A DNA stretch of 64,000 nucleotides from Escherichia coli (GTDB taxonomy: Bacteria > Pseudomonadota > Gammaproteobacteria > Enterobacterales > Enterobacteriaceae), in assembly GCF_030013595.1 (NCBI RefSeq), contig NZ_CP122768.1; one strand, given 5' to 3'. The position numbers were made by a program, and so were the translations under genes. How positions within the stretch are numbered: position 1 is the stretch's first letter; the number at the start of each line of letters is the position of its first letter. Positions 1 to 64,000 of this stretch are shown here, piece after piece. Below the pieces are notes generated by a model, which was not told where the DNA came from, did no database searches, and saw only the letters and a list, made by a program, of their open reading frames with translations.

Positions 1-678
1 TGAGATTGGATTGCTTTTAGTCAGCCTCTTATAGCCTAAAGTCTTTGAGTGACTAGATGACATATCATGTAAGTTGCTGATAGGTTTCCAGTTTTCCGCT
101 CCTAGGTCTGCATATTGTACTTTTCCTCTTACTCGACTTAACCAGTACCAACCCAGCTTCTCAACGGATTTATACCATGGCACTTTAAAGCCAGCATCAC
201 TGACAATGAGCGGTGTGGTGTTACTCGGTAGAATGCTCGCAAGGTCGGCTAGAAATTGGTCATGAGCTTTCTTTGAACATTGCTCTGAAAGCGGGAACGC
301 TTTCTCATAAAGAGTAACAGAACGACCGTGTAGTGCGACTGAAGCTCGCAATACCATAAGTCGTTTTTGCTCACGAATATCAGACCAGTCAACAAGTACA
401 ATGGGCATCGTATTGCCCGAACAGATAAAGCTAGCATGCCAACGGTATACAGCGAGTCGCTCTTTGTGGAGGTGACGATTACCTAACAATCGGTCGATTC
501 GTTTGATGTTATGTTTTGTTCTCGCTTTGGTTGGCAGGTTACGGCCAAGTTCGGTAAGAGTGAGAGTTTTACAGTCAAGTAATGCGTGGCAAGCCAACGT
601 TAAGCTGTTGAGTCGTTTTAAGTGTAATTCGGGGCAGAATTGGTAAAGAGAGTCGTGTAAAATATCGAGTTCGCACAT
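1..678 (-). CDS. tnp: IS10 transposase, N-terminal ~226 codons (rest lies beyond window start)
   Basis: ATG at 676-678 (minus strand), translation begins MCELDILHDSLYQFCPELHLKRLNSL; frame stays open to position 1; not in the ORF track because it has no in-window stop. Confidence 0.88.
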   Translation of the reverse strand, partial: MCELDILHDSLYQFCPELHLKRLNSLTLACHALLDCKTLTLTELGRNLPTKARTKHNIKRIDRLLGNRHLHKERLAVYRWHASFICSGNTMPIVLVDWSDIREQKRLMVLRASVALHGRSVTLYEKAFPLSEQCSKKAHDQFLADLASILPSNTTPLIVSDAGFKVPWYKSVEKLGWYWLSRVRGKVQYADLGAENWKPISNLHDMSSSHSKTLGYKRLTKSNPIS

Positions 679-739
679 CTTGTTGTCTGATTATTGATTT
701 TTCGCGAAACCATTTGATCATATGACAAGATGTGTATCC
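671..739 (+). ncRNA. IS10 antisense RNA-OUT (placed by offset from the IS10 end)
   Basis: Opposite strand to the tnp start; 9-bp stem ACATCTTGT (675-683) pairs with ACAAGATGT (724-732); corresponds to IS10 bp 115 to 47 from the outside end. Confidence 0.5.
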
Positions 740-745
740 ACCTTA
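711..745 (-). promoter_or_regulatory. IS10 transposase promoter pIN region with Dam methylation site
   Basis: GATC at 716-719 sits at IS10 bp 67-70, where the Dam-regulated -10 of pIN is known to lie; placed by offset, not by promoter scoring. Confidence 0.4.
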
Positions 746-785
746 ACTTAATGATTTTTACCAAAATCATTAGGGGATTCATCAG

Positions 786-1343
786 CGCGCAGTGGGCGCG
801 GAGTTCAACCGTATCGCCGGGGAAAACTGTCTCTACTTCGAAACCGGGCAAGGCTCGGCGCTGTCCGCTGGCGCGAACTTCGGCGCAGACCAGGTGACGA
901 TGGAAGCGCGTAACTATGGGCTGGCGCGTCATTACGATCCGTTTATCGTCAACACCGTGGTCGGTTTTATTGGGCCGGAGTATCTCTACAACGACCGCCA
1001 GATTATCCGTGCGGGCTTAGAAGATCACTTTATGGGCAAGCTGAGCGGCATCTCGATGGGCTGTGACTGCTGCTACACCAACCACGCTGACGCTGATCAG
1101 AACCTCAACGAAAACCTGATGATCCTGCTCGCCATCGCAGGCTGTAACTACATCATGGGGATGCCGCTGGGCGATGACATCATGCTCAACTATCAGACCA
1201 CCGCATTCCACGACACTGCCACTGTGCGTCAGTTACTCAACCTGCGCCCGTCACCGGAGTTTGAACGCTGGCTGGAAAGCATGGGCATTATGGCAAACGG
1301 TCGCCTGACCAAACGGGCGGGCGATCCGTCACTGTTCTTCTGA
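786..1343 (+). pseudogene. eutB: eutB 3' fragment (ethanolamine ammonia-lyase large subunit, C-terminal ~185 codons), truncated by IS10
   Basis: Frame open from 786 immediately after the IS10 end; stop at 1341-1343; C-terminus ...LNLRPSPEFERWLESMGIMANGRLTKRAGDPSLFF; followed by eutC 21 bp downstream. Confidence 0.85.
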
Positions 1344-1363
1344 TGACGCGGAGATAACACATC

Positions 1364-2251
1364 ATGGATCAAAAACAGATTGAAGAAATTGTACGCAGCG
1401 TGATGGCGTCAATGGGACAAGCGGCCCCCGCGCCGTCAGAAGCAAAGTGCGCCACCACCACCTGTGCGGCACCGGTGACCTCTGAAAGCTGTGCGCTGGA
1501 TTTAGGTTCTGCGGAAGCAAAAGCGTGGATTGGTGTTGAAAACCCGCATCGCGCAGACGTATTAACAGAACTGCGTCGCAGCACCGTGGCCCGCGTTTGT
1601 ACCGGTCGTGCCGGTCCGCGTCCGCGCACCCAGGCGTTGCTGCGTTTCCTGGCCGATCACTCTCGTTCGAAAGATACCGTTCTGAAAGAAGTACCGGAAG
1701 AGTGGGTGAAAGCGCAGGGCTTGCTGGAAGTCCGCTCCGAAATCAGCGACAAAAATCTCTACCTGACTCGTCCGGATATGGGCCGCCGCCTGTGTGCAGA
1801 AGCTGTTGAAGCGCTGAAAGCACAGTGTGTTGCTAATCCGGACGTGCAGGTCGTTATTTCTGATGGCCTGTCAACTGATGCGATCACCGTGAACTACGAA
1901 GAGATCCTGCCGCCGCTGATGGCGGGCCTGAAGCAAGCCGGGCTGAAAGTCGGTACGCCATTCTTTGTACGTTATGGTCGCGTGAAGATTGAAGATCAGA
2001 TCGGTGAGATCCTAGGCGCGAAAGTAGTGATCCTGCTGGTGGGCGAACGTCCGGGGTTGGGGCAGTCAGAAAGCCTCTCCTGCTACGCCGTTTACTCGCC
2101 GCGTATGGCGACCACCGTTGAGGCCGATCGCACCTGTATCTCTAACATTCACCAGGGCGGCACGCCGCCGGTTGAAGCCGCAGCCGTCATTGTGGATTTG
2201 GCGAAACGTATGCTGGAGCAGAAAGCATCCGGCATCAACATGACCCGATAA
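1364..2251 (+). CDS. eutC: ethanolamine ammonia-lyase small subunit
   Basis: 295-aa ORF, N-terminus [19 protein letters not shown]; immediately downstream of eutB; operon synteny. Confidence 0.93.
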
Positions 2252-2260
2252 GGAGGCATC

Positions 2261-2920
2261 ATGCCAGCTTTAGATTTGATTCGACCGTCGGTAACCGCCA
2301 TGCGGGTGATTGCCTCCGTTAACGCCGAATTTGCACGTGAACTGAAATTGCCGCCGCATATTCGTAGCCTCGGGCTGATTTCTGCTGATTCAGATGACGT
2401 CACCTACATTGCGGCTGACGAAGCGACCAAGCAGGCGATGGTCGAAGTGGTATATGGTCGCTCGCTGTATGCGGGCGCTGCACACGGCCCGTCACCGACT
2501 GCCGGTGAGGTGCTGATTATGCTTGGTGGACCAAACCCGGCGGAAGTGCGTGCTGGTCTGGATGCGATGGTTGCGAATATTGAAAATGGCGCTGCTTTCC
2601 AGTGGGCAAATGACGCAGAAAACACAGCCTTCCTGGCACATGTAGTTTCGCGTACCGGTTCTTATCTCTCATCAACCGCCGGGATCACGCTTGGCGATCC
2701 GATGGCGTATCTGGTGGCACCGCCGCTGGAAGCGACCTACGGCATTGATGCAGCGTTGAAATCTGCCGACGTGCAGTTGGTGACCTATGTCCCGCCACCG
2801 TCTGAAACCAACTACTCGGCAGCATTTTTAACCGGTAGCCAGGCCGCGTGTAAAGCAGCCTGTAACGCCTTTACCGATGCAGTGCTGGAAATCGCGCGTA
2901 ATCCAATCCAGCGTGCGTAA
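2261..2920 (+). CDS. eutL: bacterial microcompartment shell protein EutL
   Basis: 219-aa ORF with RBS AGGAGG 6 nt upstream; tandem BMC-like fold; eut operon position. Confidence 0.92.
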
Positions 2921-2932
2921 CGGAGGTTGCCG

Positions 2933-3433
2933 ATGATCAATGCACTGGGATTGCTGGAAGTGGACGGCATGGTCGCCGCGATAGATGCAGCTGATGCCAT
3001 GCTCAAAGCAGCTAACGTTCGTCTGCTCAGTCACGAAGTGCTTGACCCTGGTCGCCTAACGCTGGTGGTGGAAGGCGATCTGGCGGCGTGTCGTGCGGCG
3101 CTGGACGCAGGTTGTGCTGCCGCGATGCGTACCGGGCGTGTCATCAGCCGTAAGGAGATCGGTCGGCCAGACGATGACACCCAGTGGCTGGTTACTGGCT
3201 TTAACCGCCAGCCGAAGCAACCCGTAAAGGAACCCGACGCGCCAGTTATCGTCGCGGAATCTGCTGACGAGTTGTTGGCGCTGTTAACATCAGTACGTCA
3301 GGGAATGACGGCAGGAGAAGTGGCTGCCCACTTTGGCTGGCCGCTGGAAAAAGCCAGAAATGCGCTCGAACAGCTCTTTTCTGCCGGGACGTTACGTAAA
3401 CGCAGTAGTCGTTACCGTCTCAAGCCCCATTAA
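2933..3433 (+). CDS. eutK: bacterial microcompartment shell protein EutK
   Basis: 166 aa from ATG 2933 (track ORF starts at an upstream TTG); BMC domain LGLLEVDGMVAAIDAADAMLKAANV; RBS GGAGG upstream. Confidence 0.9.
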   Translation: MINALGLLEVDGMVAAIDAADAMLKAANVRLLSHEVLDPGRLTLVVEGDLAACRAALDAGCAAAMRTGRVISRKEIGRPDDDTQWLVTGFNRQPKQPVKEPDAPVIVAESADELLALLTSVRQGMTAGEVAAHFGWPLEKARNALEQLFSAGTLRKRSSRYRLKPH

Positions 3434-3478
3434 CCTGTCGGAGGTGCCGGGTGTCCTACAACACCCGGCATTAACATC

Positions 3479-4531
3479 ATGAAAAAGACCCGTACAGCCA
3501 ATTTGCACCATCTTTATCATGAACCCTTACCCGAAAACCTGAAGCTCACGCCGAAGGTCGAAGTGGATAATGTTCATCAACGACAGACAACGGACGTCTA
3601 TGAACATGCTTTGACAATTACCGCCTGGCAGCAGATTTACGATCAGCTGCATCCGGGCAAGTTTCATGGTGAATTTACGGAAATTCTACTCGATGATATT
3701 CAGGTTTTTCGTGAATACACTGGTCTGGCGCTGCGTCAGTCGTGCCTGGTCTGGCCGAACTCGTTCTGGTTTGGCATTCCGGCGACGCGCGGTGAGCTGG
3801 GATTTATCGGTTCGCAATGTCTGGGAAGCGCAGAAATTGCGACGCGCCCGGGTGGAACTGAGTTTGAATTAAGTACGCCGGACGATTACACGATCCTTGG
3901 CGTAGTGCTTTCTGAAGATGTCATCACTCGTCAGGCTAACTTTTTGCATAATCCGGATCGGGTATTACATATGCTGCGTAGCCAGTCGGCGCTGGAAGTG
4001 AAAGAGCAGCATAAAGCCGCGCTGTGGGGCTTTGTCCAACAGGCGCTGGCGACGTTTTGCGAGAACCCGGAAAATCTCCATCAGCCTGCAGTGCGAAAAG
4101 TGCTGGGGGATAATTTGCTAATGGCGATGGGGGCGATGCTGGAAGAAGCGCAGCCGATGATGACGGCGGAAAGCATCAGTCATCAGAGTTACCGTCGATT
4201 GCTTTCCCGCGCCCGTGAATATGTGCTGGAAAACATGTCCGAACCGGTGACGGTGCTGGACTTGTGTAATCAACTGCATGTCAGCCGCCGCACGCTACAA
4301 AACGCGTTTCACGCCATTTTGGGCATTGGTCCGAACGCGTGGCTGAAACGTATTCGCCTGAACGCCGTGCGCCGCGAACTCATAAGTCCGTGGTCACAAA
4401 GCACAACGGTAAAAGACGCCGCCATGCAGTGGGGATTCTGGCATCTTGGGCAATTTGCCACGGATTATCAGCAACTGTTTGCCGAGAAGCCGTCACTGAC
4501 GCTGCATCAGCGGATGCGAGAGTGGGGGTGA
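3479..4531 (+). CDS. eutR: AraC-family transcriptional activator of the eut operon
   Basis: 350-aa ORF; C-terminal AraC-type HTH ([42 protein letters not shown]); last gene of eut cluster. Confidence 0.93.
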
Positions 4532-4536
4532 GGGAG

Positions 4537-5439
<903 letters not shown>

Positions 5440-6309
5440 TTACCGCTTTCTCGAGTGTGCTTTCTGGTTGTCAAACCAGTGGAAATAACTGATCACGCCT
5501 TCGGCAATCGCTGTGGCGATTTTCTGGCGAAACGCCGCAGTGCCTAACAGCCGCTCTTCTTCTGGGTTGGTGATAAACGAGGTTTCCACCAGCACCGAAG
5601 GAACCGACGGCGATTTCAACACCACAAACGCGGCTTGTTCGGTGTTGCGGCTGTGCAGTTTATGCACCGGCTTAATCTTTTTCAGAATATGCGAGCCGAG
5701 CGTCAGGCTGTTTTTAATAGTATCGGTTTGCACCAGATCAAACAGCACTTGCTGCAATAGGTGATCCTTGTCAGTCGCCTTTTTACCGGCAACTTCATCG
5801 GCGCGGTTTTCGCGTTCAGACAGGTATTTCGCCATTGCGCTACTTGCCCCACGGTTAGAGAGGGCAAATACCGAAGCACCGGCAGCTTTCGGGTTGGTAA
5901 AGCCGTCGGCATGAATTGACATAAACAGATCTGCGCCATGTTTATGGGCGATTTCAACGCGATCGTATAGTGGGATAAACGTATCGCCAGAACGCGTTAA
6001 ACGCGCATCAATGCCATGATTACGCAAAATGGAACGGACGTTTTTAGCAATCGCCAGCACCACATGTTTTTCTTTCGAACCGTTGCGCCCGATCGCTCCG
6101 GTATCAATCCCGCCGTGGCCTGGATCGAGAACAACGACACGTTTGCCGCCAGATTTTTTGGCTTTCGGCTTGCTGTGTCCGTTGCTGGTTTTTAAAGGTT
6201 CGTCTTTGGCGATGGCTTGCGACATTCCTGACAACGTCAGGGCAGCCAAACCGGCTTTCAGCACCTGGCGGCGCGAAGTGAGTGTTTTTAGTGGTTTAAA
6301 AGTGCTCAT
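5440..6309 (-). CDS. amiA: N-acetylmuramoyl-L-alanine amidase AmiA
   Basis: 289-aa ORF; twin-arginine signal SRRQVLKAGLAALTLSG; amidase domain; stop abuts hemF start. Confidence 0.93.
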   Translation of the reverse strand: MSTFKPLKTLTSRRQVLKAGLAALTLSGMSQAIAKDEPLKTSNGHSKPKAKKSGGKRVVVLDPGHGGIDTGAIGRNGSKEKHVVLAIAKNVRSILRNHGIDARLTRSGDTFIPLYDRVEIAHKHGADLFMSIHADGFTNPKAAGASVFALSNRGASSAMAKYLSERENRADEVAGKKATDKDHLLQQVLFDLVQTDTIKNSLTLGSHILKKIKPVHKLHSRNTEQAAFVVLKSPSVPSVLVETSFITNPEEERLLGTAAFRQKIATAIAEGVISYFHWFDNQKAHSRKR

Positions 6310-6522
6310 ACGGCCTGAGTTGTAATAATAAAGTTCCAGATGTTATATCGTATCGCGTAATCCGTTACGACCGTTTGCTGTTGAGAATTGTTTTACTTTT
6401 CATTTCAATAGTTGACAACTCCCCATTATGCCACTTTTTCAACCGATTTTCGTCAGATATTGGCTAATTCGACCGTTCACGCCATAATCAGCCTTTTAAC
6501 CCGCAAAAAGGTAACGAATACC

Positions 6523-6948
6523 ATGGAGATACGCGTATTTCGCCAGGAAGATTTCGAAGAGGTCATCACCCTTTGGGAGCGTTGCGACTTGCTGCGTCCG
6601 TGGAACGATCCGGAAATGGACATCGAGCGTAAGATGAACCATGACGTCAGTTTGTTTCTGGTCGCTGAGGTAAACGGTGAAGTGGTCGGAACGGTGATGG
6701 GCGGTTATGACGGGCATCGCGGGTCTGCTTATTATCTTGGCGTGCATCCAGAGTTTCGTGGGCGTGGGATTGCTAATGCGTTGCTTAATCGGTTGGAGAA
6801 AAAGCTGATTGCTCGCGGCTGCCCGAAAATTCAGATCAACGTGCCGGAAGATAACGACATGGTGCTCGGAATGTATGAACGCCTGGGATATGAACACGCC
6901 GACGTGCTGAGTCTGGGTAAGCGTTTGATTGAAGATGAAGAGTACTGA
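6523..6948 (+). CDS. ypeA: GNAT-family N-acetyltransferase
   Basis: 141 aa from ATG 6523 ([14 protein letters not shown]...); acetyl-CoA binding motif region VVGTVMGG...[10 protein letters not shown]. Confidence 0.88.
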
Positions 6949-7384
6949 GTTTCATCCTGTCCATTATGATGCACACGGTCGCCTGCGTTTACCCTTGCTC
7001 TTCTGGCTTGTGCTATTGCTTCAGGCGCGAACCTGGGTGCTGTTTGTCATTGCCGGTGCGTCGCGCGAGCAGGGTACTGCGCTGCTAAATCTGTTTTATC
7101 CCGATCACGATAATTTCTGGCTGGGGTTGATTCCCGGCATTCCGGCGGTGCTGGCGTTTTTGCTGAGTGGTCGGCGGGCTTCATTTCCCCGTATCTGGCA
7201 TGTGCTCTATTTTCTGTTGCTGTTGGCGCAGGTGGTTTTACTTTGCTGGCAACCGTGGCTGTGGCTGAACGGTGAATCCGTTAGCGGTATCGGGCTGGCG
7301 CTGGTAGTGGCGGATATTGTGGCGTTAATCTGGCTGCTGACCAATCGACGTTTACGCGCTTGTTTTAATGAAGAAAAAGAATAA
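6935..7384 (+). CDS. yfeZ: inner membrane protein YfeZ
   Basis: 149 aa from ATG 6935 ([12 protein letters not shown]...); several hydrophobic segments; overlaps ypeA 3' end. Confidence 0.85.
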
Positions 7385-7444
7385 CGGCACTTTTTGGTGA
7401 ATTTGCACTCCAAGCAACGTTATTGAATAACCAAAGGAAGTGAC

Positions 7445-8020
7445 ATGAAATCGCTGCGTTTAATGTTATGCGCTATGCCGTTGATGCTGACCGGCTGTTC
7501 CACGATGTCGTCAGTTAACTGGTCTGCCGCTAACCCGTGGAACTGGTTTGGGTCGTCCACCAAAGTGAGCGAGCAGGGCGTTGGTGAATTAACGGCGTCC
7601 ACACCACTGCAAGAACAAGCCATTGCTGATGCGCTTGATGGCGATTATCGCCTGCGCAGCGGAATGAAAACCGCGAACGGCAACGTGGTGCGCTTTTTTG
7701 AAGTGATGAAAGGCGACAACGTGGCGATGGTGATTAACGGTGATCAAGGCACGATCAGCCGCATTGATGTGCTGGATAGCGATATTCCTGCTGACACCGG
7801 TGTTAAAATCGGTACACCGTTTAGCGACCTTTACAGCAAAGCATTTGGCAATTGCCAAAAAGCTGATGGTGATGATAATCGTGCCGTCGAATGTAAAGCC
7901 GAAGGCAGTCAACATATTAGCTACCAGTTCAGCGGGGAATGGAGTGGTCCTGAAGGGTTAATGCCTTCGGACGATACCCTGAAAAACTGGAAAGTCAGTA
8001 AAATTATCTGGCGGCGTTAA
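7445..8020 (+). CDS. yfeY: lipoprotein YfeY
   Basis: 191-aa ORF; signal peptide with lipobox LTGCS. Confidence 0.9.
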   Translation: MKSLRLMLCAMPLMLTGCSTMSSVNWSAANPWNWFGSSTKVSEQGVGELTASTPLQEQAIADALDGDYRLRSGMKTANGNVVRFFEVMKGDNVAMVINGDQGTISRIDVLDSDIPADTGVKIGTPFSDLYSKAFGNCQKADGDDNRAVECKAEGSQHISYQFSGEWSGPEGLMPSDDTLKNWKVSKIIWRR

Positions 8021-8031
8021 TTTGCGTCTGA

Positions 8032-9015
<984 letters not shown>

Positions 9016-9038
9016 TCGTTTCTGATTCGATGATTAAA

Positions 9039-9072
9039 GGCCAGCCAGTATCACAACTGACTGGCCTTTTTA
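9039..9072. terminator. bidirectional intrinsic terminator between convergent yfeX and yfeW
   Basis: GGCCAG(9039-9044)...CTGGCC(9061-9066) stem flanked by A-run and T-run. Confidence 0.6.
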
Positions 9073-10374
9073 TTACTGCTTTAACGCCGCATACACCTGA
9101 TCAACCACCCAACCATAAGTTGCAATCGGCAACTGACCGCTTTCGAACATATTGGGATTCTTTTGTGGATCGGCAACTGGCGAATGTGGCTTGTTGCTTA
9201 ACATCACAATCGCCATATGATTCACCGGATCGATAACGGTCACCGTCCCGGTCCAGCCAGTGTGACCGTAGGTTTGCGGGCTTGCCAGCGTGCCAAACGT
9301 CGGCGTCATGGTGGCATTACCATTCACGCGCCAGCCAAGGCCAAAAGTGGCATCTTCCTTAGAGCTGGTGGTGAACATCTTCACCGTTTCTGCATTGAAC
9401 AGCTGCACATCGCCATAGCCGCCGCCGTTCAGCATCGTTTGCATTAACACCGCAATATCGCCGGTATTGGAAAACAACCCTGCATGCCCGGAAACGCCGC
9501 CCATCGAATAAAAGGCTTTTTCATCGTGCACCTGACCCCAGAGAGTGGAGGTGCGGATATTCGGGAAATGGATCACGCCATCGCGGGTATTGCCGTTGAG
9601 TTCCGTGGCGGCAATTTGTTGCGGTTTAAAGCCTTTCAGTAGCGGATTAAACACCGTATGCGTCAGGCCGAGCGGGCGATAAATCGACTCTTCAACATAG
9701 CGGTCAAGTGGCTGACCGGTAATCGACTCGACGATAAATCCAAGCAGCATATAATCGACATCGCTGTAGATATGCTTGCTGCCGGGCTGATACTCCAGCG
9801 GCGTGCGCTTGATCATCTCCAGCGTCTGGCCTTTATCCTGGGAATATAACGCGCCCGTGACCGCTTTATTCGGGTATTGCGGATCTGCCGGGAAACCGCC
9901 GCTGTGATGCAGCAGGTCAGAAATCCGCAGCGTGTTTTTGCCTTTGATGGTGTCATTTGGACTATCGGCAAATCCCGGAATATATTTCGCAATCCGATCG
10001 TCAGGATGCAGCTTGCCTTCGCTCATCAGCTTTTGCAGCGCGAAGTTAGTGGCGTACATCTTGGTGTTTGAGGCCAGATCATACAGCGTCCCGGTGGTGG
10101 CTTTTACAGGCTGCGCCATTAACGCGCTGCCATCGTACTTTTTCGCCGCGCCCCAGGCTTTGCGATAAACAATCTGATTATCTTTTATAATCAGCAGGTT
10201 TACTCCCGGATAACCGGCATCAACTTGCTGGCTTATCCAGCGATCCATCTGATTAAGCCGTTCGACGTTAAACCCTGCTTTCTCTGGCGAACTTTCTGTC
10301 AGAACAGGGTATTTTGCGGCGCTGACGCTACAACTAACAGCCAGCAGAGAAAGATAGAGCATTGTCCGTTTCAT
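9073..10374 (-). CDS. yfeW: penicillin-binding protein 4B (low-molecular-weight PBP, beta-lactamase fold)
   Basis: About 433 aa from ATG 10372-10374 (MKRTMLYLSLLAVSCSVSA signal); SxxK active-site motif SNTK; directly downstream of murP. Confidence 0.88.
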   Translation of the reverse strand: MKRTMLYLSLLAVSCSVSAAKYPVLTESSPEKAGFNVERLNQMDRWISQQVDAGYPGVNLLIIKDNQIVYRKAWGAAKKYDGSALMAQPVKATTGTLYDLASNTKMYATNFALQKLMSEGKLHPDDRIAKYIPGFADSPNDTIKGKNTLRISDLLHHSGGFPADPQYPNKAVTGALYSQDKGQTLEMIKRTPLEYQPGSKHIYSDVDYMLLGFIVESITGQPLDRYVEESIYRPLGLTHTVFNPLLKGFKPQQIAATELNGNTRDGVIHFPNIRTSTLWGQVHDEKAFYSMGGVSGHAGLFSNTGDIAVLMQTMLNGGGYGDVQLFNAETVKMFTTSSKEDATFGLGWRVNGNATMTPTFGTLASPQTYGHTGWTGTVTVIDPVNHMAIVMLSNKPHSPVADPQKNPNMFESGQLPIATYGWVVDQVYAALKQ

Positions 10375-10378
10375 GATA

Positions 10379-11803
<1,425 letters not shown>

Positions 11804-11806
11804 GGG

Positions 11807-12703
11807 TTATTCCTTGTCTAAAACCTGACGAATAAAGCCGCCGTGTTGATCAAGGCGTTTTTTAGCTTCTGCGGCATCGAGATTTTTCAGCACCATCACA
11901 ATGGCCGTTTTACAGTTGCGCTCGCAGGCAACCAATGCCGCTTCCGCTTGCTCTGCGCTACATCCGGTAGCGTTTTTGACGATATTGACCTGGCGCACAT
12001 GCAATTTTTCGTTGGTGGCGACCACATCGACCATCAGGTTGCCGAACACTTTGCCGGATTTAATCATCAGCCCGGTGGAGAGCATATTGAGCACCAGTTT
12101 CTGCGCCGTACCTGCTTTCATTCGCGAAGAACCTGTGACCACTTCGGCCCCAACAACTGGCGTAATGGCAAACTCAGCGGTGGCTGAAACGGCGCTCCCG
12201 GGATTACAGGAAATTCCCACTGTGCGGCAGCCGAGCTGGCGTGCGTATTCCAGTCCGGCAATTACATACGGCGTGCGACCACTGGCCGCAATGCCAACCA
12301 CCACATCCTGCGCGGTTAAGCCGATGTTTTTCAAATCATTAACACCACCTTCCCGGCTATCTTCAGCGCCTTCCACCGCGTGCTGAATGGCATATTCGCC
12401 TCCAGCAATCAAACCAACCACCAGACCCGGTTTAACGCCGTAGGTGGGCGGACATTCGCTGGCATCCAGAATCCCCAGACGACCGGATGTTCCCGCACCG
12501 AGATAAATCAGACGCCCGCCGCCGCTTACCTGGGCGTGGATAACATCGATCGCCGCGGCGATATCCGGCAGTACGCGCTCAACGGCGAGTGGTACAGTTT
12601 TATCTTCATCGTTGATAATCCGGCACATTTCCAGCGTCGATACGCGGTCAATTTCAGCCGAGGCGGCGTTCGAGCCTTCAGTAATCATCTTTTCAAGTTG
12701 CAT
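11807..12703 (-). CDS. murQ: N-acetylmuramic acid 6-phosphate etherase
   Basis: 298-aa ORF; SIS-domain protein; 3-bp gap to murP start. Confidence 0.93.
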
Positions 12704-12874
12704 CGGTGGTGACCTTACTATTTACGATCAAATAATTGCAGATGTATGGAATCATATATCTCAATTTGCTAGTTTTAAAGGAATCATTGAGTCTGAAATC
12801 ACAGAGTGTGAAGAGCGTCAAAGGGCAAAATCCGTGTGCTATGCTGCGCGCAGGATGTGGTGAGGGAGTGGAAG

Positions 12875-13732
12875 ATGTTGTACCTGACAAAATTACGCAA
12901 TGCAGAAAGTGACTTTACTGAAAATGAGCAAAAGATAGCCGACTTTCTGCAAGCCAGGGTGAGCGAACTGAAATCCGTTTCTTCACGAAATATGGCGAAA
13001 CAGCTCGGTATTAGCCAGTCGAGTATTGTGAAGTTTGCCCAGAAGCTCGGCGCGCAAGGATTTACTGAATTGCGTATGGCGTTAATTGGCGAATACAGTG
13101 CTAGCCGGGAGAAAACGAATGCCACGGCGCTGCACCTGCACAGTTCGATTACCAGTGATGATTCGCTGGAAGTGATTGCCCGCAAATTGAATCGCGAAAA
13201 AGAGCTGGCGCTGGAGCAAACCTGTGCGTTGTTCGACTACGCGCGGTTGCAAAAAATCATTGAGGTCATCAGTAAAGCACCGTTTATCCAGATAACGGGC
13301 CTGGGTGGGTCGGCGCTGGTGGGGCGCGATCTTTCATTCAAACTGATGAAAATTGGTTATCGTGTGGCCTGTGAAGCTGACACGCATGTACAAGCCACCG
13401 TTTCCCAGGCGCTGAAAAAAGGCGATGTACAAATCGCTATCTCTTACAGCGGCAGTAAAAAAGAGATTGTCTTGTGCGCCGAGGCAGCACGAAAGCAGGG
13501 GGCAACGGTGATTGCCATTACCTCGTTAACCGATTCCCCGCTGCGGCGGCTGGCGCATTACACCCTCGATACCGTTTCTGGCGAAACCGAATGGCGCAGC
13601 TCGTCGATGTCCACCCGCACGGCGCAAAATTCTGTTACCGATTTACTGTTTGTTGGCCTTGTGCAACTCAATGATGTGGAGTCATTGAAAATGATTGAGC
13701 GCAGCAGTGAGCTAACGCAACGCCTGAAATGA
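12875..13732 (+). CDS. murR: RpiR-family repressor of murQP
   Basis: 285 aa from ATG 12875 ([14 protein letters not shown]...); N-terminal HTH plus SIS domain; divergent from murQ. Confidence 0.9.
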
Positions 13733-13860
13733 TGCATAAAGCAGCGACTGGATTGAGATTTTCCTGAATTAGTGAGCTGATCCGCAGCAATATTTTGTTT
13801 ATCCTGTATTTTCAGAGGGAATGGAGTGTAACGCTCTGTATTAACAAGGAGAGCATTAAA

Positions 13861-14652
13861 ATGGGTAAACTCACGGGCAAGACAGCACTGATTACGGGCG
13901 CATTGCAGGGAATTGGCGAAGGAATTGCCAGAACTTTTGCGCGTCATGGCGCAAACCTAATCTTGCTGGATATCTCCCCTGAGATCGAAAAGCTGGCGGA
14001 CGAACTGTGTGGTCGTGGTCATCGCTGTACGGCGGTTGTCGCCGATGTGCGTGACCCGGCGTCGGTCGCCGCAGCTATCAAGCGCGCGAAGGAAAAAGAA
14101 GGGCGCATTGATATCCTGGTGAATAACGCAGGCGTTTGTCGTCTGGGCAGTTTCCTCGATATGAGCGATGAAGATCGCGATTTCCATATTGATATCAATA
14201 TTAAAGGCGTATGGAACGTCACGAAGGCGGTGCTGCCGGAGATGATTGCCCGCAAAGATGGTCGCATTGTGATGATGTCTTCAGTCACTGGCGATATGGT
14301 GGCCGATCCGGGTGAAACGGCGTATGCCTTAACGAAAGCGGCGATTGTTGGCCTGACTAAATCGCTGGCGGTGGAGTACGCGCAGTCTGGTATTCGCGTT
14401 AACGCCATCTGCCCGGGATACGTACGCACGCCAATGGCGGAAAGCATTGCCCGCCAGTCGAACCCGGAAGATCCAGAATCGGTGCTGACTGAAATGGCAA
14501 AAGCAATCCCGATGCGTCGCCTCGCCGATCCGCTGGAAGTCGGCGAACTGGCAGCCTTCCTCGCATCGGATGAATCAAGTTATTTAACCGGTACACAGAA
14601 TGTGATTGATGGCGGCAGCACACTGCCGGAGACGGTTAGCGTCGGCATCTGA
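13861..14652 (+). CDS. ucpA: short-chain dehydrogenase/reductase UcpA
   Basis: 263 aa from ATG 13861; SDR cofactor motif TGALQGIG and catalytic YALTKAA. Confidence 0.9.
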   Translation: MGKLTGKTALITGALQGIGEGIARTFARHGANLILLDISPEIEKLADELCGRGHRCTAVVADVRDPASVAAAIKRAKEKEGRIDILVNNAGVCRLGSFLDMSDEDRDFHIDINIKGVWNVTKAVLPEMIARKDGRIVMMSSVTGDMVADPGETAYALTKAAIVGLTKSLAVEYAQSGIRVNAICPGYVRTPMAESIARQSNPEDPESVLTEMAKAIPMRRLADPLEVGELAAFLASDESSYLTGTQNVIDGGSTLPETVSVGI

Positions 14653-14822
14653 TTCACCTCTGTTTCCTCCCTGCATTTGTGGGGAGGATTTCGTCTTGAA
14701 CCCGGTTCTTATTCCCTTTTCAACTTCCAAATCACCAAACGGTATATAAAACCGTTACTCCTTTCACGTCCGTTATAAATATGATGGCTATTAGAAAGTC
14801 ATTAAATTTATAAGGGTGCGCA

Positions 14823-15839
14823 ATGGCCGTTAACTTACTGAAAAAGAACTCACTCGCGCTGGTCGCTTCTCTGCTGCTGGCGGGCCATGTACAGGCAACG
14901 GAACTGCTGAACAGTTCTTATGACGTCTCCCGCGAGCTGTTTGCCGCCCTGAATCCGCCGTTTGAGCAACAATGGGCAAAAGATAACGGCGGCGACAAAC
15001 TGACGATAAAACAATCTCATGCAGGGTCATCAAAACAGGCGCTGGCGATTTTGCAGGGCTTAAAAGCAGACGTTGTCACTTATAACCAGGTGACCGACGT
15101 ACAAATCCTGCACGATAAAGGCAAGCTGATCCCGGCCGACTGGCAGTCGCGCCTGCCGAATAATAGCTCGCCGTTCTACTCCACCATGGGCTTCCTGGTG
15201 CGTAAGGGCAACCCGAAGAATATCCACGACTGGAACGACCTCGTGCGCTCCGACGTGAAGCTGATTTTCCCGAACCCAAAAACCTCCGGTAACGCGCGTT
15301 ATACCTATCTGGCGGCATGGGGCGCAGCGGATAAAGCTGACGGTGGCGACAAAGCCAAAACCGAACAGTTTATGACCCAGTTCCTGAAAAACGTTGAAGT
15401 GTTCGATACTGGCGGTCGTGGCGCGACCACCACTTTTGCCGAGCGCGGCCTGGGCGATGTGCTGATCAGCTTCGAGTCGGAAGTGAACAACATCCGCAAA
15501 CAGTATGAAGCGCAGGGCTTTGAAGTGGTGATTCCGAAAACCAACATTCTGGCGGAATTCCCGGTGGCGTGGGTCGATAAAAACGTGCAGGCCAACGGTA
15601 CGGAAAAAGCAGCAAAAGCCTACCTGAACTGGCTCTACAGCCCGCAGGCGCAGACCATCATCACCGACTATTACTACCGCGTAAATAACCCGGAAGTCAT
15701 GGACAAACTGAAAAACAAATTCCCGCAGACCGAACTGTTCCGCGTGGAAGACAAATTTGGCTCCTGGCCGGAAGTGATGAAAACCCACTTCACCAGCGGC
15801 GGCGAGTTAGACAAGCTGTTAGCGGCGGGGCGTAATTAA
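14823..15839 (+). CDS. cysP: periplasmic thiosulfate-binding protein
   Basis: 338-aa ORF with signal peptide; first gene of cysPUWAM. Confidence 0.93.
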
Positions 15840-16672
15840 TGTTTGCAGTTTCATCAAGACGCGTGCTGCCGGGCTTTACCTTAAGCCTCAGCACCAGTCT
15901 GCTGTTTGTGTGCCTGATTTTGCTGCTGCCGCTCTCCGCGCTGGTGATGCAGCTGGCTCAGATGAGCTGGGCGCAGTACTGGGAGGTGATCACCAACCCG
16001 CAGGTGGTCGCGGCCTACAAAGTGACGCTGCTGTCGGCGTTTGTGGCATCAATTTTTAACGGCGTTTTCGGCCTGCTGATGGCGTGGATTTTAACCCGTT
16101 ATCGCTTTCCGGGCCGCACGCTGCTTGATGCGCTGATGGATTTACCCTTTGCGCTGCCAACGGCAGTCGCCGGTTTAACGCTGGCCTCGCTCTTTTCTGT
16201 AAACGGTTTTTACGGTGAATGGCTGGCGAAGTTTGATATCAAAGTTACCTATACCTGGCTGGGGATTGCGGTGGCGATGGCCTTTACCAGTATTCCATTT
16301 GTGGTGCGTACCGTGCAGCCGGTGCTGGAAGAGTTAGGCCCGGAATATGAAGAAGCGGCAGAAACGCTCGGCGCAACGCGCTGGCAGAGTTTCTGCAAAG
16401 TGGTGCTGCCGGAGCTTTCTCCGGCGCTGGTGGCGGGCGTGGCGCTGTCGTTTACCCGCAGCCTCGGTGAGTTTGGCGCGGTAATTTTTATCGCCGGGAA
16501 CATTGCCTGGAAGACGGAAGTGACGTCGCTGATGATTTTTGTTCGCTTACAGGAGTTTGATTACCCGGCGGCGAGCGCGATTGCTTCGGTGATCCTCGCG
16601 GCATCCCTGCTGCTGCTGTTCTCAATTAACACTCTGCAAAGTCGCTTTGGTCGGCGTGTGGTAGGTCATTAA
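15839..16672 (+). CDS. cysU: sulfate/thiosulfate ABC transporter permease
   Basis: 277-aa polytopic ORF; start ATG overlaps cysP stop by 1 nt (TAATG). Confidence 0.93.
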   Translation: MFAVSSRRVLPGFTLSLSTSLLFVCLILLLPLSALVMQLAQMSWAQYWEVITNPQVVAAYKVTLLSAFVASIFNGVFGLLMAWILTRYRFPGRTLLDALMDLPFALPTAVAGLTLASLFSVNGFYGEWLAKFDIKVTYTWLGIAVAMAFTSIPFVVRTVQPVLEELGPEYEEAAETLGATRWQSFCKVVLPELSPALVAGVALSFTRSLGEFGAVIFIAGNIAWKTEVTSLMIFVRLQEFDYPAASAIASVILAASLLLLFSINTLQSRFGRRVVGH

Positions 16673-17547
16673 TGGCGGAAGTGACACAGTTGAAGCGTTA
16701 TGACGCGCGCCCGATTAACTGGGGCAAATGGTTTCTGATTGGCATCGGGATGCTGGTTTCGGCGTTCATCCTGCTGGTGCCGATGATTTACATCTTCGTG
16801 CAGGCGTTCAGCAAAGGGCTGATGCCGGTTTTACAGAATCTGGCCGATCCGGACATGCTGCACGCCATCTGGCTGACGGTGATGATTGCGCTGATTGCCG
16901 TGCCGGTGAACCTGGTGTTCGGCATTCTGCTGGCCTGGCTGGTGACGCGCTTTAACTTCCCCGGACGCCAGTTGCTGCTGACGCTGCTGGATATTCCGTT
17001 TGCCGTATCGCCGGTGGTTGCCGGTCTGGTGTATCTGCTGTTTTACGGCTCTAACGGCCCGCTCGGTGGCTGGCTGGATGAACATAATCTGCAAATTATG
17101 TTCTCCTGGCCGGGAATGGTGCTGGTCACCATCTTCGTGACGTGTCCGTTTGTGGTGCGTGAGCTGGTGCCGGTGATGTTAAGCCAGGGCAGCCAGGAAG
17201 ACGAAGCGGCAATTTTGCTTGGCGCGTCTGGCTGGCAGATGTTTCGCCGCGTCACGCTGCCGAACATCCGCTGGGCGCTGCTTTATGGCGTGGTGCTGAC
17301 CAACGCCCGCGCGATTGGCGAGTTTGGTGCGGTGTCGGTGGTTTCCGGCTCGATTCGCGGCGAAACACTTTCGCTGCCGTTACAGATTGAATTGCTGGAG
17401 CAGGACTACAACACCGTCGGCTCCTTTACCGCTGCCGCGTTGTTGACGCTGATGGCGATTATCACCCTGTTTTTAAAGAGTATGTTGCAGTGGCGTCTGG
17501 AGAATCAGGAAAAACGCGCGCAGCAGGAGGAACATCATGAGCATTGA
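16672..17547 (+). CDS. cysW: sulfate/thiosulfate ABC transporter permease
   Basis: 291-aa polytopic ORF; start overlaps cysU stop by 1 nt. Confidence 0.93.
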
Positions 17548-18634
17548 GATTGCCAATATTAAGAAGTCTTTTGGTCGCACCCAGGTGCTGAACGATATCT
17601 CACTGGATATTCCTTCTGGTCAGATGGTCGCATTGCTGGGGCCGTCTGGTTCCGGGAAAACCACGCTGCTGCGGATTATCGCCGGGCTGGAGCATCAAAC
17701 CAGCGGGCATATTCGCTTCCACGGCACCGACGTCAGCCGCCTGCATGCGCGCGATCGTAAAGTTGGTTTCGTGTTCCAGCACTATGCGCTGTTCCGCCAT
17801 ATGACGGTGTTCGACAATATCGCTTTCGGCCTGACGGTGCTGCCGCGTCGCGAGCGCCCGAATGCCGCAGCCATCAAAGCGAAAGTGACAAACTTGCTGG
17901 AGATGGTGCAGCTTGCGCATCTGGCGGATCGTTATCCGGCACAGCTTTCCGGCGGGCAGAAACAGCGCGTGGCGCTGGCGCGTGCGCTGGCTGTAGAACC
18001 GCAAATTCTGCTGCTTGATGAACCGTTTGGCGCGCTGGATGCGCAGGTGCGTAAAGAGCTGCGTCGCTGGTTGCGTCAACTGCATGAAGAACTGAAATTT
18101 ACCAGCGTATTCGTGACCCATGACCAGGAAGAAGCGACCGAAGTAGCCGATCGTGTAGTGGTGATGAGCCAGGGCAATATCGAGCAGGCTGATGCGCCGG
18201 ATCAGGTATGGCGCGAACCAGCGACCCGCTTTGTGCTCGAATTTATGGGCGAAGTGAACCGCCTGCAGGGAACCATTCGCGGCGGGCAGTTCCATGTTGG
18301 CGCACATCGCTGGCCGCTGGGCTATACACCTGCGTATCAGGGGCCGGTGGATCTCTTCCTTCGTCCGTGGGAAGTGGATATCAGCCGCCGTACCAGCCTC
18401 GATTCGCCGCTGCCGGTACAGGTACTGGAAGCCAGCCCGAAAGGCCACTACACCCAATTAGTCGTGCAGCCGCTGGGGTGGTACAACGAAGCGCTGACGG
18501 TCGTGATGCACGGCGACGACGCCCCGCAACGTGGCGAGCGTTTATTCGTTGGTCTGCAACATGCGCGGCTGTATAACGGCGACGAGCGTATTGAAACCCG
18601 CGATGAGGAACTTGCTCTCGCACAAAGCGCCTGA
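17537..18634 (+). CDS. cysA: sulfate/thiosulfate ABC transporter ATP-binding protein
   Basis: 365-aa ORF; Walker [13 protein letters not shown] signature [15 protein letters not shown]; overlaps cysW by 11 nt. Confidence 0.95.
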
Positions 18635-18700
18635 TAGGTTGAGTGAATGTTAAACGCCCGGAGGCGCTTCCCGCGATCCGGGCTTTTTAATGGCAAGGTT

Positions 18701-18750
18701 TGTAACCTGTAGGCCTGATAAGACGCGCAAGCGTCGCATCAGGCAACACC
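18701..18750. repeat. REP (repetitive extragenic palindromic) element
   Basis: GCCTGATAAGACGCG...CGTCGCATCAGGC imperfect palindrome between cysA and cysM. Confidence 0.8.
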
Positions 18751-18767
18751 ACGTATGGACAGAGATC

Positions 18768-19679
18768 GTGAGTACATTAGAACAAACAATTGGCAATACG
18801 CCTCTGGTGAAGTTGCAGCGAATGGGGCCGGATAACGGCAGTGAAGTGTGGTTAAAACTGGAAGGCAATAACCCGGCAGGTTCGGTGAAAGATCGTGCGG
18901 CGCTTTCGATGATCGTCGAGGCGGAAAAGCGCGGGGAAATTAAACCGGGTGACGTGCTGATCGAAGCCACCAGTGGTAACACCGGCATTGCGCTGGCAAT
19001 GATTGCCGCGCTTAAAGGCTATCGCATGAAATTGCTGATGCCCGACAACATGAGCCAGGAACGTCGTGCGGCGATGCTGGCATACGGTGCGGAACTGATT
19101 CTTGTCACCAAAGAGCAGGGCATGGAAGGTGCGCGCGATCTGGCGCTGGAGATGGCGAATCGTGGTGAAGGAAAGCTGCTCGATCAGTTCAATAATCCCG
19201 ATAACCCTTACGCCCATTACACCACTACCGGGCCGGAAATCTGGCAGCAAACTGGCGGGCGCATTACCCATTTTGTCTCCAGCATGGGAACAACCGGCAC
19301 CATCACCGGCGTGTCACGCTTTATGCGCGAACAATCCAAACCGGTGACCATTGTCGGCCTGCAACCGGAAGAGGGCAGCAGCATTCCCGGCATTCGCCGC
19401 TGGCCTGCGGAATATCTGCCGGGGATTTTCAACGCTTCGCTGGTGGATGAGGTGCTGGATATTCATCAGCGCGATGCAGAAAACACCATGCGCGAACTGG
19501 CAGTGCGGGAAGGAATATTCTGTGGCGTCAGCTCCGGCGGCGCGGTTGCCGGAGCACTGCGCGTGGCAAAAGCTAACCCCGGCGCGGTGGTTGTGGCGAT
19601 CATCTGCGATCGCGGCGATCGCTACCTCTCCACCGGCGTGTTTGGGGAAGAACACTTTAGCCAGGGGGCGGGGATTTAA
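18768..19679 (+). CDS. cysM: cysteine synthase B (O-acetylserine sulfhydrylase B)
   Basis: 303 aa from GTG 18768 (MSTLEQTIGNTPLV...); PLP-lysine motif GSVKDRAA. Confidence 0.92.
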   Translation: MSTLEQTIGNTPLVKLQRMGPDNGSEVWLKLEGNNPAGSVKDRAALSMIVEAEKRGEIKPGDVLIEATSGNTGIALAMIAALKGYRMKLLMPDNMSQERRAAMLAYGAELILVTKEQGMEGARDLALEMANRGEGKLLDQFNNPDNPYAHYTTTGPEIWQQTGGRITHFVSSMGTTGTITGVSRFMREQSKPVTIVGLQPEEGSSIPGIRRWPAEYLPGIFNASLVDEVLDIHQRDAENTMRELAVREGIFCGVSSGGAVAGALRVAKANPGAVVVAIICDRGDRYLSTGVFGEEHFSQGAGI

Positions 19680-19681
19680 GA

Positions 19682-20141
<460 letters not shown>

Positions 20142-20154
20142 GAGAAAAAATTAA

Positions 20155-21006
20155 ATGAGTAGTTTGTTGTTGTTTAACGATAAGAGCAGGGCGCTGCAGG
20201 CGGATATCGTCGCCGTGCAGTCGCAGGTGGTTTACGGCAGCGTGGGCAACAGCATTGCCGTGCCTGCTATCAAACAGAACGGCCTGAATGTCTTTGCCGT
20301 GCCGACGGTATTGCTGAGCAATACGCCGCATTATGACACTTTCTACGGTGGTGCGATTCCGGACGAATGGTTTAGCGGCTATTTGCGTGCGCTTCAGGAG
20401 CGTGATGCGCTGCGCCAACTTCGTGCTGTAACCACGGGCTATATGGGAACGGCATCGCAAATCAAAATCCTTGCCGAGTGGCTGACTGCGCTACGCAAAG
20501 ACCATCCTGACCTATTGATCATGGTCGATCCGGTGATTGGCGATATTGACAGCGGAATTTATGTCAAACCTGACCTTCCCGAGGCGTATCGACAATATTT
20601 ACTGCCGCTGGCGCAGGGAATTACCCCCAATATCTTTGAGCTGGAAATCCTGACCGGTAAAAATTGCCGCGATCTCGACAGTGCCATTGCTGCCGCAAAA
20701 AGTCTGCTTTCAGACACATTAAAATGGGTGGTGATTACCAGCGCCTCCGGTAATGAAGAAAATCAGGAGATGCAGGTGGTGGTGGTGAGTGCCGACAGCG
20801 TGAATGTCATTTCCCATTCACGGGTAAAAACCGACCTGAAAGGGACTGGCGACCTGTTTTGTGCTCAGCTTATCAGTGGTTTGCTGAAAGGGAAGGCGTT
20901 AAACGATGCGGTGCACCGTGCGGGGTTGCGCGTACTGGAAGTGATGCGCTACACCCAGCAGCATGAGAGCGATGAATTGATTTTGCCGCCGTTGGCGGAA
21001 GCATAA
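20155..21006 (+). CDS. pdxK: pyridoxal/pyridoxine/pyridoxamine kinase
   Basis: 283-aa ORF ([33 protein letters not shown]...); ribokinase-like PdxK family. Confidence 0.92.
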
Positions 21007-21036
21007 AAAATGGCGCCGATGGGCGCCATTTTTCAC
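21005..21036. terminator. bidirectional intrinsic terminator between convergent pdxK and crr
   Basis: AAAAAATGGCGCCGATGGGCGCCATTTTT palindrome with flanking A and T runs. Confidence 0.65.
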
Positions 21037-21047
21037 TGCGGCAAGAA

Positions 21048-21557
21048 TTACTTCTTGATGCGGATAACCGGGGTTTCACCCACGGTTACGCTACCGGACA
21101 GTTTGATCAGTTCTTTGATTTCGTCCATGTTGGAGATAACAACCGGAGTCAGGGTAGACTTGGCTTTCTCTTCCAGCAGCGGCAGATCAAATTCAATGAC
21201 AGTATCGCCAACTTTCACGCGCTGACCTTCTTCAGCAATACGCTTGAAGCCTTCGCCTTTCAGTTCAACGGTGTCGATACCGAAGTGGACGAACAGTTCA
21301 ACGCCGCTATCAGATTCGATAGAGAACGCGTGGTTGGTTTCAAAGATTTTACCAATGGTGCCGTCTACAGGCGCGACCATTTTGTTTCCAGTTGGTTTGA
21401 TAGCAATGCCATCACCAACGATTTTTTCCGCAAAAACGACATCCGGCACGTCTTCGATATTGACGATCTCGCCAGAGAGCGGAGCAATGATCTCAATAGT
21501 TCCGGTATCCTTCTTGTCGTCGGAAACCAGAGATTTCAGTTTATCGAACAAACCCAT
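21048..21557 (-). CDS. crr: PTS glucose-specific EIIA component
   Basis: 169-aa ORF beginning [16 protein letters not shown]; downstream of ptsI. Confidence 0.95.
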
Positions 21558-21597
21558 GATCTTCTCCTAAGCAGTAAATTGGGCCGCATCTCGTGGA

Positions 21598-23325
21598 TTA
21601 GCAGATTGTTTTTTCTTCAATGAACTTGTTAACCAGCGTCATTAACTCGTCCGTTGTCGGTTGAGCAAGAGCCTGCTCTGCTAACACCTTCGCATCTTCG
21701 AAGTTCGTGTTACGGATAATCTTCTTAATGCGCGGGATAGAAATGGCGCTCATAGAGAATTCGTCCAGACCCATCCCCAGCAACAGAAGTGTAGCACGTT
21801 CGTCGCCTGCAAGCTCACCACACATGCCAGTCCATTTGCCTTCAGCATGAGAAGCATCAATAACTTGCTTGATCAAGTTCAGCACGGACGGTGACATTGG
21901 CTGGTAAAGGTGTGAAATCATATCATTACCACGGTCAACTGCCAGAGTGTACTGCGTTAAATCATTGGTGCCGATACTAAAGAAATCAACTTCTTTGGCT
22001 AAATGACGTGCAATTGTTGCGGCAGCCGGTGTTTCCACCATTACGCCGATTTCAATTGACTCGTCAAACGCTTTACCTTCGTCGCGCAGTTCCTGTTTGT
22101 AGATTTCGATCTCTTTGCGCAGTGCACGTACTTCTTCAACAGAGATGATCATCGGGAACATAATGCGCAATTTACCGAAAGCCGAGGCACGCAGGATAGC
22201 GCGGAGCTGATCGCGCAGGATCTCTTTACGATCCATCGCGATACGGATAGCGCGCCAGCCGAGGAACGGGTTCTCTTCTTTCGGGAAGTTCATGTATGGC
22301 AGCTCTTTGTCGCCGCCGATGTCCATGGTACGAACGATAACCGCCTGCGAGCCACACGCTTCAGCCACTGCTTTGTAAGCAGCAAACTGTTCTTCTTCAG
22401 TGGGCAGCGCGTCGCGGTCCATGAACAGAAACTCAGTACGATACAGACCAACGCCTTCAGCGCCGTTACGCTCTGCACCTTCAACGTCACGAACCGTACC
22501 AATGTTAGCGCACACTTCTACCTGGTGACCGTCCAGCGTAATAGCTGGCAGATCTTTCAGTTTAGCAAGCTCTGCTTTTTCAGAAGCCACTTGCTCCTGA
22601 ACAGCGCGCATTTTATCAATAACTTCGTTGGTTGGATTGACGTAAACCTGATTATTTACGGCATCCAGAATCAGATAGTCGTCATTTTTCACCTGAGAGG
22701 TGACGCTACCGGTACCCACGATAGCAGGCAGTTCCAGAGAACGCGCCATGATAGAGGTGTGGGAAGTACGGCCACCCGCGTCGGTGATGAAACCCAGCAC
22801 CTTCTTCAGGTTCAGCTGTGCAGTTTCGGACGGCGTCAGGTCAGCGGCAACCAGAATGACTTCATCCTGAATGGCGCTCAGGTCGATAATCTTCAGGCCC
22901 AGGATGTTGCGCAGCAGGCGCTTACCGATATCACGTACGTCAGCCGCACGTTCTTTCAGGTATTCATCATCCAGCTCTTCCAGGGCAGAAGCCTGACCTT
23001 CGATAACTTCATGAGCAGCTGCGTCCGCTGTCATGTGCTTATCTTTAATCAGGGCTATGATTTCCTGCTCCAGCTCCTCATCTTCGAGCAGCATAATATG
23101 CCCTTCAAAGATGGCTTCTTTTTCTTCACCGAACGTTTCACCAGCTTTCGTTTTGATCGTTTCCAGCTGGGCTGATGCCTTGGCACGACCGCTCAGAAAA
23201 CGTTCAACTTCCTGATCAACCTGGTCGGCAGAAATTTTTTTCCGGTCAATGACAATTTCGTCTTCTTTCAGAAGCAGAGCTTTACCGAAAGCGATACCCG
23301 GGGATGCTAAAATGCCTGAAATCAT
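21598..23325 (-). CDS. ptsI: PTS enzyme I (phosphoenolpyruvate-protein phosphotransferase)
   Basis: 575-aa ORF; active-site His region [21 protein letters not shown]. Confidence 0.95.
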
Positions 23326-23369
23326 AACCCTACCTTACTTGTGACTGATTTTTAAAAGAACCCGGGAAA

Positions 23370-23627
23370 TTACTCGAGTTCCGCCATCAGTTTAACCAGA
23401 TGTTCAACCGCTTTCTGCTCGTCTTCGCCTTCTGCGGAGATAGTCACAACGGTACCTTGAGTCAGGCCCAGAGTCTGCAGTTTAAACAGGCTTTTCGCGC
23501 TGGCGCTTTTGCCGTTGGAAGTCACAGTAATTTCAGAAGTGAAGCCCTTAGCTTCTTTTACAAACTGGGCAGCAGGGCGGGTGTGCAGACCGTTCGGAGC
23601 GGTAATGGTAACTTCTTGCTGGAACAT
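23370..23627 (-). CDS. ptsH: phosphocarrier protein HPr
   Basis: 85-aa ORF; His15 motif [11 protein letters not shown]. Confidence 0.95.
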
Positions 23628-23959
23628 TGTATTTCCCCAACTTATAGGTTTAGTGTTGTGGAACTAAAGTCTAGCCTGGCGGTTCGACTTTAGCCTGTAT
23701 TGTTAGCGCCAGTTTTTAACAGACGCGACGCACGAAGAGCGCAATACAGTCCATTGCTGGCGGGTGTTGACCGCTGACGTTTCGTACGTCATTAAACATT
23801 ATGCCGCTAAAGGAAGAATTGAACCAAATCATAAAATCGATTCAGCTTTGGCTTTTCCTGTAACGATTAATTTCGCGCATCAAAATAATTAGTCTGGTTA
23901 AATACCAGTTCCGACAGGCTGAATCAATGCCAGGAGGAGCGAAAGTTTGAAGCAGGCCA

Positions 23960-23990
23960 CAAAAAAGCACCTGAAAAGGTGCTTTTTTAC
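23960..23990. terminator. intrinsic terminator downstream of cysK (bidirectional hairpin)
   Basis: AGCACCT-GAAA-AGGTGCT stem-loop flanked by A-run and T-run, 20 bp past the cysK stop. Confidence 0.6.
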
Positions 23991-24010
23991 GCATTTTTAA
24001 CAAGCTGGCA

Positions 24011-24982
24011 TTACTGTTGCAATTCTTTCTCAGTGAAGAGATCGGCAAACAATGCGGTGCTTAAATAACGCTCACCCGATGACGGTAGAATAACCACAAT
24101 ATTCTTGTTGGTAAAGCTTTCATCTTCTTGTAGTTTCAACGCCGCGGCAACAGCTGCTCCAGAAGAGATACCTGCAAGAATACCTTCTTCTTCCATCAGA
24201 CGACGGGCGGTAGAAATGGCTTCTTCATTGGTAATGCCAATGACTTTATCGACCAGCTTGAGATCGAGGTTAGCCGGGATAAAACCAGCGCCAATACCCT
24301 GAATTTTATGCGGGCCAGGTTTAATCTCTTCACCTGCCAGCGCCTGGGCGATAACTGGAGAATCGGTTGGCTCAACGGCGACAGAGATAAGATCGGTCTT
24401 GCCTTTGGTGCCTTTAATGTAGCGGCTGACGCCAGTCAGCGTACCGCCAGTCCCAACGCCAGCAATAAATACATCAACCTGACCGTCGGTATCTTCCCAG
24501 ATCTCCGGACCGGTGGTTTTTTCGTGAATTTCAGGGTTTGCCGGATTGCTGAATTGTTGCAGCAGCAGGTATTTCTCTGGATTGCTGGCGACAATTTCTT
24601 CTGCTTTTTGGATTGCGCCTTTCATGCCTTTAGCACCTTCGGTCAGCACCAGGTTTGCACCTAACGCTTTCAGCAGCTTGCGGCGTTCAATACTCATGGT
24701 TTCTGGCATGGTCAGGGTAAGTTTGTAACCGCGAGCGGCAGCGACATAGGCCAGTGCAATCCCGGTATTACCGCTGGTTGGTTCAACCAGTTCAACGCCT
24801 GGTTTCAGCACGCCGCGCTTTTCGGCATCCCAAATCATGTTAGCACCGATACGGCACTTAACGCTGAAGCTGGGGTTACGAGATTCCACCTTCGCCAGAA
24901 TGCGTCCGTTACCGATGCGATTCAGGCGAACCAGCGGCGTGTGACCGATAGTCAGCGAGTTATCTTCAAAAATCTTACTCAT
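24011..24982 (-). CDS. cysK: cysteine synthase A (O-acetylserine sulfhydrylase A)
   Basis: 323-aa ORF; PLP-lysine motif [10 protein letters not shown]. Confidence 0.95.
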
Positions 24983-25166
24983 GGCCTGTCCTTAACTGTA
25001 TGAAATTGGGATACAACAGGTAGCATACCCGCTCAGAGAATATGCGGAAGTAAGGATTTAGCATATCTATATGCAGAAGGGAAATAATGACATGCAAGAT
25101 GGAATAAGGGGCGGCATAAGCCACCCCTGTTTCACACAAACGGTTTACAAAATAACCGGTAGATTG

Positions 25167-25928
25167 TTACCGCCACATCGCGTGTTTATCGCGATAGCAA
25201 TCGACCCACATCGCCGTCGCACCACAAACGGCAACGGGCATGATGAACAGATTAAGCAGAGGGATCATCGTAAACAGGCTGGTTAAAGCACCAAACTGCA
25301 TATTGGTGATTTTGCGTGTGCGCAGGGCGGTGCGCATCTCTTTAAACGGCACTTTGTGGTTATCGAAGGGGTAATCGCAATACTGGATGGCTAACATCCA
25401 GGCGCTAAACAGGAACCACAGTACCGGCGCGACGGTTTGCCCAATACCAGGGATGAAGTAAAGAATTAGCAATACAATTGCGCGCGGCAGATACCAGGCA
25501 AATTTTTGCCATTCGCGTTTCATGATTCGCGGCACATCTTTCATGATACCGAAAATCCCGGTATCTGGCGGTGTAGCGCCAGTCAATCGTGCTTCCAGTT
25601 GTTCAGCCAATAAACCATTGAACGGAGCGGCAATCCAGTTAGCAATCGTTGAGAAGAAATAGCCAAACACTAACAGCACAGAGATGACAGCCAGAGGCCA
25701 CAACAGATAGCTCAGCCATTGTAACCAGTCCGGAACATAACTCATGAGAGTCGGGATCCAGACATCGAGTTGCGTAAAGAGCCACCAGAATGCGCCCCCC
25801 ATCAACAAAATATTGACCAGCAGCGGTAAAATAACGAAACGCCGAATCCCAGGTTGCGAGACGAGCTTCCAGCCTTGCGCAAAATAGTAAAAACCGCTGC
25901 GTGGGGCAGATGTGAATGATGAAACCAT
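25167..25928 (-). CDS. cysZ: sulfate transporter CysZ
   Basis: 253-aa polytopic membrane ORF; position between cysK and zipA. Confidence 0.9.
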
Positions 25929-26157
25929 AATCAGGATGAGCTCCTTTTGACCAATCCCAGGAAAATTCTGCGTATTTTACCGGGTAATTGCGCAATGGAC
26001 AGTTAGGATATGTTCGAAAAAACAGCAAAAAGCACGATTTCATCTATCTTTGTGCTGTGAAAGTTAATAGTGCACTTGCACTTGAGGTAATCGGCAAATA
26101 CTCTTAGTGAGTAAATGTTTGCCGTGGTGGCAAGGTGTTAGAACAACAGAGAATATA

Positions 26158-27144
26158 ATGATGCAGGATTTGCGTCTGATATTAATCATTGTTGGCGCGA
26201 TCGCCATAATCGCTTTACTGGTACATGGTTTCTGGACCAGCCGTAAAGAACGATCTTCTATGTTCCGCGATCGGCCATTAAAACGAATGAAGTCAAAACG
26301 TGACGACGATTCTTATGACGAGGATGTCGAAGATGATGAGGGCGTTGGTGAGGTTCGTGTTCACCGCGTGAATCATGCCCCGGCTAACGCCCAGGAGCAT
26401 GAGGCTGCTCGTCCGTCGCCGCAACACCAGTACCAACCGCCTTATGCGTCTGCGCAGCCGCGTCAACCGGTCCAGCAGCCGCCTGAAGCGCAGGTATCGC
26501 CGCAACATGCTCCGCGTCCAGCGCAGCCGGTGCAGCAGCCTGCCTATCAGCCGCAGCCTGAACAGCCGTTGCAGCAGCCAGTTTCGCCACAAGTCGCGTC
26601 AGCGCCGCAGCCAGTGCATTCAGCACCGCAACAGGCACAACAGGCTTTCCAGCCTGCAGAACCCGTAGCGGCACCACAGCCTGAGCCTGTAGCGGAACCG
26701 GCTCCAGTTATGGATAAACCGAAGCGCAAAGAAGCGGTGATTATCATGAACGTCGCGGCGCATCACGGTAGCGAGCTAAACGGTGAACTGCTTCTTAACA
26801 GCATTCAACAAGCGGGCTTCATTTTTGGCGATATGAATATTTACCATCGTCATCTTAGCCCGGATGGCAGCGGCCCGGCGTTATTTAGCCTGGCGAATAT
26901 GGTGAAACCGGGAACCTTTGATCCTGAAATGAAGGATTTCACTACTCCGGGTGTCACTATCTTTATGCAGGTACCTTCTTACGGTGACGAGCTGCAGAAC
27001 TTCAAGCTGATGCTGCAATCTGCGCAGCATATTGCCGATGAAGTGGGTGGTGTAGTGCTTGACGATCAGCGCCGTATGATGACTCCGCAGAAATTGCGCG
27101 AGTACCAGGACATCATCCGCGAAGTCAAAGACGCCAACGCCTGA
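26158..27144 (+). CDS. zipA: cell division protein ZipA
   Basis: 328 aa from ATG 26158 ([27 protein letters not shown]-terminal TM); long P/Q-rich linker; C-terminal FtsZ-binding domain. Confidence 0.92.
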
Positions 27145-27205
27145 TACACTTAAGGCAAATTAACTCCTCTTCGAACCCCCGCTTGTCGGGGGTTTTTAGC
27201 ATTGA

Positions 27206-29230
<2,025 letters not shown>

Positions 29231-29232
29231 AG

Positions 29233-29451
29233 ATGGAAAAAGAGCAGCTGATTGAAATAGCCAATACGATAATGCCGTTTGGCAAATACAAAGGGCGTCG
29301 CTTAATCGACCTACCGGAGGAGTATCTGCTGTGGTTTGCCCGCAAAGATGAGTTCCCGGCAGGGAAGCTCGGTGAGCTAATGCAAATCACGCTGCTGATT
29401 AAAACCGAGGGGCTGACGCAACTGGTCCAGCCCCTGAAGCGTCCGCTTTAA
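29233..29451 (+). CDS. ypeB: small protein YpeB
   Basis: 72-aa ORF starting 3 bp after ligA stop. Confidence 0.85.
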   Translation: MEKEQLIEIANTIMPFGKYKGRRLIDLPEEYLLWFARKDEFPAGKLGELMQITLLIKTEGLTQLVQPLKRPL

Positions 29452-30446
29452 GCTTTATCGGCGATGCTTTCCTGCTGCGCCTGTAACTGTTCGGTCTGGC
29501 GTTTGTATCGACGCGCCAGCACCGCACAGACCATCAATTGGATCTGATGGAAAATCATCAGAGGCAGCACCATCATACCGATCACCGATGTGGGGAACAG
29601 AATGTTTGCCATCGGGATGCCATTTGCCAGACTCTTTTTCGAACCACAAAAGACGATAGTAATTTCATCTGCTTTATTGAAGCCTAGTCGGCGTGCCATA
29701 AAGACGTTAACTACAATCACGATAGCCAGAAGAACGCAGCTGACCACCACGATAAACAGCAATGATCCCCAGCCAACTTTATGCCAGATACCATTAACAA
29801 CGGCTTCGCTGAACGCTGTATAAACCACCAACAGAATGGACGTCTGGTCAGTTTTCGCAATCCATTTTTTATTGCGCGACACCCAGTCACCAATCCACGG
29901 CCGGGAAAGATGCCCCAACACAAACGGCAGCAGCAGTTGCAGCATAATTTTACCGACCTGCTCAAGGCTGCCCCCTGCACCGTGAACATTCATCACCAGA
30001 CCAACCAGCAATGGTGAAAGGAAAATACCCAGCAGGCTCGATGCTGATGCAGAACAAACCGCCGCCGCAACGTTACCGCCCGCCATTGACGTGAAGGCGA
30101 TTGCAGACTGCACGGTAGCGGGGAGAATGCACAAGTAGAGAAAACCGGAGTAGAGCATCGGGTCGACATTTACCGGTTTCCACCAGGCAAACAGCACGCC
30201 CAGAATCGGAAACAATACGAAGGTGCTGCACATTACCCACAAATGCAGTCGCCAGTGCCCACCGCCAGCAATAATCGCCTCACGCGACAACTTCGCGCCG
30301 TGCATAAAAAACAGCAGGGCAATCGCTGCGGTGGTCAGATTTTCAAAGAAGGGGACGAAATCGCCTCTGGCCGGAAAGAAAGAGGCCAGCAACACCACCG
30401 TGATCAGGGTTAAGGTGAAAGGATCGAGGATACGAAAAAGTTTCAT
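29448..30446 (-). CDS. yfeH: putative membrane transporter YfeH
   Basis: 332-aa polytopic ORF (bile acid:sodium symporter-like by recollection). Confidence 0.85.
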   Translation of the reverse strand: MKLFRILDPFTLTLITVVLLASFFPARGDFVPFFENLTTAAIALLFFMHGAKLSREAIIAGGGHWRLHLWVMCSTFVLFPILGVLFAWWKPVNVDPMLYSGFLYLCILPATVQSAIAFTSMAGGNVAAAVCSASASSLLGIFLSPLLVGLVMNVHGAGGSLEQVGKIMLQLLLPFVLGHLSRPWIGDWVSRNKKWIAKTDQTSILLVVYTAFSEAVVNGIWHKVGWGSLLFIVVVSCVLLAIVIVVNVFMARRLGFNKADEITIVFCGSKKSLANGIPMANILFPTSVIGMMVLPLMIFHQIQLMVCAVLARRYKRQTEQLQAQQESIADKA

Positions 30447-30535
30447 AAAGACTCCAGATGATCGATGGTTCTATTGTGCTTCTTCCAGTTTGAGAAATAA
30501 AATTGATTTATTGCATCCATTCATGAAGAAAACAG

Positions 30536-31462
30536 ATGAATTATTCTTTAAAACAATTAAAGGTTTTCGTCACAGTAGCGCAGGAGAAAAGTTTTAGTCG
30601 TGCAGGAGAGCGTATCGGCCTGAGCCAGTCGGCAGTGAGTCACAGTGTGAAGGAGCTGGAAAATCATACTGGTGTTCGCCTGCTGGACAGAACCACGCGT
30701 GAAGTGGTGCTTACAGATGCAGGGCAGCAGTTGGCTTTGCGTCTTGAGCGACTGCTGGATGAACTTAACAGCACGTTGCGCGATACCGGGCGTATGGGGC
30801 AACAACTGAGCGGAAAAGTTCGGGTCGCTGCCAGCCAGACCATTTCCGCGCATCTTATTCCGCAATGCATTGCTGAAAGCCATCGCCGCTATCCAGATAT
30901 TCAGTTTGTCCTGCACGATCGTCCGCAGCAGTGGGTGATGGAAAGTATTCGCCAGGGAGATGTCGATTTTGGCATCGTCATCGATCCAGGCCCAGTGAGC
31001 GATCTGCAATGTGAAGCGATTCTTTCCGAGCCTTTCTTCTTGCTTTGCCATCGCGATAGCGCTTTGGCCGCGGAAGATTATGTACCCTGGCAGGCATTAC
31101 AGGGAGCGAAATTGGTGTTGCAGGATTACGCGTCAGGCAGCCGACCGCTGATTGACGCAGCGCTGGCGCGCAATGGTATTCAGGCGAATATTGTGCAGGA
31201 GATTGGTCATCCGGCGACGCTGTTCCCGATGGTAGCCGCAGGCATCGGCATCAGTATTCTTCCCGCACTGGCGCTACCATTGCCTGAAGGTAGCCCACTG
31301 GTGGTAAAGCGCATTACGCCGGTGGTGGAACGCCAGTTGATGCTGGTGCGCAGAAAGAACCGTTCACTTTCCACCGCCGCACAAGCGTTATGGGACGTGG
31401 TACGAGGCCAGGGCCGTGCGCTAATGGCTGGGCGGGAAGGGGAGCCGCTGTATCAGATATAG
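30536..31462 (+). CDS. yfeR: LysR-family transcriptional regulator YfeR
   Basis: 308-aa ORF; N-terminal LysR HTH ([38 protein letters not shown]). Confidence 0.9.
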
Positions 31463-31499
31463 AGCTATTCATACTGCCGGGAGCCCCGGCAGTAATCAA

Positions 31500-32264
31500 T
31501 CAGAAATTAAATTTGATGGAGTAGATTATTGCATCCTGGTAAAAATCTTCGCCCAGTTTGTCATCCGCATAACGATACTGAATCCCTGTGGTGATGTGTG
31601 AAGTTGCATTCCACCAAAGTGCGACGGCACCGTTCAGACCTTCTTTGCCGCCATTACCTGCCGCGTAGGTGGCATCACGATCAAACTCGTACTCGTTCCA
31701 GTTGGTGAGGGTGAATTTCTCATTGCCCAGCATAAAGCTGTAACCTGCAACCCAACCGGCTACATAGCCGTTGTCGCCAGTGTAATAGGTTTGATCTGTA
31801 TAACGCTTAGCAAAGAACGGTTTGAACCACCAACCGCTGCCGGTGAAATTGTAGCCGATCCCGTAAAGGAACATATCGTCATGGAAATTCACACGATTCG
31901 CAGAACCGTAGGTGCCATACGCATGCAAGTAGAGATTAAATCCGGTGTCACCCAGGTAAATACGGTTGGTATTTTTAAATGTATAACGCTGCTCGCTACC
32001 CGGTTTATCATGACGATCATTATAAAAGTTTTCCCAGTCGAAGAACCCGTACATTTCTCCCCAACTAAAGTTAGCGCCGCCTTCCAGTTCCAGATATCCA
32101 AAATCATCTTTGTGTGATTTGGTCGACGATTTCTCAGTGGTTCTGCTAGTCCAGTCAAGATAATGAATACCTATATCAGCAAAACCGCCTTTAAATTCTG
32201 CATGGGATACTGCTGGTATCGCCAATACAGAAGAGAGTGTCAGAGTAAAAAGATGTTTTTTCAT
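31500..32264 (-). CDS. yfeN: putative outer membrane protein YfeN
   Basis: 254-aa ORF; signal peptide MKKHLFTLTLSSVLAIPAVSHA; aromatic-rich with C-terminal ...YSIKFNF typical of beta-barrels. Confidence 0.88.
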   Translation of the reverse strand: MKKHLFTLTLSSVLAIPAVSHAEFKGGFADIGIHYLDWTSRTTEKSSTKSHKDDFGYLELEGGANFSWGEMYGFFDWENFYNDRHDKPGSEQRYTFKNTNRIYLGDTGFNLYLHAYGTYGSANRVNFHDDMFLYGIGYNFTGSGWWFKPFFAKRYTDQTYYTGDNGYVAGWVAGYSFMLGNEKFTLTNWNEYEFDRDATYAAGNGGKEGLNGAVALWWNATSHITTGIQYRYADDKLGEDFYQDAIIYSIKFNF

Positions 32265-32512
32265 AGCATAATTCCCTATGCCGATCGTTATTAGTTGATT
32301 GCTTAATAAAAAGGTTGATTAAAAGCGGCATATTGTTAATGCAAGGGAAAGGAGAGTACCAATACAGTTTTTTCAGCCTATTAATAGTGAAAAAATATAA
32401 ATATATCGATATCGAATAACTATCGGATACAAGAAAAAAGTGTATTGGTATGAGGTAGGGCAATCTCGTTATAAAAAGGCGTTAGATTCCACCCTACAAA
32501 AAAAGGATATAT

Positions 32513-33346
32513 ATGTCTCAGGCTCAGTTTTCTCATAACCAACTGTATTGCGTAGATATTATCAAGACTTATAAACCTGATTTCACGCCACGAGTGGCCT
32601 TTATTTTAGGTTCCGGGCTGGGCGCGCTGGCCGATCAGATTGAGAACTCGGTCGCAATTTCCTACGAAAAGCTGCCTGGGTTCCCGGTAAGTACCGTACA
32701 CGGTCATGCGGGTGAGCTGGTGCTGGGTTATCTTCAGGGGGTGCCAGTGGCGTGCATGAAAGGTCGCGGACATTTCTACGAAGGTCGTGGGATGACCATC
32801 ATGATGGATGCAATCCGTACCTTTAAGTTGCTGGGCTGCGAGTTGCTGTTCTGCACCAATGCGGCTGGCTCACTGCGTCCTGAAGTGGGGGCCGGCAGTC
32901 TGGTCGCATTGAAAGATCACATCAACACCATGCCGGGAACGCCGATGGTGGGTCTTAATGATGAACGTTTTGGTGAGCGCTTCTTCTCGCTGGCGAATGC
33001 CTACGATGCGGAATACCGCGCACTGTTACAAAAAGTGGCGAAAGAAGAGGGGTTCCCTCTGACGGAGGGCGTGTTCGTCTCGTATCCGGGTCCGAATTTC
33101 GAGACTGCGGCGGAAATTCGCATGATGCAAATTATTGGTGGGGATGTTGTTGGTATGTCTGTGGTGCCTGAGGTTATTTCTGCTCGCCATTGCGAACTTA
33201 AAGTCGTTGCGGTCTCTGCGATTACCAACATGGCGGAAGGTTTAAGCGATGTGAAATTGTCACATGCGCAAACGCTGGCGGCTGCGGAGCTCTCTAAGCA
33301 GAACTTCATCAACCTTATTTGTGGCTTTCTGCGCAAAATTGCCTGA
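32513..33346 (+). CDS. xapA: xanthosine (purine nucleoside) phosphorylase II
   Basis: 277-aa ORF of PNP family; followed by xapB and xapR. Confidence 0.92.
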   Translation: MSQAQFSHNQLYCVDIIKTYKPDFTPRVAFILGSGLGALADQIENSVAISYEKLPGFPVSTVHGHAGELVLGYLQGVPVACMKGRGHFYEGRGMTIMMDAIRTFKLLGCELLFCTNAAGSLRPEVGAGSLVALKDHINTMPGTPMVGLNDERFGERFFSLANAYDAEYRALLQKVAKEEGFPLTEGVFVSYPGPNFETAAEIRMMQIIGGDVVGMSVVPEVISARHCELKVVAVSAITNMAEGLSDVKLSHAQTLAAAELSKQNFINLICGFLRKIA

Positions 33347-33405
33347 GAAAAACAATAAGAAACGGCCTCGCGGGTGAGGCCAAATGATGCGACAAGGAAA
33401 CGATT

Positions 33406-34662
33406 ATGAGCATCGCTTTGCGCTTAAAGGTAATGTCCTTTTTGCAATATTTTATCTGGGGGAGCTGGCTGGTTACCCTCGGTTCTTACATGATTAATAC
33501 CCTTCATTTCACCGGCGCTAATGTTGGCATGGTTTACAGTTCCAAAGGGATCGCCGCGATTATTATGCCTGGTATAATGGGGATCATCGCAGACAAATGG
33601 CTGCGTGCAGAACGTGCATACATGCTGTGTCACCTGGTGTGTGCAGGCGTACTTTTTTATGCGGCATCCGTAACTGATCCGGATATGATGTTTTGGGTGA
33701 TGTTAGTCAATGCGATGGCGTTTATGCCGACTATTGCGTTATCGAACAGCGTCTCTTATTCCTGTCTTGCCCAGGCAGGGCTTGACTCGGTGACCGCTTT
33801 CCCGCCCATTCGCGTTTTTGGTACGGTGGGGTTCATTGTCGCCATGTGGGCAGTAAGCCTGCTGCATCTGGAATTGAGTAGTCTGCAGCTGTATATCGCG
33901 TCCGGTGCGTCATTGCTGCTGTCGGCTTATGCGCTGACTTTGCCGAAGATTCCGGTTGCGGAGAAAAAAGCGACTACATCGCTTGCCAGCAAGCTGGGTC
34001 TGGATGCCTTCGTGCTGTTTAAAAATCCACGCATGGCTATCTTTTTCCTCTTCGCCATGATGCTGGGCGCGGTGCTGCAAATTACCAACGTTTTTGGCAA
34101 CCCGTTCCTGCATGATTTCGCCCGTAATCCTGAGTTTGCTGATAGCTTCGTGGTGAAATACCCGTCCATTTTACTGTCAGTTTCACAGATGGCTGAAGTC
34201 GGTTTCATTCTGACGATACCGTTCTTTTTGAAGCGTTTCGGTATTAAAACCGTCATGCTGATGAGTATGGTGGCGTGGACGCTGCGCTTTGGCTTCTTCG
34301 CCTATGGCGATCCGTCAACAACCGGATTTATTTTGCTGCTGCTGTCGATGATTGTTTATGGCTGTGCATTCGATTTCTTCAATATTTCTGGTTCGGTATT
34401 TGTCGAACAGGAAGTTGATTCCAGCATTCGTGCCAGCGCGCAGGGCCTTTTTATGACGATGGTAAATGGCGTCGGCGCATGGGTTGGCTCGATTCTGAGC
34501 GGTATGGCAGTGGATTACTTCTCGGTGGATGGCGTAAAAGATTGGCATACCATTTGGCTGATGTTTGCAGGGTATGCTCTTTTCCTCGCAGTGATATTTT
34601 TCTTTGGGTTTAAATATAACCATGACCCTGAAAAGATAACGCATCGTTCAGTTACACATTAA
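33406..34662 (+). CDS. xapB: xanthosine MFS permease
   Basis: 418-aa polytopic ORF (NupG/XapB nucleoside:H+ symporter family). Confidence 0.92.
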   Translation: MSIALRLKVMSFLQYFIWGSWLVTLGSYMINTLHFTGANVGMVYSSKGIAAIIMPGIMGIIADKWLRAERAYMLCHLVCAGVLFYAASVTDPDMMFWVMLVNAMAFMPTIALSNSVSYSCLAQAGLDSVTAFPPIRVFGTVGFIVAMWAVSLLHLELSSLQLYIASGASLLLSAYALTLPKIPVAEKKATTSLASKLGLDAFVLFKNPRMAIFFLFAMMLGAVLQITNVFGNPFLHDFARNPEFADSFVVKYPSILLSVSQMAEVGFILTIPFFLKRFGIKTVMLMSMVAWTLRFGFFAYGDPSTTGFILLLLSMIVYGCAFDFFNISGSVFVEQEVDSSIRASAQGLFMTMVNGVGAWVGSILSGMAVDYFSVDGVKDWHTIWLMFAGYALFLAVIFFFGFKYNHDPEKITHRSVTH

Positions 34663-34714
34663 AAGGATTCGCAGCTCTGTTCCTTGGGGCTGCTTTTATG
34701 ATAAAGGTTAATTA

Positions 34715-34873
34715 GTGAAAGATATTTTATTTTCTTCTGGCGTTGGTTTTGGCATTGGTGCTTTGTTTACAATCGTGCGCTTGCCTATTCCTGTACCAAA
34801 TGTATTACCGGGTATATTATCCATTGTGTTTATGTATGTCGGATATCTGGTGGTGAAATACTTTATGCCATGA
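34715..34873 (+). CDS. candidate small hydrophobic protein (52 aa), XapX-like
   Basis: GTG 34715 preceded by AAGG about 8 nt upstream; MKDILFSSGVGFGIGALFTIVRLPIPVPNVLPGILSIVFMYVGYLVVKYFMP; stop TGA 34871-34873; lies between xapB and xapR; below the 60-aa track cut-off. Confidence 0.5.
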   Translation: MKDILFSSGVGFGIGALFTIVRLPIPVPNVLPGILSIVFMYVGYLVVKYFMP

Positions 34874-34913
34874 TAATTTAATACGATGTATTTATTATAT
34901 GGAGCACTTAATT

Positions 34914-35798
34914 ATGGAACGCGTATACAGAACAGATCTTAAGTTGCTCCGTTATTTTCTTGCCGTAGCGGAAGAGTTGCATTTTGGTCGCGCAGCAGCG
35001 CGTTTAAATATGTCTCAGCCTCCGCTCAGCATTCATATTAAAGAGCTGGAAAATCAACTCGGCACGCAGCTTTTTATTCGCCATTCGCGCAGCGTCGTAC
35101 TGACACACGCGGGCAAAATCTTGATGGAAGAATCGCGTCGATTGCTGGTGAATGCAAATAATGTATTGGCTCGGGTTGAACAAATAGGTCGGGGAGAAGC
35201 AGGGCGGATTGAACTCGGGGTTGTGGGAACGGCAATGTGGGGACGGATGCGCCCGGTTATGCGGCGATTCCTCAGGGAAAATCCTAACGTTGACGTTCTT
35301 TTTCGCGAAAAGATGCCCGCGATGCAAATGGCCCTGCTGGAACGACGTGAACTCGATGCCGGGATCTGGAGAATGGCGACAGAACCACCGGCAGGTTTTA
35401 CCAGCTTACGGTTGCATGAATCGGCGTTTCTGGTGGCGATGCCTGAAGAGCATCATCTCTCATCATTTTCCACCGTTCCGCTGGAAGCGCTACGTGACGA
35501 GTATTTTGTTACAATGCCGCCCGTGTACACTGACTGGGATTTTTTGCAGCGAGTTTGCCAGCAGGTGGGATTTTCACCGGTTGTTATTCGCGAAGTTAAT
35601 GAACCGCAAACGGTACTCGCCATGGTCAGTATGGGCATTGGTATCACATTGATAGCGGACAGCTACGCACAAATGAACTGGCCAGGTGTCATTTTCCGTC
35701 CGCTCAAACAGCGCATCCCTGCAGATTTATATATTGTTTATGAAACACAGCAGGTGACGCCCGCGATGGTTAAGCTGTTGGCTGCATTGACACAGTAG
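34914..35798 (+). CDS. xapR: LysR-family activator of xapAB
   Basis: 294 aa from ATG 34914 (MERVYRTDLKLLRYFLAVAEELHFGRAAARLNMSQPPLS...). Confidence 0.9.
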   Translation: MERVYRTDLKLLRYFLAVAEELHFGRAAARLNMSQPPLSIHIKELENQLGTQLFIRHSRSVVLTHAGKILMEESRRLLVNANNVLARVEQIGRGEAGRIELGVVGTAMWGRMRPVMRRFLRENPNVDVLFREKMPAMQMALLERRELDAGIWRMATEPPAGFTSLRLHESAFLVAMPEEHHLSSFSTVPLEALRDEYFVTMPPVYTDWDFLQRVCQQVGFSPVVIREVNEPQTVLAMVSMGIGITLIADSYAQMNWPGVIFRPLKQRIPADLYIVYETQQVTPAMVKLLAALTQ

Positions 35799-35875
35799 GT
35801 GAGGAGACAGGAATTGCCGGAAATAGTAGTCTGCTAAGTGAAGCGCATCAGGCAATTTCGCAAATCGCAGATAGC

Positions 35876-35902
35876 AAAAAAGCGCCTTTAGGGCGCTTTT
35901 TT
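35876..35902. terminator. bidirectional intrinsic terminator (xapR / tRNA operon)
   Basis: AAAAAAGCGCC-TTTAG-GGCGCTTTTTT hairpin with A and T runs. Confidence 0.65.
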
Positions 35903-35906
35903 ACAT

Positions 35907-35982
35907 TGGTGGGTCGTGCAGGATTCGAACCTGCGACCAATTGATTAAAAGTCAACTGCTCTACCAACTGAGCTAACGACCC
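35907..35982 (-). tRNA. lysV: tRNA-Lys (anticodon UUU)
   Basis: Reverse complement reads GGGTCGTTAGCTCAGTTGGTAGAGCAGTTGACTTTTAATCAATTGGTCGCAGGTTCGAATCCTGCACGACCCACCA, 76 nt with encoded CCA. Confidence 0.95.
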
Positions 35983-35986
35983 GAAG

Positions 35987-36062
35987 TGGTGGGTGATGAC
36001 GGGATCGAACCGCCGACCCCCTCCTTGTAAGGGAGGTGCTCTCCCAGCTGAGCTAATCACCC
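35987..36062 (-). tRNA. tRNA-Val (anticodon UAC)
   Basis: Reverse complement reads GGGTGATTAGCTCAGCTGGGAGAGCACCTCCCTTACAAGGAGGGGGTCGGCGGTTCGATCCCGTCATCACCCACCA, 76 nt. Confidence 0.95.
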
Positions 36063-36108
36063 ACTTCGGTACTTCACATTTTTACAAGAAATTTAGCTGG
36101 CGAGAAAG

Positions 36109-36184
36109 TGGTGGGTGATGACGGGATCGAACCGCCGACCCCCTCCTTGTAAGGGAGGTGCTCTCCCAGCTGAGCTAATCACCC
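36109..36184 (-). tRNA. tRNA-Val (anticodon UAC), second identical copy
   Basis: Identical 76-nt sequence to 35987-36062, separated by a 46-bp spacer. Confidence 0.95.
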
Positions 36185-36442
36185 CCGCTGTGTGGAGTCG
36201 CATTATAGGGAGAGTTCAAAATGAGTCAACGCATTTTCTAAAGAAATTGTTCGTTCGTCGTAAATTTAAGCAAGATGATCGCAAAACAGACCGTTTTGCG
36301 CAATTTGTCAACGAAAACAATAATGCGTAAGGTTGCAACCCGAACTACATTGAGGAATCAGGCGGGAGTGATAGAATATCGCCCACTCAATTTTTCCAGG
36401 ATTTGCCGGTTGTCGGCATCTTTCTAAACGTAAGGCCATTTC

Positions 36443-37858
36443 ATGAAAATCAAAACTCGCTTCGCGCCAAGCCCAACAGGCTATCTGCACGTTGGCGGCG
36501 CGCGTACTGCTCTTTACTCCTGGCTTTTTGCACGTAACCACGGCGGTGAGTTCGTGCTGCGTATTGAAGACACCGATCTTGAGCGTTCCACGCCGGAAGC
36601 TATCGAAGCCATTATGGATGGCATGAACTGGCTGAGCCTGGAGTGGGATGAAGGTCCGTACTACCAGACCAAACGTTTTGATCGCTACAACGCGGTGATC
36701 GATCAGATGCTGGAAGAGGGCACAGCTTATAAATGTTATTGCTCTAAAGAGCGCCTGGAAGCGCTGCGCGAAGAGCAAATGGCGAAAGGTGAGAAGCCGC
36801 GTTATGACGGTCGCTGCCGCCACAGCCATGAGCATCATGCTGATGATGAACCGTGCGTTGTACGTTTTGCTAACCCGCAGGAAGGTTCTGTTGTTTTTGA
36901 CGATCAGATCCGTGGCCCGATTGAGTTCAGCAACCAGGAGCTGGATGATCTGATTATCCGTCGTACCGATGGTTCTCCAACCTATAACTTCTGTGTGGTG
37001 GTTGACGACTGGGATATGGAAATCACCCACGTTATCCGTGGCGAAGACCATATCAACAACACGCCACGCCAGATCAACATTCTTAAAGCACTGAAAGCGC
37101 CGGTACCGGTTTACGCGCACGTTTCTATGATCAACGGCGATGACGGCAAAAAACTGTCCAAACGTCACGGGGCGGTCAGCGTAATGCAGTATCGTGATGA
37201 CGGTTATTTGCCAGAAGCACTGCTGAACTATCTGGTGCGTCTGGGCTGGTCCCACGGCGATCAGGAAATCTTCACTCGTGAAGAGATGATCAAATACTTC
37301 ACCCTGAATGCCGTCAGCAAATCTGCCAGTGCGTTCAACACCGACAAGCTGCTGTGGCTGAACCATCACTACATTAACGCGCTGCCGCCGGAGTATGTTG
37401 CTACTCACTTACAGTGGCACATTGAGCAGGAAAATATCGATACCCGTAACGGCCCGCAGCTGGCTGATCTGGTGAAACTGCTGGGCGAACGCTGCAAGAC
37501 GCTGAAAGAGATGGCACAGAGCTGCCGTTATTTCTACGAAGATTTTGCTGAGTTCGATGCCGACGCCGCGAAAAAACATCTGCGTCCGGTAGCGCGTCAG
37601 CCGCTGGAAGTAGTTCGTGACAAACTGGCCGCGATTACTGACTGGACCGCTGAAAACGTTCATCACGCTATTCAGGCGACGGCGGATGAGCTGGAAGTGG
37701 GCATGGGTAAAGTTGGTATGCCGCTGCGTGTCGCCGTAACCGGTGCGGGGCAGTCTCCGGCGCTGGATGTTACCGTTCACGCAATCGGTAAGACCCGCAG
37801 TATCGAGCGTATCAACAAAGCGCTGGCTTTTATTGCTGAACGCGAAAATCAGCAGTAA
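36443..37858 (+). CDS. gltX: glutamyl-tRNA synthetase
   Basis: 471-aa ORF; class I motifs [12 protein letters not shown] (HIGH-type) and KLSKR (KMSKS-type). Confidence 0.95.
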
Positions 37859-37876
37859 TTAGCGCATAAAAGATAA

Positions 37877-37908
37877 ACGGCAGGAGAGATACCCCTGCCG
37901 TTTTTTAT
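37877..37908. terminator. intrinsic terminator after gltX (bidirectional with yfeD)
   Basis: ACGGCAGG...CCTGCCGT stem followed by TTTTTTATTT. Confidence 0.7.
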
Positions 37909-38301
37909 TTATTCTGATTCATCTATGTCGAGACGAGCAAGGAAATGACGAATTCCTTCGCGTGACAAAAATTGCGCAACTTTTTCCTGCTCACTGTGAG
38001 TCATATTGTCTATTGCGCTGATGATTTGCCGATAAGCAGGGGTGCGAATACCCGGTGCGTATTCGGCAAGGGGTTCTTCGGCTTCCAGAAGCATCGGTGT
38101 GTTATGGAAGGCTGGCGTGTTCTGAATAAACTCGCAAACTTGCGTATCGACCAGAATAAGTCTGGCACGACCGCCTTTCACGCCGGGAAATTTTTCCGTT
38201 TTCCAGCCTTTTTCTCTGATCCAACGGTTAACAGTTTGTTTAGCCACACCGAGGCATTCAGCCAGTTCTTCGGTGGTCATTTTATTGCGTAATCTTTTCA
38301 T
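37909..38301 (-). CDS. yfeD: putative DNA-binding protein YfeD
   Basis: 130-aa ORF (MKRLRNKMTTEELAECLGVAKQTVNRWIREKGW...); paralog of adjacent yfeC. Confidence 0.88.
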   Translation of the reverse strand: MKRLRNKMTTEELAECLGVAKQTVNRWIREKGWKTEKFPGVKGGRARLILVDTQVCEFIQNTPAFHNTPMLLEAEEPLAEYAPGIRTPAYRQIISAIDNMTHSEQEKVAQFLSREGIRHFLARLDIDESE

Positions 38302-38302
38302 A

Positions 38303-38647
38303 TTATTTGCTATCGCGAATCCCTAAGCGTTGTAACAATCCGATAATCCCTTCCCGCAGAAGCAAGGATGTAAACTGTTTTTGTTCAACTGGCGTCATCT
38401 CTTTCGCCAGTGTCACCAGCAATACTTCAAGCGGCGCATCACCAGAAAGGGCAGGCGCTTCTCCCTGACCTTCTGGACGTTCAGCATTGCGAATATATTC
38501 ACGAACCTGTTCATTGACGTGAACCAGTCGGGCTTTGCCACCCTGGACGCCAGGTTTTGGTGACGTTGTCCAGCCTTCCTTGCGTACCCATTTATTAATG
38601 GTCTGGCGGCTATAGCCGGTCAGTCTGGCAAGTTCATCTGGCGTCAT
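38303..38647 (-). CDS. yfeC: putative DNA-binding protein YfeC
   Basis: 114 aa from ATG 38645-38647 (MTPDELARLTGYSRQTINKWVRKEGW...); track ORF extends 5 codons further to 38662. Confidence 0.85.
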   Translation of the reverse strand: MTPDELARLTGYSRQTINKWVRKEGWTTSPKPGVQGGKARLVHVNEQVREYIRNAERPEGQGEAPALSGDAPLEVLLVTLAKEMTPVEQKQFTSLLLREGIIGLLQRLGIRDSK

Positions 38648-38882
38648 CCTCTCCTTGAACATAACAATTCCCTGAATGTATGTGGGTCTATTAGTAGTTC
38701 ATTTTATAACACCACTTTACAGGAAACCGTGACATGAATAACTACTGAATGCGAGCGGTTTTCCAAAATTGTTCATTTGCCTGATTTTTCAGCGATTGAA
38801 ACTACACGTTGCAATTTGCCGTTGACACATTCGGGCGGAATTCATATGATGCCGCCCGTCAACTCGACAAGCTTTACGTGAC

Positions 38883-38958
<76 letters not shown>

Positions 38959-38997
38959 AATTTTGCACCCAACAAATTTGGTACGTAAACGCATCGT

Positions 38998-39073
<76 letters not shown>

Positions 39074-39079
39074 AATTTC

Positions 39080-39110
39080 AAACCCTCGCTGTAAAGCGGG
39101 GGTTTTTTGT
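39080..39110 (+). terminator. intrinsic terminator after tRNA-Ala pair
   Basis: CCCTCGCTGTAAAGCGGGGG hairpin followed by TTTTTTG. Confidence 0.65.
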
Positions 39111-39280
39111 CTCTGCTTTTTGCCGCTTTTGTAATACAGTCTACGTCCGGGTTAGCGCCGCCTGGTGAAAACATCATTGGATGAAAAATCGGCAACAGGC
39201 TGGCCTCTGTTTGCTTCGCGATGCGAATAAACTTATTATTTGTGTGCCTGAAAACCCCGATCAGTGAGAGTAGTGTACTC

Positions 39281-41470
39281 ATGTTTGTGGAGCATAACCT
39301 GATAAAAAATATCAAGATATTCACACTAGCGTTTACGCTCACCGTGGTACTTATTCAGCTATCCCGTTTTATTTCGCCACTTGCCATTATCCATTCCAGT
39401 TATATCTTTCTGGCGTGGATGCCACTGTGCGTAATGCTGTCAATCTTGTTTATCTTTGGCTGGCGCGGTGTCGTTCCCGTTTTATGCGGGATGTTTTGCA
39501 CCAATCTGTGGAACTTTCATCTCTCTTTTTTACAGACTGCGGTCATGCTCGGCAGCCAGACGTTTGTCGTGTTGTGTGCCTGCGCAATATTACGCTGGCA
39601 GCTGGGGACGCGTTGGCGTTATGGATTGACCAGCCGATATGTCTGGCAACGTCTTTTCTGGCTTGGTTTGGTGACGCCTATCGGCATCAAATGCAGCATG
39701 TATCTTGTGGGGAGCTTTTTTGATTTCCCGCTAAAGATATCCACCTTTTTCGGCGATGCGGATGCCATTTTCACAGTCGTTGATTTACTAAGCCTTTTCA
39801 CCGCTGTGCTGATTTACAACATGCTTTTCTACTATCTCACTCGCATGATTGTAAGTCCCCACTTTGCGCAGATATTGTGGCGCAGGGATATCGCTCCGTC
39901 GTTGGGCAAAGAGAAACGCGCATTTACCTTAAGCTGGCTGGCAGCGTTAAGCGTGCTGCTACTTCTGCTGTGCACACCGTATGAAAATGACTTTATTGCC
40001 GGTTACCTGGTGCCCGTTTTCTTCATTATCTTCACCCTCGGGGTCGGTAAGCTCCGCTATCCGTTTTTAAATCTCACCTGGGCTGTTTCAACGCTTTGCC
40101 TTCTGAATTACAACCAGAACTTTTTGCAAGGGGTGGAAACCGAATATTCGCTGGCATTTATTCTCGCGGTGCTAATTTCCTTTAGCGTTTGCCTGCTCTA
40201 TATGGTGCGCATTTATCATCGCAGTGAATGGCTTAATCGCCGCTGGCATTTGCAGGCGCTGACCGATCCGTTAACGCTCCTACCCAACTTTCGTGCGTTA
40301 GAACAAGCGCCGGAGCAAGAGGCGGGCAAGAGTTTTTGCTGCCTGCGCATTGATAATCTTGAGTTTATGAGTCGTCATTACGGCTTAATGATGCGCGTTC
40401 ACTGTATCCGATCAATTTACCGTACGCTGCTGCCGTTGATGCAGGAAAACGAAAAGTTGTATCAATTGCCGGGTAGTGAACTGCTGTTAGTGCTGAGTGG
40501 ACCGGAAACGGAAGGGCGACTCCAGCATATGGTTAACATCCTGAATAGTCGGCAAATTCACTGGAACAATACCGGGCTGGATATGGGCTATGGTGCTGCC
40601 TGGGGGCGTTTTGATGGAAATCAGGAAACCCTGCAACCCTTGTTGGGGCAGTTAAGCTGGCTGGCGGAGCAATCCTGCGCACATCATCATGTGCTGGCGC
40701 TGGATAGCAGAGAGGAGATGGTTTCCGGGCAGACCACTAAACAGGTGCTATTGCTGAATACCATTCGCACGGCGTTAGATCAGGGGGATTTGCTGCTCTA
40801 CGCCCAGCCAATTCGCAACAAAGAGGGTGAAGGTTATGATGAGATCCTCGCGCGACTGAAATATGACGGCGGCATTATGACCCCGGATAAGTTTCTGCCC
40901 CTTATTGCTCAGTTTAACCTTAGCGCGCGTTTTGATTTGCAAGTGCTGGAATCCTTGTTGAAGTGGCTGACAACACACCCTTGCGACAAAAAAGGTCCGC
41001 GCTTTTCAGTCAATTTAATGCCGCTCACGCTGCTGCAAAAGAATATTGCCGGGCGGATTATTCGTCTGTTTAAGCGTTATCACATCTCCCCGCAGGCGGT
41101 CATTCTTGAGATCACCGAGGAGCAGGCGTTTTCTAACGCAGAAAGCAGCATGTACAACATCGAGCAACTGCATAAGTTTGGTTTCCGGATTGCGATTGAT
41201 GACTTTGGCACCGGCTATGCCAACTACGAACGGTTAAAGCGTTTGCAGGCTGATATCATCAAAATTGATGGCGTCTTTGTGAAAGATATTGTCACGAATA
41301 CGCTGGATGCGATGATTGTGAGATCAATTACCGATCTGGCGAAAGCGAAGTCATTGAGTGTGGTCGCGGAGTTTGTCGAGACGCAACAGCAGCAGGCGCT
41401 ATTGCATAAGCTCGGGGTGCAATATCTGCAAGGGTATTTGATTGGTCGCCCGCAGCCATTAGCTGATTAA
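39281..41470 (+). CDS. pdeA: c-di-GMP phosphodiesterase (membrane sensor domain plus degenerate GGDEF plus EAL)
   Basis: 729 aa from ATG 39281 (MFVEHNLIKNIK...); multi-TM N-terminus; EAL-domain segment ...VILEITEEQAFS... Confidence 0.88.
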   Translation: MFVEHNLIKNIKIFTLAFTLTVVLIQLSRFISPLAIIHSSYIFLAWMPLCVMLSILFIFGWRGVVPVLCGMFCTNLWNFHLSFLQTAVMLGSQTFVVLCACAILRWQLGTRWRYGLTSRYVWQRLFWLGLVTPIGIKCSMYLVGSFFDFPLKISTFFGDADAIFTVVDLLSLFTAVLIYNMLFYYLTRMIVSPHFAQILWRRDIAPSLGKEKRAFTLSWLAALSVLLLLLCTPYENDFIAGYLVPVFFIIFTLGVGKLRYPFLNLTWAVSTLCLLNYNQNFLQGVETEYSLAFILAVLISFSVCLLYMVRIYHRSEWLNRRWHLQALTDPLTLLPNFRALEQAPEQEAGKSFCCLRIDNLEFMSRHYGLMMRVHCIRSIYRTLLPLMQENEKLYQLPGSELLLVLSGPETEGRLQHMVNILNSRQIHWNNTGLDMGYGAAWGRFDGNQETLQPLLGQLSWLAEQSCAHHHVLALDSREEMVSGQTTKQVLLLNTIRTALDQGDLLLYAQPIRNKEGEGYDEILARLKYDGGIMTPDKFLPLIAQFNLSARFDLQVLESLLKWLTTHPCDKKGPRFSVNLMPLTLLQKNIAGRIIRLFKRYHISPQAVILEITEEQAFSNAESSMYNIEQLHKFGFRIAIDDFGTGYANYERLKRLQADIIKIDGVFVKDIVTNTLDAMIVRSITDLAKAKSLSVVAEFVETQQQQALLHKLGVQYLQGYLIGRPQPLAD

Positions 41471-41480
41471 CAGGCGTAAA

Positions 41481-41512
41481 AAAACCGGGGAATTATCCCC
41501 GGCTTTTTTATG
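41481..41512. terminator. bidirectional intrinsic terminator between convergent pdeA and nupC
   Basis: AAAAAAACCGGGGAATTATCCCCGGCTTTTTT. Confidence 0.7.
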
Positions 41513-41519
41513 TATGGTC

Positions 41520-42722
41520 TTACAGCACCAGTGCTGCGATTGACGCAGACAGCACACTCACCAGGGTAGAGCCGTAAACCAGTTTCAGACCGAAGCGAGA
41601 AACCACGTTACCTTGCTCTTCATTCAGGCCTTTAACTGCACCTGCGATAATCCCGATTGAAGAGAAGTTAGCGAAGGAAACCAGGAACACAGAGATGATG
41701 CCTTCAGCACGCGGAGAAAGTGTAGAGGCAATTTTCTGCAGATCCATCATCGCAACGAACTCGTTGGAAACCAGTTTGGTCGCCATGATACTGCCCACTT
41801 GCAGTGCTTCACTGGAAGGAACACCCATCACCCATGCAATCGGATAGAAGATGTAGCCCAGGATGCCCTGGAAGGAGATGCTGTAGCCAAACCAGCCAGT
41901 CACGGTGGCAAACAGTGCGTTCAGCGCGGCGATCAGGGCGATAAAGCCGATCAGCATCGCGGCAACGATAATGGCGACTTTGAAACCTGCCAGAATGTAT
42001 TCACCCAGCATTTCGAAGAAGCTCTGACCTTCGTGTAGGTTGGACATCTGAATGTTTTCTTCACTGGCATCAACACGGTAAGGGTTGATCAGCGACAGCA
42101 CGATAAAGGTGCTGAACATGTTCAGTACCAGTGCCGCAACGACGTATTTCGGTTCCAGCATGGTCATGTATGCACCAACGATGGACATCGACACGGTGGA
42201 CATCGCCGTGGCAGCCATGGTGTACATGCGATTGCGGGAGATTTTGCCGAGGATATCTTTATAGGCAATAAAGTTTTCAGACTGACCCAGAATCAGGGAG
42301 CTGACGGCGTTAAAGGATTCCAGTTTGCCCATGCCGTTGACTTTGGAGAGCAGGAAACCAATTGCGCGGATAATCACCGGCAACACGCGAATGTGCTGGA
42401 GAATACCGATCAGTGCAGAGATAAAGACAATTGGGCACAGCACTTTCAGGAAGAAGAATGCCAGGCCTTGATCATTCATGCTACCAAAGACGAAGTTAGT
42501 CCCTTCGTTGGCAAATCCGAGCAGTTTTTCGAACATTTCGGAGAAGCCTTTCACGAAGCCTAAACCAACGTCGGAGTTCAGGAAGAACCACGCCAGTAAC
42601 ACTTCGATAACAAGCAGTTGAATAACATAACGGATACGAATTTTTTTGCGGTCGCTGCTTACCAGCAGTGCGAGAATCGCAACAACGGCAAGTGCCAGTA
42701 CAAAATGAAGGACGCGGTCCAT
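41520..42722 (-). CDS. nupC: concentrative nucleoside:H+ symporter NupC
   Basis: 400 aa from ATG 42720-42722 ([20 protein letters not shown]...); polytopic CNT family. Confidence 0.92.
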
Positions 42723-42987
42723 ATTTGCTCCAAATATGAGGCAGGTTAAATTTCCGTGCACATTCTATGTAACATGGTTAAGGAAAACGAGATCTGACAC
42801 ACACTATAATGACGTCCTGTGACAAGCTTCAAAAATAGTGAGCTGTCATACATTTCTGCTATGTTGTGTATGGAAGCTGAAAGTTATGTAAATGTGCTAA
42901 CATTAAACATAACCATAACATTCAAGTCATCAATCTTTTCGTAGTCATAATCCTGGTCTATCAGAGAAATCACCACAATCCATTTAA

Positions 42988-43046
42988 ATGAATTTGATAA
43001 TCATTCTCGTTTGGCATAGCATGAAACATAGCAAAGGCTATGTTTT
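42988..43046 (+). promoter_or_regulatory. mntH operator region: Fur-box-like and MntR-box-like sites
   Basis: AATGAATTTGATAATCATTCTC (Fur-like, about 42988-43009) and palindrome AAACATAGCAAAGGCTATGTTT (43024-43045) just upstream of mntH ATG 43058. Confidence 0.55.
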
Positions 43047-43048
43047 AG

Positions 43049-44296
<1,248 letters not shown>

Positions 44297-44323
44297 TTGA
44301 ATGAGCGTCGCATCTGGCACTAT

Positions 44324-44412
<89 letters not shown>

Positions 44413-44436
44413 ATTGTGCTCCATTGGCAAATGTGT

Positions 44437-44763
44437 TTAATGGCGGTGTCCATGTCCGCGGCCTTTTCCGCGATGATCGTCACGATCGCGCCAGCCTTCA
44501 CGATAGCCACGCTCATACGCTTTACGCTTATCCCAGCCACGATGGTAGCCATTATCATGACGCCACCAGCGGTTCTTACGCCATTCATAATTGCGATGCC
44601 AGTAGTCACGGTCGCGCCAGTGACCACCGTCCCAGTAATTACCGTAATGATCGCGATCGCCAATTTGTAATTTGATTGATGGCAGTAGGGTGATTTCACC
44701 TGCGTTTGCCGCAAGCGGGGTAAATGCCATCAGGGCGGCCGCCAGAAACAGTGACCTGAACAT
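44437..44763 (-). CDS. ypeC: secreted low-complexity protein YpeC
   Basis: 108-aa ORF; signal peptide [21 protein letters not shown]; mature part rich in R/D/H/W/Y repeats ending [10 protein letters not shown]. Confidence 0.85.
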
Positions 44764-44877
44764 TGTTATTCTCCTTCACGATCGAAGCCGTCAGCGGCCT
44801 GTTAACGCAATATTACGGGGAGGTAAAGCCCCGTATCATCGCCATAACTCTTAAATCATAAAGGAGAGCATTTTTTG

Positions 44878-46134
44878 CTAAACGTTATCGTGGGGTGGCT
44901 GTTGCTTCGGACGATTGACCATCATCATCGGCTTACCTGCTAATAACAGCCATGCCGGAAGCATGACGATACAGAGCAGCGGTAGCAATGTGGTATTGGG
45001 TACAACGACTGCCGCCATAAAAAGACTTAACCAGCCATCGCGTGTTACCACCAGCACGATGCCGAGAATAGCGCAGGAAACGGTTATTGCCGCTGGAACG
45101 GCGGGAACGTGCTCATGCAGCATCAACCCTAATGCCACGCCGACAAACACTGCCGGGAAGATTCGCCCACCGCGAAAGCCACTGGCGGCAGCAACGACCA
45201 GGGCGGCAAGTTTAATTACCGCCAGCAAAAAGTAATCGCTGGTGCTGAAAGCCTGATTTGCCACCATCTGCTGCATCTCATCCAGCCCTTTAAACAGCGA
45301 AACTGGTCCACCAATAACCCCCAGAATACCGAGAATAAATCCGCCAATACCCAGCACGAGCACCGGATTTTTCATTTGATGCATCATCGCGTGCAACCGT
45401 GGTAAGCACCATACGGCGACCATCCCTGCTGCGATGGCAATCGCCGCGACAATTGCACCGCTGAGAATATCGGTCATTTCCATTTGTCCGTAATGCGCAA
45501 TGGGCAGTGAAAAATGGGGATGGAAAAATAATCCGGTAGTAAGTGCACCAGCTGCTGCCGCCATTAACGGCGCAAAAAGACGATCCCATAGCGGAACTTC
45601 ACTACTACCATTTAAGGTTTGCGAAAATATCAACGCCGCCGCAACAGGTGTGCCAAACAGCGCGCCGATGGTTCCGGCAGAGGCTAAAATAGTCCACTCC
45701 ATTCGGTTGACGCGCGGTAACAGACGAGCGCCAATGGCAACCGCAAGGGCGATATTGACGGTCATGATCGGATGTTCTGGCCCCAGGCTGACGCCACCAG
45801 CAAGACCAAGAATTAATGCTACGATAAGTCCTGGTAGCGCAGAGGGCGGAACTGGTGCGCCGATCAGCGGTTCACAGGCGGGGTCTGGTCCGGCATGACC
45901 CTGGCTGAAACGGATAACCAACCCCACCGCAATACCTGTTAGCGTTAATATGGCGATGATCCAGAAAGGTGAATCCTGAGCTATCCCCAGAGTTCCCGGC
46001 AGTCGTTGCCAGAGCAAATTCTGTAATACCGAGGCGATTTTCATCACCACAATCAGAATAAGACTGGACGCAATCCCAATTGCCACGGCGGGGAGCGATA
46101 ATAACAACATGGTTCTGGCTCGCGGATGGAGCAT
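44878..46134 (-). CDS. yfeO: putative ion channel/transporter YfeO (ClC-like)
   Basis: 418-aa polytopic ORF. Confidence 0.85.
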
Positions 46135-46337
46135 GTTCTATTCCTTATGCGGGGTCAGATACTTAGTTTGCCCAGCTTGCAAAAAGGCATCGCTGCAATT
46201 GGTGCTGAAACGATAAAGTAATTGTGTGACCCAGATCGATATTTACAGGGAGCCTGCCTTTCCGGCGTTGTTGTTATGCCCCCAGGTATTTACAGTGTGA
46301 GAAAGAATTATTTTGACTTTAGCGGAGCAGTTGAAGA

Positions 46338-47303
46338 ATGACAAAGTATGCATTAGTCGGTGATGTGGGCGGCACCAACGCACGTCTTGCTCTGTGTGAT
46401 ATTGCCAGTGGTGAAATCTCGCAGGCTAAGACCTATTCAGGGCTTGATTACCCCAGCCTCGAAGCGGTCATTCGCGTTTATCTTGAAGAACATAAGGTCG
46501 AGGTGAAAGACGGCTGTATTGCCATCGCTTGCCCAATTACCGGTGACTGGGTGGCAATGACCAACCATACCTGGGCGTTCTCAATTGCCGAAATGAAAAA
46601 GAATCTCGGTTTTAGCCATCTGGAAATTATTAACGATTTTACCGCTGTATCGATGGCGATCCCGATGCTGAAAAAAGAGCATCTGATTCAGTTTGGTGGC
46701 GCAGAACCGGTCGAAGGTAAGCCTATTGCGGTTTACGGTGCCGGAACGGGGCTTGGGGTTGCGCATCTGGTCCATGTCGATAAGCGTTGGGTAAGCTTGC
46801 CAGGCGAAGGCGGTCACGTTGATTTTGCGCCGAATAGTGAAGAAGAGGCCATTATCCTCGAAATACTGCGTGCAGAAATTGGTCATGTTTCGGCAGAGCG
46901 CGTGCTTTCTGGTCCTGGGCTGGTGAATTTGTATCGCGCGATTGTGAAAGCCGACAACCGCCTGCCAGAAAATCTCAAGCCAAAAGATATTACCGAACGT
47001 GCGCTGGCTGACAGCTGCACCGATTGCCGCCGCGCGTTGTCGCTGTTTTGCGTCATTATGGGCCGTTTTGGCGGCAATCTGGCGCTCAATCTCGGGACAT
47101 TTGGCGGCGTGTTTATTGCGGGTGGTATCGTGCCGCGCTTCCTTGAGTTCTTCAAAGCCTCTGGTTTCCGTGCCGCATTTGAAGATAAAGGGCGCTTTAA
47201 AGAATATGTCCATGATATTCCGGTGTATCTCATCGTCCATGACAATCCGGGCCTTCTTGGTTCCGGTGCACATTTACGCCAGACCTTAGGTCACATTCTG
47301 TAA
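46338..47303 (+). CDS. glk: glucokinase
   Basis: 321-aa ORF; N-terminal ATP-binding [14 protein letters not shown]. Confidence 0.95.
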
Positions 47304-47521
47304 CTCCTTCCTGTTATATCGGGAGGTAACTCTCCCGATAATCTTTTAAATCATACAGTTAATTCAATTTTTCTTTGTGTCCCCTCACAAGGCCGACCTG
47401 CGTCACACTTCCGTACAGCGGGATTAATTCTCCAGTAAATGCATTATTTGTCTGGTAACGGCGATTTGTTTTGCACGTTCATAATTTCACTCGTCAACTA
47501 TCACTGAATGAGGAATTAACG

Positions 47522-47848
47522 ATGAGTAAGAAACTGATTGCCTTATGTGCCTGCCCGATGGGCCTGGCTCACACCTTTATGGCCGCTCAGGCGCTGGAAG
47601 AAGCGGCGGTAGAAGCCGGTTATGAAGTGAAAATTGAAACCCAGGGCGCGGACGGCATCCAGAATCGTCTGACCGCGCAGGATATCGCCGAAGCGACCAT
47701 CATCATCCACTCCGTGGCGGTTACCCCGGAAGATAACGAACGTTTCGAATCACGCGACGTTTATGAAATCACTTTGCAGGATGCAATTAAAAACGCTGCG
47801 GGCATCATCAAAGAAATCGAAGAGATGATTGCCTCTGAACAACAGTAA
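47522..47848 (+). CDS. fryB: PTS fructose-like EIIB component
   Basis: 108 aa from ATG 47522; active-site Cys in LIALCACPMGLAHTFMAA. Confidence 0.88.
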   Translation: MSKKLIALCACPMGLAHTFMAAQALEEAAVEAGYEVKIETQGADGIQNRLTAQDIAEATIIIHSVAVTPEDNERFESRDVYEITLQDAIKNAAGIIKEIEEMIASEQQ

Positions 47849-47869
47849 TATTCGACAGGGATAATTGTT

Positions 47870-49117
47870 ATGGCCATTAAAAAACGCAGTGCAACCGTTG
47901 TGCCTGGCGCATCCGGTGCGGCAGCGGCAGTTAAGAATCCGCAGGCCTCTAAAAGCAGCTTCTGGGGTGAACTCCCGCAGCATGTGATGTCAGGGATTTC
48001 ACGCATGGTGTCGACCTTAATTATGGGCGGTGTGATCCTCGCTTTCAGCCAGCTTATTGCTTATAGCTGGCTTAAAATTCCTGCTGATATCGGCATCATG
48101 GATGCTCTTAATAGCGGGAAATTCTCCGGTTTCGACCTTTCCTTACTGAAATTTGCCTGGCTGTCGCAGTCCTTCGGCGGCGTGTTGTTTGGTTTCGCCA
48201 TTCCGATGTTTGCCGCTTTTGTGGCGAACTCTATCGGCGGCAAACTGGCGTTCCCGGCTGGTTTTATTGGCGGCTTGATGTCTACCCAGCCGACGCAACT
48301 GCTGAACTTCGATCCCAGCACTATGCAATGGGCGACCTCTTCGCCGGTGCCGTCCACCTTCATTGGTGCGCTGATTATTTCTATCGTTGCTGGTTACCTT
48401 GTGAAATGGATGAACCAGAAAATCCAGTTACCGGATTTCCTGTTAGCGTTCAAAACCACTTTTTTGCTACCGATTCTTTCCGCCATTTTTGTCATGCTGG
48501 CGATGTACTACGTCATCACCCCCTTTGGCGGCTGGATCAACGGCGGTATTCGTGCCGTGCTGACTGCCGCAGGTGAGAAGGGCGCGCTAATGTATGCGAT
48601 GGGGATCGCCGCGGCGACAGCAATCGACCTTGGTGGCCCGATCAACAAAGCAGCTGGTTTCGTTGCCTTCAGCTTTACCACGGACCACGTATTACCGGTC
48701 ACCGCACGTTCTATCGCTATCGTTATTCCGCCGATTGGTCTGGGTCTGGCGACCATTATTGACCGTCGTTTAACCGGCAAACGCCTGTTCAACGCTCAAC
48801 TTTATCCGCAGGGTAAGACCGCGATGTTCCTGGCCTTTATGGGGATTAGTGAGGGTGCGATTCCGTTTGCGCTGGAAAGCCCCATCACCGCCATCCCGTC
48901 GTATATGGTCGGCGCGATTGTCGGCTCAACTGCAGCTGTCTGGCTGGGCGCAGTGCAATGGTTCCCGGAATCCGCTATCTGGGCATGGCCGCTGGTCACT
49001 AACCTGGGCGTCTATATGGCGGGGATCGCGCTGGGGGCAGTCATTACTGCGCTGATGGTGGTGTTCCTGCGTCTGATGATGTTCCGTAAAGGCAAATTGT
49101 TAATCGATAGCCTGTAA
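47870..49117 (+). CDS. fryC: PTS fructose-like EIIC component
   Basis: 415-aa polytopic ORF downstream of fryB. Confidence 0.88.
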
Positions 49118-49131
49118 GAAGGAAAATCCAG

Positions 49132-50217
49132 ATGACATTACTCGCTTCGCTGCGTGACTGGCTTAAGGCGCAACAACTGGATGCGGTGCTTCTCTCCTCA
49201 CGGCAGAACAAACAGCCGCATCTGGGGATCTCCACCGGATCAGGCTATGTGGTGATTAGCCGTGAAAGTGCGCACATTCTGGTGGACTCGCGCTATTACG
49301 CGGATGTCGAAGCCCGCACGCAAGGTTACCAGCTACATTTGCTTGACGCGACGCACACGCTTGCAACCATCGTCAATAAAATCATTGCCGATGAGCAGTT
49401 GCAAACGCTCGGTTTTGAAGGCCAGCAGGTAAATTGGGAAACCGCGCACCGCTGGCAGTCTGAACTCAATGCGAAACTGGTAAGCGCCACGCCGGATGTG
49501 CTGCGGCAAATCAAAACGCCAGAGGAGGTGGAGAAAATCCGCCTCGCCTGTGGGATTGCCGATCGCGGAGCGGAGCATATTCGCCGCTTTATTCAGGCGG
49601 GGATGAGCGAATGCGAGATTGCTGCTGAACTGGAGTGGTTTATGCGCCAGCAGGGCGCAGAAAAAGCCTCTTTCGATACCATTGTCGCCAGTGGCTGGCG
49701 TGGGGCGCTGCCGCACGGCAAAGCCAGCGACAAGATTGTTGCAGCGGGCGAGTTTGTCACTCTCGATTTCGGTGCGCTGTATCAGGGTTACTGCTCTGAT
49801 ATGACGCGTACCTTGCTTGTGAATGGCGAAGGGGTGAGCGCCGAATTTCACCCGCTGTTTGACGTCTATCAGATTGTTTTGCAGGCACAGCTCGCAGCAA
49901 TCTCCGCGATTCGCCCCGGCGTGCGCTGCCAGCAGGTTGACGACGCCGCGCGCCGGGTGATTACCGAGGCTGGATTTGGCGACTATTTCGGTCATAACAC
50001 CGGTCATGCTATCGGTATTGAAGTCCATGAAGATCCGCGTTTTTCACCGCGGGACACCACGACGCTACAGCCAGGCATGTTACTGACCGTGGAGCCGGGG
50101 ATTTATTTGCCAGGGCAAGGGGGCGTGCGCATCGAAGATGTTGTGCTGGTCACCCCGCAAGGCGCAGAAGTGCTCTACGCCATGCCGAAAACAGTGTTGC
50201 TCACGGGAGAGGCATAA
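49132..50217 (+). CDS. ypdF: Xaa-Pro aminopeptidase (M24 family)
   Basis: 361-aa ORF; creatinase/prolidase N-terminal part plus M24 catalytic domain with metal ligands (…[16 protein letters not shown]…[13 protein letters not shown]…). Confidence 0.88.
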
Positions 50218-51254
50218 TGGATTTATCGTTATTAAAAGCGTTGAGCGAGGCAGATGCGATCGCCTCCTCGGAACAGGAAGTACGGCAGATCCTGCTGGAA
50301 GAAGCGGATCGCCTGCAAAAAGAAGTGCGATTTGATGGGCTGGGATCGGTGCTGATCCGACTCAATGAGTCGACAGGTCCGAAGGTGATGATCTGTGCGC
50401 ATATGGACGAAGTGGGATTTATGGTGCGCAGCATCTCCCGCGAAGGGGCGATTGATGTGCTGCCAGTTGGCAACGTGCGCATGGCTGCCCGACAGCTTCA
50501 GCCGGTGCGGATCACCACCCGTGAAGAGTGCAAAATACCTGGCCTGCTTGACGGCGACCGGCAGGGGAATGATGTCAGCGCCATGCGCGTGGACATTGGT
50601 GCGCGCTCGTATGACGAAGTGATGCAGGCGGGAATTCGTCCAGGCGATCGCGTCACCTTCGATACCACTTTTCAGGTTCTACCCCACCAGCGAGTGATGG
50701 GGAAAGCCTTTGATGACCGCCTCGGTTGCTACCTGCTGGTGACGTTACTGCGCGAACTACACAGCGCCGAACTGCCTGCGGAAGTGTGGCTGGTGGCCAG
50801 TTCCAGCGAAGAGGTGGGATTACGCGGCGGGCAAACCGCTACCCGTGCGGTTTCACCGGACGTTGCGATTGTGCTGGATACCGCCTGCTGGGCGAAAAAC
50901 TTTGATTATGGCGCGGCTAACCATCGTCAGATTGGTAACGGGCCGATGCTGGTGTTAAGCGACAAGTCGCTGATTGCGCCGCCAAAACTTACCGCGTGGA
51001 TTGAAACCGTGGCGGCAGAAATTGGCGTACCGTTGCAGGCGGATATGTTCAGCAACGGTGGCACGGACGGTGGGGCGGTGCACTTAACCGGCACTGGCGT
51101 ACCCACAGTGGTGATGGGGCCTGCCACCCGCCACGGACATTGCGCCGCATCGATTGCCGATTGCCGCGACATTTTGCAGATGCAGCAACTTTTATCTGCC
51201 CTTATTCAACGTCTTACCCGTGAGACGGTTGTTCAACTGACGGATTTCAGATGA
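50217..51254 (+). CDS. ypdE: M42-family aminopeptidase
   Basis: 345-aa ORF; start overlaps ypdF stop by 1 nt (TAATG). Confidence 0.88.
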
Positions 51255-51278
51255 TCTCCTGATTAACCCGGAGCGGTT

Positions 51279-53774
51279 ATGTTAACGATTCAATTTCTCT
51301 GTCCTTTGCCTAACGGTATTCATGCTCGTCCGGCGTGGGAACTTAAAGAACAGTGCAGCCAGTGGCAAAGCGAAATCACTTTTATTAACCATCGCCAGAA
51401 CGCAAAGGCCGATGCGAAAAGTTCGCTGGCGCTGATTGGCACCGGCACTTTATTTAATGACAGTTGCAGCCTGAACATTAGCGGCAGCGATGAAGAGCAG
51501 GCGCGGCGCGTGCTGGAAGAGTACATCCAGGTGCGCTTTATCGACAGCGACAGCATCCAGCCAACACAGGCAGAACTGACGGCGCATCCGCTGCCGCGTT
51601 CATTAAGCCGTCTGAATCCTGATTTACTGTACGGCAATGTGCTGGCAAGCGGCGTCGGCGTGGGTACGCTGACCCTGTTACAGAGCGACAGCCTCGATAG
51701 TTATCGGGTAATCCCTGCCAGTGCGCAAGACTCCACCCGGCTGGAGCACAGCCTGGCAACGCTTGCCGAGCAACTGAACCAGCAACTGCGCGAGCGTGAC
51801 GGCGAAAGCAAAACTATCCTCAGCGCCCATTTGTCGCTGATCCAGGATGATGAATTTGCAGGCAATATCCGTCACCTGATGGCAGAACAGCATCAGGGGC
51901 TGGGGGCGGCGGTCATCAGCAATATGGAGCAGGTTTGTGCCAAACTTTCTGCTTCTGCCAGCGATTATCTGCGCGAGCGGGTCAGCGACATTCGCGATAT
52001 CAGCGAACAGCTGCTGCATATCACCTGGCCGGAACTGAAGCCGCGCAACAATCTGGTGCTGGAAAAACCGACTATTCTGGTGGCCGAGGATTTAACCCCA
52101 AGCCAGTTTTTGAGCCTCGATCTAAAAAATCTTGCGGGCATGATTCTGGAGAAAACCGGGCGCACCTCGCATACACTGATTCTGGCCCGCGCCTCGGCGA
52201 TCCCGGTTCTTAGCGGCCTGCCGCTGGATGCGATTGCCCGTTATGCCGGGCAACCGGCGGTGCTTGACGCCCAGTGCGGCGTGCTGGCGATTAACCCGAA
52301 TGACGCGGTGAGCGGTTATTATCAGGTCGCGCAGACGCTGGCGGATAAACGCCAAAAACAACAGGCGCAGGCTGCCGCGCAGCTGGCCTATTCCCGTGAT
52401 AACAAGCGTATTGATATTGCGGCGAATATCGGCACCGCTCTGGAAGCGCCAGGCGCGTTTGCCAACGGCGCGGAAGGCGTTGGGCTGTTTCGTACCGAAA
52501 TGCTCTATATGGATCGCGACAGCGCGCCGGACGAGCAGGAGCAATTTGAAGCCTACCAGCAGGTGCTACTGGCAGCGGGCGACAAGCCGATTATCTTCCG
52601 CACGATGGACATCGGCGGCGATAAAAGCATTCCTTATCTGAATATTCCCCAGGAAGAGAACCCGTTCCTCGGCTATCGCGCGGTACGTATTTACCCGGAA
52701 TTTGCTGGCCTGTTCCGCACTCAACTGCGGGCCATTTTGCGCGCCGCCAGTTTCGGCAACGCCCAGTTGATGATCCCAATGGTTCACAGCCTCGATCAGA
52801 TCTTATGGGTGAAGGGCGAGATCCAAAAAGCGATCGTTGAGCTTAAGCGCGATGGCCTGCGTCATGCAGAGACGATTACGCTGGGTATCATGGTGGAAGT
52901 GCCGTCGGTGTGCTACATCATCGACCACTTCTGCGATGAGGTCGATTTCTTCAGTATCGGTTCTAACGATATGACCCAGTATCTGTATGCGGTCGATCGT
53001 AATAACCCGCGCGTATCGCCGCTGTATAACCCGATTACGCCATCGTTCCTGCGCATGTTGCAGCAGATTGTTACCACTGCGCATCAGCGCGGCAAATGGG
53101 TAGGTATTTGCGGTGAACTGGGCGGTGAAAGTCGTTATCTGCCTCTACTGCTTGGGCTGGGCCTGGACGAGTTAAGCATGAGTAGCCCGCGCATTCCGGC
53201 GGTGAAAAGCCAGCTTCGTCAACTGGATAGCGAGGCGTGTCGGGAACTGGCGCGTCAGGCGTGCGAGTGCCGCAGTGCGCAGGAAATTGAAGCGTTACTC
53301 ACCGCCTTTACGCCGGAAGAAGACGTTCGCCCACTGCTGGCGCTGGAGAATATCTTTGTTGATCAGTACTTTAGTAATAAAGAGCAGGCGATCCAGTTCC
53401 TGTGCGGCAACCTTGGTGTTAACGGGCGTACTGAACATCCGTTTGAGCTGGAAGAAGATGTCTGGCAGCGGGAAGAGATTGTTACTACTGGCGTTGGTTT
53501 TGGCGTGGCGATCCCGCACACCAAATCTCAGTGGATCCGTCATTCCAGTATCAGCATTGCCCGGCTGGTGAAACCGGTTGACTGGCAGTCAGAGATGGGC
53601 GAAGTCGAACTGGTGATCATGCTGACGTTGGGTGCTAACGAAGGGATGAACCATGTGAAAGTCTTCTCGCAGCTGGCGCGCAAATTGGTGAATAAAAACT
53701 TCCGCCAGTCGTTGTTTGCCGCGCAAGATGCGCAAAGCATCCTGACGCTGCTGGAAACGGAATTAACCTTCTGA
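51279..53774 (+). CDS. fryA: PTS multiphosphoryl transfer protein (HPr-like, enzyme I-like and EIIA domains fused)
   Basis: 831-aa ORF; N-terminal HPr-like PNGIHARPAWELKE, EI-like active site GRTSHTLILARASAIPVLSG, C-terminal EIIA-like region. Confidence 0.9.
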   Translation: MLTIQFLCPLPNGIHARPAWELKEQCSQWQSEITFINHRQNAKADAKSSLALIGTGTLFNDSCSLNISGSDEEQARRVLEEYIQVRFIDSDSIQPTQAELTAHPLPRSLSRLNPDLLYGNVLASGVGVGTLTLLQSDSLDSYRVIPASAQDSTRLEHSLATLAEQLNQQLRERDGESKTILSAHLSLIQDDEFAGNIRHLMAEQHQGLGAAVISNMEQVCAKLSASASDYLRERVSDIRDISEQLLHITWPELKPRNNLVLEKPTILVAEDLTPSQFLSLDLKNLAGMILEKTGRTSHTLILARASAIPVLSGLPLDAIARYAGQPAVLDAQCGVLAINPNDAVSGYYQVAQTLADKRQKQQAQAAAQLAYSRDNKRIDIAANIGTALEAPGAFANGAEGVGLFRTEMLYMDRDSAPDEQEQFEAYQQVLLAAGDKPIIFRTMDIGGDKSIPYLNIPQEENPFLGYRAVRIYPEFAGLFRTQLRAILRAASFGNAQLMIPMVHSLDQILWVKGEIQKAIVELKRDGLRHAETITLGIMVEVPSVCYIIDHFCDEVDFFSIGSNDMTQYLYAVDRNNPRVSPLYNPITPSFLRMLQQIVTTAHQRGKWVGICGELGGESRYLPLLLGLGLDELSMSSPRIPAVKSQLRQLDSEACRELARQACECRSAQEIEALLTAFTPEEDVRPLLALENIFVDQYFSNKEQAIQFLCGNLGVNGRTEHPFELEEDVWQREEIVTTGVGFGVAIPHTKSQWIRHSSISIARLVKPVDWQSEMGEVELVIMLTLGANEGMNHVKVFSQLARKLVNKNFRQSLFAAQDAQSILTLLETELTF

Positions 53775-53776
53775 CG

Positions 53777-54634
53777 TTAGCCCTGAAAACGGGCGCTGTA
53801 CTCTCCCGGCGTCAGGCCAAACTGACGCCGGAAGACGCGACAAAAATAGTCGCTGTCCGGAAAGCCGCAACGCTGCGCCACTTCATGAATCGACAGATGA
53901 TATTTCTGCAAAATCATCCTCGCCTTCGCCATTCGCACCCAACGCACATATTCGATAAAACGCATTGTTCCATGCTGCGCAAACAGTTTTGACAGATGAT
54001 TGGGCGTGATATTAAAAAACAGCGCCACGCTCTCACGGGTGAGCGGCTGGGCATAATTATCCTGAACCCAGTTACAAATGCTGTGATAAAGAAAATCGCC
54101 GCGCGGCTGCGAATTGCCCGGCGGCATATTCACCACGTTGCGGCAAAGATGCAGCAAACTTAACACCAGCGGCTGAATGATATTCTGCTCCAGCGGCGAA
54201 CGGCTAAGATGGGTGAGGGCAGTAAGCATTGCTTCACCTTCGCCGCGTTGCAGGCTGGGAAGTTGGATCTGGCGAGCAGGATGCAACAACGACGTGGTGC
54301 GGCTATCGTAAAACGATAACCCAAGCCAGGTCGGCGCGAATACCAGGCTTAACAGCATTACCGGTTTGTTGTTGACCGGTAAATTAGCCGCGCGTGCCGG
54401 AATAAACAGCATTTCTCCTTCCACCATACGTTGCTGCTTTGCTTCCAGCAGATTGCCGTATTCGCCGCGTAGCACGATATCCAGACGGGGAAAATCAATA
54501 CATAAACTGCCCACTGGCAATGAGGCAGGCTGGCTGGCAAACCAGACGCGCCCCAGTAGTTGCGGGTTAAGCACCAGGCCGCTGAACAGATCGGCGAAAA
54601 ATTGTTGATCGGCGGGCAAGCCTGGTGCTTTCAT
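53777..54634 (-). CDS. ypdC: AraC-family transcriptional regulator
   Basis: 285-aa ORF; C-terminal AraC HTH (...IHEVAQRCGFPDSDYFCRVFRRQFGLTPGEY). Confidence 0.88.
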   Translation of the reverse strand: MKAPGLPADQQFFADLFSGLVLNPQLLGRVWFASQPASLPVGSLCIDFPRLDIVLRGEYGNLLEAKQQRMVEGEMLFIPARAANLPVNNKPVMLLSLVFAPTWLGLSFYDSRTTSLLHPARQIQLPSLQRGEGEAMLTALTHLSRSPLEQNIIQPLVLSLLHLCRNVVNMPPGNSQPRGDFLYHSICNWVQDNYAQPLTRESVALFFNITPNHLSKLFAQHGTMRFIEYVRWVRMAKARMILQKYHLSIHEVAQRCGFPDSDYFCRVFRRQFGLTPGEYSARFQG

Positions 54635-54646
54635 GAAAGTTCCCGA

Positions 54647-55381
54647 TTAAAGATGCATTAACTGGCGGAATTCTTTAACTTTGCTGCGGCTGACCGGCAC
54701 TTCAAAATCCAGATCTTTCAGCCGCAGAATATAGGTGTTATTAAACCACGGTTCGATCTCGCGGATTTTGTTCAGATTGACACAAAATGAGCGATGGCAG
54801 CGGAAAAAATGCGACGGCGGCAGCTTGCTGCAAAACTCGGTAATGTTCATCGGCATTACGTAGGATTCACGCCGCGTATAGACAAAGGTCATTTTCTCGT
54901 GCGCTTCGGCGTAATAGATATCGTTAATTGGCGTGACAATGATTCGCTCATCTTTCACCAGATTAATGGTGTCATTCTCACGCGTTACCGTCGCGGCAGG
55001 CGTACTGCTGGTCTGCTGTTGTTGCCAGGCTGCTTCCAGTTTTTGCAGCATCCCGGTAATGCGTGACTCCTGATACGGTTTGAGAATGTAGTCAAACGCC
55101 TCCAGTTCAAACGCTTCTACCGCATGTTCTTTCCACGCGGTGATAAACACAATAAATGGTTTATGGGCGAACTGGCTGATGTTTTGTGCCAGCAACACAC
55201 CATCCAGCGACGGAATATTGATATCCAGAAAAATGGCGTCGACGCGGTTATGCTGCAAAAACTTCAACACGTCCAGACCGTCGTCAAAGGTGCCGACAAT
55301 CTCCATCTGGCTGTGCTCTTTAATTAGCCAGCTCAGTTCCTGTTGTGCCAGGAATTCGTCTTCAACAATGATGACTTTCAC
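54647..55381 (-). CDS. ypdB: LytTR-family response regulator
   Basis: 244 aa from GTG 55379-55381 (MKVIIVEDEFLAQQ...); receiver domain with D at FLDINIP; C-terminal LytTR DNA-binding domain. Confidence 0.88.
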   Translation of the reverse strand: MKVIIVEDEFLAQQELSWLIKEHSQMEIVGTFDDGLDVLKFLQHNRVDAIFLDINIPSLDGVLLAQNISQFAHKPFIVFITAWKEHAVEAFELEAFDYILKPYQESRITGMLQKLEAAWQQQQTSSTPAATVTRENDTINLVKDERIIVTPINDIYYAEAHEKMTFVYTRRESYVMPMNITEFCSKLPPSHFFRCHRSFCVNLNKIREIEPWFNNTYILRLKDLDFEVPVSRSKVKEFRQLMHL

Positions 55382-55395
55382 AATATCACTCCGGC

Positions 55396-57093
55396 TCAAA
55401 GCAATAATGTAGCCTGTGAGGCGACTGGGGTGCGTTGGTTAGGAATGTAAAACGCAATTTCCGTTCCTGGTTCCAGGCGGCGGATATGCAGCCCCTCGCC
55501 ATACAATAACTTCACACGATGATGGACATTCAGCAGGCCAATTTTATTGCCCGGCATTTCATTCGCTTCGACCCGCTCAATCACCTTTGGATCGATGCCG
55601 TGCCCGGTATCTCGCACCGCAATACGTACCCGATTACCGCACTCTGCAACGCTGATGGTGACAACGCCTTTACCTTTGCAAGGCTGGATACCGTGGACAA
55701 TGGCGTTTTCCACCAACGGCTGGATCAGCAGGCTGGGAATGCAGCAATTCACCTCTTCATCAATATCATAGATAACCGTCAGCTTGTCGCCAAAGCGGGC
55801 CTGCTCAATGGCAATATAGTCTTTAATTTGATACAGCTCTTTTTTGATATCGATTTGCTCATCGTCTTTTAATTCAATGTTATAGCGCAGATAACGCGAC
55901 AGATTAAAGATCAGCTGGCGAGCGGTATCCGGATTCAGACGGATTGACGATGAAATAGCGTTCAAAGCGTTAAACAGGAAATGGGGATTAATTTTGCTTT
56001 GCAGGGCGCGAAGCTCTGCCTTATTTGCCATTTCACGTAGCTGCTCGGCGCGTGAAACCTCCAGTTGCGTGGAGATGATTTGCGACAGACCGACCGCCAT
56101 TTCCTGTAATGATGACGTAATCTGATGCGCGTGGCAGTAGTAAATTTTCAGTGTTCCGGTCACAACGCCTTTCTCCCACAATGGGATCACCAGCATGGAA
56201 TGAATCTCTGGTGTGCGGTGGGCTTCATCATTGTTTTTAATGATGATTTTTCCGTAATTCATCGCCTGTCGGGTAGTCGGGCTAATGAAGTCATCGCCAT
56301 TCTGATAGTTGTGTTCACCCACGCCAACATAGGCCAGCACATGATCGGTATTGGTAATCGCCACCGCATCGGCATGAATATCATCGCGGATAATTTCACA
56401 AACTTTGCGTAATGACTCGCTATTGACATGGCGAAACAGCGGCAGCGTTTTGTTGGCGATATCCAGCGCCAGCTTGGCCTGCCGCGCGGCGCTGGCCTCT
56501 TTTTCGCCCTCAACGCTTTGCACCAGCAGCACAATAAAGCCGATACAGACGCTACCGAGGATCATCGGAATCCCGATTTTAGAGACGATATCGATCCCCA
56601 ACGCGGTAGTTGGTGCCCAGACAATCACCAGAATCATGGTCAACGTTTCACATAACATGCCGCCGAGAATACCGACGCGCCAGCGCTGTGCTTTGGGGAT
56701 TTTCAGGTTGATCCAGCCCGATATACAACCCGCCAGAATGCTGGTGATAAAGCAGGGGATCGCCGTCACGCCGCCGATATCAATTAAATACCGGTGAATA
56801 CCCGCAATCACGCCGGTAATGATGCCTACCCACGGGCCAAACAGAATCCCGCCTGACATCACCGCGATAATACGAACGTTCACTAGCGAGCCTTCTACGG
56901 GAACGCCGGACCAGGTGCTGAACAGGGCAAACAGCGAGAAAATGGCGGTAACAGCGAGCAACTCTTTTGGGGAGTGCGCCGACTTGTGCAACAGTTCGCG
57001 AAACAGGCGGATACGGATGAGAAAGAACAGGCAGATAAGCATTAACGCTGCCCGATCGAAGACCGCCAGCAGCATGTTGAATATTTCGTGCAC
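55396..57093 (-). CDS. ypdA: LytS-type sensor histidine kinase
   Basis: 565-aa ORF from GTG; multi-TM N-terminus, GAF-like middle, His-kinase H-box region [18 protein letters not shown] and ATPase domain. Confidence 0.88.
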
Positions 57094-57469
57094 GGGTGAC
57101 TCTGAATAAGGATTAAACCTCTATGATAGGTAACCTGAAGGCTGATGACCAGCAGGCCGTTTTTGAGGAAAAACCACAATTTTAAAAGGGGATTGAAAGA
57201 TAAATGGTGTATTAGCAATGCATCTCTTGATAATGCACATCTGCTTGGTAAATTTATTGAAATTATAATGTTAATAAAATGAGTGGTAATTTTCTTGTTA
57301 GCGCAGATAAATTTCCTGTTTTTGAAGTGGAGTTCCTCATTTAAAGCCATTGATAAAAATGTTCTAAAACGCTGGACAGACAGAAATTAATCAGGCTATT
57401 TTCAAAACAGCCACCATCGTGGCAGCGTCGCTCGGACGGTCCGGGCGCTAACGTTAATCTGAGGAAATT

Positions 57470-58708
57470 ATGGCTGACACTCGCCCTGAACGTCGCTTTA
57501 CGCGCATTGATCGTCTCCCGCCCTACGTTTTTAATATTACCGCTGAACTGAAAATGGCTGCGCGTCGGCGCGGCGAAGATATTATCGATTTCAGTATGGG
57601 TAACCCGGACGGTGCGACTCCGCCGCATATCGTCGAAAAATTATGTACGGTGGCCCAGCGCCCGGACACGCATGGTTACTCCACGTCACGCGGCATTCCG
57701 CGGCTACGTCGCGCCATTTCCCGCTGGTATCAGGATCGCTACGACGTCGAGATCGACCCGGAATCAGAAGCCATCGTCACCATTGGTTCGAAAGAGGGAC
57801 TGGCGCATCTGATGCTGGCGACGCTGGATCATGGTGACACTGTACTAGTGCCTAATCCAAGCTACCCGATTCATATTTACGGCGCGGTGATTGCCGGGGC
57901 GCAGGTACGCTCAGTGCCGCTGGTGGAAGGTGTCGATTTCTTCAACGAACTGGAACGCGCCATTCGCGAAAGTTATCCGAAACCGAAGATGATGATCCTC
58001 GGCTTCCCGTCGAACCCAACCGCGCAATGCGTGGAACTGGAATTCTTTGAGAAGGTTGTGGCGCTGGCAAAACGCTACGATGTGCTGGTGGTCCATGACC
58101 TGGCCTATGCCGATATCGTCTACGATGGCTGGAAAGCGCCGTCAATCATGCAGGTGCCGGGCGCACGCGACGTGGCGGTCGAGTTCTTTACCCTGTCGAA
58201 AAGTTACAACATGGCGGGCTGGCGTATCGGCTTTATGGTTGGCAACAAAACGCTGGTCAGCGCGTTGGCACGTATTAAAAGCTATCACGATTACGGCACC
58301 TTTACGCCGTTGCAGGTGGCAGCGATTGCGGCGCTGGAGGGCGATCAACAGTGCGTGCGCGACATTGCTGAACAGTACAAACGCCGCCGTGATGTACTGG
58401 TAAAAGGGCTGCATGAAGCGGGCTGGATGGTCGAAATGCCGAAGGCTTCGATGTATGTCTGGGCGAAAATCCCGGAACCGTATGCTGCCATGGGCTCGCT
58501 GGAATTTGCCAAGAAGCTGCTGAACGAAGCGAAGGTCTGTGTCTCTCCGGGGATTGGCTTTGGCGACTACGGCGACACGCATGTTCGCTTTGCACTGATT
58601 GAAAACCGCGACCGTATTCGTCAGGCGATTCGTGGGATTAAAGCGATGTTCCGTGCCGATGGTTTACTACCCGCCAGCAGCAAACATATTCACGAAAACG
58701 CGGAATAA
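57470..58708 (+). CDS. alaC: glutamate-pyruvate aminotransferase
   Basis: 412-aa ORF; fold-type I aminotransferase with PLP-lysine in [14 protein letters not shown]. Confidence 0.9.
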
Positions 58709-58726
58709 ACACCGACCTCAAAAATG

Positions 58727-58756
58727 CAAACAGGAGCCTGATGGCTCCTGTTTTTC
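58727..58756 (+). terminator. intrinsic terminator after alaC
   Basis: CAGGAGCC-TGAT-GGCTCCTG hairpin followed by TTTTTCATT. Confidence 0.7.
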
Positions 58757-58772
58757 ATTGCACAGTTTGCTT

Positions 58773-58844
58773 TTAGATCATCAGGGCAAAAGTACCGGCC
58801 CAAACGATGACCATAAAAGAAATGCCCATAAAGAAATATTTCAC
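58773..58844 (-). CDS. ypdK: 23-aa small membrane protein YpdK
   Basis: GTG 58842-58844 with GGAGAG RBS upstream; translation MKYFFMGISFMVIVWAGTFALMI; stop TAA 58773-58775; below the 60-aa track cut-off. Confidence 0.65.
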   Translation of the reverse strand: MKYFFMGISFMVIVWAGTFALMI

Positions 58845-59129
58845 TTTACATCTCTCCGCGTAATTACTGTTACGCCTGAATGACTTCATTACACCTGATA
58901 CAGTGAGTTGACACCGGGCAAAACGACCTTAAAAGTCCTGTATTTTACCGTGGGCATCACCCCAGAATTCTGAGCTAAACTGCTCCAGACGGCGCTAATG
59001 TACGCCTAAAACTGAAACGAGACAAGAGGCATTTTCTTATTTACTTTTAGTAACTTACAGGTGTCTCATATCGGCGACAGTTTAATTTCTGACGGTAATA
59101 ATTAGAGATTCAGCGAAGGAAAAAACCTT

Positions 59130-59167
59130 AAGAAAAAAGCCATAAAAACCATGAGGTTATTATGGCT
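59130..59167 (-). terminator. intrinsic terminator after lpxP
   Basis: 8-bp stem AGCCATAA (59138-59145) / TTATGGCT (59158-59165), followed on the minus strand by a U-run (plus-strand A-run 59132-59137). Confidence 0.55.
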
Positions 59168-59199
59168 GATTTGAGGAGGGAAAGAGTAAGAGCAGTTTG

Positions 59200-60120
59200 T
59201 TAAATGTATAGCGACGATTCTCCCACCGGGCGCGTTTTAAAGCGACGGTGGATCCAGAGGTACTGCTCCGGTGCGCGCATGATCTCTTTTTCGATAATCT
59301 TGTTCATATAGGCAGCGGCTTGATTTTCATCTGCCGGGTAGCCTTCCATCTCTGGGGTGATGTACAAACGATATCCGCTGTAATCCGCTTTTCTTACCAT
59401 CGTTACGGTTAACATGGCTGCGCCAGAGAGACGTGAAAGGACATACGTACCATTGGTTGTGGCGACATTTTCCACCGCAAAGAACGGCGCGAAGGAGCTG
59501 CCTTTACGACCATAATCCTGATCGGGAGCAAACCATACCGCTTCACCTTTCTTCAGTGCACCAACAATGCCGCGCAGATTATTTCTGCCGATCATCGCTT
59601 TGTTAGAGCGCATGCGCCCACGGGTCTGCACCCATTCCATCAGCTGATTATTATGTGGACGATAGGTAGCCATCATTGGTTGACACAGTCCCATCACGCG
59701 GCCGCCCAGTTCCAGCGACATAAAATGGACGCCGACAACCATTACGCCGCGATTTTGCATTTGTGCGTGTTTAAGGTTATCCAGCCCTTCAACATCAAAC
59801 CATTTGCGTACGCGACTGTCGGGCCAGAACCACGCCATGCCGGTTTCTACCAGCGCCATGCCGAGTGAACGAAAGTTTTCGGCGATCATCTTCTCGCGCT
59901 CTTCAGCAGAATGCTGCGGGAAACAAAGTTCCAGGTTTTTACGGGCGATAGATTCACGCCGTTTCAGGAATGGTCGCGCCATTGCGCCAATACGCGTGCC
60001 GAGAAAGCAGAGAACAGGATAAGGAAGCTGTACCCAAAGCCAGAGTACACCAAGCCCAAACCATGTGAGCCAGTAGCGAGGATGCAGAAACTCGCGGGAA
60101 AATTTGCATTTTGGAAACAT
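59200..60120 (-). CDS. lpxP: lipid A palmitoleoyl-ACP acyltransferase (cold-induced)
   Basis: 306 aa from ATG 60118-60120 (MFPKCKFSREFLHPRYWLTWFGLGVLWLW...); LpxL/LpxP late acyltransferase family. Confidence 0.9.
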   Translation of the reverse strand: MFPKCKFSREFLHPRYWLTWFGLGVLWLWVQLPYPVLCFLGTRIGAMARPFLKRRESIARKNLELCFPQHSAEEREKMIAENFRSLGMALVETGMAWFWPDSRVRKWFDVEGLDNLKHAQMQNRGVMVVGVHFMSLELGGRVMGLCQPMMATYRPHNNQLMEWVQTRGRMRSNKAMIGRNNLRGIVGALKKGEAVWFAPDQDYGRKGSSFAPFFAVENVATTNGTYVLSRLSGAAMLTVTMVRKADYSGYRLYITPEMEGYPADENQAAAYMNKIIEKEIMRAPEQYLWIHRRFKTRPVGESSLYI

Positions 60121-60472
60121 AGTTACCTTCTGTAGATACGAATTGTTGTATCGCAGAAGATTCCATGTCGACAGCGGTACACTCAATTGGTTGGGCCATC
60201 ATGTACGACAATGGTTCCTGTAAAGAGTGTAAAGACTAGTCAGGACATAACCACGAGGAGCATGAATGCGGTATCTGTACTTTATCACTGGCTGACTGCT
60301 TTCAGCTACTGATTATTAATCGTGCAAAGTAAATATTTTTCCGTACGCAACAGTCTTGCATTTAACATGCTGTTTTCATTGATGCTTAGCAAAAATTGCC
60401 AGAGGTTAAGGATTGTCTTACTATTAAAGTGACTGAAGTTACAGGTTTTTTAGCGCGGCAGGAGGTTGAGCT

Positions 60473-60715
60473 ATGATTTATTTATGGATGTTTCTCGCCC
60501 TGTGTATTGTCTGCGTAAGCGGATACATCGGTCAGGTACTGAACGTGGTCTCGGCGGTCTCTTCTTTCTTCGGCATGGTGATCCTCGCTGCACTCATTTA
60601 CTACTTCACCATGTGGTTAACAGGCGGTAATGAACTAGTGACGGGGATATTTATGTTTCTTGCCCCGGCTTGTGGCTTGATGATTCGCTTTATGGTGGGG
60701 TATGGCAGGCGGTAG
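60473..60715 (+). CDS. yfdY: small inner membrane protein YfdY
   Basis: 80-aa ORF with RBS GGAGG upstream; predicted TM helices. Confidence 0.85.
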   Translation: MIYLWMFLALCIVCVSGYIGQVLNVVSAVSSFFGMVILAALIYYFTMWLTGGNELVTGIFMFLAPACGLMIRFMVGYGRR

Positions 60716-60791
60716 TAGTTCAGGATGGATCATTTGGGCAGGTGCTCACATCATCAACAGATATGATTGTTCACCTGCCATGTGACAGACG

Positions 60792-61067
60792 CTATCGCAC
60801 AGGATGAATAAGATAATTCGCCTTTGTCGGAAAAGGGGGCGTGATGTCTTCTGTGAGATTTAATGGTGGCGCATCTTCTCTCATCTTAAACAAAATCGCC
60901 TGTGATGGCTGAAGTTTTGTAGAATGAGTTGTCGTCATCACTGACGTTTTTTCTGTCTCTTTATAGCTCGTCTCACTTCCACCACCAGAAATGGAAAATG
61001 CAAAAACATTGCATGCCATAATAGAGACCAATAAAAATAAGCTAAAAAGCATTAAGTTTACTTTCAT
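60792..61067 (-). CDS. ypdI: putative lipoprotein YpdI
   Basis: 91-aa ORF; signal peptide with lipobox-like IMACN. Confidence 0.85.
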   Translation of the reverse strand: MKVNLMLFSLFLLVSIMACNVFAFSISGGGSETSYKETEKTSVMTTTHSTKLQPSQAILFKMREDAPPLNLTEDITPPFPTKANYLIHPVR

Positions 61068-61209
61068 AGAAAGTTATCCTGAGAATGGCTCACTGAGAAC
61101 CTACGATGTTATGGCTGTATTTACATTTAATTAATCAGTATTTACATCGATATAATAAATGACATCTCTTTGTGGTATATAAGAATAGTTCTCTGCGACA
61201 GGAAGCATA

Positions 61210-61227
61210 TTCCTACAATTGTAAGAC
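61210..61227 (+). promoter_or_regulatory. EvgA-box-like inverted repeat upstream of yfdX
   Basis: TTCCTACAATTGTAAGAC fits the remembered EvgA consensus TTCYTACA-NN-TGTARGAA at 16 of 18 positions; a second partial copy CTACAACTGTAAGAT lies about 61253-61267. Confidence 0.5.
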
Positions 61228-61362
61228 TAAAATACTTCTTGCGATAATAACTACAACTGTAAGATAACCCTTTCAAAATGACCGTTGCTCTCTGATTTCT
61301 CATTTCATGCTCACCCAATATGATGGCGGCGTTTTCTAAAACTGTTAAAGAATGAGGTAAGT

Positions 61363-61995
61363 ATGAAACGTTTAATTATGGCTACGATGGTCACAGCAAT
61401 TCTGGCATCTTCAACTGTATGGGCGGCTGATAATGCACCGGTAGCGGCACAACAGCAAACTCAGCAAGTTCAGCAAACCCAGAAAACGGCAGCAGCAGAG
61501 CGTATCTCTGAACAAGGTTTATATGCGATGCGTGACGTGCAGGTAGCGCGCCTGGCTCTGTTTCATGGCGATCCGGAAAAGGCAAAAGAACTGACCAATG
61601 AAGCTTCAGCTTTGTTGTCAGATGACAGTACCGAATGGGCAAAGTTCGCTAAGCCAGGTAAAAAAACCAATGTCAATGATGACCAATATATTGTCATTAA
61701 TGCATCTATCGGAATTTCTGAGAGTTATGTAGCGACACCCGAAAAAGAAGCCGCGATAAAAATTGCCAACGAAAAAATGGCGAAAGGGGATAAAAAGGGC
61801 GCAATGGAAGAGCTTCGCCTGGCCGGTGTTGGCGTAATGGAAAACCAATATCTGATGCCGCTCAAACAGACTCGTAATGCACTTGCTGATGCGCAGAAAC
61901 TGCTTGATAAAAAGCAATACTACGAGGCAAACCTGGCGCTTAAAGGTGCGGAAGATGGAATCATCGTCGATAGCGAAGCACTGTTTGTGAACTAA
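61363..61995 (+). CDS. yfdX: periplasmic protein YfdX
   Basis: 210-aa ORF; signal peptide [21 protein letters not shown]. Confidence 0.9.
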
Positions 61996-62238
61996 TGCTG
62001 ACAGGCAGTATATTGAGGTAAAGGATTTAACTCCCTCCAGCCGACAATTTTTTATGACCACAATACGACAGATTGTGGTCATAAAATTATTTGGCGCTCG
62101 CGGTTCTATAAACTCGCATTTTATCTTCCTCAAAGTAAACCGCAATAATCCCGTGTCATCACAAATCATTTATTATGTTATGTTTTATGGTACGCTTTAA
62201 AAAGCGTAATCATACCCTTACTTGTAAATCACCGGCGC

Positions 62239-62256
62239 TTCTTACAGTTGTAAGAA
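62239..62256 (+). promoter_or_regulatory. EvgA-box-like inverted repeat upstream of frc
   Basis: TTCTTACAGTTGTAAGAA is a perfect 8-NN-8 inverted repeat matching the remembered consensus TTCYTACA-NN-TGTARGAA. Confidence 0.5.
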
Positions 62257-62507
62257 TAACATCACAAATGTCGCGGCTCTCTCTGATTACCGCGAACCAA
62301 TATTTATCATATTCTTCTTTTCGTCCTCACTACTTACCATGCAGAAAGGAATTGGAAGTGGCGATGAAATAATTTTCAGCACTTGATACAGGAATTTAAA
62401 AATATCGAGTGCAGCTACGACGATATTTTGCGGATTATTTATAGAGGGCGTTATGCCTTAAATAAACGCTAAATTAACATATATTTAATTAACTAATAGG
62501 TATTGCT

Positions 62508-63758
62508 ATGTCAACTCCACTTCAAGGAATTAAAGTTCTCGATTTCACCGGTGTGCAATCTGGCCCATCTTGTACTCAAATGCTGGCCTGGTTTGGCGCT
62601 GACGTCATTAAAATTGAACGTCCCGGCGTTGGTGACGTAACGCGTCACCAGCTGCGAGATATTCCTGATATCGATGCGCTTTACTTCACCATGCTTAACA
62701 GTAACAAACGTTCTATTGAATTAAATACCAAAACAGCGGAAGGCAAAGAGGTAATGGAAAAGCTGATCCGCGAAGCTGATATCTTAGTCGAGAACTTTCA
62801 TCCTGGGGCCATTGATCACATGGGCTTCACCTGGGAGCATATTCAAGAAATCAATCCACGTCTGATTTTTGGTTCGATCAAAGGGTTTGATGAGTGTTCG
62901 CCTTATGTGAATGTAAAAGCCTATGAAAACGTTGCTCAGGCAGCGGGTGGCGCGGCATCCACTACGGGTTTTTGGGACGGTCCGCCGCTGGTAAGCGCTG
63001 CAGCGTTGGGTGACAGCAACACCGGAATGCATTTACTGATCGGTTTACTTGCTGCTTTGCTGCATCGCGAAAAAACGGGGCGTGGGCAACGAGTCACCAT
63101 GTCAATGCAGGATGCCGTATTGAACCTTTGCCGCGTGAAATTACGCGACCAGCAGCGTCTCGATAAATTGGGTTATCTGGAAGAATACCCGCAGTATCCG
63201 AATGGCACATTTGGTGATGCAGTTCCCCGCGGAGGTAATGCGGGTGGTGGCGGTCAGCCTGGCTGGATCCTGAAATGTAAAGGCTGGGAAACCGATCCTA
63301 ACGCCTATATTTATTTCACTATTCAGGAGCAAAACTGGGAAAACACCTGTAAAGCCATCGGCAAACCAGATTGGATTACCGATCCGGCATACAGTACAGC
63401 CCATGCCCGACAGCCACATATTTTCGATATTTTTGCTGAAATCGAAAAATACACTGTCACTATTGATAAACATGAAGCGGTGGCCTATTTGACTCAGTTT
63501 GATATTCCTTGTGCACCGGTTTTAAGTATGAAAGAAATTTCACTTGATCCCTCTTTGCGCCAAAGTGGCAGTGTTGTTGAAGTGGAACAACCGTTGCGTG
63601 GAAAATATCTGACAGTTGGTTGTCCAATGAAATTCTCTGCCTTTACGCCGGATATTAAAGCTGCGCCGCTATTAGGTGAACATACCGCTGCTGTATTGCA
63701 GGCGCTGGGTTATAGCGACGATGAAATTGCTGCAATGAAGCAAAACCACGCCATCTGA
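62508..63758 (+). CDS. frc: formyl-CoA:oxalate CoA-transferase
   Basis: 416-aa ORF ([40 protein letters not shown]...), family III CoA-transferase. Confidence 0.92.
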
Positions 63759-63811
63759 TATTAACGGGGGCTTCTGGCTCCCAATTTATAAAAATTTCGA
63801 GGTTATTAATC

Positions 63812-64000
63812 ATGTCAGATCAACTTCAAATGACAGATGGTATGCATATCATCGTTGAAGCATTAAAACAGAATGATATTGACACTATTTATGGTGTTGT
63901 AGGTATTCCTGTGACGGATATGGCACGCCATGCCCAGGCGGAAGGCATTCGTTATATTGGTTTTCGTCATGAGCAGTCGGCAGGCTATGCCGCTGCGGCA
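63812..64000 (+). CDS. oxc: oxalyl-CoA decarboxylase, 5' end only (continues beyond window end)
   Basis: ATG 63812; [62 protein letters not shown], the N-terminal domain of a ThDP-dependent enzyme; downstream of frc. Confidence 0.85.

What the first reader, a model, noticed from the sequence alone, without database searches (positions are those of the whole stretch)
58773..58844. 23-aa membrane mini-protein (ypdK) hidden in the alaC-lpxP spacer
A GTG-start ORF with a GGAGAG RBS encodes MKYFFMGISFMVIVWAGTFALMI, a single hydrophobic helix, on the minus strand between the alaC terminator and lpxP. It matches the small protein YpdK as I recall it. It shows that the 490-bp spacer is not empty and that sub-60-aa genes are invisible in the supplied ORF track.
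Basis: partly seen in the sequence, partly recalled or inferred. Interest (0 to 1): 0.25.

Follow-up and report, generated by a model that had tools for sequence, protein, structure and literature searches.

The report
Known small membrane protein gene ypdK
The 23-codon gene is real: it is ypdK, an already annotated tiny membrane protein of unknown function, kept next to alaC across enteric bacteria and preceded by a conserved promoter and a folded RNA leader that appear undescribed.

Summary
Window 58773..58844 (-) is a GTG..TAA ORF of 23 codons with a GGAGAG Shine-Dalgarno sequence 7 nt upstream. RefSeq annotates exactly these coordinates as ypdK, "membrane protein YpdK". The peptide scores 57.5 bits against the NCBIfam YpdK equivalog (cutoff 30).

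The ORF alone is no more than chance (58 ORFs of at least 20 aa lie in 3.5 kb). Comparison across species shows it is a protein-coding gene:
- It sits tail-to-tail with alaC in 75 of 79 informative Enterobacterales loci.
- Variation by codon position is 0.58/0.19/1.13 bits, and dN/dS is about 0.2.
- G7, S9, G17 and T18 are invariant yet use all four synonymous codons.

So this is a known gene of unknown function.

New side results:
- The start codon is GTG in 77 of 77 sequences.
- The conserved neighbour is alaC, not lpxP.
- A conserved sigma-70-like promoter lies about 150 nt upstream.
- It would drive a leader of about 146 nt. Helices P2 and P5 show covariation, and hairpin P1 forms in all 37 sequences with varied stems. 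The leader matches no Rfam family.

I infer that YpdK is a low-abundance single-pass inner-membrane protein that packs against a larger membrane protein.

The parts
58773..58844 (-). ypdK coding sequence: GTG start, 23 codons, TAA stop. Product: MKYFFMGISFMVIVWAGTFALMI.
   Evidence: sequence; RefSeq CDS, WP_010723117.1; NCBIfam NF033437.1, 57.5 bits; conserved across 75 other species, dN/dS about 0.2.
58852..58857 (-). Shine-Dalgarno sequence GGAGAG, 7 nt before the GTG. The spacer holds an out-of-frame ATG-TAA (58851..58846) in E. coli.
   Evidence: A GGAG core 7-10 nt upstream of the GTG is present in nearly all of the 77 sequences (GGAC in L075).
58858..58875 (-). Leader hairpin P5 (GGCGUA-N6-UACGCC type) directly abutting the SD.
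   Evidence: RNAalifold. 91% of cells are paired and 4 of 6 pairs change on both sides. It forms in individual folds with z below -1 in 34 of 37 sequences.
58905..58963 (-). Leader helix P2 (58953..58963 paired with 58905..58915), enclosing the variable hairpin P3 (58916..58952).
   Evidence: RNAalifold. 94% of cells are paired and 4 pairs change on both sides. Many G-U pairs make it specific to the sense strand. The P2-containing fold equals the unconstrained MFE, or lies within 0.5 kcal/mol of it, in 30 of 37 sequences. P3 has z below -1 in 27 of 37.
58969..58989 (-). Leader hairpin P1, next to the predicted 5' end. It is followed by the invariant GAATTC (58965..58970) inside the near-palindrome CTCAGAATTCTGGG (58961..58974).
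   Evidence: A hairpin forms at this position in 37 of 37 sequences (mean z -2.9) with at least 7 different stem sequences. Invariant columns are listed. The palindrome is not supported as an RNA hairpin.
58997..59060 (-). Predicted ypdK promoter: A/T-rich UP-like block 59031..59060, -35 TTGTCT 59020..59025, 17-nt spacer, -10 TACATT 58997..59002, discriminator AGCGCC. Predicted +1 is near 58990.
   Evidence: Conserved in 71 of 76 loci: -10 TACATT 54, TAAATT 11, TAGATT 5, TATATT 1. The -35 at 17 nt is TTGnnn in most. The consensus scan missed it because it matches only 8 of 12 positions. The TSS is inferred, not mapped.
58725..58753 (-). Intrinsic terminator shared tail-to-tail with alaC (stem 58728..58753). 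The ypdK mRNA 3' end is at about 58725.
   Evidence: Terminator scan. Term-seq 'primary' 3' end for ypdK at K-12 2497040(+) in PMC7815308 supplementary file 1, mapped onto the window. The stem covaries between genera.
57470..58708 (+). alaC (alanine transaminase), the convergent neighbour. It is the only conserved neighbour of ypdK.
59200..60120 (-). lpxP, the upstream neighbour on the same strand. It has its own terminator, with a 3' end at about 59133.
   Evidence: Term-seq 3' end at K-12 2496632(+). lpxP lies next to ypdK only in Escherichia, Salmonella, Citrobacter, Enterobacter and Lelliottia.

Best explanation
This is ypdK (b4680 in K-12), a genuine and already annotated gene for a 23-residue protein made almost entirely of one hydrophobic helix.

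Shown here:
- The reading frame is under purifying selection as a protein across Enterobacteriaceae, Erwiniaceae and Serratia.
- The motif M-K-Y-x-x-M-G-x-S-x5-W-x-G-T-F-x-L-M is conserved.
- The start codon is always GTG, behind a GGAG-type SD.
- The gene is always placed tail-to-tail with alaC and shares one hairpin terminator with it.

Inferred:
- It is transcribed on its own from a conserved sigma-70-type promoter about 150 nt upstream.
- The RNA would be about 266 nt: a folded leader of about 146 nt (hairpin P1, long-range helix P2 around variable hairpin P3, an unpaired conserved linker, hairpin P5 touching the SD), the 72-nt ORF, and a 48-nt tail.
- The weak start codon keeps the protein scarce. 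Published translation efficiency is 0.03-0.23.
- The protein inserts in the inner membrane with the N terminus inside, because K/R2 is the only conserved charge.
- It acts by packing its invariant small and polar residues (G7, S9, G17, T18, with Y3, W15, F19) against a larger, equally conserved membrane protein. This is how AcrZ, MgtS, MgrB, CydX and KdpF work.

Identity is near certain. I put the partner-binding mechanism at roughly 50%. The partner is unknown.
For: Identity:
- RefSeq CDS at the same coordinates.
- NCBIfam equivalog at 57.5 bits against a cutoff of 30.
- Present in 5422 of 5426 E. coli genomes, and the 72 nt are 100% identical in 4771 of 5423 records.
- Identical to K-12 b4680.

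Protein-coding selection:
- An intact homologue follows alaC in 75 of 80 loci from other species.
- Entropy by codon position is 0.58/0.19/1.13 bits. Y3, M6, G7, S9, G17, T18 and F19 are invariant, and all four synonymous codons are used at G7, S9, G17 and T18.
- pN/pS is 0.28 and dN/dS is about 0.2.
- GTG start in 77 of 77 sequences, and a GGAG core in nearly all.

Expression:
- Ribosome footprints of 1.6-14 RPKM, mRNA of 17-175 RPKM and TE of 0.03-0.23; the mRNA rises at pH 5.8 (log2FC 1.55, padj 0.003) without more footprints (PMC10746267 Tables S3 and S8).
- Mapped 3' end at the shared terminator (PMC7815308).
- A transcript overlapping ypdK responds to UV, and ypdK is cited there as one of the 18 small membrane proteins of Hemm et al. 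2008 (PMC3009722).

Own promoter and leader.

Hydrophobicity.
Against: - Nothing here tests membrane insertion, topology, a binding partner or a phenotype.
- There is no Pfam family, and no solved structure contains the peptide.
- No functional paper turned up among the 14 that mention ypdK.
- Gene neighbourhood gives no clue to a partner, because the upstream neighbour changes between genera and AlaC is a cytosolic enzyme.
- The gene was lost by deletion in Erwinia endophytica, and is absent in Lonsdalea and Symbiopectobacterium. It is therefore dispensable in some lineages.
- The TSS is predicted from conservation only.
Confidence: 0.9

Rival explanations
1. The ORF is a chance open frame in a non-coding spacer, and the annotation is carried along by homology only.
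For: ORFs of this size are frequent: 58 of at least 20 aa in 3.5 kb. There is no Pfam family. Translation efficiency is low.
Against: Variation has a three-base periodicity. Invariant residues are encoded by all four synonymous codons. dN/dS is about 0.2 across three bacterial families. The SD and start codon are conserved. Ribosome footprints are published.
Confidence: 0.01
2. The real product is the longer 38-residue protein that starts at the in-frame ATG at 58889 (MKSFRRNSNYAERCKV-KYFF...).
For: the ORF listing reports this ATG ORF at 58773..58889. ATG is the commoner start codon.
Against: An in-frame start at that position (15 codons upstream) exists only in the E. coli sequences (window, L001, L002). 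Most other species have no in-frame upstream start, and where one occurs its position differs. No SD precedes that ATG. The extension lies inside the leader region, where the alignment has indels that are not multiples of three. RefSeq and NCBIfam use the GTG.
Confidence: 0.03
3. YpdK is a type I toxin-like membrane-damaging peptide, kept silent by its long folded leader and weak start codon.
For: It is a tiny hydrophobic peptide with a long structured 5' UTR and low translation efficiency. Its transcript responds to UV, as do those of the SOS toxins TisB and DinQ (the comparison is from my own knowledge).
Against: It is a single copy, vertically inherited at one locus, with invariant polar and small residues and dN/dS of about 0.2. 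I found no antisense RNA over ypdK: the annotated Tpke70 lies over lpxP. The upstream CTGT-N8 sequence is followed by AAAA, not ACAG, so it is not a full LexA box. The covariation-supported fold leaves the SD unpaired. There are no copies in phages and essentially none on true plasmids.
Confidence: 0.04
4. The roughly 266-nt ypdK transcript works mainly as a regulatory RNA (a dual-function RNA like SgrS/SgrT or AzuCR/AzuC). The conserved unpaired leader segments would base-pair with other mRNAs.
For: The leader blocks GAATTCUGAG and UCUAUAMUCAG are as conserved as the coding sequence, and the second lies in a stretch with no predicted structure. The transcript has sRNA-like size and an intrinsic terminator. 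mRNA and footprints are uncoupled at pH 5.8.
Against: No target is known. The mapped 3' end leaves a short, interrupted U tail (UUUGCA), which is unlike typical Hfq-binding sRNAs (the comparison is from my own knowledge). The leader is shortened to about 40-75 nt in some species that keep the ORF. RIL-seq supplementary tables were not available.
Confidence: 0.08

Closest known systems
YpdK of E. coli K-12 (b4680; RefSeq WP_010723117.1; NCBIfam NF033437.1; reported among the 18 small membrane proteins of Hemm et al. 2008, as cited in PMC3009722)
   Same: The peptide, nucleotide sequence, start codon, SD and genomic position are identical.
   Different: Nothing differs; this is that gene. The strain is not K-12: the flanks are 95-99% identical to most E. 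coli genomes (5123 of 5423 records) and 100% to strain 746 and others.
Small single-pass inner-membrane modulators of E. coli (AcrZ-AcrB, MgtS-MgtA, MgrB-PhoQ, CydX-CydAB, KdpF-KdpABC, PmrR-LpxT)
   Same: One transmembrane helix, fewer than 50 residues, conserved small and polar residues within the helix, low abundance. mgrB also starts with GTG (table seen).
   Different: No partner is known for YpdK. It is not in an operon with a candidate partner. It is shorter (23 aa) and has no soluble tail. This is a 'works like' inference from my own knowledge of those systems, not a tested membership.
Type I toxin peptides (IbsC, ShoB, TisB, DinQ)
   Same: A very short hydrophobic peptide, a long structured leader and poor translation.
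   Different: No cognate antisense RNA was found, there is a single vertically inherited copy, purifying selection on specific residues is strong, and the SD is not sequestered in the supported fold.
Structured 5' UTRs that stabilise or tune mRNAs (e.g. the ompA leader)
   Same: A hairpin close to the 5' end plus a hairpin next to an exposed SD. No premature 3' ends were seen in the leader.
   Different: No sequence or Rfam relationship. A stabilising role is not tested.

Membership tests
YpdK (NCBIfam NF033437.1, equivalog) | Score at or above the curated cutoff over the full 23-position profile | tested here: met
   57.5 bits against a cutoff of 30, residues 1-23 on profile positions 1-23, E = 9.4e-16.
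YpdK (NCBIfam NF033437.1, equivalog) | Same locus as the annotated ypdK gene of E. coli | tested here: met
   RefSeq CDS ypdK (WP_010723117.1) at locus 3174..3245, which is window 58773..58844, between alaC and lpxP. The nucleotide sequence is identical to K-12 b4680.
YpdK (NCBIfam NF033437.1, equivalog) | The frame is conserved as a protein in related species | tested here: met
   75 of 80 loci hold an intact homologue. Entropy by codon position is 0.58/0.19/1.13 bits, and dN/dS is about 0.2.
YpdK (NCBIfam NF033437.1, equivalog) | The protein is made in the cell | not testable with these tools
   Literature only: ribosome footprints of 1.6-14 RPKM in PMC10746267 Table S3. The primary tagging papers (Hemm 2008, 2010) were not available.
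YpdK (NCBIfam NF033437.1, equivalog) | Membrane localisation | not testable with these tools
   Hydropathy only: mean Kyte-Doolittle value of 2.15 over residues 4-23, and one charged residue.
Small membrane-protein modulators (AcrZ/MgtS/MgrB type) | Direct binding to, and modulation of, a larger membrane protein | not testable with these tools
   No partner can be read from the gene neighbourhood. No PDB chain matches. The peptide is too short for the structure and homology tools.
Type I toxin-antitoxin | A cis- or nearby-encoded antisense RNA overlapping the toxin mRNA | tested here: not met
   No Rfam sRNA in 58500..59400. The only annotated sRNA nearby, Tpke70, maps to 59136..~59571 (+), over lpxP. 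The absence of an unannotated antisense transcript was not tested.
Type I toxin-antitoxin | SD or start codon sequestered by a conserved leader structure | tested here: not met
   The SD-sequestering helix of the E. coli MFE fold has no covariation, and two of its pairs are mostly broken. The anti-SD alternative costs about 9 kcal/mol.
Conserved structured cis-regulatory leader RNA | Base pairs maintained by compensatory changes on the sense strand | tested here: met
   Covariation score 0.241 against 0.154 in shuffles (0 of 500 reach it) and at most 0.088 when partners are slid. P2 and P5 each have 4 pairs changed on both sides. P1 forms in 37 of 37 sequences with varied stems.
Conserved structured cis-regulatory leader RNA | The region is transcribed as part of the mRNA (mapped 5' end) | not testable with these tools
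   The promoter is inferred from conservation. The held Cappable-seq supplementary files had no entry for the three coordinate prefixes searched (2496760-2496789). The dRNA-seq paper was not held.
Conserved structured cis-regulatory leader RNA | A regulatory effect on expression | not tested
   Only indirect evidence: mRNA and footprints are uncoupled at pH 5.8.

The most novel reading that the evidence does not exclude
ypdK is expressed through an undescribed, ancient regulatory unit. A sigma-70 promoter is conserved from Escherichia to Pantoea and Serratia. It is followed by a leader of about 146 nt with covariation-supported helices (P2/P3 and P5, plus hairpin P1) and invariant unpaired blocks (GAAUUC, UCUAUAMUCAG) that match no Rfam family. 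This would be a new cis-regulatory RNA, or a dual-function RNA, that sets the amount of a 23-residue membrane protein together with an obligatory GTG start.
Probability: 0.35. Interest if true: 0.45.

Novelty: already known. Interest (0 to 1): 0.2.

Why it matters
As reported, the finding re-discovers an annotated gene. Its value is as a positive control: a reader working from raw sequence can spot a real 23-codon gene.

YpdK itself still has no known function. These results give concrete handles for finding one:
- It is far more widely conserved than E. coli.
- It has a sharp residue motif.
- It never uses ATG.
- It is tied to alaC rather than lpxP.
- It carries a conserved promoter and folded leader.

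Tried and rejected
The representative search and the structure prediction need at least 30 aa. I therefore anchored the cross-species survey on AlaC.
2. The primary papers (Hemm 2008, Hemm 2010, Fontaine 2011, Thomason 2015, Weaver 2019 in PMC) are not held. What I say about them rests on citing papers or on my own memory, and is marked as such.
3. TSS evidence: the held Cappable-seq supplementary files had no entry for coordinates 2496760-2496789, the three prefixes searched. RIL-seq tables are not held.
4. The SD-sequestering hairpin in the E. coli MFE fold is rejected. It has no covariation, and pairs 156-175 and 161-170 are broken in most sequences.
5. The palindrome CTCAGAATTCTGAG as an RNA hairpin is no better than shuffles.
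6. A switch in which the 3' arm of P2 acts as an anti-SD is not supported. It is pairable in 90.7% of cells, but nothing covaries, and it is on average 9 kcal/mol worse than the P2 fold.
7. Tpke70 as the ypdK leader or as an antisense RNA is rejected. It maps over lpxP.
8. A proximal TATAAT promoter about 55 nt upstream is unlikely. It is perfect in Salmonella and Citrobacter but reads TGTATC in E. coli, has no -35, and the covarying helices lie upstream of it.
9. LexA, sigma-E and sigma-32 readings of the promoter, checked by eye, do not fit in spacing or half-sites.
10. A mobile-element origin is rejected. There are no phage hits, and the 14 'plasmid' records are mostly chromosome-sized or chromosome-derived.

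Full report
**1. Observation**

On the minus strand, window 58844..58773 reads GTG AAA TAT TTC ... ATG ATC TAA, which translates to V(M)KYFFMGISFMVIVWAGTFALMI*. GGAGAG occupies 58857..58852, and seven bases (ATGTAAA) separate it from the GTG.

The ORF lies between a strong hairpin (58753..58728, 11 pairs, followed by a T run) and lpxP. The stop codon of convergent alaC ends at 58708 and the lpxP stop begins at 59200, so the spacer is 491 bp.

A 23-codon ORF is not remarkable in itself. The same 3.5 kb holds 58 ORFs of at least 20 aa, so the case must rest on other evidence.

**2. Identity**

- A 701-bp query around the ORF matches 5422 of 5426 complete E. coli genomes. The feature under the match is 'ypdK: membrane protein YpdK'.
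- In NZ_CP023353.1 the CDS (WP_010723117.1) lies at locus 3174..3245, which corresponds exactly to window 58773..58844.
- The peptide scores 57.5 bits against NCBIfam NF033437.1 (YpdK, equivalog, cutoff 30) over the whole 23-position profile.
- There is no Pfam family, no Rfam family in 58500..59400, and no PDB chain.
- The ORF and its 15 upstream bases are identical to K-12 b4680 (NC_000913.3:2496921-2496992) as printed in PMC10746267 Table S3.
- PMC3009722 cites ypdK as one of the 18 small membrane proteins reported by Hemm et al. 2008.

**3. Is it really a protein-coding gene?**

The protein tools refuse a 23-mer. I therefore used AlaC as an anchor and fetched 80 loci from other species. 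Of these 80 loci:
- 75 have a YpdK-like ORF tail-to-tail with alaC.
- One (E. albertii) ends before the site.
- One (Erwinia endophytica) keeps only the promoter fused to the last ten codons.
- Three (Lonsdalea, Symbiopectobacterium, Pseudomonas resinovorans) lack it.

The homologues span Enterobacteriaceae, Erwiniaceae (Pantoea, Erwinia, Mixta) and Serratia.

Among 69 distinct nucleotide sequences:
- Column entropy is 0.58, 0.19 and 1.13 bits at codon positions 1, 2 and 3.
- Y3, M6, G7, S9, G17, T18 and F19 never change.
- G7, S9, G17 and T18 are each written with all four synonymous codons.
- Nei-Gojobori pN/pS is 0.28, and dN/dS is about 0.2 for unsaturated pairs.

This is the signature of selection on the peptide. 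The motif is M-K-Y-x-x-M-G-x-S-x5-W-x-G-T-F-x-L-M. The middle of the helix (positions 10-14) is only required to be hydrophobic.

**4. Start codon**

All 77 sequences start with GTG (two Pantoea-group sequences read GTG AGA TAC), and nearly all have a GGAG core 7-10 nt upstream. The in-frame ATG at 58889, which would give 38 residues, exists only in E. coli and has no SD, so GTG is the start.

GTG never becomes ATG over a divergence that nearly saturates synonymous sites. This suggests selection for weak initiation, though that is an inference.

It fits published data for K-12. Ribosome footprints are 1.6-14 RPKM on 17-175 RPKM of mRNA, giving a translation efficiency of 0.03-0.23. The mRNA rises at pH 5.8 (log2FC 1.55, padj 0.003) without more footprints (PMC10746267 Tables S3 and S8).

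**5. Neighbourhood**

lpxP lies upstream of ypdK only in Escherichia, Salmonella, Citrobacter, Enterobacter and Lelliottia. Elsewhere the upstream gene varies in both identity and strand. The constant partner is alaC, through one shared hairpin whose stem covaries between genera.

Term-seq data place the ypdK 'primary' 3' end at K-12 2497040, which is window about 58725. They place the lpxP 3' end at 2496632, window about 59133 (PMC7815308). No further 3' ends are listed in between. ypdK is thus a separate unit downstream of the lpxP terminator.

**6. Promoter (inferred)**

Alignments of the upstream DNA show a block more conserved than most of the spacer. In the window it consists of:
- an A/T-rich stretch at 59060..59031;
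- a -35 element TTGTCT at 59025..59020;
- a 17-nt spacer;
- a -10 element TACATT at 59002..58997;
- the discriminator AGCGCC.

A TA[C/A/G/T]ATT hexamer in this setting is present in 71 of 76 loci (TACATT 54, TAAATT 11, TAGATT 5, TATATT 1). The hexamer 17 nt upstream is TTGnnn in most. The consensus scan missed it because it matches only 8 of 12 positions.

With +1 near 58990 the leader is about 146 nt (median 145, range 36-183) and the whole RNA is about 266 nt. I could not find a mapped TSS.

**7. Leader structure**

For 37 Enterobacteriaceae leaders (alignment A1), RNAalifold predicts two helices:
- a long-range helix P2 (window 58963..58953 with 58915..58905);
- a hairpin P5 (58875..58858) that ends at the SD.

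On the named structure the covariation score is 0.241, against 0.154 in column shuffles (0 of 500 reach it) and at most 0.088 when partners are slid. P2 is paired in 94% of cells and P5 in 91%. Each has four pairs that change on both sides. The many G-U pairs in P2 would be A-C mismatches on the other strand, so the structure belongs to the ypdK sense strand.

Folding each sequence separately:
- The segment just after the predicted +1 forms a hairpin (P1) in 37 of 37 sequences (mean z -2.9) with at least seven unrelated stem sequences.
- The insert inside P2 forms a hairpin (P3) with z below -1 in 27 of 37.
- The linker between P2 and P5 is unstructured (mean z 0.16) although its sequence, UCUAUA(A/C)UCAG, is conserved.

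The fold that contains P2 equals the unconstrained minimum-energy fold, or lies within 0.5 kcal/mol of it, in 30 of 37 sequences. Erwiniaceae leaders have their own 5' hairpin and a longer SD-adjacent hairpin, both with covariation.

No Rfam family matches the leader in E. coli or in six other genera.

**8. What the leader does not seem to do**

- The SD-masking hairpin of the E. coli MFE fold is not conserved.
- The near-palindrome around the invariant GAATTC is not supported as an RNA hairpin.
- An anti-SD role for the 3' arm of P2 is compatible with the sequences (90.7% pairable) but shows no covariation and is on average 9 kcal/mol less stable than P2.
- Term-seq shows no premature 3' ends.

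The supported fold leaves the SD free. I therefore favour a role in mRNA stability, or as a platform for an unknown factor, over a simple on/off switch. This is open.

**9. Mechanism of the protein (inferred)**

The peptide is one hydrophobic helix. A conserved K or R sits at position 2, and most species have no other charge, although some add a C-terminal E or K. By the positive-inside rule this predicts an N-in orientation.

The conserved residues cluster in the two outer thirds of the helix and are small, polar or aromatic. That pattern is expected for specific helix-helix packing rather than for a generic membrane anchor.

By analogy with AcrZ, MgtS, MgrB, CydX and KdpF (my own knowledge), the most likely role is as an accessory or modulator of a larger, conserved inner-membrane protein. 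I put this at about 50%. The neighbourhood offers no candidate partner.

A type I toxin reading is unlikely. The gene is a single, vertically inherited copy under strong purifying selection, no antisense RNA was found, and the SD is exposed.

**10. Other features in the spacer**

The annotated sRNA Tpke70 (sequence from the PMC6172242 supplement) maps to the plus strand at 59136..~59571. It is antisense to the lpxP terminator and the 3' end of lpxP, and it is not part of the ypdK unit.

**11. Verdict**

The gene is already known, so interest in the finding as stated is low.

The by-products are modest but concrete new leads on a protein that still lacks a function:
- family-wide conservation;
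- the obligatory GTG start;
- linkage to alaC;
- a conserved promoter and a structured leader absent from Rfam.

Noticed in passing
window 58845..59060 (-): A conserved sigma-70-like promoter (-35 59020..59025, -10 58997..59002, UP-like block 59031..59060) and a leader of about 146 nt lie in front of ypdK. Helices P2/P3 and P5 are supported by covariation, and hairpin P1 forms in all 37 sequences. No Rfam family matches.
   Followed up: yes
window 58842..58844 (-), and 76 other sequences (L001 plus 75 loci of L002-L081): The ypdK start codon is GTG in 77 of 77 sequences from three bacterial families and never ATG or TTG. The second codon is AAA in 67 of 69 distinct sequences and never AAG.
   Followed up: partly
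window 58846..58851 (-): In E. coli an out-of-frame ATG-TAA start-stop sits in the SD-to-GTG spacer. The GATG is nearly invariant in Enterobacteriaceae. In other genera it reads ATG-AAA-CGT... with no immediate stop, and lies only 2 nt from the SD. This is unexplained.
   Followed up: partly
window 58961..58974 (-): An invariant GAATTC sits inside the near-palindrome CTCAGAATTCTGGG, between P1 and P2. It is not supported as an RNA hairpin. A second AATTCTC sits in the P3 loop of most genera but not in E. coli. It may be a protein or sRNA site.
   Followed up: partly
window 59001..59010 and 58871..58880 (-): Direct repeat tttAGGCGTA / ttcAGGCGTA, once across the -10 region and once as the 5' arm of hairpin P5. 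It is conserved at both places in Enterobacteriaceae.
   Followed up: no
window 59136..~59571 (+): The annotated but uncharacterised sRNA Tpke70 (436 nt) maps here. It is antisense to the lpxP terminator and the last ~370 nt of lpxP. It starts 3 nt from the mapped lpxP 3' end (59133).
   Followed up: partly
L067 about 5380..5430 (Erwinia endophytica): The -10 element of the ypdK promoter (GTAAATT) is fused directly to the last ten codons (..WVGVFYLML*). This is a natural deletion of roughly 190 bp that removed the leader and the 5' half of the gene.
   Followed up: yes
L075, L056, L076 compared with L072, L078: Leader length varies widely while the ORF is kept. The distance from the -10 motif to the GTG is 49 nt in Erwinia persicina, 74 nt in Klebsiella sp. 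BIGb0407, 93 nt in Erwinia oleae and 193-196 nt in Serratia.
   Followed up: partly
window 58728..58753: One hairpin serves as terminator for both convergent genes, alaC (+) and ypdK (-). This tail-to-tail arrangement is the only conserved linkage of ypdK (75 of 79 informative loci).
   Followed up: yes
H27, NZ_CP008805.1 3281173..3281243 (E. coli O157:H7 SS17): The 72-nt ORF aligns over only 71 nt of this record, which suggests a 1-nt indel. This is either a frameshift or an assembly error. It is still annotated as ypdK.
   Followed up: no
PMC6667211 (literature): A 102.6-kb Stx2a prophage in STEC O26:H11 strain CFSAN027350 is reported as inserted in the 'mlaA-ypdK intergenic region'. Some strains therefore have large insertions near this locus.
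   Followed up: no

What the first reader, a model, noticed from the sequence alone, without database searches (positions are those of the whole stretch)
61210..61268. EvgA-box-like palindromes upstream of yfdX
TTCCTACAATTGTAAGAC (61210-61227) matches the EvgA consensus as I recall it, TTCYTACA-NN-TGTARGAA, at 16 of 18 positions. A second partial repeat CTACAACTGTAAGAT lies about 25 bp downstream, both within the AT-rich region about 100-150 bp upstream of the yfdX start. This fits EvgA-dependent acid-resistance control of the yfdX-frc-oxc cluster.
Basis: partly seen in the sequence, partly recalled or inferred. Interest (0 to 1): 0.3.

Follow-up and report, generated by a model that had tools for sequence, protein, structure and literature searches.

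The report
Known EvgA operator sites before yfdX

Summary
TTCCTACAATTGTAAGAC (61210-61227) has one mismatch to TTCYTACA-NN-TGTARGAA, so it matches 17 of 18 positions, not 16. TAACTACAACTGTAAGAT (61248-61265) has three mismatches. A perfect third copy lies upstream of frc (62239-62256). These are the only matches with three or fewer mismatches in 64 kb.

The window is E. coli: ypdA-alaC-lpxP-yfdY-ypdI<>yfdX-frc. A matrix built from four unlinked K-12 EvgA-target promoters ranks the three sites 1, 2 and 4 of 63,983 positions. Across nine diverse E. coli strains every consensus-matching base is invariant. Four of the five variable columns are NN spacer positions. EvgA-like boxes also precede yfdX in Yersinia vastinensis and in Buttiauxella, each next to an evgA homologue.

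Papers already state that EvgA~P directly activates PyfdX and binds inverted repeats before yfdX and yfdWUVE, so this is already known.

One refinement is inferred, not shown. EvgA-target promoters share a fixed layout: box, 25 nt, TCYKATTT, about 20 nt, then a -10. On that layout the weaker box 2 is placed for yfdX, and the stronger box 1 is placed for the divergent gene ypdI, which is co-expressed with the EvgA regulon.

The parts
61210..61227 (.). Box 1: 18-bp EvgA-type inverted repeat, TTCCTACAATTGTAAGAC
   Evidence: It has 1 mismatch to the consensus. It ranks 2 of 63,983 with a matrix from unlinked K-12 sites. Only the second N of the spacer varies in 9 E. coli strains. It is identical in K-12.
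61248..61265 (.). Box 2: weaker EvgA-type inverted repeat, TAACTACAACTGTAAGAT
   Evidence: It has 3 mismatches and ranks 3-4 by matrix score. Its variable columns are the two N positions and one non-consensus position. It is the box in the canonical register with the yfdX core promoter.
61291..61298 (+). Promoter-proximal element TCTGATTT, 25 nt after box 2 (inferred -40 to -33 region of PyfdX)
   Evidence: The same offset carries TCCTATTT, TCTTATTT, TCCTATTC or TCCTCTGT in the K-12 safA, ydeP, yegR and emrK promoters. Matrix P is about 0.002-0.004 at this single tested offset. It is invariant in 9 E. coli strains and in Y. vastinensis.
61319..61324 (+). Candidate -10 hexamer TATGAT of PyfdX (predicted TSS about 61331, not measured)
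   Evidence: The promoter scan gives TTCTCA-16-TATGAT. TAnnnT occurs at the same offset from the box in all EvgA-target promoters compared. It is invariant in E. coli and Y. vastinensis and aligns with TATTCT in Buttiauxella.
61177..61184 (-). Promoter-proximal element TCTTATAT on the minus strand, 25 nt after box 1 in the ypdI direction
   Evidence: Matrix P is about 0.001-0.0025 at the single tested offset. One of 8 columns varies in 9 E. coli strains.
61152..61157 (-). Candidate -10 hexamer TATTAT of PypdI on the minus strand (predicted TSS about 61145, not measured)
   Evidence: TAnnnT sits at index 27 after the element, as in safA, ydeP and emrK. None of its 6 columns varies.
60792..61067 (-). 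ypdI coding sequence (91 aa lipoprotein), divergent from yfdX
   Evidence: ORF; RefSeq annotation. It belongs to the EvgA iModulon (b2376) and is co-induced with yfdX, yegR, ydeO and emrK.
61363..61995 (+). yfdX coding sequence (210 aa)
   Evidence: ORF; annotation.
62050..62086 (+). Terminator-like hairpin after yfdX (15-bp stem, 7-nt loop, TTATTT tail)
   Evidence: I2. It separates yfdX from the frc unit.
62239..62256 (.). Perfect EvgA box TTCTTACAGTTGTAAGAA upstream of frc
   Evidence: It has 0 mismatches and ranks 1 of 63,983. Only a spacer N varies in E. coli. A 1-mismatch counterpart exists in Y. vastinensis.
62282..62289 (+). Promoter-proximal element TCTGATTA, 25 nt after the frc box
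   Evidence: P about 0.013-0.022.
62310..62315 (+). Candidate -10 hexamer TATTCT of Pfrc (predicted TSS about 62322, not measured)
   Evidence: It has the same offset from the box as in PyfdX and the Buttiauxella PyfdX, and it is invariant in 9 E. coli strains.
62508..63758 (+). frc (yfdW) coding sequence, first gene of frc-oxc-yfdV-yfdE
   Evidence: ORF; annotation.

Best explanation
Both palindromes are operator sites for a dimer of the NarL/FixJ-family response regulator EvgA. They lie in the AT-rich divergent control region between ypdI (minus strand) and yfdX (plus strand) of E. coli.

When EvgS senses mild acidity it phosphorylates EvgA. EvgA~P then binds the 18-bp inverted repeat TTCYTACA-NN-TGTARGAA and activates weak sigma-70 promoters from an upstream position. 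The box centre is inferred to lie about 74 bp before the start site.

A third, perfect box does the same job for frc-oxc-yfdV-yfdE, downstream of a yfdX terminator.

What is shown: the motif match, its statistical enrichment, its position-specific conservation within and between genera, its linkage to evgAS, and the published direct activation of PyfdX by EvgA~P.

What is inferred: the two boxes are two back-to-back operators rather than a tandem pair. Box 2 is in the regulon's standard register for PyfdX. Box 1 is in the same register, on the other strand, for PypdI.
For: Motif and chance.

Independent matrix: sites with 2 or fewer mismatches lie upstream of K-12 emrK/evgA, safA, ydeP, yegR, frc and yfdX. 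A matrix from the four unlinked sites ranks the window's sites 1, 2 and 4.

Selection: in 9 diverse E. coli strains, 5 of 54 box columns vary and 4 of those are NN spacer positions (hypergeometric P about 2e-4). By contrast 8 of 20 inter-box columns and 38 of 142 upstream columns vary.

Cross-genus: Y. vastinensis carries the whole yfdX-to-evgSA island with boxes at the same positions. Five of the six Buttiauxella species compared have TTCTGACAWATGTMRGAC (2-3 mismatches) or a 4-mismatch variant at -121 of yfdX; B. sp. A111 is more degenerate. All six have a 69-71% identical evgA homologue about 4 kb away, and in four of them it is preceded by its own box with 3 or fewer mismatches.

[quoted passage not shown] An EvgA binding site is found in all directly regulated genes (PMC4283999).

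Expression: the EvgA iModulon holds b2371-b2376, that is yfdE to yfdX plus ypdI. yfdX (9.8x) and ypdI (5.5x) are co-induced with yegR, ydeO and emrK.

Architecture: promoters anchored on the box share TCYKATTT at offset 25 and TAnnnT 27-29 nt further on. This is true for box 2(+), box 1(-), frc(+), Buttiauxella proximal(+) and distal(-). It is true for none of 9 opposite-direction controls.
Against: No binding, footprint or transcription-start data could be obtained here. The primary papers (Masuda & Church 2002/2003, Itou et al. 2009) are not held, and no usable genome-wide TSS table could be reached.

The consensus used is recalled. It was validated only indirectly, by its hits in K-12.

The box-to-promoter assignment rests on sequence geometry. 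Several of the compared promoters look paralogous (safA/ydeP; yfdX/frc), so they are not fully independent samples.

Box 1 is still fairly well kept in Y. vastinensis, which has no ypdI (arsBC lies upstream). Box 1 may therefore also contribute to yfdX.

evgAS itself lies beyond the end of the window.
Confidence: 0.9

Rival explanations
1. Both boxes act together on PyfdX only. Box 1 would be a high-affinity primary site and box 2 a weaker promoter-proximal site filled cooperatively, as for the homologue BvgA at Bordetella promoters. On this view ypdI is not driven from box 1.
For: Both boxes lie upstream of yfdX and both are conserved. Box 1 is largely retained in Y. vastinensis, where no divergent gene exists. 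Buttiauxella also has two adjacent boxes. The literature names yfdX, not ypdI, as the direct target.
Against: The centre-to-centre spacing is 38 bp, about 3.6 helical turns, and is 39 bp in one contig. That is not a face-of-helix or side-by-side arrangement. Box 1 has the regulon's downstream element and a -10 at the standard offsets on the minus strand only. ypdI is co-expressed with the EvgA regulon. This rival is not exclusive of the main model.
Confidence: 0.3
2. Only box 1 is a functional EvgA site. Box 2 is a non-functional partial repeat, either a relic or a chance match.
For: Box 2 has 3 mismatches, all in the outer TTC of the left half plus the last base. One unrelated window site scores about as high with the 4-site matrix (rank 3).
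Against: The CTACA..TGTAAGAT core of box 2 is invariant in 9 E. coli strains, while the 20 bp just upstream vary at 8 positions, and its variable columns are the spacer Ns. It is retained in Y. vastinensis. It is the box that sits in the standard register with TCTGATTT and the TATGAT -10, exactly as the perfect frc box and the Buttiauxella yfdX box do.
Confidence: 0.1
3. The palindromes are bound mainly by another LuxR/FixJ-type regulator with a similar TCYTA/TARGA half-site, such as RcsB (with RcsA or GadE), rather than by EvgA.
For: RcsB regulates and binds the yfdX promoter in Klebsiella pneumoniae (PMC6394985). GAAGCATATTCCTA (61202-61215), overlapping box 1, resembles the RcsAB box TaAGaatatTCctA as I recall it. 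ypdI is linked to colanic acid, an Rcs-controlled trait (annotation).
Against: The half-site spacing and orientation match the EvgA box, not the RcsAB box. The same 18-mer precedes the established EvgA targets in K-12. The left part of the Rcs-like string is not conserved in Y. vastinensis and varies in E. coli. Direct EvgA~P activation of PyfdX is published. RcsB could still be an additional input.
Confidence: 0.05
4. The matches are chance palindromes in AT-rich intergenic DNA.
For: The region is 31-36% GC, and short palindromes are common in such DNA.
Against: None of 100 shuffles gave even one match with 1 or fewer mismatches, against 2 observed. All three hits with 3 or fewer mismatches cluster at this locus. 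The conservation is position-specific. Boxes recur across genera.
Confidence: 0.01

Closest known systems
EvgA box of the E. coli EvgS/EvgA regulon (18-bp inverted repeat TTCPyTACA-NN-TGTAPuGAA; Masuda & Church 2003 and Itou et al. 2009, as cited in PMC3720670 and PMC5706723)
   Same: The sequence, the 2-bp central spacer and the location upstream of yfdX and of frc (yfdW) are the same. Box 1, box 2 and the frc box are base-for-base identical to the K-12 sites. Published EvgA binding and direct activation refer to this very promoter.
   Different: Nothing essential differs, because this is the same element in a non-K-12 strain. Possible additions from this work are that box 2 is a second operator, that each box is assigned to one of the two divergent promoters, and that a fixed downstream element TCYKATTT exists. 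I could not check whether the primary papers already describe these.
BvgA binding sites of Bordetella (inverted TTTCCTA heptads at fha, bvg and ptx promoters). BvgA is EvgA's close homologue. This comparison rests on my own knowledge, not on a tool result.
   Same: The half-site core (TTCYTA) is the same. A dimer binds an inverted repeat, activation comes from well upstream of the -35, and there is more than one site per control region.
   Different: At BvgA promoters, several dimers fill adjacent sites, about 22 bp apart, down to the -35 of one promoter. Here the two sites are 38 bp apart and appear to face opposite promoters. No cooperative array is evident.
KvhAS/KvgAS-linked yfdX-hdeDB locus of Klebsiella (PMC6394985) and the equivalent Buttiauxella locus found here
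   Same: yfdX sits next to an EvgAS-type two-component system and is divergent from acid-chaperone genes. In Buttiauxella two EvgA-like boxes lie back to back, each in the standard register with one of the divergent promoters.
   Different: The partner divergent gene is hdeDB rather than ypdI. The boxes are 20 bp rather than 38 bp apart, the half-site is TCTGACA rather than TCYTACA, and in Klebsiella the regulator shown to bind is RcsB.

Membership tests
EvgA box (EvgA regulon operator) | An 18-bp inverted repeat matching TTCYTACA-NN-TGTARGAA | tested here: met
   Box 1 has 1 mismatch, box 2 has 3 and the frc box has 0. A matrix from unlinked K-12 sites ranks them 2, 4 and 1 of 63,983. The consensus itself is recalled and was validated only through its K-12 hits.
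EvgA box (EvgA regulon operator) | Lies in the upstream region of a gene whose expression depends on EvgA | tested here: met
   The sites lie in the ypdI-yfdX intergenic region and upstream of frc. yfdX, frc, oxc, yfdV, yfdE and ypdI are all in the EvgA iModulon. PyfdX is used as a direct EvgA~P reporter.
EvgA box (EvgA regulon operator) | Specific binding of EvgA (gel shift or footprint) | not testable with these tools
   [quoted passage not shown] The primary papers are not held.
EvgA box (EvgA regulon operator) | The cognate evgAS genes are present in the genome | tested here: inconclusive
   The window ends just past frc, so evgAS is outside it. In K-12 and in the 98%-similar E. coli locus L002, evgS and evgA lie 6-10 kb downstream of yfdX. 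[quoted passage not shown]
EvgA box (EvgA regulon operator) | Conserved in orthologous promoters, with substitutions tolerated only at non-contact (N) positions | tested here: met
   Tested on 9 diverse E. coli strains plus 4 metagenome contigs, on Y. vastinensis and on Buttiauxella.
EvgA-dependent promoter architecture (defined here, not a published family) | Box, then 25 nt, then TCYKATTT, then 19-21 nt, then TAnnnT, in the direction of the regulated gene | tested here: met
   The layout is met by box 2 towards yfdX, box 1 towards ypdI and the frc box towards frc. It is not met in the opposite directions. The start sites that would anchor the -10 assignment are not measured.
RcsAB box | A 14-bp TaAGaatatTCctA with outward-facing half-sites and a 4-bp centre (recalled) | tested here: inconclusive
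   GAAGCATATTCCTA at 61202-61215 matches about 12 of 14 by eye. Its left half varies in E. coli and is lost in Y. vastinensis. No matrix was available.

The most novel reading that the evidence does not exclude
The two palindromes are not a tandem pair for yfdX. They are two independent, back-to-back EvgA operators. The strong box 1 drives the divergent orphan lipoprotein gene ypdI, and the weak box 2 drives yfdX. Each uses a fixed EvgA-promoter layout: the box centre about 74 bp upstream of the start and a second conserved element TCYKATTT abutting the -35. That layout is shared by the whole EvgA regulon and recurs at the hdeDB<>yfdX region of Buttiauxella.
Probability: 0.45. Interest if true: 0.3.

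Novelty: already known. Interest (0 to 1): 0.15.

Why it matters
This confirms that the first-stage reader can recognise a genuine, published transcription-factor operator from raw sequence. Biologically it adds little, because EvgA control of yfdX and of frc-oxc-yfdV-yfdE has been in the literature since 2002-2009.

The modest added value is a testable promoter map. It predicts which of the two boxes serves yfdX and which serves ypdI. It also identifies a conserved element next to the -35 that may be a further contact for EvgA or RNA polymerase. Both points bear on how PyfdX reporters, which are widely used to read out EvgS activity, should be designed.

Tried and rejected
Primary papers: I tried to read Itou 2009 and Masuda & Church 2002 (by PubMed id and by PMC151933) and Eguchi 2007. 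None is held.

Full-text searches: searches for the consensus string or 'EvgA box' found nothing useful.

Measured start sites: the Cappable-seq GTF is truncated, Conway 2014 has no held supplement, and a text search gave nothing.

Genome scan: the scan with YfdX returned only 9 loci.

ypdI across species: YpdI homologues are confined to Escherichia/Shigella. The most divergent YpdI proteins sit behind near-identical E. coli promoters, so this gave no cross-species test.

Alternative promoter: I considered a class-II promoter, TTGTAA-18-TGcGATAAT (61219-61248), overlapping box 1. I do not favour it. It would put the box centre at about -37, over the -35 hexamer, and no other EvgA target shows that geometry. 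However, TTGCGATAAT is invariant and remains unexplained.

RNA: an Rfam scan of 56000-64000 found nothing credible.

Pairwise alignment: the MAFFT alignment of the yfdX and frc upstream regions aligned box 1 with the frc box. Anchored comparison shows that box 2 is the true positional counterpart.

Full report
**What is in the sequence**

The window around the finding is E. coli DNA. It covers ypdA, alaC, lpxP, yfdY, ypdI (60792-61067, minus strand), yfdX (61363-61995, plus strand) and frc (62508-63758). This rests on the ORFs, megablast hits in 5,422 of 5,426 complete E. coli genomes and RefSeq annotation. Identity to K-12 is about 97%.

The quoted strings are present.
- Box 1, TTCCTACAATTGTAAGAC, lies at 61210-61227.
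- Box 2, as an 18-mer TAACTACAACTGTAAGAT, lies at 61248-61265.

Against TTCYTACANNTGTARGAA they have 1 and 3 mismatches.

A third, perfect copy, TTCTTACAGTTGTAAGAA, lies at 62239-62256, 251 bp before the frc start codon.

**Is it more than chance?**

- These three are the only matches with 3 or fewer mismatches in 64 kb on both strands, against 0.53 expected. All three lie within 1.05 kb.
- At 1 mismatch or fewer there are 2 matches. None of 100 dinucleotide-preserving shuffles gave any.
- The repeat finder, which knows nothing of the consensus, groups the three as one family.

**Is the recalled consensus the right one?**

I could not read the primary papers, so I tested the consensus on K-12. 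Within the loci fetched, sites with 2 or fewer mismatches fall upstream of emrK/evgA, safA-ydeO, ydeP, yegR, frc and yfdX. These are the genes known as EvgA targets.

The one other such hit lies inside mdtE.

A symmetrised matrix built only from the four unlinked sites (emrK/evgA, safA, ydeP, yegR) ranks the window's frc box first, box 1 second and box 2 fourth of 63,983 positions.

**Conservation**

I aligned the window, K-12 and seven further E. coli strains, spanning 96-99% identity to the window.

| Segment | Variable columns |
|---|---|
| Box 1 | 1 of 18 (the second spacer N) |
| Box 2 | 3 of 18 (both spacer Ns and one non-consensus position) |
| frc box | 1 of 18 (a spacer N) |
| 20 bp between boxes 1 and 2 | 8 of 20 |
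| 142 bp upstream of box 1 | 38 of 142 |

Four of the five variable box columns fall on the six N positions out of 54. The hypergeometric P is about 2e-4.

Between genera:
- A Yersinia vastinensis contig carries the whole island yfdX-frc-oxc-yfdV-yfdE-evgS-evgA at 82-96% protein identity. It has boxes at the same positions.
- Six Buttiauxella species have yfdX (about 58% identity) divergent from hdeDB. An evgA homologue (69-71% identity) lies about 4 kb away, and in four of the six it is preceded by its own box with 3 or fewer mismatches.
- In those species TTCTGACAWATGTMRGAC sits at -121 of yfdX.

**Literature**

[quoted passage not shown] 2009.
- PMC4283999 notes that an EvgA binding site is found in all directly regulated genes.
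- The EvgA iModulon in the supplement of PMC10833566 contains b2371-b2375 (yfdE, yfdV, oxc, frc, yfdX) and also b2376, which is ypdI.

The finding is therefore a rediscovery of a published operator.

**Anatomy and mechanism**

A 15-bp-stem hairpin with a T-rich tail follows yfdX at 62050-62086, and frc has its own perfect box. Together these mean that yfdX and frc-oxc-yfdV-yfdE are two EvgA-controlled units. This agrees with PMC3720670.

Anchoring the EvgA-target promoters on their boxes, in the direction of the regulated gene, reveals a fixed layout:
- the box;
- exactly 25 nt;
- an 8-mer, TCYKATTT: TCCTATTT in safA, TCTTATTT in ydeP, TCCTATTC in yegR, TCCTCTGT in emrK, TCTGATTA in frc;
- a TAnnnT hexamer 27-29 nt after the start of that 8-mer.

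If the hexamer is the -10, the 8-mer abuts the -35 region, at about -40 to -33. The box centre then sits near -74. That is an upstream-activator position in front of a poor -35.

I trained an 8-mer matrix on the four unlinked K-12 promoters and tested single fixed offsets.

| Test case | Element at offset 25 | P | TAnnnT |
|---|---|---|---|
| Box 2, plus direction (yfdX) | TCTGATTT | about 0.002 | TATGAT, 61319-61324 |
| Box 1, minus direction (ypdI) | TCTTATAT | about 0.001 | TATTAT, 61157-61152 |
| frc box, plus direction | TCTGATTA | about 0.013 | TATTCT |
| Buttiauxella proximal box, towards yfdX | TCTGATTT | about 0.002 | TATTCT |
| Buttiauxella distal box, towards hdeD | TCTTATTT | below 0.0001 | TACCAT |

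None of nine opposite-direction controls has a TAnnnT at these offsets. Those controls include box 1 towards yfdX and box 2 towards ypdI.

The ypdI-side hexamer is invariant, and its 8-mer varies at 1 of 8 columns in E. coli.

ypdI is co-induced with yfdX, yegR, ydeO and emrK in an independent array study, at 5.5x against 9.8x for yfdX (PMC5811628).

My reading is that the two palindromes are two back-to-back operators. Box 2 serves PyfdX and box 1 serves PypdI. Their centres are 38 bp apart, which is not a helical repeat. One metagenome contig has a 1-bp insertion between them.

This part is inference. No transcription start could be obtained. Several of the compared promoters look paralogous. 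Box 1 is also still fairly well kept in Y. vastinensis, which has arsBC rather than ypdI upstream, so a contribution of box 1 to yfdX is not excluded.

**Rivals**

- A cooperative tandem pair acting only on yfdX remains possible (about 0.3) and is not exclusive of the main model.
- A non-functional box 2 is unlikely, given its conservation and register.
- A different LuxR-type regulator such as RcsB may be an additional input: RcsB binds PyfdX in Klebsiella, and an RcsAB-like string overlaps box 1. It does not explain the EvgA-type spacing or the regulon-wide recurrence.
- Chance is excluded.

**Verdict**

The element is already known, so interest is low. The only possibly new content is the assignment of each box to one of the two divergent promoters, together with the conserved -35-proximal element. 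Both are testable by start-site mapping and box-specific mutations.

Noticed in passing
window 62239-62256: A perfect EvgA box, TTCTTACAGTTGTAAGAA, lies 251 bp upstream of frc. It is the best site in the whole window and has the same downstream layout as the yfdX promoter (TCTGATTA at 62282-62289, TATTCT at 62310-62315). This implies a frc leader of about 185 nt.
   Followed up: yes
window 61291-61298, 61177-61184 (minus) and 62282-62289; K-12 loci L011-L013: A conserved 8-mer, TCYKATTT, lies exactly 25 nt downstream of the EvgA box in every EvgA-target promoter compared, just upstream of the presumed -35. 'CA' at 8-9 nt after the box is also shared by 7 of 7 promoters. This may be an extra EvgA half-site (TCYTA) or an RNA polymerase contact. 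I do not know whether it has been described.
   Followed up: partly
window 61239-61248: TTGCGATAAT is invariant in all E. coli strains and in Y. vastinensis, although the 10 bp before it are hypervariable. It reads as an extended -10 (TGcGATAAT) with TTGTAA 18 bp upstream, overlapping box 1. Its function is unexplained. It could be a constitutive or EvgA-occluded promoter, or a flank of box 2.
   Followed up: partly
window 60792-61067 (ypdI): ypdI is unusually variable. 23% of its CDS columns vary among 9 E. coli strains, against 9% for yfdX. YpdI proteins range down to 46-71% identity, yet they sit behind near-identical promoters. Homologues were found only in Escherichia/Shigella.
   Followed up: partly
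window 62050-62086: A perfect 15-bp inverted repeat with a 7-nt loop and a T-rich tail follows yfdX. It is a likely intrinsic, possibly bidirectional, terminator separating yfdX from frc. Rfam gives only a spurious miRNA hit there.
   Followed up: partly
window 61202-61215: GAAGCATATTCCTA, overlapping the left half of box 1, resembles the RcsAB box (TaAGaatatTCctA, recalled). This is of interest because RcsB controls yfdX in Klebsiella and ypdI is linked to colanic acid. The left half is not conserved outside E. coli.
   Followed up: no
L003 (Yersinia vastinensis NZ_CACVAF010000001.1) 9369-20611: A Yersinia genome carries the complete E. coli-type yfdX-frc-oxc-yfdV-yfdE-evgS-evgA island (82-96% protein identity) directly after arsB-arsC and without ypdI. 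This looks like horizontal transfer of the regulator together with its targets.
   Followed up: no
L004-L009 (Buttiauxella spp.) about 9700-14900: The arrangement is hdeB-hdeD <> yfdX ... evgS-like, evgA-like. Two EvgA-like boxes lie 20 bp apart between hdeD and yfdX, and in four of the six species a further box with 3 or fewer mismatches lies upstream of the evgA homologue. This resembles the kvhAS-yfdX-hdeDB locus of Klebsiella.
   Followed up: partly
L010 (Limosilactobacillus vaginalis scaffold NZ_GG693475.1, 241 bp): A 241-bp scaffold in a Lactobacillus assembly encodes the YfdX C-terminus at 100% identity to E. coli. This is almost certainly assembly contamination.
   Followed up: no
L014 5887-5904 (K-12 mdtE coding region): TTCTTACGCATGAAAGAA, with 2 mismatches to the EvgA consensus, lies inside mdtE. 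No site with 3 or fewer mismatches was seen in the gadE upstream region fetched.
   Followed up: no
window 61453-61485: Three tandem 9-bp units (CAGCAAACT-like) inside yfdX encode the Gln-rich stretch [11 protein letters not shown] after the signal peptide. K-12 YfdX is one residue longer (211 aa against 210 aa).
   Followed up: no
hits H1 and H14: Some E. coli strains carry IS elements (IS4-like ISVsa5, IS1A) inserted within this 1.9-kb ypdI-yfdX-frc stretch.
   Followed up: no

What the first reader, a model, noticed from the sequence alone, without database searches (positions are those of the whole stretch)
62050..62086. 14-bp perfect inverted repeat immediately downstream of yfdX
TTTATGACCACAAT (62051-62064) and ATTGTGGTCATAAA (62072-62085) form a perfect 14-bp stem around a 7-nt loop, 55 bp after the yfdX stop. 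The following sequence is only moderately T-rich. It may be the yfdX terminator, separating yfdX from frc, or a protein-binding palindrome.
Basis: seen in the sequence. Interest (0 to 1): 0.25.

Follow-up and report, generated by a model that had tools for sequence, protein, structure and literature searches.

The report
Conserved RNA hairpin ending yfdX message
The perfect inverted repeat just after the acid-stress gene yfdX is real and conserved across genera, and it most likely folds into a hairpin at the tail of the yfdX messenger RNA that marks and protects its 3' end; this is an ordinary kind of element, it is not annotated, and it is not a textbook terminator.

Summary
The repeat is 15 bp perfect (62050-62064 / 62072-62086, 7-nt loop). 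It is the longest perfect hairpin in the 64-kb window, and none of 200 Markov shuffles gave an arm of 13 or more.

The window is E. coli: yfdX (61363-61995), then frc (62508-63758).

The hairpin is single-copy and unannotated. It is conserved in Escherichia, Yersinia and an unnamed relative, although the rest of the spacer has diverged about as far as synonymous sites (40-49% identity).

- **Variation preserves pairing.** One pair occurs as A-U, G.U and G-C. The two one-sided changes give G.U wobbles only on the yfdX-sense strand.
- **The stem grows in one lineage.** The extra pair changes the spacing between the conserved cores from 9 to 11 nt.
- **Reading.** Together these favour an RNA stem-loop over a DNA operator.

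It does not behave like a canonical intrinsic terminator. The stem is AT-rich. The weak U-rich tail (UUAUUUGG) is absent in Yersinia and the unnamed relative. It scores about -16, against +16 to +30 for four true terminators in the same window.

My best reading, at confidence about 0.55, is a 3'-UTR stem-loop that defines and protects the yfdX mRNA 3' end at the yfdX | frc-oxc boundary, and leaks as a terminator at most. Function is inferred, not shown. Interest is low to moderate.

The parts
62050..62064 (+). Left (5') arm of the hairpin, TTTTATGACCACAAT
   Evidence: Perfect complement of 62072-62086. The inner core G[A/G]CCACAA is invariant in Escherichia, Yersinia and L025.
62065..62071 (+). 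Loop, ACGACAG
   Evidence: It varies between lineages while the arms do not: ACGATAG in L007, ATGATTG in Yersinia, ACGGAAC in L025. Strain 730V1 (L018) has an IS903B insertion here.
62072..62086 (+). Right (3') arm of the hairpin, ATTGTGGTCATAAAA
   Evidence: Position 62072 is G in most E. coli, giving U.G on the + strand. Position 62080 co-varies with 62056 as A-U, G.U or G-C.
62087..62094 (+). Tail after the stem, TTATTTGG (5 U of 8): a weak, non-conserved U-tract
   Evidence: The simple terminator scan flags it. The T-tract score is 2.9, against 3.8-4.4 for true terminators. It is replaced by CTCTCTGT in Yersinia and ATGTCCTG in L025.
62087..62186 (+). C-rich, G-poor 100 nt downstream of the stem: a candidate rut-like region
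   Evidence: C/G is 1.69 here and 1.5-1.7 across the Escherichia loci, which is the top 6% of 100-nt windows. It is 2.75-3.0 in Yersinia (top 0.1%) but only about 1.1 in L025 and L030.
61363..61995 (+). yfdX coding sequence, whose 3' UTR contains the hairpin
   Evidence: ORF; RefSeq annotation 'YfdX family protein'. The 3' end of the hairpin lies 87-96 nt after the stop in every lineage.
62120..62149 (+). Constitutive sigma-70 promoter proposed for frc (TTTATC-18-AATAAT here; TTTATA-18-AATAAT in K-12)
   Evidence: Genomic SELEX with the RpoD holoenzyme lists this promoter and H-NS in the frc/yfdX spacer (PMC3946193). I matched the motif to the sequence read. This is context: it places the hairpin upstream of all frc promoters.
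62239..62256 (+). EvgA box upstream of frc, TTCTTACAGTTGTAAGAA (context, not part of the hairpin)
   Evidence: Exact match to TTCYTACA-N2-TGTARGAA. It is conserved in Yersinia. PMC3720670 states that EvgA binds inverted repeats upstream of both yfdX and yfdW/frc.
62508..63758 (+). frc (formyl-CoA transferase), the downstream gene
   Evidence: ORF; RefSeq annotation.

Best explanation
The repeat encodes a stem-loop in the 3' untranslated region of the yfdX mRNA, on the + strand, ending 91 nt after the stop codon.

When yfdX is transcribed from its EvgA-activated promoter, the 15-bp helix forms in the RNA. Its conserved job is to define and protect the 3' end of the yfdX message. Transcripts that stop shortly downstream are trimmed back by 3'-to-5' exonucleases until they meet the helix. 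Such transcripts could arise from Rho acting on the C-rich, G-poor sequence that follows, from the weak U-rich tail in E. coli, or from cleavage of read-through yfdX-frc RNA.

In E. coli the tail UUAUUUGG may add some leaky intrinsic termination. This would partly insulate the frc promoters just downstream while still allowing the reported yfdXWUVE co-transcription.

Shown here: the repeat, its statistical exceptionality, its conservation, the pairing-preserving and strand-specific pattern of variation, and its poor fit to canonical terminators.

Inferred: that it is transcribed and folds in vivo, and that its role is 3'-end definition and stabilisation.
For: 1. It is an exceptional hairpin: 0 of 200 shuffles reach 13 bp, and RNA fold z = -7.3.

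2. It is under purifying selection. E. coli and Yersinia arms are 28/28 identical while loop and flanks are 16/37 identical (Fisher p = 2e-7). Four-fold synonymous sites in the flanking genes are only 43-49% identical between E. coli and Yersinia.

3. Pairing is what is kept. Pair 62056:62080 occurs in three states:
- A-U in most E. coli and in Y. vastinensis/alsatica.
- G-C in an E. coli lineage of 257 complete genomes and independently in L025.
- G.U in Yersinia-like L023.
Overall 95.5% of cells are paired, against 35-50% when partners are slid. The covariation score is 0.104 against 0.048 in shuffles, reached by 1 of 500. RNAalifold gives the same helix.

4. Strand polarity. Both one-sided changes (62072 A>G in most E. 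coli; the left-arm A>G in L023) give G.U on the + strand but A.C on the - strand. The + strand fold is more stable than the - strand fold: -18.0 vs -15.7 in K-12 and -17.5 vs -12.1 in L023.

5. In L025 the stem gains an extra C-G pair at the top, so the invariant CCACAA/TTGTGG cores are 11 rather than 9 nt apart. That is harmless for a hairpin.

6. Its position is fixed relative to the yfdX stop, with the stem ending 87-96 nt after it in five lineages.

7. No conserved U-tract follows it. The sequence downstream is C-rich and G-poor, strongly so in Yersinia. This matches the class described by Dar & Sorek 2018 (PMC6061677).

8. A Rho-termination region was detected at yfdX in K-12 (PMC7815308 supplementary file 2).

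9. Lineages with a 113-124-nt yfdX-frc spacer, where frc probably has no room for the E. coli-type promoter region (my inference from spacer length), still carry U-less stem-loops at the same relative position. That fits a stabiliser or processing role better than a full stop.
Against: - No experimental 3' end is available. yfdX is barely expressed in the conditions used for published E. coli Term-seq, and no curated 3' end is listed there.
- The covariation rests on two variable pairs and few independent lineages. Ten of the 15 pairs never vary.
- The near-absolute sequence conservation of the core across genera, despite saturated synonymous sites, exceeds what a purely structural constraint usually gives. 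It hints at sequence-specific recognition by something unidentified.
- Symmetric double substitutions in palindromes can also arise by template-switch mutation without selection (established knowledge, not tested here).
- The rut-like composition is only moderate in E. coli and absent in L025 and L030.
- The hairpins in the short-spacer lineages are of mixed significance (z from -0.4 to -4.0) and may not be homologous.
Confidence: 0.55

Rival explanations
1. It is a canonical Rho-independent terminator that efficiently ends yfdX transcription and fully separates yfdX from frc.
For: - It is a stable hairpin 55 nt after the stop on the sense strand, followed by UUAUUUGG. The simple consensus scan reports it.
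- yfdX and frc each have their own EvgA box (PMC3720670).
- frc has a further promoter mapped just downstream (PMC3946193).
Against: - The stem has few G-C pairs (4 of 15 by the scan's count), and A-U pairs lie next to the tail.
- The T-tract score is 2.9 in E. coli and about 1.0-1.1 in Yersinia and L025.
- The d score is -16 in E. coli and -44 to -53 elsewhere, against +16 to +30 for four genuine terminators in the same window.
- The tail is not conserved although the stem is.
- The literature treats yfdXWUVE as co-expressed (PMC3720670).
- yfdX, frc, oxc and yfdV are induced to similar extents under acid stress (PMC10746267).
Confidence: 0.15
2. It is a double-stranded DNA operator: a palindromic binding site for a dimeric regulator, not yet identified, that acts on the frc-oxc promoters or on yfdX.
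For: - The core G[A/G]CCACAA / TTGTGG[T/C]C is conserved in sequence across genera whose synonymous sites are saturated. That is more than structure alone usually demands.
- It lies about 180 bp upstream of the EvgA box of frc in a regulatory spacer bound by H-NS (PMC3946193).
- Symmetric changes in both half-sites are also what a symmetric operator could tolerate.
Against: - The distance between the invariant cores is 9 nt in Escherichia and Yersinia but 11 nt in L025, because of an added C-G pair. That would rotate the half-sites by about 70 degrees.
- One-sided variants are wobble-compatible on the sense strand only.
- No second copy exists in 5,426 E. coli genomes at BLAST sensitivity, in phages or in genuine plasmids. 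So there is no regulon.
- No regulator gene is co-conserved next to it in E. coli, Yersinia and L025.
- It does not match the EvgA box.
- From memory, it matches no other E. coli operator consensus. Each arm contains a RutR-like half-site TGACCA, but the two are 17 bp apart instead of 2.
- No SELEX or ChIP report maps a factor here.
Confidence: 0.15
3. It is a conditional RNA switch point: a hairpin recognised by an RNA-binding protein or small RNA that sets how much transcription or mRNA continues from yfdX into frc-oxc-yfdVE.
For: - It has the same structural evidence as the best explanation.
- The unusually strict sequence conservation of the stem would be explained by sequence-specific recognition of the folded RNA.
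- It sits exactly where read-through into the oxalate-catabolism genes would be decided.
Against: - No alternative (antiterminator) pairing is evident in the folds.
- No Rfam family matches. The only hits are spurious microRNA models far below their thresholds.
- The loop is not conserved.
- No ligand or partner is known.
Confidence: 0.1
4. It has no function: a chance or relic palindrome kept perfect by template-switch (quasi-palindrome correction) mutation.
For: - Palindromes can homogenise their arms by replication template switching (established knowledge).
- One strain carries an IS903B insertion in the loop, and one strain carries an unpaired substitution.
Against: The arms are 28/28 identical between E. 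coli and Yersinia, while the adjacent spacer and synonymous sites are about 40-49% identical. The position relative to the yfdX stop is also conserved. A mutational mechanism keeps the arms alike but does not stop both from drifting.
Confidence: 0.05

Closest known systems
[quoted passage not shown]
   Same: - It is an energetically stable stem-loop in a 3' UTR.
- No conserved uridine tract follows it.
- C-rich, G-poor (rut-like) sequence lies immediately downstream in Yersinia, and moderately so in E. coli.
- A Rho-termination region has been reported at yfdX (PMC7815308).
   Different: - No 3' end has been mapped here.
- The E. coli allele does have a weak U-rich tail.
- The stem sequence is far more conserved than such structures need to be.
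- The rut-like composition is absent in L025 and L030.
Rho-independent (intrinsic) terminators
   Same: It is a hairpin on the sense strand shortly after a stop codon. In E. coli it is followed by 5 U in 8 nt, and a consensus scan flags it.
   Different: - The stem is AT-rich, with a 5' U-run and a 3' A-run. That is the reverse of the usual A-tract / GC stem / U-tract layout seen in the window's true terminators.
- The score is negative.
- The tail is not conserved.
Intercistronic mRNA-stabilising hairpins, such as REP elements between malE and malF (from general knowledge, not tested here)
   Same: It is a stable stem-loop between two co-expressed cistrons. It could protect the upstream message from 3' exonucleases and uncouple the levels of the two products. 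Relatives with 113-124-nt spacers keep a U-less hairpin between yfdX and frc.
   Different: It is single-copy and locus-specific, not a dispersed repeat family. No stability data exist.
EvgA box (18-bp palindrome TTCYTACA-N2-TGTARGAA) in the same spacer
   Same: It is a perfect palindrome in the yfdX-frc regulatory region, and it is also conserved in Yersinia.
   Different: The sequence and geometry differ: 15-bp arms with a 7-nt gap, against 8-bp arms with a 2-nt gap. The EvgA pattern does not match the hairpin even with 2 mismatches allowed.

Membership tests
Rho-independent (intrinsic) terminator | Stable, usually G+C-rich stem-loop on the transcribed strand just downstream of a gene | tested here: inconclusive
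   The stem-loop is stable: -18.4 kcal/mol for the 37-mer and -26.1 with flanks. It has few G-C pairs (4 of 15 by the scan's count), and A-U pairs sit at its base.
Rho-independent (intrinsic) terminator | Uridine-rich tract immediately 3' of the stem | tested here: not met
   E. coli has UUAUUUGG (T score 2.9). Yersinia has CUCUCUGU (1.0-1.1) and L025 has AUGUCCUG (1.0). True terminators in the window score 3.8-4.4. The tract is not conserved although the stem is.
Rho-independent (intrinsic) terminator | Combined hairpin and T-tract score in the range of known terminators (d'Aubenton-Carafa d > 0; my own implementation) | tested here: not met
   d is about -16 for the full E. coli stem and -44 to -53 in the other lineages. 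Four canonical terminators in the same window score +16 to +30.
Rho-independent (intrinsic) terminator | Factor-independent release of RNA 7-9 nt after the stem, in vitro or in vivo | not testable with these tools
   This needs in vitro transcription or Term-seq under EvgA-inducing conditions. Published Term-seq lists no curated 3' end for yfdX, but the gene is poorly expressed in those conditions.
Protective 3' stem-loop of Rho-dependent transcripts (Dar & Sorek class) | Energetically stable stem-loop not followed by a U-rich sequence | tested here: met
   This is met outright in Yersinia and L025. In E. coli the tail is only weakly U-rich.
Protective 3' stem-loop of Rho-dependent transcripts (Dar & Sorek class) | rut-like C-rich, G-poor sequence immediately downstream | tested here: inconclusive
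   C/G over 100 nt is 1.5-1.7 in Escherichia (top 6% of windows), 2.75-3.0 in Yersinia (top 0.1%) and 1.1-1.2 in L025 and L030.
Protective 3' stem-loop of Rho-dependent transcripts (Dar & Sorek class) | Steady-state RNA 3' end at the base of the stem, with read-through increased by bicyclomycin and trimming dependent on PNPase or RNase II | not testable with these tools
   The only indirect evidence is a Rho-termination region with its peak inside yfdX in K-12 (Rho score 3.57; PMC7815308 supplementary file 2). Its resolution is 800-nt windows.
Structured RNA element (generic test for a base-paired RNA) | Pairing maintained through substitutions, including compensatory and wobble intermediates, on one strand | tested here: met
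   - Pair 62056:62080 occurs as A-U, G.U and G-C, and the top pair as U-A, U.G and C-G.
- 95.5% of cells are paired, against 35-50% in slid controls.
- The covariation score is reached by 1 of 500 shuffles.
- RNAalifold gives the same helix.
- The + strand folds better than the - strand for the variants.
The caveat is that only 2 of 15 pairs show two-sided change.
Palindromic transcription-factor operator | Fixed spacing and phase of the two half-sites | tested here: not met
   The invariant CCACAA and TTGTGG cores are 9 nt apart in Escherichia and Yersinia and 11 nt apart in L025.
Palindromic transcription-factor operator | Match to a known operator consensus, or further sites forming a regulon | tested here: not met
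   There is no match to the EvgA box pattern. The 49-mer hits only this locus in 5,404 of 5,426 E. coli genomes; the second 'place' in each record is the palindrome matching its own other strand. The covariance model finds no other copy in the window or in related loci. Comparison with other consensus sequences was from memory only.
Dispersed repeat families (REP/BIME, ERIC and similar) | Many copies per genome | tested here: not met
   It is single-copy in the window and in E. coli genomes. Rfam has no real match.

The most novel reading that the evidence does not exclude
The hairpin is a sequence-specifically recognised RNA (or DNA) element: a dedicated control point where an unidentified protein or small RNA decides how much expression passes from the periplasmic stress protein gene yfdX into the oxalate-decarboxylation genes frc-oxc-yfdVE. 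This would explain why the stem sequence, and not only its pairing, has stayed identical between Escherichia and Yersinia while synonymous sites have saturated.
Probability: 0.12. Interest if true: 0.55.

Novelty: new member of a known kind. Interest (0 to 1): 0.3.

Why it matters
The yfdX | frc-oxc-yfdV-yfdE cluster belongs to the EvgA acid-resistance regulon and is needed for oxalate-induced acid tolerance. Its transcript architecture has been described inconsistently, both as a single 'yfdXWUVE operon' and as separate yfdX and yfdWUVE units.

A conserved, unannotated RNA stem-loop exactly at the boundary gives a concrete, mutable element to test. It could show how the abundant periplasmic YfdX and the cytoplasmic oxalate enzymes are expressed at different levels from overlapping transcripts.

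It is also a clean example of a 3'-UTR hairpin that a simple terminator scan calls a terminator, although comparative data show the U-tract is dispensable. Beyond that it is an ordinary kind of element.

Tried and rejected
- **Rfam scan of 60000-64000 at permissive E-value.** It gave only two spurious eukaryotic microRNA models, far below their thresholds.
- **Small ORF starting at the ATG in the left arm (62054, 48 aa).** It is not conserved: Yersinia has a stop after 4 codons and L025 has no ATG. Rejected.
- **Terminator for the minus strand.** The minus-strand hairpin is followed by AAAAAAUUG, and no minus-strand gene ends here. Rejected.
- **Dispersed repeat or mobile-element end.** It is single-copy in E. 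coli genomes, and phages give no match. The plasmid hits are multi-megabase records or chromosomal fragments filed as plasmids. The two viral-contig pattern hits lie inside long ORFs and look like chance. Rejected.
- **EvgA site.** The pattern search finds the two known-type boxes elsewhere, not the hairpin. Rejected.
- **Widening the phylogeny.** The genome-contig scan with YfdX gave only E. coli, one Yersinia and Buttiauxella. Buttiauxella has no frc, and REP-like elements sit there instead. The single metagenome scan, anchored on the frc promoter block, returned three E. coli alleles and one chance hit. A second protein search with L025 YfdX found no close relatives of L025.
- **Experimental 3' ends.** Adams et al. 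2021 list none for yfdX. The supplements of Dar & Sorek 2018 and of the 3'-UTR valves paper are not held. Dar & Sorek's operon-decay paper does not mention yfdX or frc in its supplements. Masuda & Church 2002 is not held.
- **SELEX and ChIP-exo literature for a factor at this spacer.** Nothing was found apart from the sigma-factor SELEX papers.
- **Automated search for the best terminator boundaries.** ViennaRNA leaves terminal A-U pairs open, so the scan skipped the full stem. I therefore use the explicit full-stem value.

Full report
**Setting**

The window is E. coli. It is 100% identical over 61900-62600 to strain HCP5S3_I2 and 97.7% identical to K-12. Around the finding the genes are:
- lpxP (-)
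- yfdY (+)
- ypdI (-)
- yfdX (+, 61363-61995)
- frc (+, 62508-63758)
- oxc (+, from 63813)

These identities come from the ORF list and the RefSeq annotation of matching records. No feature is annotated in the 512-bp yfdX-frc spacer in any of the records I inspected.

**Observation**

The inverted repeat is real and one pair longer than reported. The arms are TTTTATGACCACAAT (62050-62064) and ATTGTGGTCATAAAA (62072-62086), and the loop is ACGACAG.

It is the longest perfect hairpin in the window. The next ones have 11-12-bp arms and are textbook terminators with an A-tract, a GC stem and a T-tract. In 200 Markov shuffles of the window no hairpin reached 13 bp. As RNA the + strand folds at -26.1 kcal/mol with z = -7.3, and the - strand at -22.7 with z = -5.5.

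The perfect 15-bp form is a minority allele: 395 complete genomes carry the identical 49-mer. Most E. coli, K-12 included, have G at 62072.

**Context**

- Two matches to the EvgA-box pattern (TTCYTACA-N2-TGTARGAA; consensus recalled from memory) lie at 61210-61227, upstream of yfdX, and at 62239-62256, upstream of frc.
- Mullins et al. [quoted passage not shown] The same paper also calls the cluster the yfdXWUVE operon (PMC3720670).
- Genomic SELEX with the RpoD holoenzyme lists a constitutive frc promoter, TTTATA-18-AATAAT, and H-NS in this spacer (PMC3946193). That motif matches window 62120-62149, which starts about 35 nt after the hairpin.

The hairpin therefore lies in the yfdX 3' UTR, upstream of every proposed frc promoter.

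**Comparative evidence**

The element is single-copy:
- The 49-mer hits only this locus in 5,404 of 5,426 E. coli genomes. The second 'place' per record is the palindrome matching its own opposite strand.
- It has no match in phages, and its plasmid matches are chromosome-like E. coli records.
- A covariance model built from the alignment finds no other copy in the window or in other yfdX loci.

Orthologous yfdX-frc spacers were recovered from:
- a divergent Escherichia lineage (L007)
- Yersinia vastinensis and alsatica (L008, L019-L022)
- a second Yersinia-like lineage (L023)
- an unnamed relative with 67% YfdX identity (L025)

Between E. coli and these loci, four-fold synonymous sites in yfdX and frc are only 40-49% identical, and most of the spacer is unalignable. 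Yet the 14-bp arms are 28/28 identical between E. coli and Yersinia, against 16/37 for loop plus flanks (Fisher p = 2e-7). The only other conserved island in the spacer is the EvgA box with the promoter block behind it.

**Nature of the variation**

- *Pair 62056:62080.* It is A-T in most sequences. It is G-C in an E. coli lineage of 257 complete genomes and independently in L025. It is G.T in L023. One strain, NCTC86, has an unpaired A/G at this pair.
- *Innermost pair.* It is T-A, T.G, T.T, C.T or C-G in different sequences.
- *L025.* It adds one more C-G pair, so the invariant CCACAA and TTGTGG cores are 11 rather than 9 nt apart.
- *Pairing statistics.* On the nine-sequence alignment 95.5% of cells pair, against 35-50% when partners are slid. 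The covariation score is reached by 1 of 500 shuffles. RNAalifold recovers the same helix.
- *Strand polarity.* Both one-sided changes are purine transitions that give G.U on the + strand and A.C on the - strand. Accordingly the + strand fold is the more stable one for K-12 (-18.0 vs -15.7) and L023 (-17.5 vs -12.1).

This is the signature of a base-paired RNA on the yfdX-sense strand. It is hard to reconcile with a rigid dimeric DNA operator.

The evidence is thin in one respect. Only two pairs vary on both sides, ten never vary, and independent lineages are few. Symmetric changes in a palindrome can also be produced by template-switch mutation (general knowledge).

**What kind of hairpin**

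The simple scan calls it terminator-like because 5 of the 8 following bases are T. Several things argue against a canonical intrinsic terminator:
- The stem is AT-rich and has the reverse polarity of a normal terminator, with a U-run on the 5' side and an A-run on the 3' side.
- The tail is CUCUCUGU in Yersinia and AUGUCCUG in L025.
- A d'Aubenton-Carafa-type score (my own implementation) is about -16 in E. coli and -44 to -53 elsewhere. Four genuine terminators in the same window score +16 to +30.
- In L025 a separate small hairpin with TTTTATTAT lies 24 nt further on.

What is conserved is the stem and its position. Its 3' end lies 87-96 nt after the yfdX stop in five lineages.

The 100 nt downstream are C-rich and G-poor in Yersinia (C/G 2.75-3.0, top 0.1% of windows) and moderately so in Escherichia (1.5-1.7, top 6%). 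They are not so in L025 and L030.

This combination matches the class described by Dar & Sorek 2018: stable stem-loops without U-tracts that mark the exonuclease-trimmed 3' ends of Rho-terminated transcripts, with rut sites just downstream (PMC6061677). Adams et al. 2021 report a Rho-termination region with its peak inside yfdX. They list no curated 3' end for yfdX, which is expected because the gene is nearly silent in their conditions.

A further group of relatives has the layout hdeA, DUF308 | yfdX, frc, oxc (L038-L041; L030, on a 1.25-kb contig, shows only yfdX and frc). In all five the yfdX-frc spacer is only 113-124 nt, which I infer leaves no room for the E. coli-type frc promoter region. 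These loci also carry U-less stem-loops at the same relative place. In L030 and L038 the stem-loop is flanked by CACAA...TTGT, like the E. coli core. Their statistical support is mixed (z -3.95, -0.44, -1.36, -3.02), so I treat this only as supporting evidence.

**Conclusion**

The most likely reading, at confidence about 0.55, is a 3'-UTR RNA stem-loop that defines and protects the 3' end of the yfdX message at the boundary with frc-oxc-yfdVE. In E. coli it may also cause some leaky termination.

The rivals are:
- an efficient canonical terminator (0.15)
- an unrecognised DNA operator (0.15)
- a recognised regulatory RNA control point (0.10)
- a functionless palindrome (0.05)

One feature remains unexplained. 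The near-absolute sequence conservation of the stem core across genera is more than pairing alone would require.

All functional statements are inferences. No 3'-end, stability or binding data exist for this site in the sources I could search.

Noticed in passing
window 61210-61227 and 62239-62256: There are two EvgA-box palindromes: TTCCTACAATTGTAAGAC upstream of yfdX and a perfect TTCTTACAGTTGTAAGAA upstream of frc. The frc box and the block behind it (GTAAGAATA-N22-CTCTGATTAC) are conserved in Yersinia and partly in L025, although the rest of the spacer is unalignable.
   Followed up: partly
L018 (E. coli O19:H7 strain 730V1, NZ_CP061764.1), locus positions 1-300: An IS903B-family (IS5-like) element is inserted exactly in the loop of the hairpin and separates the right arm from the left arm. 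This strain is a natural knock-out of the hairpin and could be used to test its function.
   Followed up: partly
window 62157-62166 and 62260-62269: There is a perfect 10-bp direct repeat, CATCACAAAT, 103 bp apart. One copy lies just after the -10 element (AATAAT) of the proposed constitutive frc promoter. The other lies just after the EvgA box (AAGAATAA). It may be a shared promoter-proximal element. The hairpin core (ACCACAAT) and the L030/L038 hairpin flank (ATCACAA) contain a similar CACAA word.
   Followed up: no
L019-L022 (Yersinia alsatica and related contigs), upstream of yfdX: In Yersinia the yfdX-frc-oxc block is bordered by transposase genes or their fragments: IS1 in L019, L020 and L022, an IS3-type gene in L019, and Y1-type and HTH_Tnp_1 genes in L021. 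The block sits in different neighbourhoods; in L023 hypF is upstream. This suggests the cluster is a horizontally moved island, even though its synonymous divergence from E. coli is saturated.
   Followed up: no
L025, L038-L041: Unnamed Enterobacterales-like contigs carry a compact acid-stress cluster, with hdeA and a DUF308 (hdeD-like) gene divergent from yfdX-frc-oxc. In most of them the yfdX-frc spacer is only 113-121 nt and has no EvgA box. L030, a 1.25-kb contig, shows the same short spacer (124 nt) but too little flank to see the neighbouring genes. This is a different regulatory layout from E. coli.
   Followed up: partly
L009-L014 (Buttiauxella), about 3630-3800: Where yfdX is not followed by frc, its 3' flank holds tandem REP-like palindromic units (…GGATGACGCTGCGCTTATCCGACCTAC…) instead of the hairpin, next to a convergent hybrid sensor kinase gene.
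   Followed up: no
L015 (Limosilactobacillus vaginalis DSM 5837 scaffold, 241 bp): A 241-bp scaffold in a Lactobacillus assembly encodes the C-terminal 54 residues of E. coli YfdX at 100% identity. This is almost certainly E. coli contamination of that assembly.
   Followed up: no
L031 (GCA_053309275.1): This is an Escherichia assembly in which yfdX is split into two short ORFs (121 and 46 aa) and frc is also fragmented. The hairpin is still intact, in the G-form.
   Followed up: no

What the first reader, a model, noticed from the sequence alone, without database searches (positions are those of the whole stretch)
62239..62256. Perfect EvgA-box-like palindrome upstream of frc
TTCTTACAGTTGTAAGAA is a perfect inverted repeat matching the recalled EvgA consensus at every position. 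It lies about 250 bp upstream of the frc start in a 512-bp AT-rich intergenic region. This suggests frc-oxc has its own EvgA-dependent promoter separate from yfdX.
Basis: partly seen in the sequence, partly recalled or inferred. Interest (0 to 1): 0.3.

Follow-up and report, generated by a model that had tools for sequence, protein, structure and literature searches.

The report
Known EvgA binding site before frc

Summary
TTCTTACA-GT-TGTAAGAA lies at 62239-62256, 251 bp before the frc ATG, in the 512-bp, 36% GC yfdX-frc spacer of an E. coli chromosome. The two 8-bp arms are perfectly complementary; the central GT is not. It is the only exact match to TTCYTACA-N2-TGTARGAA in the window, with none in 100 shuffles. 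The same pattern gives near matches upstream of yfdX, safA, ydeP and yegR and in the shared emrK/evgA spacer in K-12; the frc site is the only perfect one in K-12. The box plus 12 bp downstream is identical in 5404 of 5407 E. coli records. The adjacent upstream 30-mer is identical in only 2457 of 5358. The sole variable box position in a 9-strain alignment is a spacer base. A strong hairpin after yfdX fits a separate frc transcription unit. Mullins et al. 2013 (PMC3720670), citing Masuda & Church 2003, mark EvgA-bound inverted repeats for both yfdX and yfdWUVE. A 2021 review lists frc among promoters EvgA binds strongly. frc showed the highest fold increase in a constitutively active evgS mutant. 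The transcription start could not be retrieved; the -10 at 62305-62310 is my inference. Verdict: already known, low interest.

The parts
62239..62256 (.). EvgA box: TTCTTACA-GT-TGTAAGAA, two 8-bp arms in inverted orientation separated by 2 bp
   Evidence: exact consensus match, none in 100 shuffles. All 16 arm positions are invariant in 9 strains, and only spacer base 62248 varies. Box plus 12 bp is identical in 5404/5407 E. coli records. Literature.
62257..62269 (+). Invariant extension promoter-proximal to the box (TAACATCACAAAT). It may be part of the EvgA footprint or of the RNA polymerase contact; this is inferred.
   Evidence: The longest invariant run of the spacer is 62249-62269.
62279..62288 (+). 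CTCTCTGATT motif 22 bp after the box. The same 10-mer lies 22 bp after the proximal yfdX box (61288-61297). It may be the -35-region element of both promoters; this is inferred.
62305..62310 (+). Best -10 candidate, TATCAT (TATTAT in some strains). It predicts a start near 62317, the box centre near -70 and a leader of about 190 nt. Inferred, not shown.
   Evidence: 5/6 match, 57.5 bp from the box centre. Comparable candidates exist at safA (61.5, with TG), proximal yfdX (62.5), yegR (59.5-65.5) and emrK (62.5). The block 62297-62366 is only 11% variable. The consensus promoter scan found nothing stronger downstream of the box.
62508..63758 (+). frc (yfdW), formyl-CoA transferase; first gene of the regulated unit
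   Evidence: ORF; annotation.
63813..64000 (+). oxc (yfdU), oxalyl-CoA decarboxylase, 5' part (runs off the window)
62050..62086 (+). Hairpin with a T-rich tail (TTATTT) 55 bp after the yfdX stop; probable yfdX terminator separating the two units
   Evidence: terminator-like, 15 pairs. (dG -26.1 kcal/mol, z -7.28). Compensatory A:U to G:C change in strain 500010 in alignment A2.
61210..61227 (.). Distal yfdX EvgA box, TTCCTACAATTGTAAGAC (1 mismatch)
   Evidence: same in K-12 and L003.
61248..61265 (.). Proximal yfdX EvgA-like box, TAACTACAACTGTAAGAT (3 mismatches)
   Evidence: the CTCTCTGATT spacing is shared with frc.
61363..61995 (+). yfdX, the upstream EvgA-regulated gene

Best explanation
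The 18-bp element is the EvgA operator of a dedicated frc-oxc-yfdV-yfdE promoter. Under mild acid, the sensor kinase EvgS phosphorylates EvgA, a NarL/FixJ-family response regulator encoded about 4 kb beyond the window end. An EvgA dimer binds the two inverted TTCTTACA half-sites. From a position upstream of a weak sigma-70 promoter it recruits or stabilises RNA polymerase. It probably also relieves H-NS silencing of this AT-rich spacer. Transcription then runs through a leader of about 190 nt into frc and oxc, which consume protons by decarboxylating oxalyl-CoA. Shown here: the site exists, is a perfect consensus match, is far beyond chance, is under strong purifying selection, and sits downstream of a probable yfdX terminator. 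Taken from the literature: EvgA binding and EvgA-dependent induction of frc. Inferred: the -10 at 62305-62310, the start near 62317, the box centre near -70, and the H-NS contribution.
For: Exact consensus match, unique in the window, 0 in 100 shuffles. The same pattern gives near matches upstream of yfdX, safA, ydeP and yegR and in the shared emrK/evgA spacer in K-12. The frc site is the only perfect one in K-12. Footprint in 9 strains: 1 of 18 box columns is variable (a spacer base), against 20 of 40 in the 40 bp upstream. Box plus 12 bp is identical in 5404/5407 records, against 2457/5358 for the neighbouring 30-mer. The divergent locus L003 keeps both arms and changes only the spacer, GT to GC. 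frc loci of Providencia and Moellerella have no box, not even with 3 mismatches, upstream of frc. There is a hairpin with a T-rich tail after yfdX. evgS and evgA lie next to the operon in the closest genome and in K-12. Literature: PMC3720670 Fig. 2 legend; PMC8147483; PMC4283999, frc with the highest fold increase in the constitutive evgS mutant; Frc protein rises with other EvgA targets; an RpoD holoenzyme SELEX peak with an H-NS flag in the yfdX-frc spacer.
Against: No transcription start data could be retrieved: the held supplements are truncated or lack the gene. The primary papers are not held, so binding rests on secondary citations. The simple sigma-70 scan finds no consensus promoter between the box and frc, although that is expected for an activator-dependent promoter. 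The hexamers that Shimada et al. propose for their SELEX peak (TTTATA-18-AATAAT, which corresponds to window 62120-62149) lie upstream of the box, not downstream. Many papers still call the cluster one operon, yfdXWUVE.
Confidence: 0.88

Rival explanations
1. frc is driven mainly by the promoter predicted upstream of the box (62120-62149, start near 62156). EvgA bound at about +90 would then act only by displacing H-NS from the transcribed leader (anti-silencing), not as a classical activator.
For:: an RpoD holoenzyme SELEX peak in the yfdX-frc spacer, with proposed hexamers TTTATA-18-AATAAT and an H-NS flag. K-12 carries exactly these hexamers at the position equivalent to 62120-62149. AATAAT is invariant in 9 strains. 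The spacer is 36% GC.
Against: The hexamer assignment is a computational pick inside a low-resolution SELEX peak. The -35 differs in this window and others (TTTATC). The best-conserved block lies downstream of the box (62297-62366). That block contains a 5/6 -10 at a box-to--10 distance shared with other EvgA promoters.
Confidence: 0.07
2. There is no separate frc promoter. frc-oxc is expressed only by read-through from the EvgA-dependent yfdX promoter as one yfdXWUVE operon, and the box is redundant or vestigial.
For: The cluster is widely named the yfdXWUVE operon. yfdX, frc, oxc and yfdV are induced to similar extents at low pH.
Against: A strong hairpin with a T-rich tail and a compensatory substitution lies between yfdX and the box. 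A vestigial site would not be identical in 99.9% of genomes while its flank is polymorphic. The literature names frc as a separately bound promoter.
Confidence: 0.03
3. The palindrome is the site of a different or additional NarL/FixJ-family regulator, for example RcsB, whose box as I recall it shares TAAGAAT with the right arm.
For: The right arm plus flank reads TAAGAATA, which matches the first 8 of the 14 positions of the RcsAB box as I recall it (my knowledge, not tested). RcsB regulates yfdX in Klebsiella, according to the title of a paper listed. The invariant run extends 13 bp beyond the EvgA box.
Against: Only one half of that motif matches. The whole 16 specified positions fit the EvgA consensus, and the same consensus marks the other EvgA-associated upstream regions. 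EvgA binding to frc is reported.
Confidence: 0.02

Closest known systems
EvgA box of the E. coli EvgS/EvgA regulon (Masuda & Church 2003; Itou, Eguchi & Utsumi 2009), specifically the published site upstream of yfdW/frc
   Same: Identical in every respect tested: the 18-bp 8-N2-8 inverted repeat, the location between yfdX and frc, the K-12 sequence identical in the box, and EvgA-dependent induction of frc.
   Different: Nothing of substance. This strain differs from K-12 at 16 of 512 spacer positions, none within the box.
EvgA boxes of ydeP, safA-ydeO, yegR, emrK/evgA and yfdX
   Same: The same consensus, and a similar distance from the box centre to a -10 candidate of about 57-63 bp. ydeP also has a long box-to-ATG gap: 243 bp, against 251 bp for frc.
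   Different: Those sites carry 1-3 mismatches in K-12; frc is the only perfect one. yfdX has two boxes 38 bp apart, frc one.
NarL 7-2-7 sites and BvgA inverted heptads (other NarL/FixJ-family operators; my knowledge)
   Same: A dimer of helix-turn-helix domains on two inverted half-sites separated by 2 bp, placed upstream of a weak sigma-70 promoter.
   Different: The half-site sequence and the regulator differ. The comparison is by analogy only and was not tested here.

Membership tests
EvgA box (direct EvgA operator) | 18-bp inverted repeat matching TTCYTACA-N2-TGTARGAA | tested here: met
   0 mismatches; unique in the window; 0 in 100 shuffles. The consensus is recalled from Masuda & Church 2003. 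I checked it empirically against the K-12 upstream regions of yfdX, safA, ydeP and yegR and the emrK/evgA spacer.
EvgA box (direct EvgA operator) | Lies upstream of a gene induced when EvgS/EvgA is active | tested here: met
   251 bp upstream of frc. Literature: frc shows the highest fold increase in a constitutive evgS mutant; Frc protein rises with other EvgA targets; frc/oxc are induced at low pH.
EvgA box (direct EvgA operator) | The genome encodes EvgS/EvgA | tested here: met
   evgS/evgA are outside the window but lie directly after yfdE in the 99.9%-identical genome and in K-12. frc loci of Providencia and Moellerella have no box upstream of frc. Their 10-kb flanks were not screened for evgAS; the one large Moellerella ORF checked is not EvgS.
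EvgA box (direct EvgA operator) | Sequence constraint on the half-sites (phylogenetic footprint) | tested here: met
   16/16 arm positions are invariant in 9 strains and only a spacer base varies. 5404/5407 records are identical, against 2457/5358 for the control 30-mer.
EvgA box (direct EvgA operator) | Physical binding of EvgA (EMSA or footprint) | not testable with these tools
   Only secondary statements are available: PMC3720670 Fig. 2 legend and PMC8147483. The primary papers are not held.
EvgA box (direct EvgA operator) | An EvgA-dependent transcription start downstream of the box | not testable with these tools
   The supplements with start-site tables were truncated or lacked the gene. 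Only a sequence-based -10 candidate at 62305-62310 is available.

The most novel reading that the evidence does not exclude
The region conserved beyond the box may define an unrecognised second promoter element specific to the two yfd promoters. It consists of 13 invariant bp (TAACATCACAAAT) plus the 10-mer CTCTCTGATT, which lies exactly 22 bp after the box at both frc and yfdX. The element could be a contact for RNA polymerase or for a co-regulator that works with EvgA. This would not change the identity of the box itself.
Probability: 0.12. Interest if true: 0.25.

Novelty: already known. Interest (0 to 1): 0.07.

Why it matters
It matters little as a discovery. The site and its role were published in 2003-2009 and are repeated in later papers. 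The check adds a population-scale footprint: the box plus 12 bp is fixed in about 5400 E. coli genomes while neighbouring bases are polymorphic. It also adds the observation that frc carries the only perfect consensus site among the K-12 loci examined, which fits its being among the most strongly EvgA-induced genes.

Tried and rejected
1. Primary papers could not be read: Masuda & Church 2002 and 2003, Itou et al. 2009 and Fontenot et al. 2013 are not held.
2. Full-text searches for 'EvgA box' and for the consensus string returned nothing relevant.
3. Start-site tables were no help. The Cappable-seq supplement is cut off long before 2.49 Mb. The SMRT-Cappable-seq supplements do not mention frc, yfdX or oxc.
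4. The Rfam scan of 60900-62600 gave only a spurious sub-threshold microRNA hit on the terminator hairpin.
5. The predicted leader 62317-62520 folds only modestly better than shuffles (z -2.1). I rejected it as evidence for a structured RNA element.
It returned only one Escherichia locus, two Morganellaceae (Providencia and Moellerella) and many distant oxalotrophs, so co-occurrence of the box with evgAS across Escherichia species could not be tested.
7. A 1109-aa ORF near Moellerella frc was checked as a possible EvgS homologue and is not one.
8. The yfdX-type layout, with the box overlapping the -35 (TTGTAA-18-GATAAT), was tried on frc. No -10 lies at the corresponding distance, so I rejected it.
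9. The second perfect palindrome at 62191-62208 was considered as a further operator. It is broken in several lineages.

Full report
**Observation**

The window is an E. coli chromosome segment; 5398 of 5426 complete E. coli genomes hold at least 80% of the 2.9-kb query. The gene order here is lpxP, yfdY, ypdI, yfdX (61363-61995, +), frc (62508-63758, +) and the start of oxc (63813 onward). At 62239-62256 the sequence reads TTCTTACAGTTGTAAGAA. The repeat finder reports two 8-nt arms, 100% complementary, with 2 nt between them.

The central GT is not self-complementary: the reverse complement of the 18-mer has AC there. So 'perfect' applies to the arms, which is all the 8-N2-8 consensus requires. 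The box ends 251 bp before the frc ATG. The spacer is 512 bp at 36.1% GC, against 51.2% for the window.

**Chance**

The pattern TTCYTACANNTGTARGAA has one exact match in the window and none in 100 dinucleotide-preserving shuffles. The analytic expectation is about 5e-5 per window. With up to three mismatches there are only two further matches. Both lie upstream of yfdX: 61210-61227 (1 mismatch) and 61248-61265 (3 mismatches).

The consensus is recalled from Masuda & Church 2003, and I could not find it quoted in a held paper. I therefore tested it empirically on K-12. It gives near matches in these places:
- the emrK-evgA spacer (2 mismatches)
- upstream of safA (1 mismatch) and ydeP (2 mismatches)
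- upstream of yegR (1 mismatch)
- upstream of yfdX (1 and 3 mismatches) and frc (0 mismatches)

Held papers name safA, ydeP, yfdX, yegR and emrKY as EvgA-bound or EvgA-regulated; evgA autoregulation rests on my memory. The frc site is the only perfect one in K-12.

**Constraint**

I aligned nine E. coli spacers chosen across the identity range, including the divergent locus L003. Of 514 columns, 133 vary.
- Within the box only one column varies: spacer base 62248 (T or C). All 16 arm positions are invariant.
- The 40 bp immediately upstream are 50% variable.
- The longest invariant run of the spacer (62249-62269) starts in the right arm and continues 13 bp towards frc.

At population scale the contrast is the same. 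The box plus 12 downstream bases is 100% identical in 5404 of 5407 records that hold it. The adjacent upstream 30-mer is identical in only 2457 of 5358. frc loci of Providencia stuartii and Moellerella wisconsensis (86% Frc identity) show no box upstream of frc, even with three mismatches allowed.

**Context supporting a separate transcription unit**

A 15-bp-stem hairpin at 62050-62086 with a T-rich tail (TTATTT) lies 55 bp after the yfdX stop. It folds at -26.1 kcal/mol, z = -7.3. One strain carries a compensatory A:U to G:C change in it. yfdX has its own boxes. evgS and evgA lie immediately after yfdE in K-12 and in the genome 99.9% identical to the window.

**Promoter (inferred)**

The consensus scan finds no strong sigma-70 promoter between the box and frc. 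That is usual for activator-dependent promoters. The best -10 candidate is TATCAT at 62305-62310 (TATTAT in some strains), 57.5 bp from the box centre.

-10 candidates can be found at similar distances in other EvgA-associated upstream regions:
- safA: 61.5 bp, with an upstream TG
- proximal yfdX box: 62.5 bp
- yegR: 59.5-65.5 bp
- emrK: 62.5 bp

This predicts a start near 62317, the box centre near -70, and a leader of about 190 nt. The block 62297-62366 is only 11% variable. The 10-mer CTCTCTGATT lies exactly 22 bp after the box at frc and after the proximal yfdX box. The predicted leader shows no Rfam family and only a modest folding z-score of -2.1.

**Literature**

- Mullins et al. 2013 (PMC3720670), Fig. 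[quoted passage not shown] From memory, this is the result of Itou et al. 2009.
- Johnson et al. 2014 (PMC4283999) found frc to show the highest fold increase in a constitutive evgS mutant. They also state that EvgA sites occur in all directly regulated genes.
- A 2026 preprint lists Frc among proteins regulated by EvgA whose levels rose.
- Shimada et al. 2014 (PMC3946193) report an RpoD holoenzyme SELEX peak in the yfdX-frc spacer, flagged as H-NS bound. Their proposed hexamers TTTATA-18-AATAAT correspond to 62120-62149, upstream of the box. That assignment is computational and underlies the main rival reading.
- The primary papers and start-site tables could not be read.

**Conclusion**

The element is the known EvgA operator of the frc-oxc-yfdVE promoter. 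Its interpretation is supported, but it rediscovers published knowledge. What remains inferred here is the exact core promoter and the share of H-NS anti-silencing in activation.

Noticed in passing
window 62191-62208: TACGCTTT-AA-AAAGCGTA is the only other perfect 8-N2-8 inverted repeat in the whole 64-kb window (0.78 expected per window), and it lies 30 bp upstream of the EvgA box. It is broken in ST131/B2 strains and in L003. Strain N96 carries a symmetric double change (C to A and G to T) that keeps it perfect. Function unknown.
   Followed up: partly
window 62279-62288 and 61288-61297: The 10-mer CTCTCTGATT occurs exactly 22 bp downstream of the frc box and of the proximal yfdX box. CCAATAT also follows in both. 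This may be a shared promoter element.
   Followed up: partly
window 61210-61227 and 61248-61265: yfdX carries two EvgA-like boxes 38 bp apart (1 and 3 mismatches), both kept in K-12 and L003. The distal box overlaps a promoter-like TTGTAA-18-GATAAT.
   Followed up: partly
window 62050-62086: Strong hairpin after yfdX (dG -26.1 kcal/mol, z -7.3) with a compensatory A:U to G:C substitution in strain 500010. It gave a spurious sub-threshold Rfam mir-6128 hit.
   Followed up: yes
window 62120-62149: This is the position of the 'constitutive' sigma-70 promoter hexamers proposed by Shimada et al. 2014 for frc (TTTATA-18-AATAAT in K-12). This strain has TTTATC at the -35.
   Followed up: partly
L003 19729-19746 versus L002 2514-2531: A divergent 'E. 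coli' (SCPM-O-B-8794) has a perfect consensus box, TTCCTACAGGTGTAAGAA, at a position consistent with the evgA-emrK spacer. That position is judged from gene order and the locus was not annotated. K-12 has two mismatches at its emrK-evgA site, TTCTTACGCCTGTAGGAT.
   Followed up: no
window 62340-62387: A 15-codon ORF (MQKGIGSGDEIIFST, translated by eye) lies inside the conserved part of the predicted leader. It has no visible Shine-Dalgarno sequence, and its C-terminus changes in L003. Probably not translated.
   Followed up: no
frc upstream region (literature): PMC9600279 lists frc among candidate CpxR-regulated genes found by a binding-site matrix screen. GTAAA pentamers occur at 62135 and 62225 (seen by eye).
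   Followed up: no
L091 7523-8731 (closest genome HCP5S3_I2): The genome most similar to the window carries an ISVsa5 (IS4-like) transposase gene next to a 77-codon hypothetical gene where other strains have ypdI. The window itself has a 91-codon ORF at the ypdI position.
   Followed up: no
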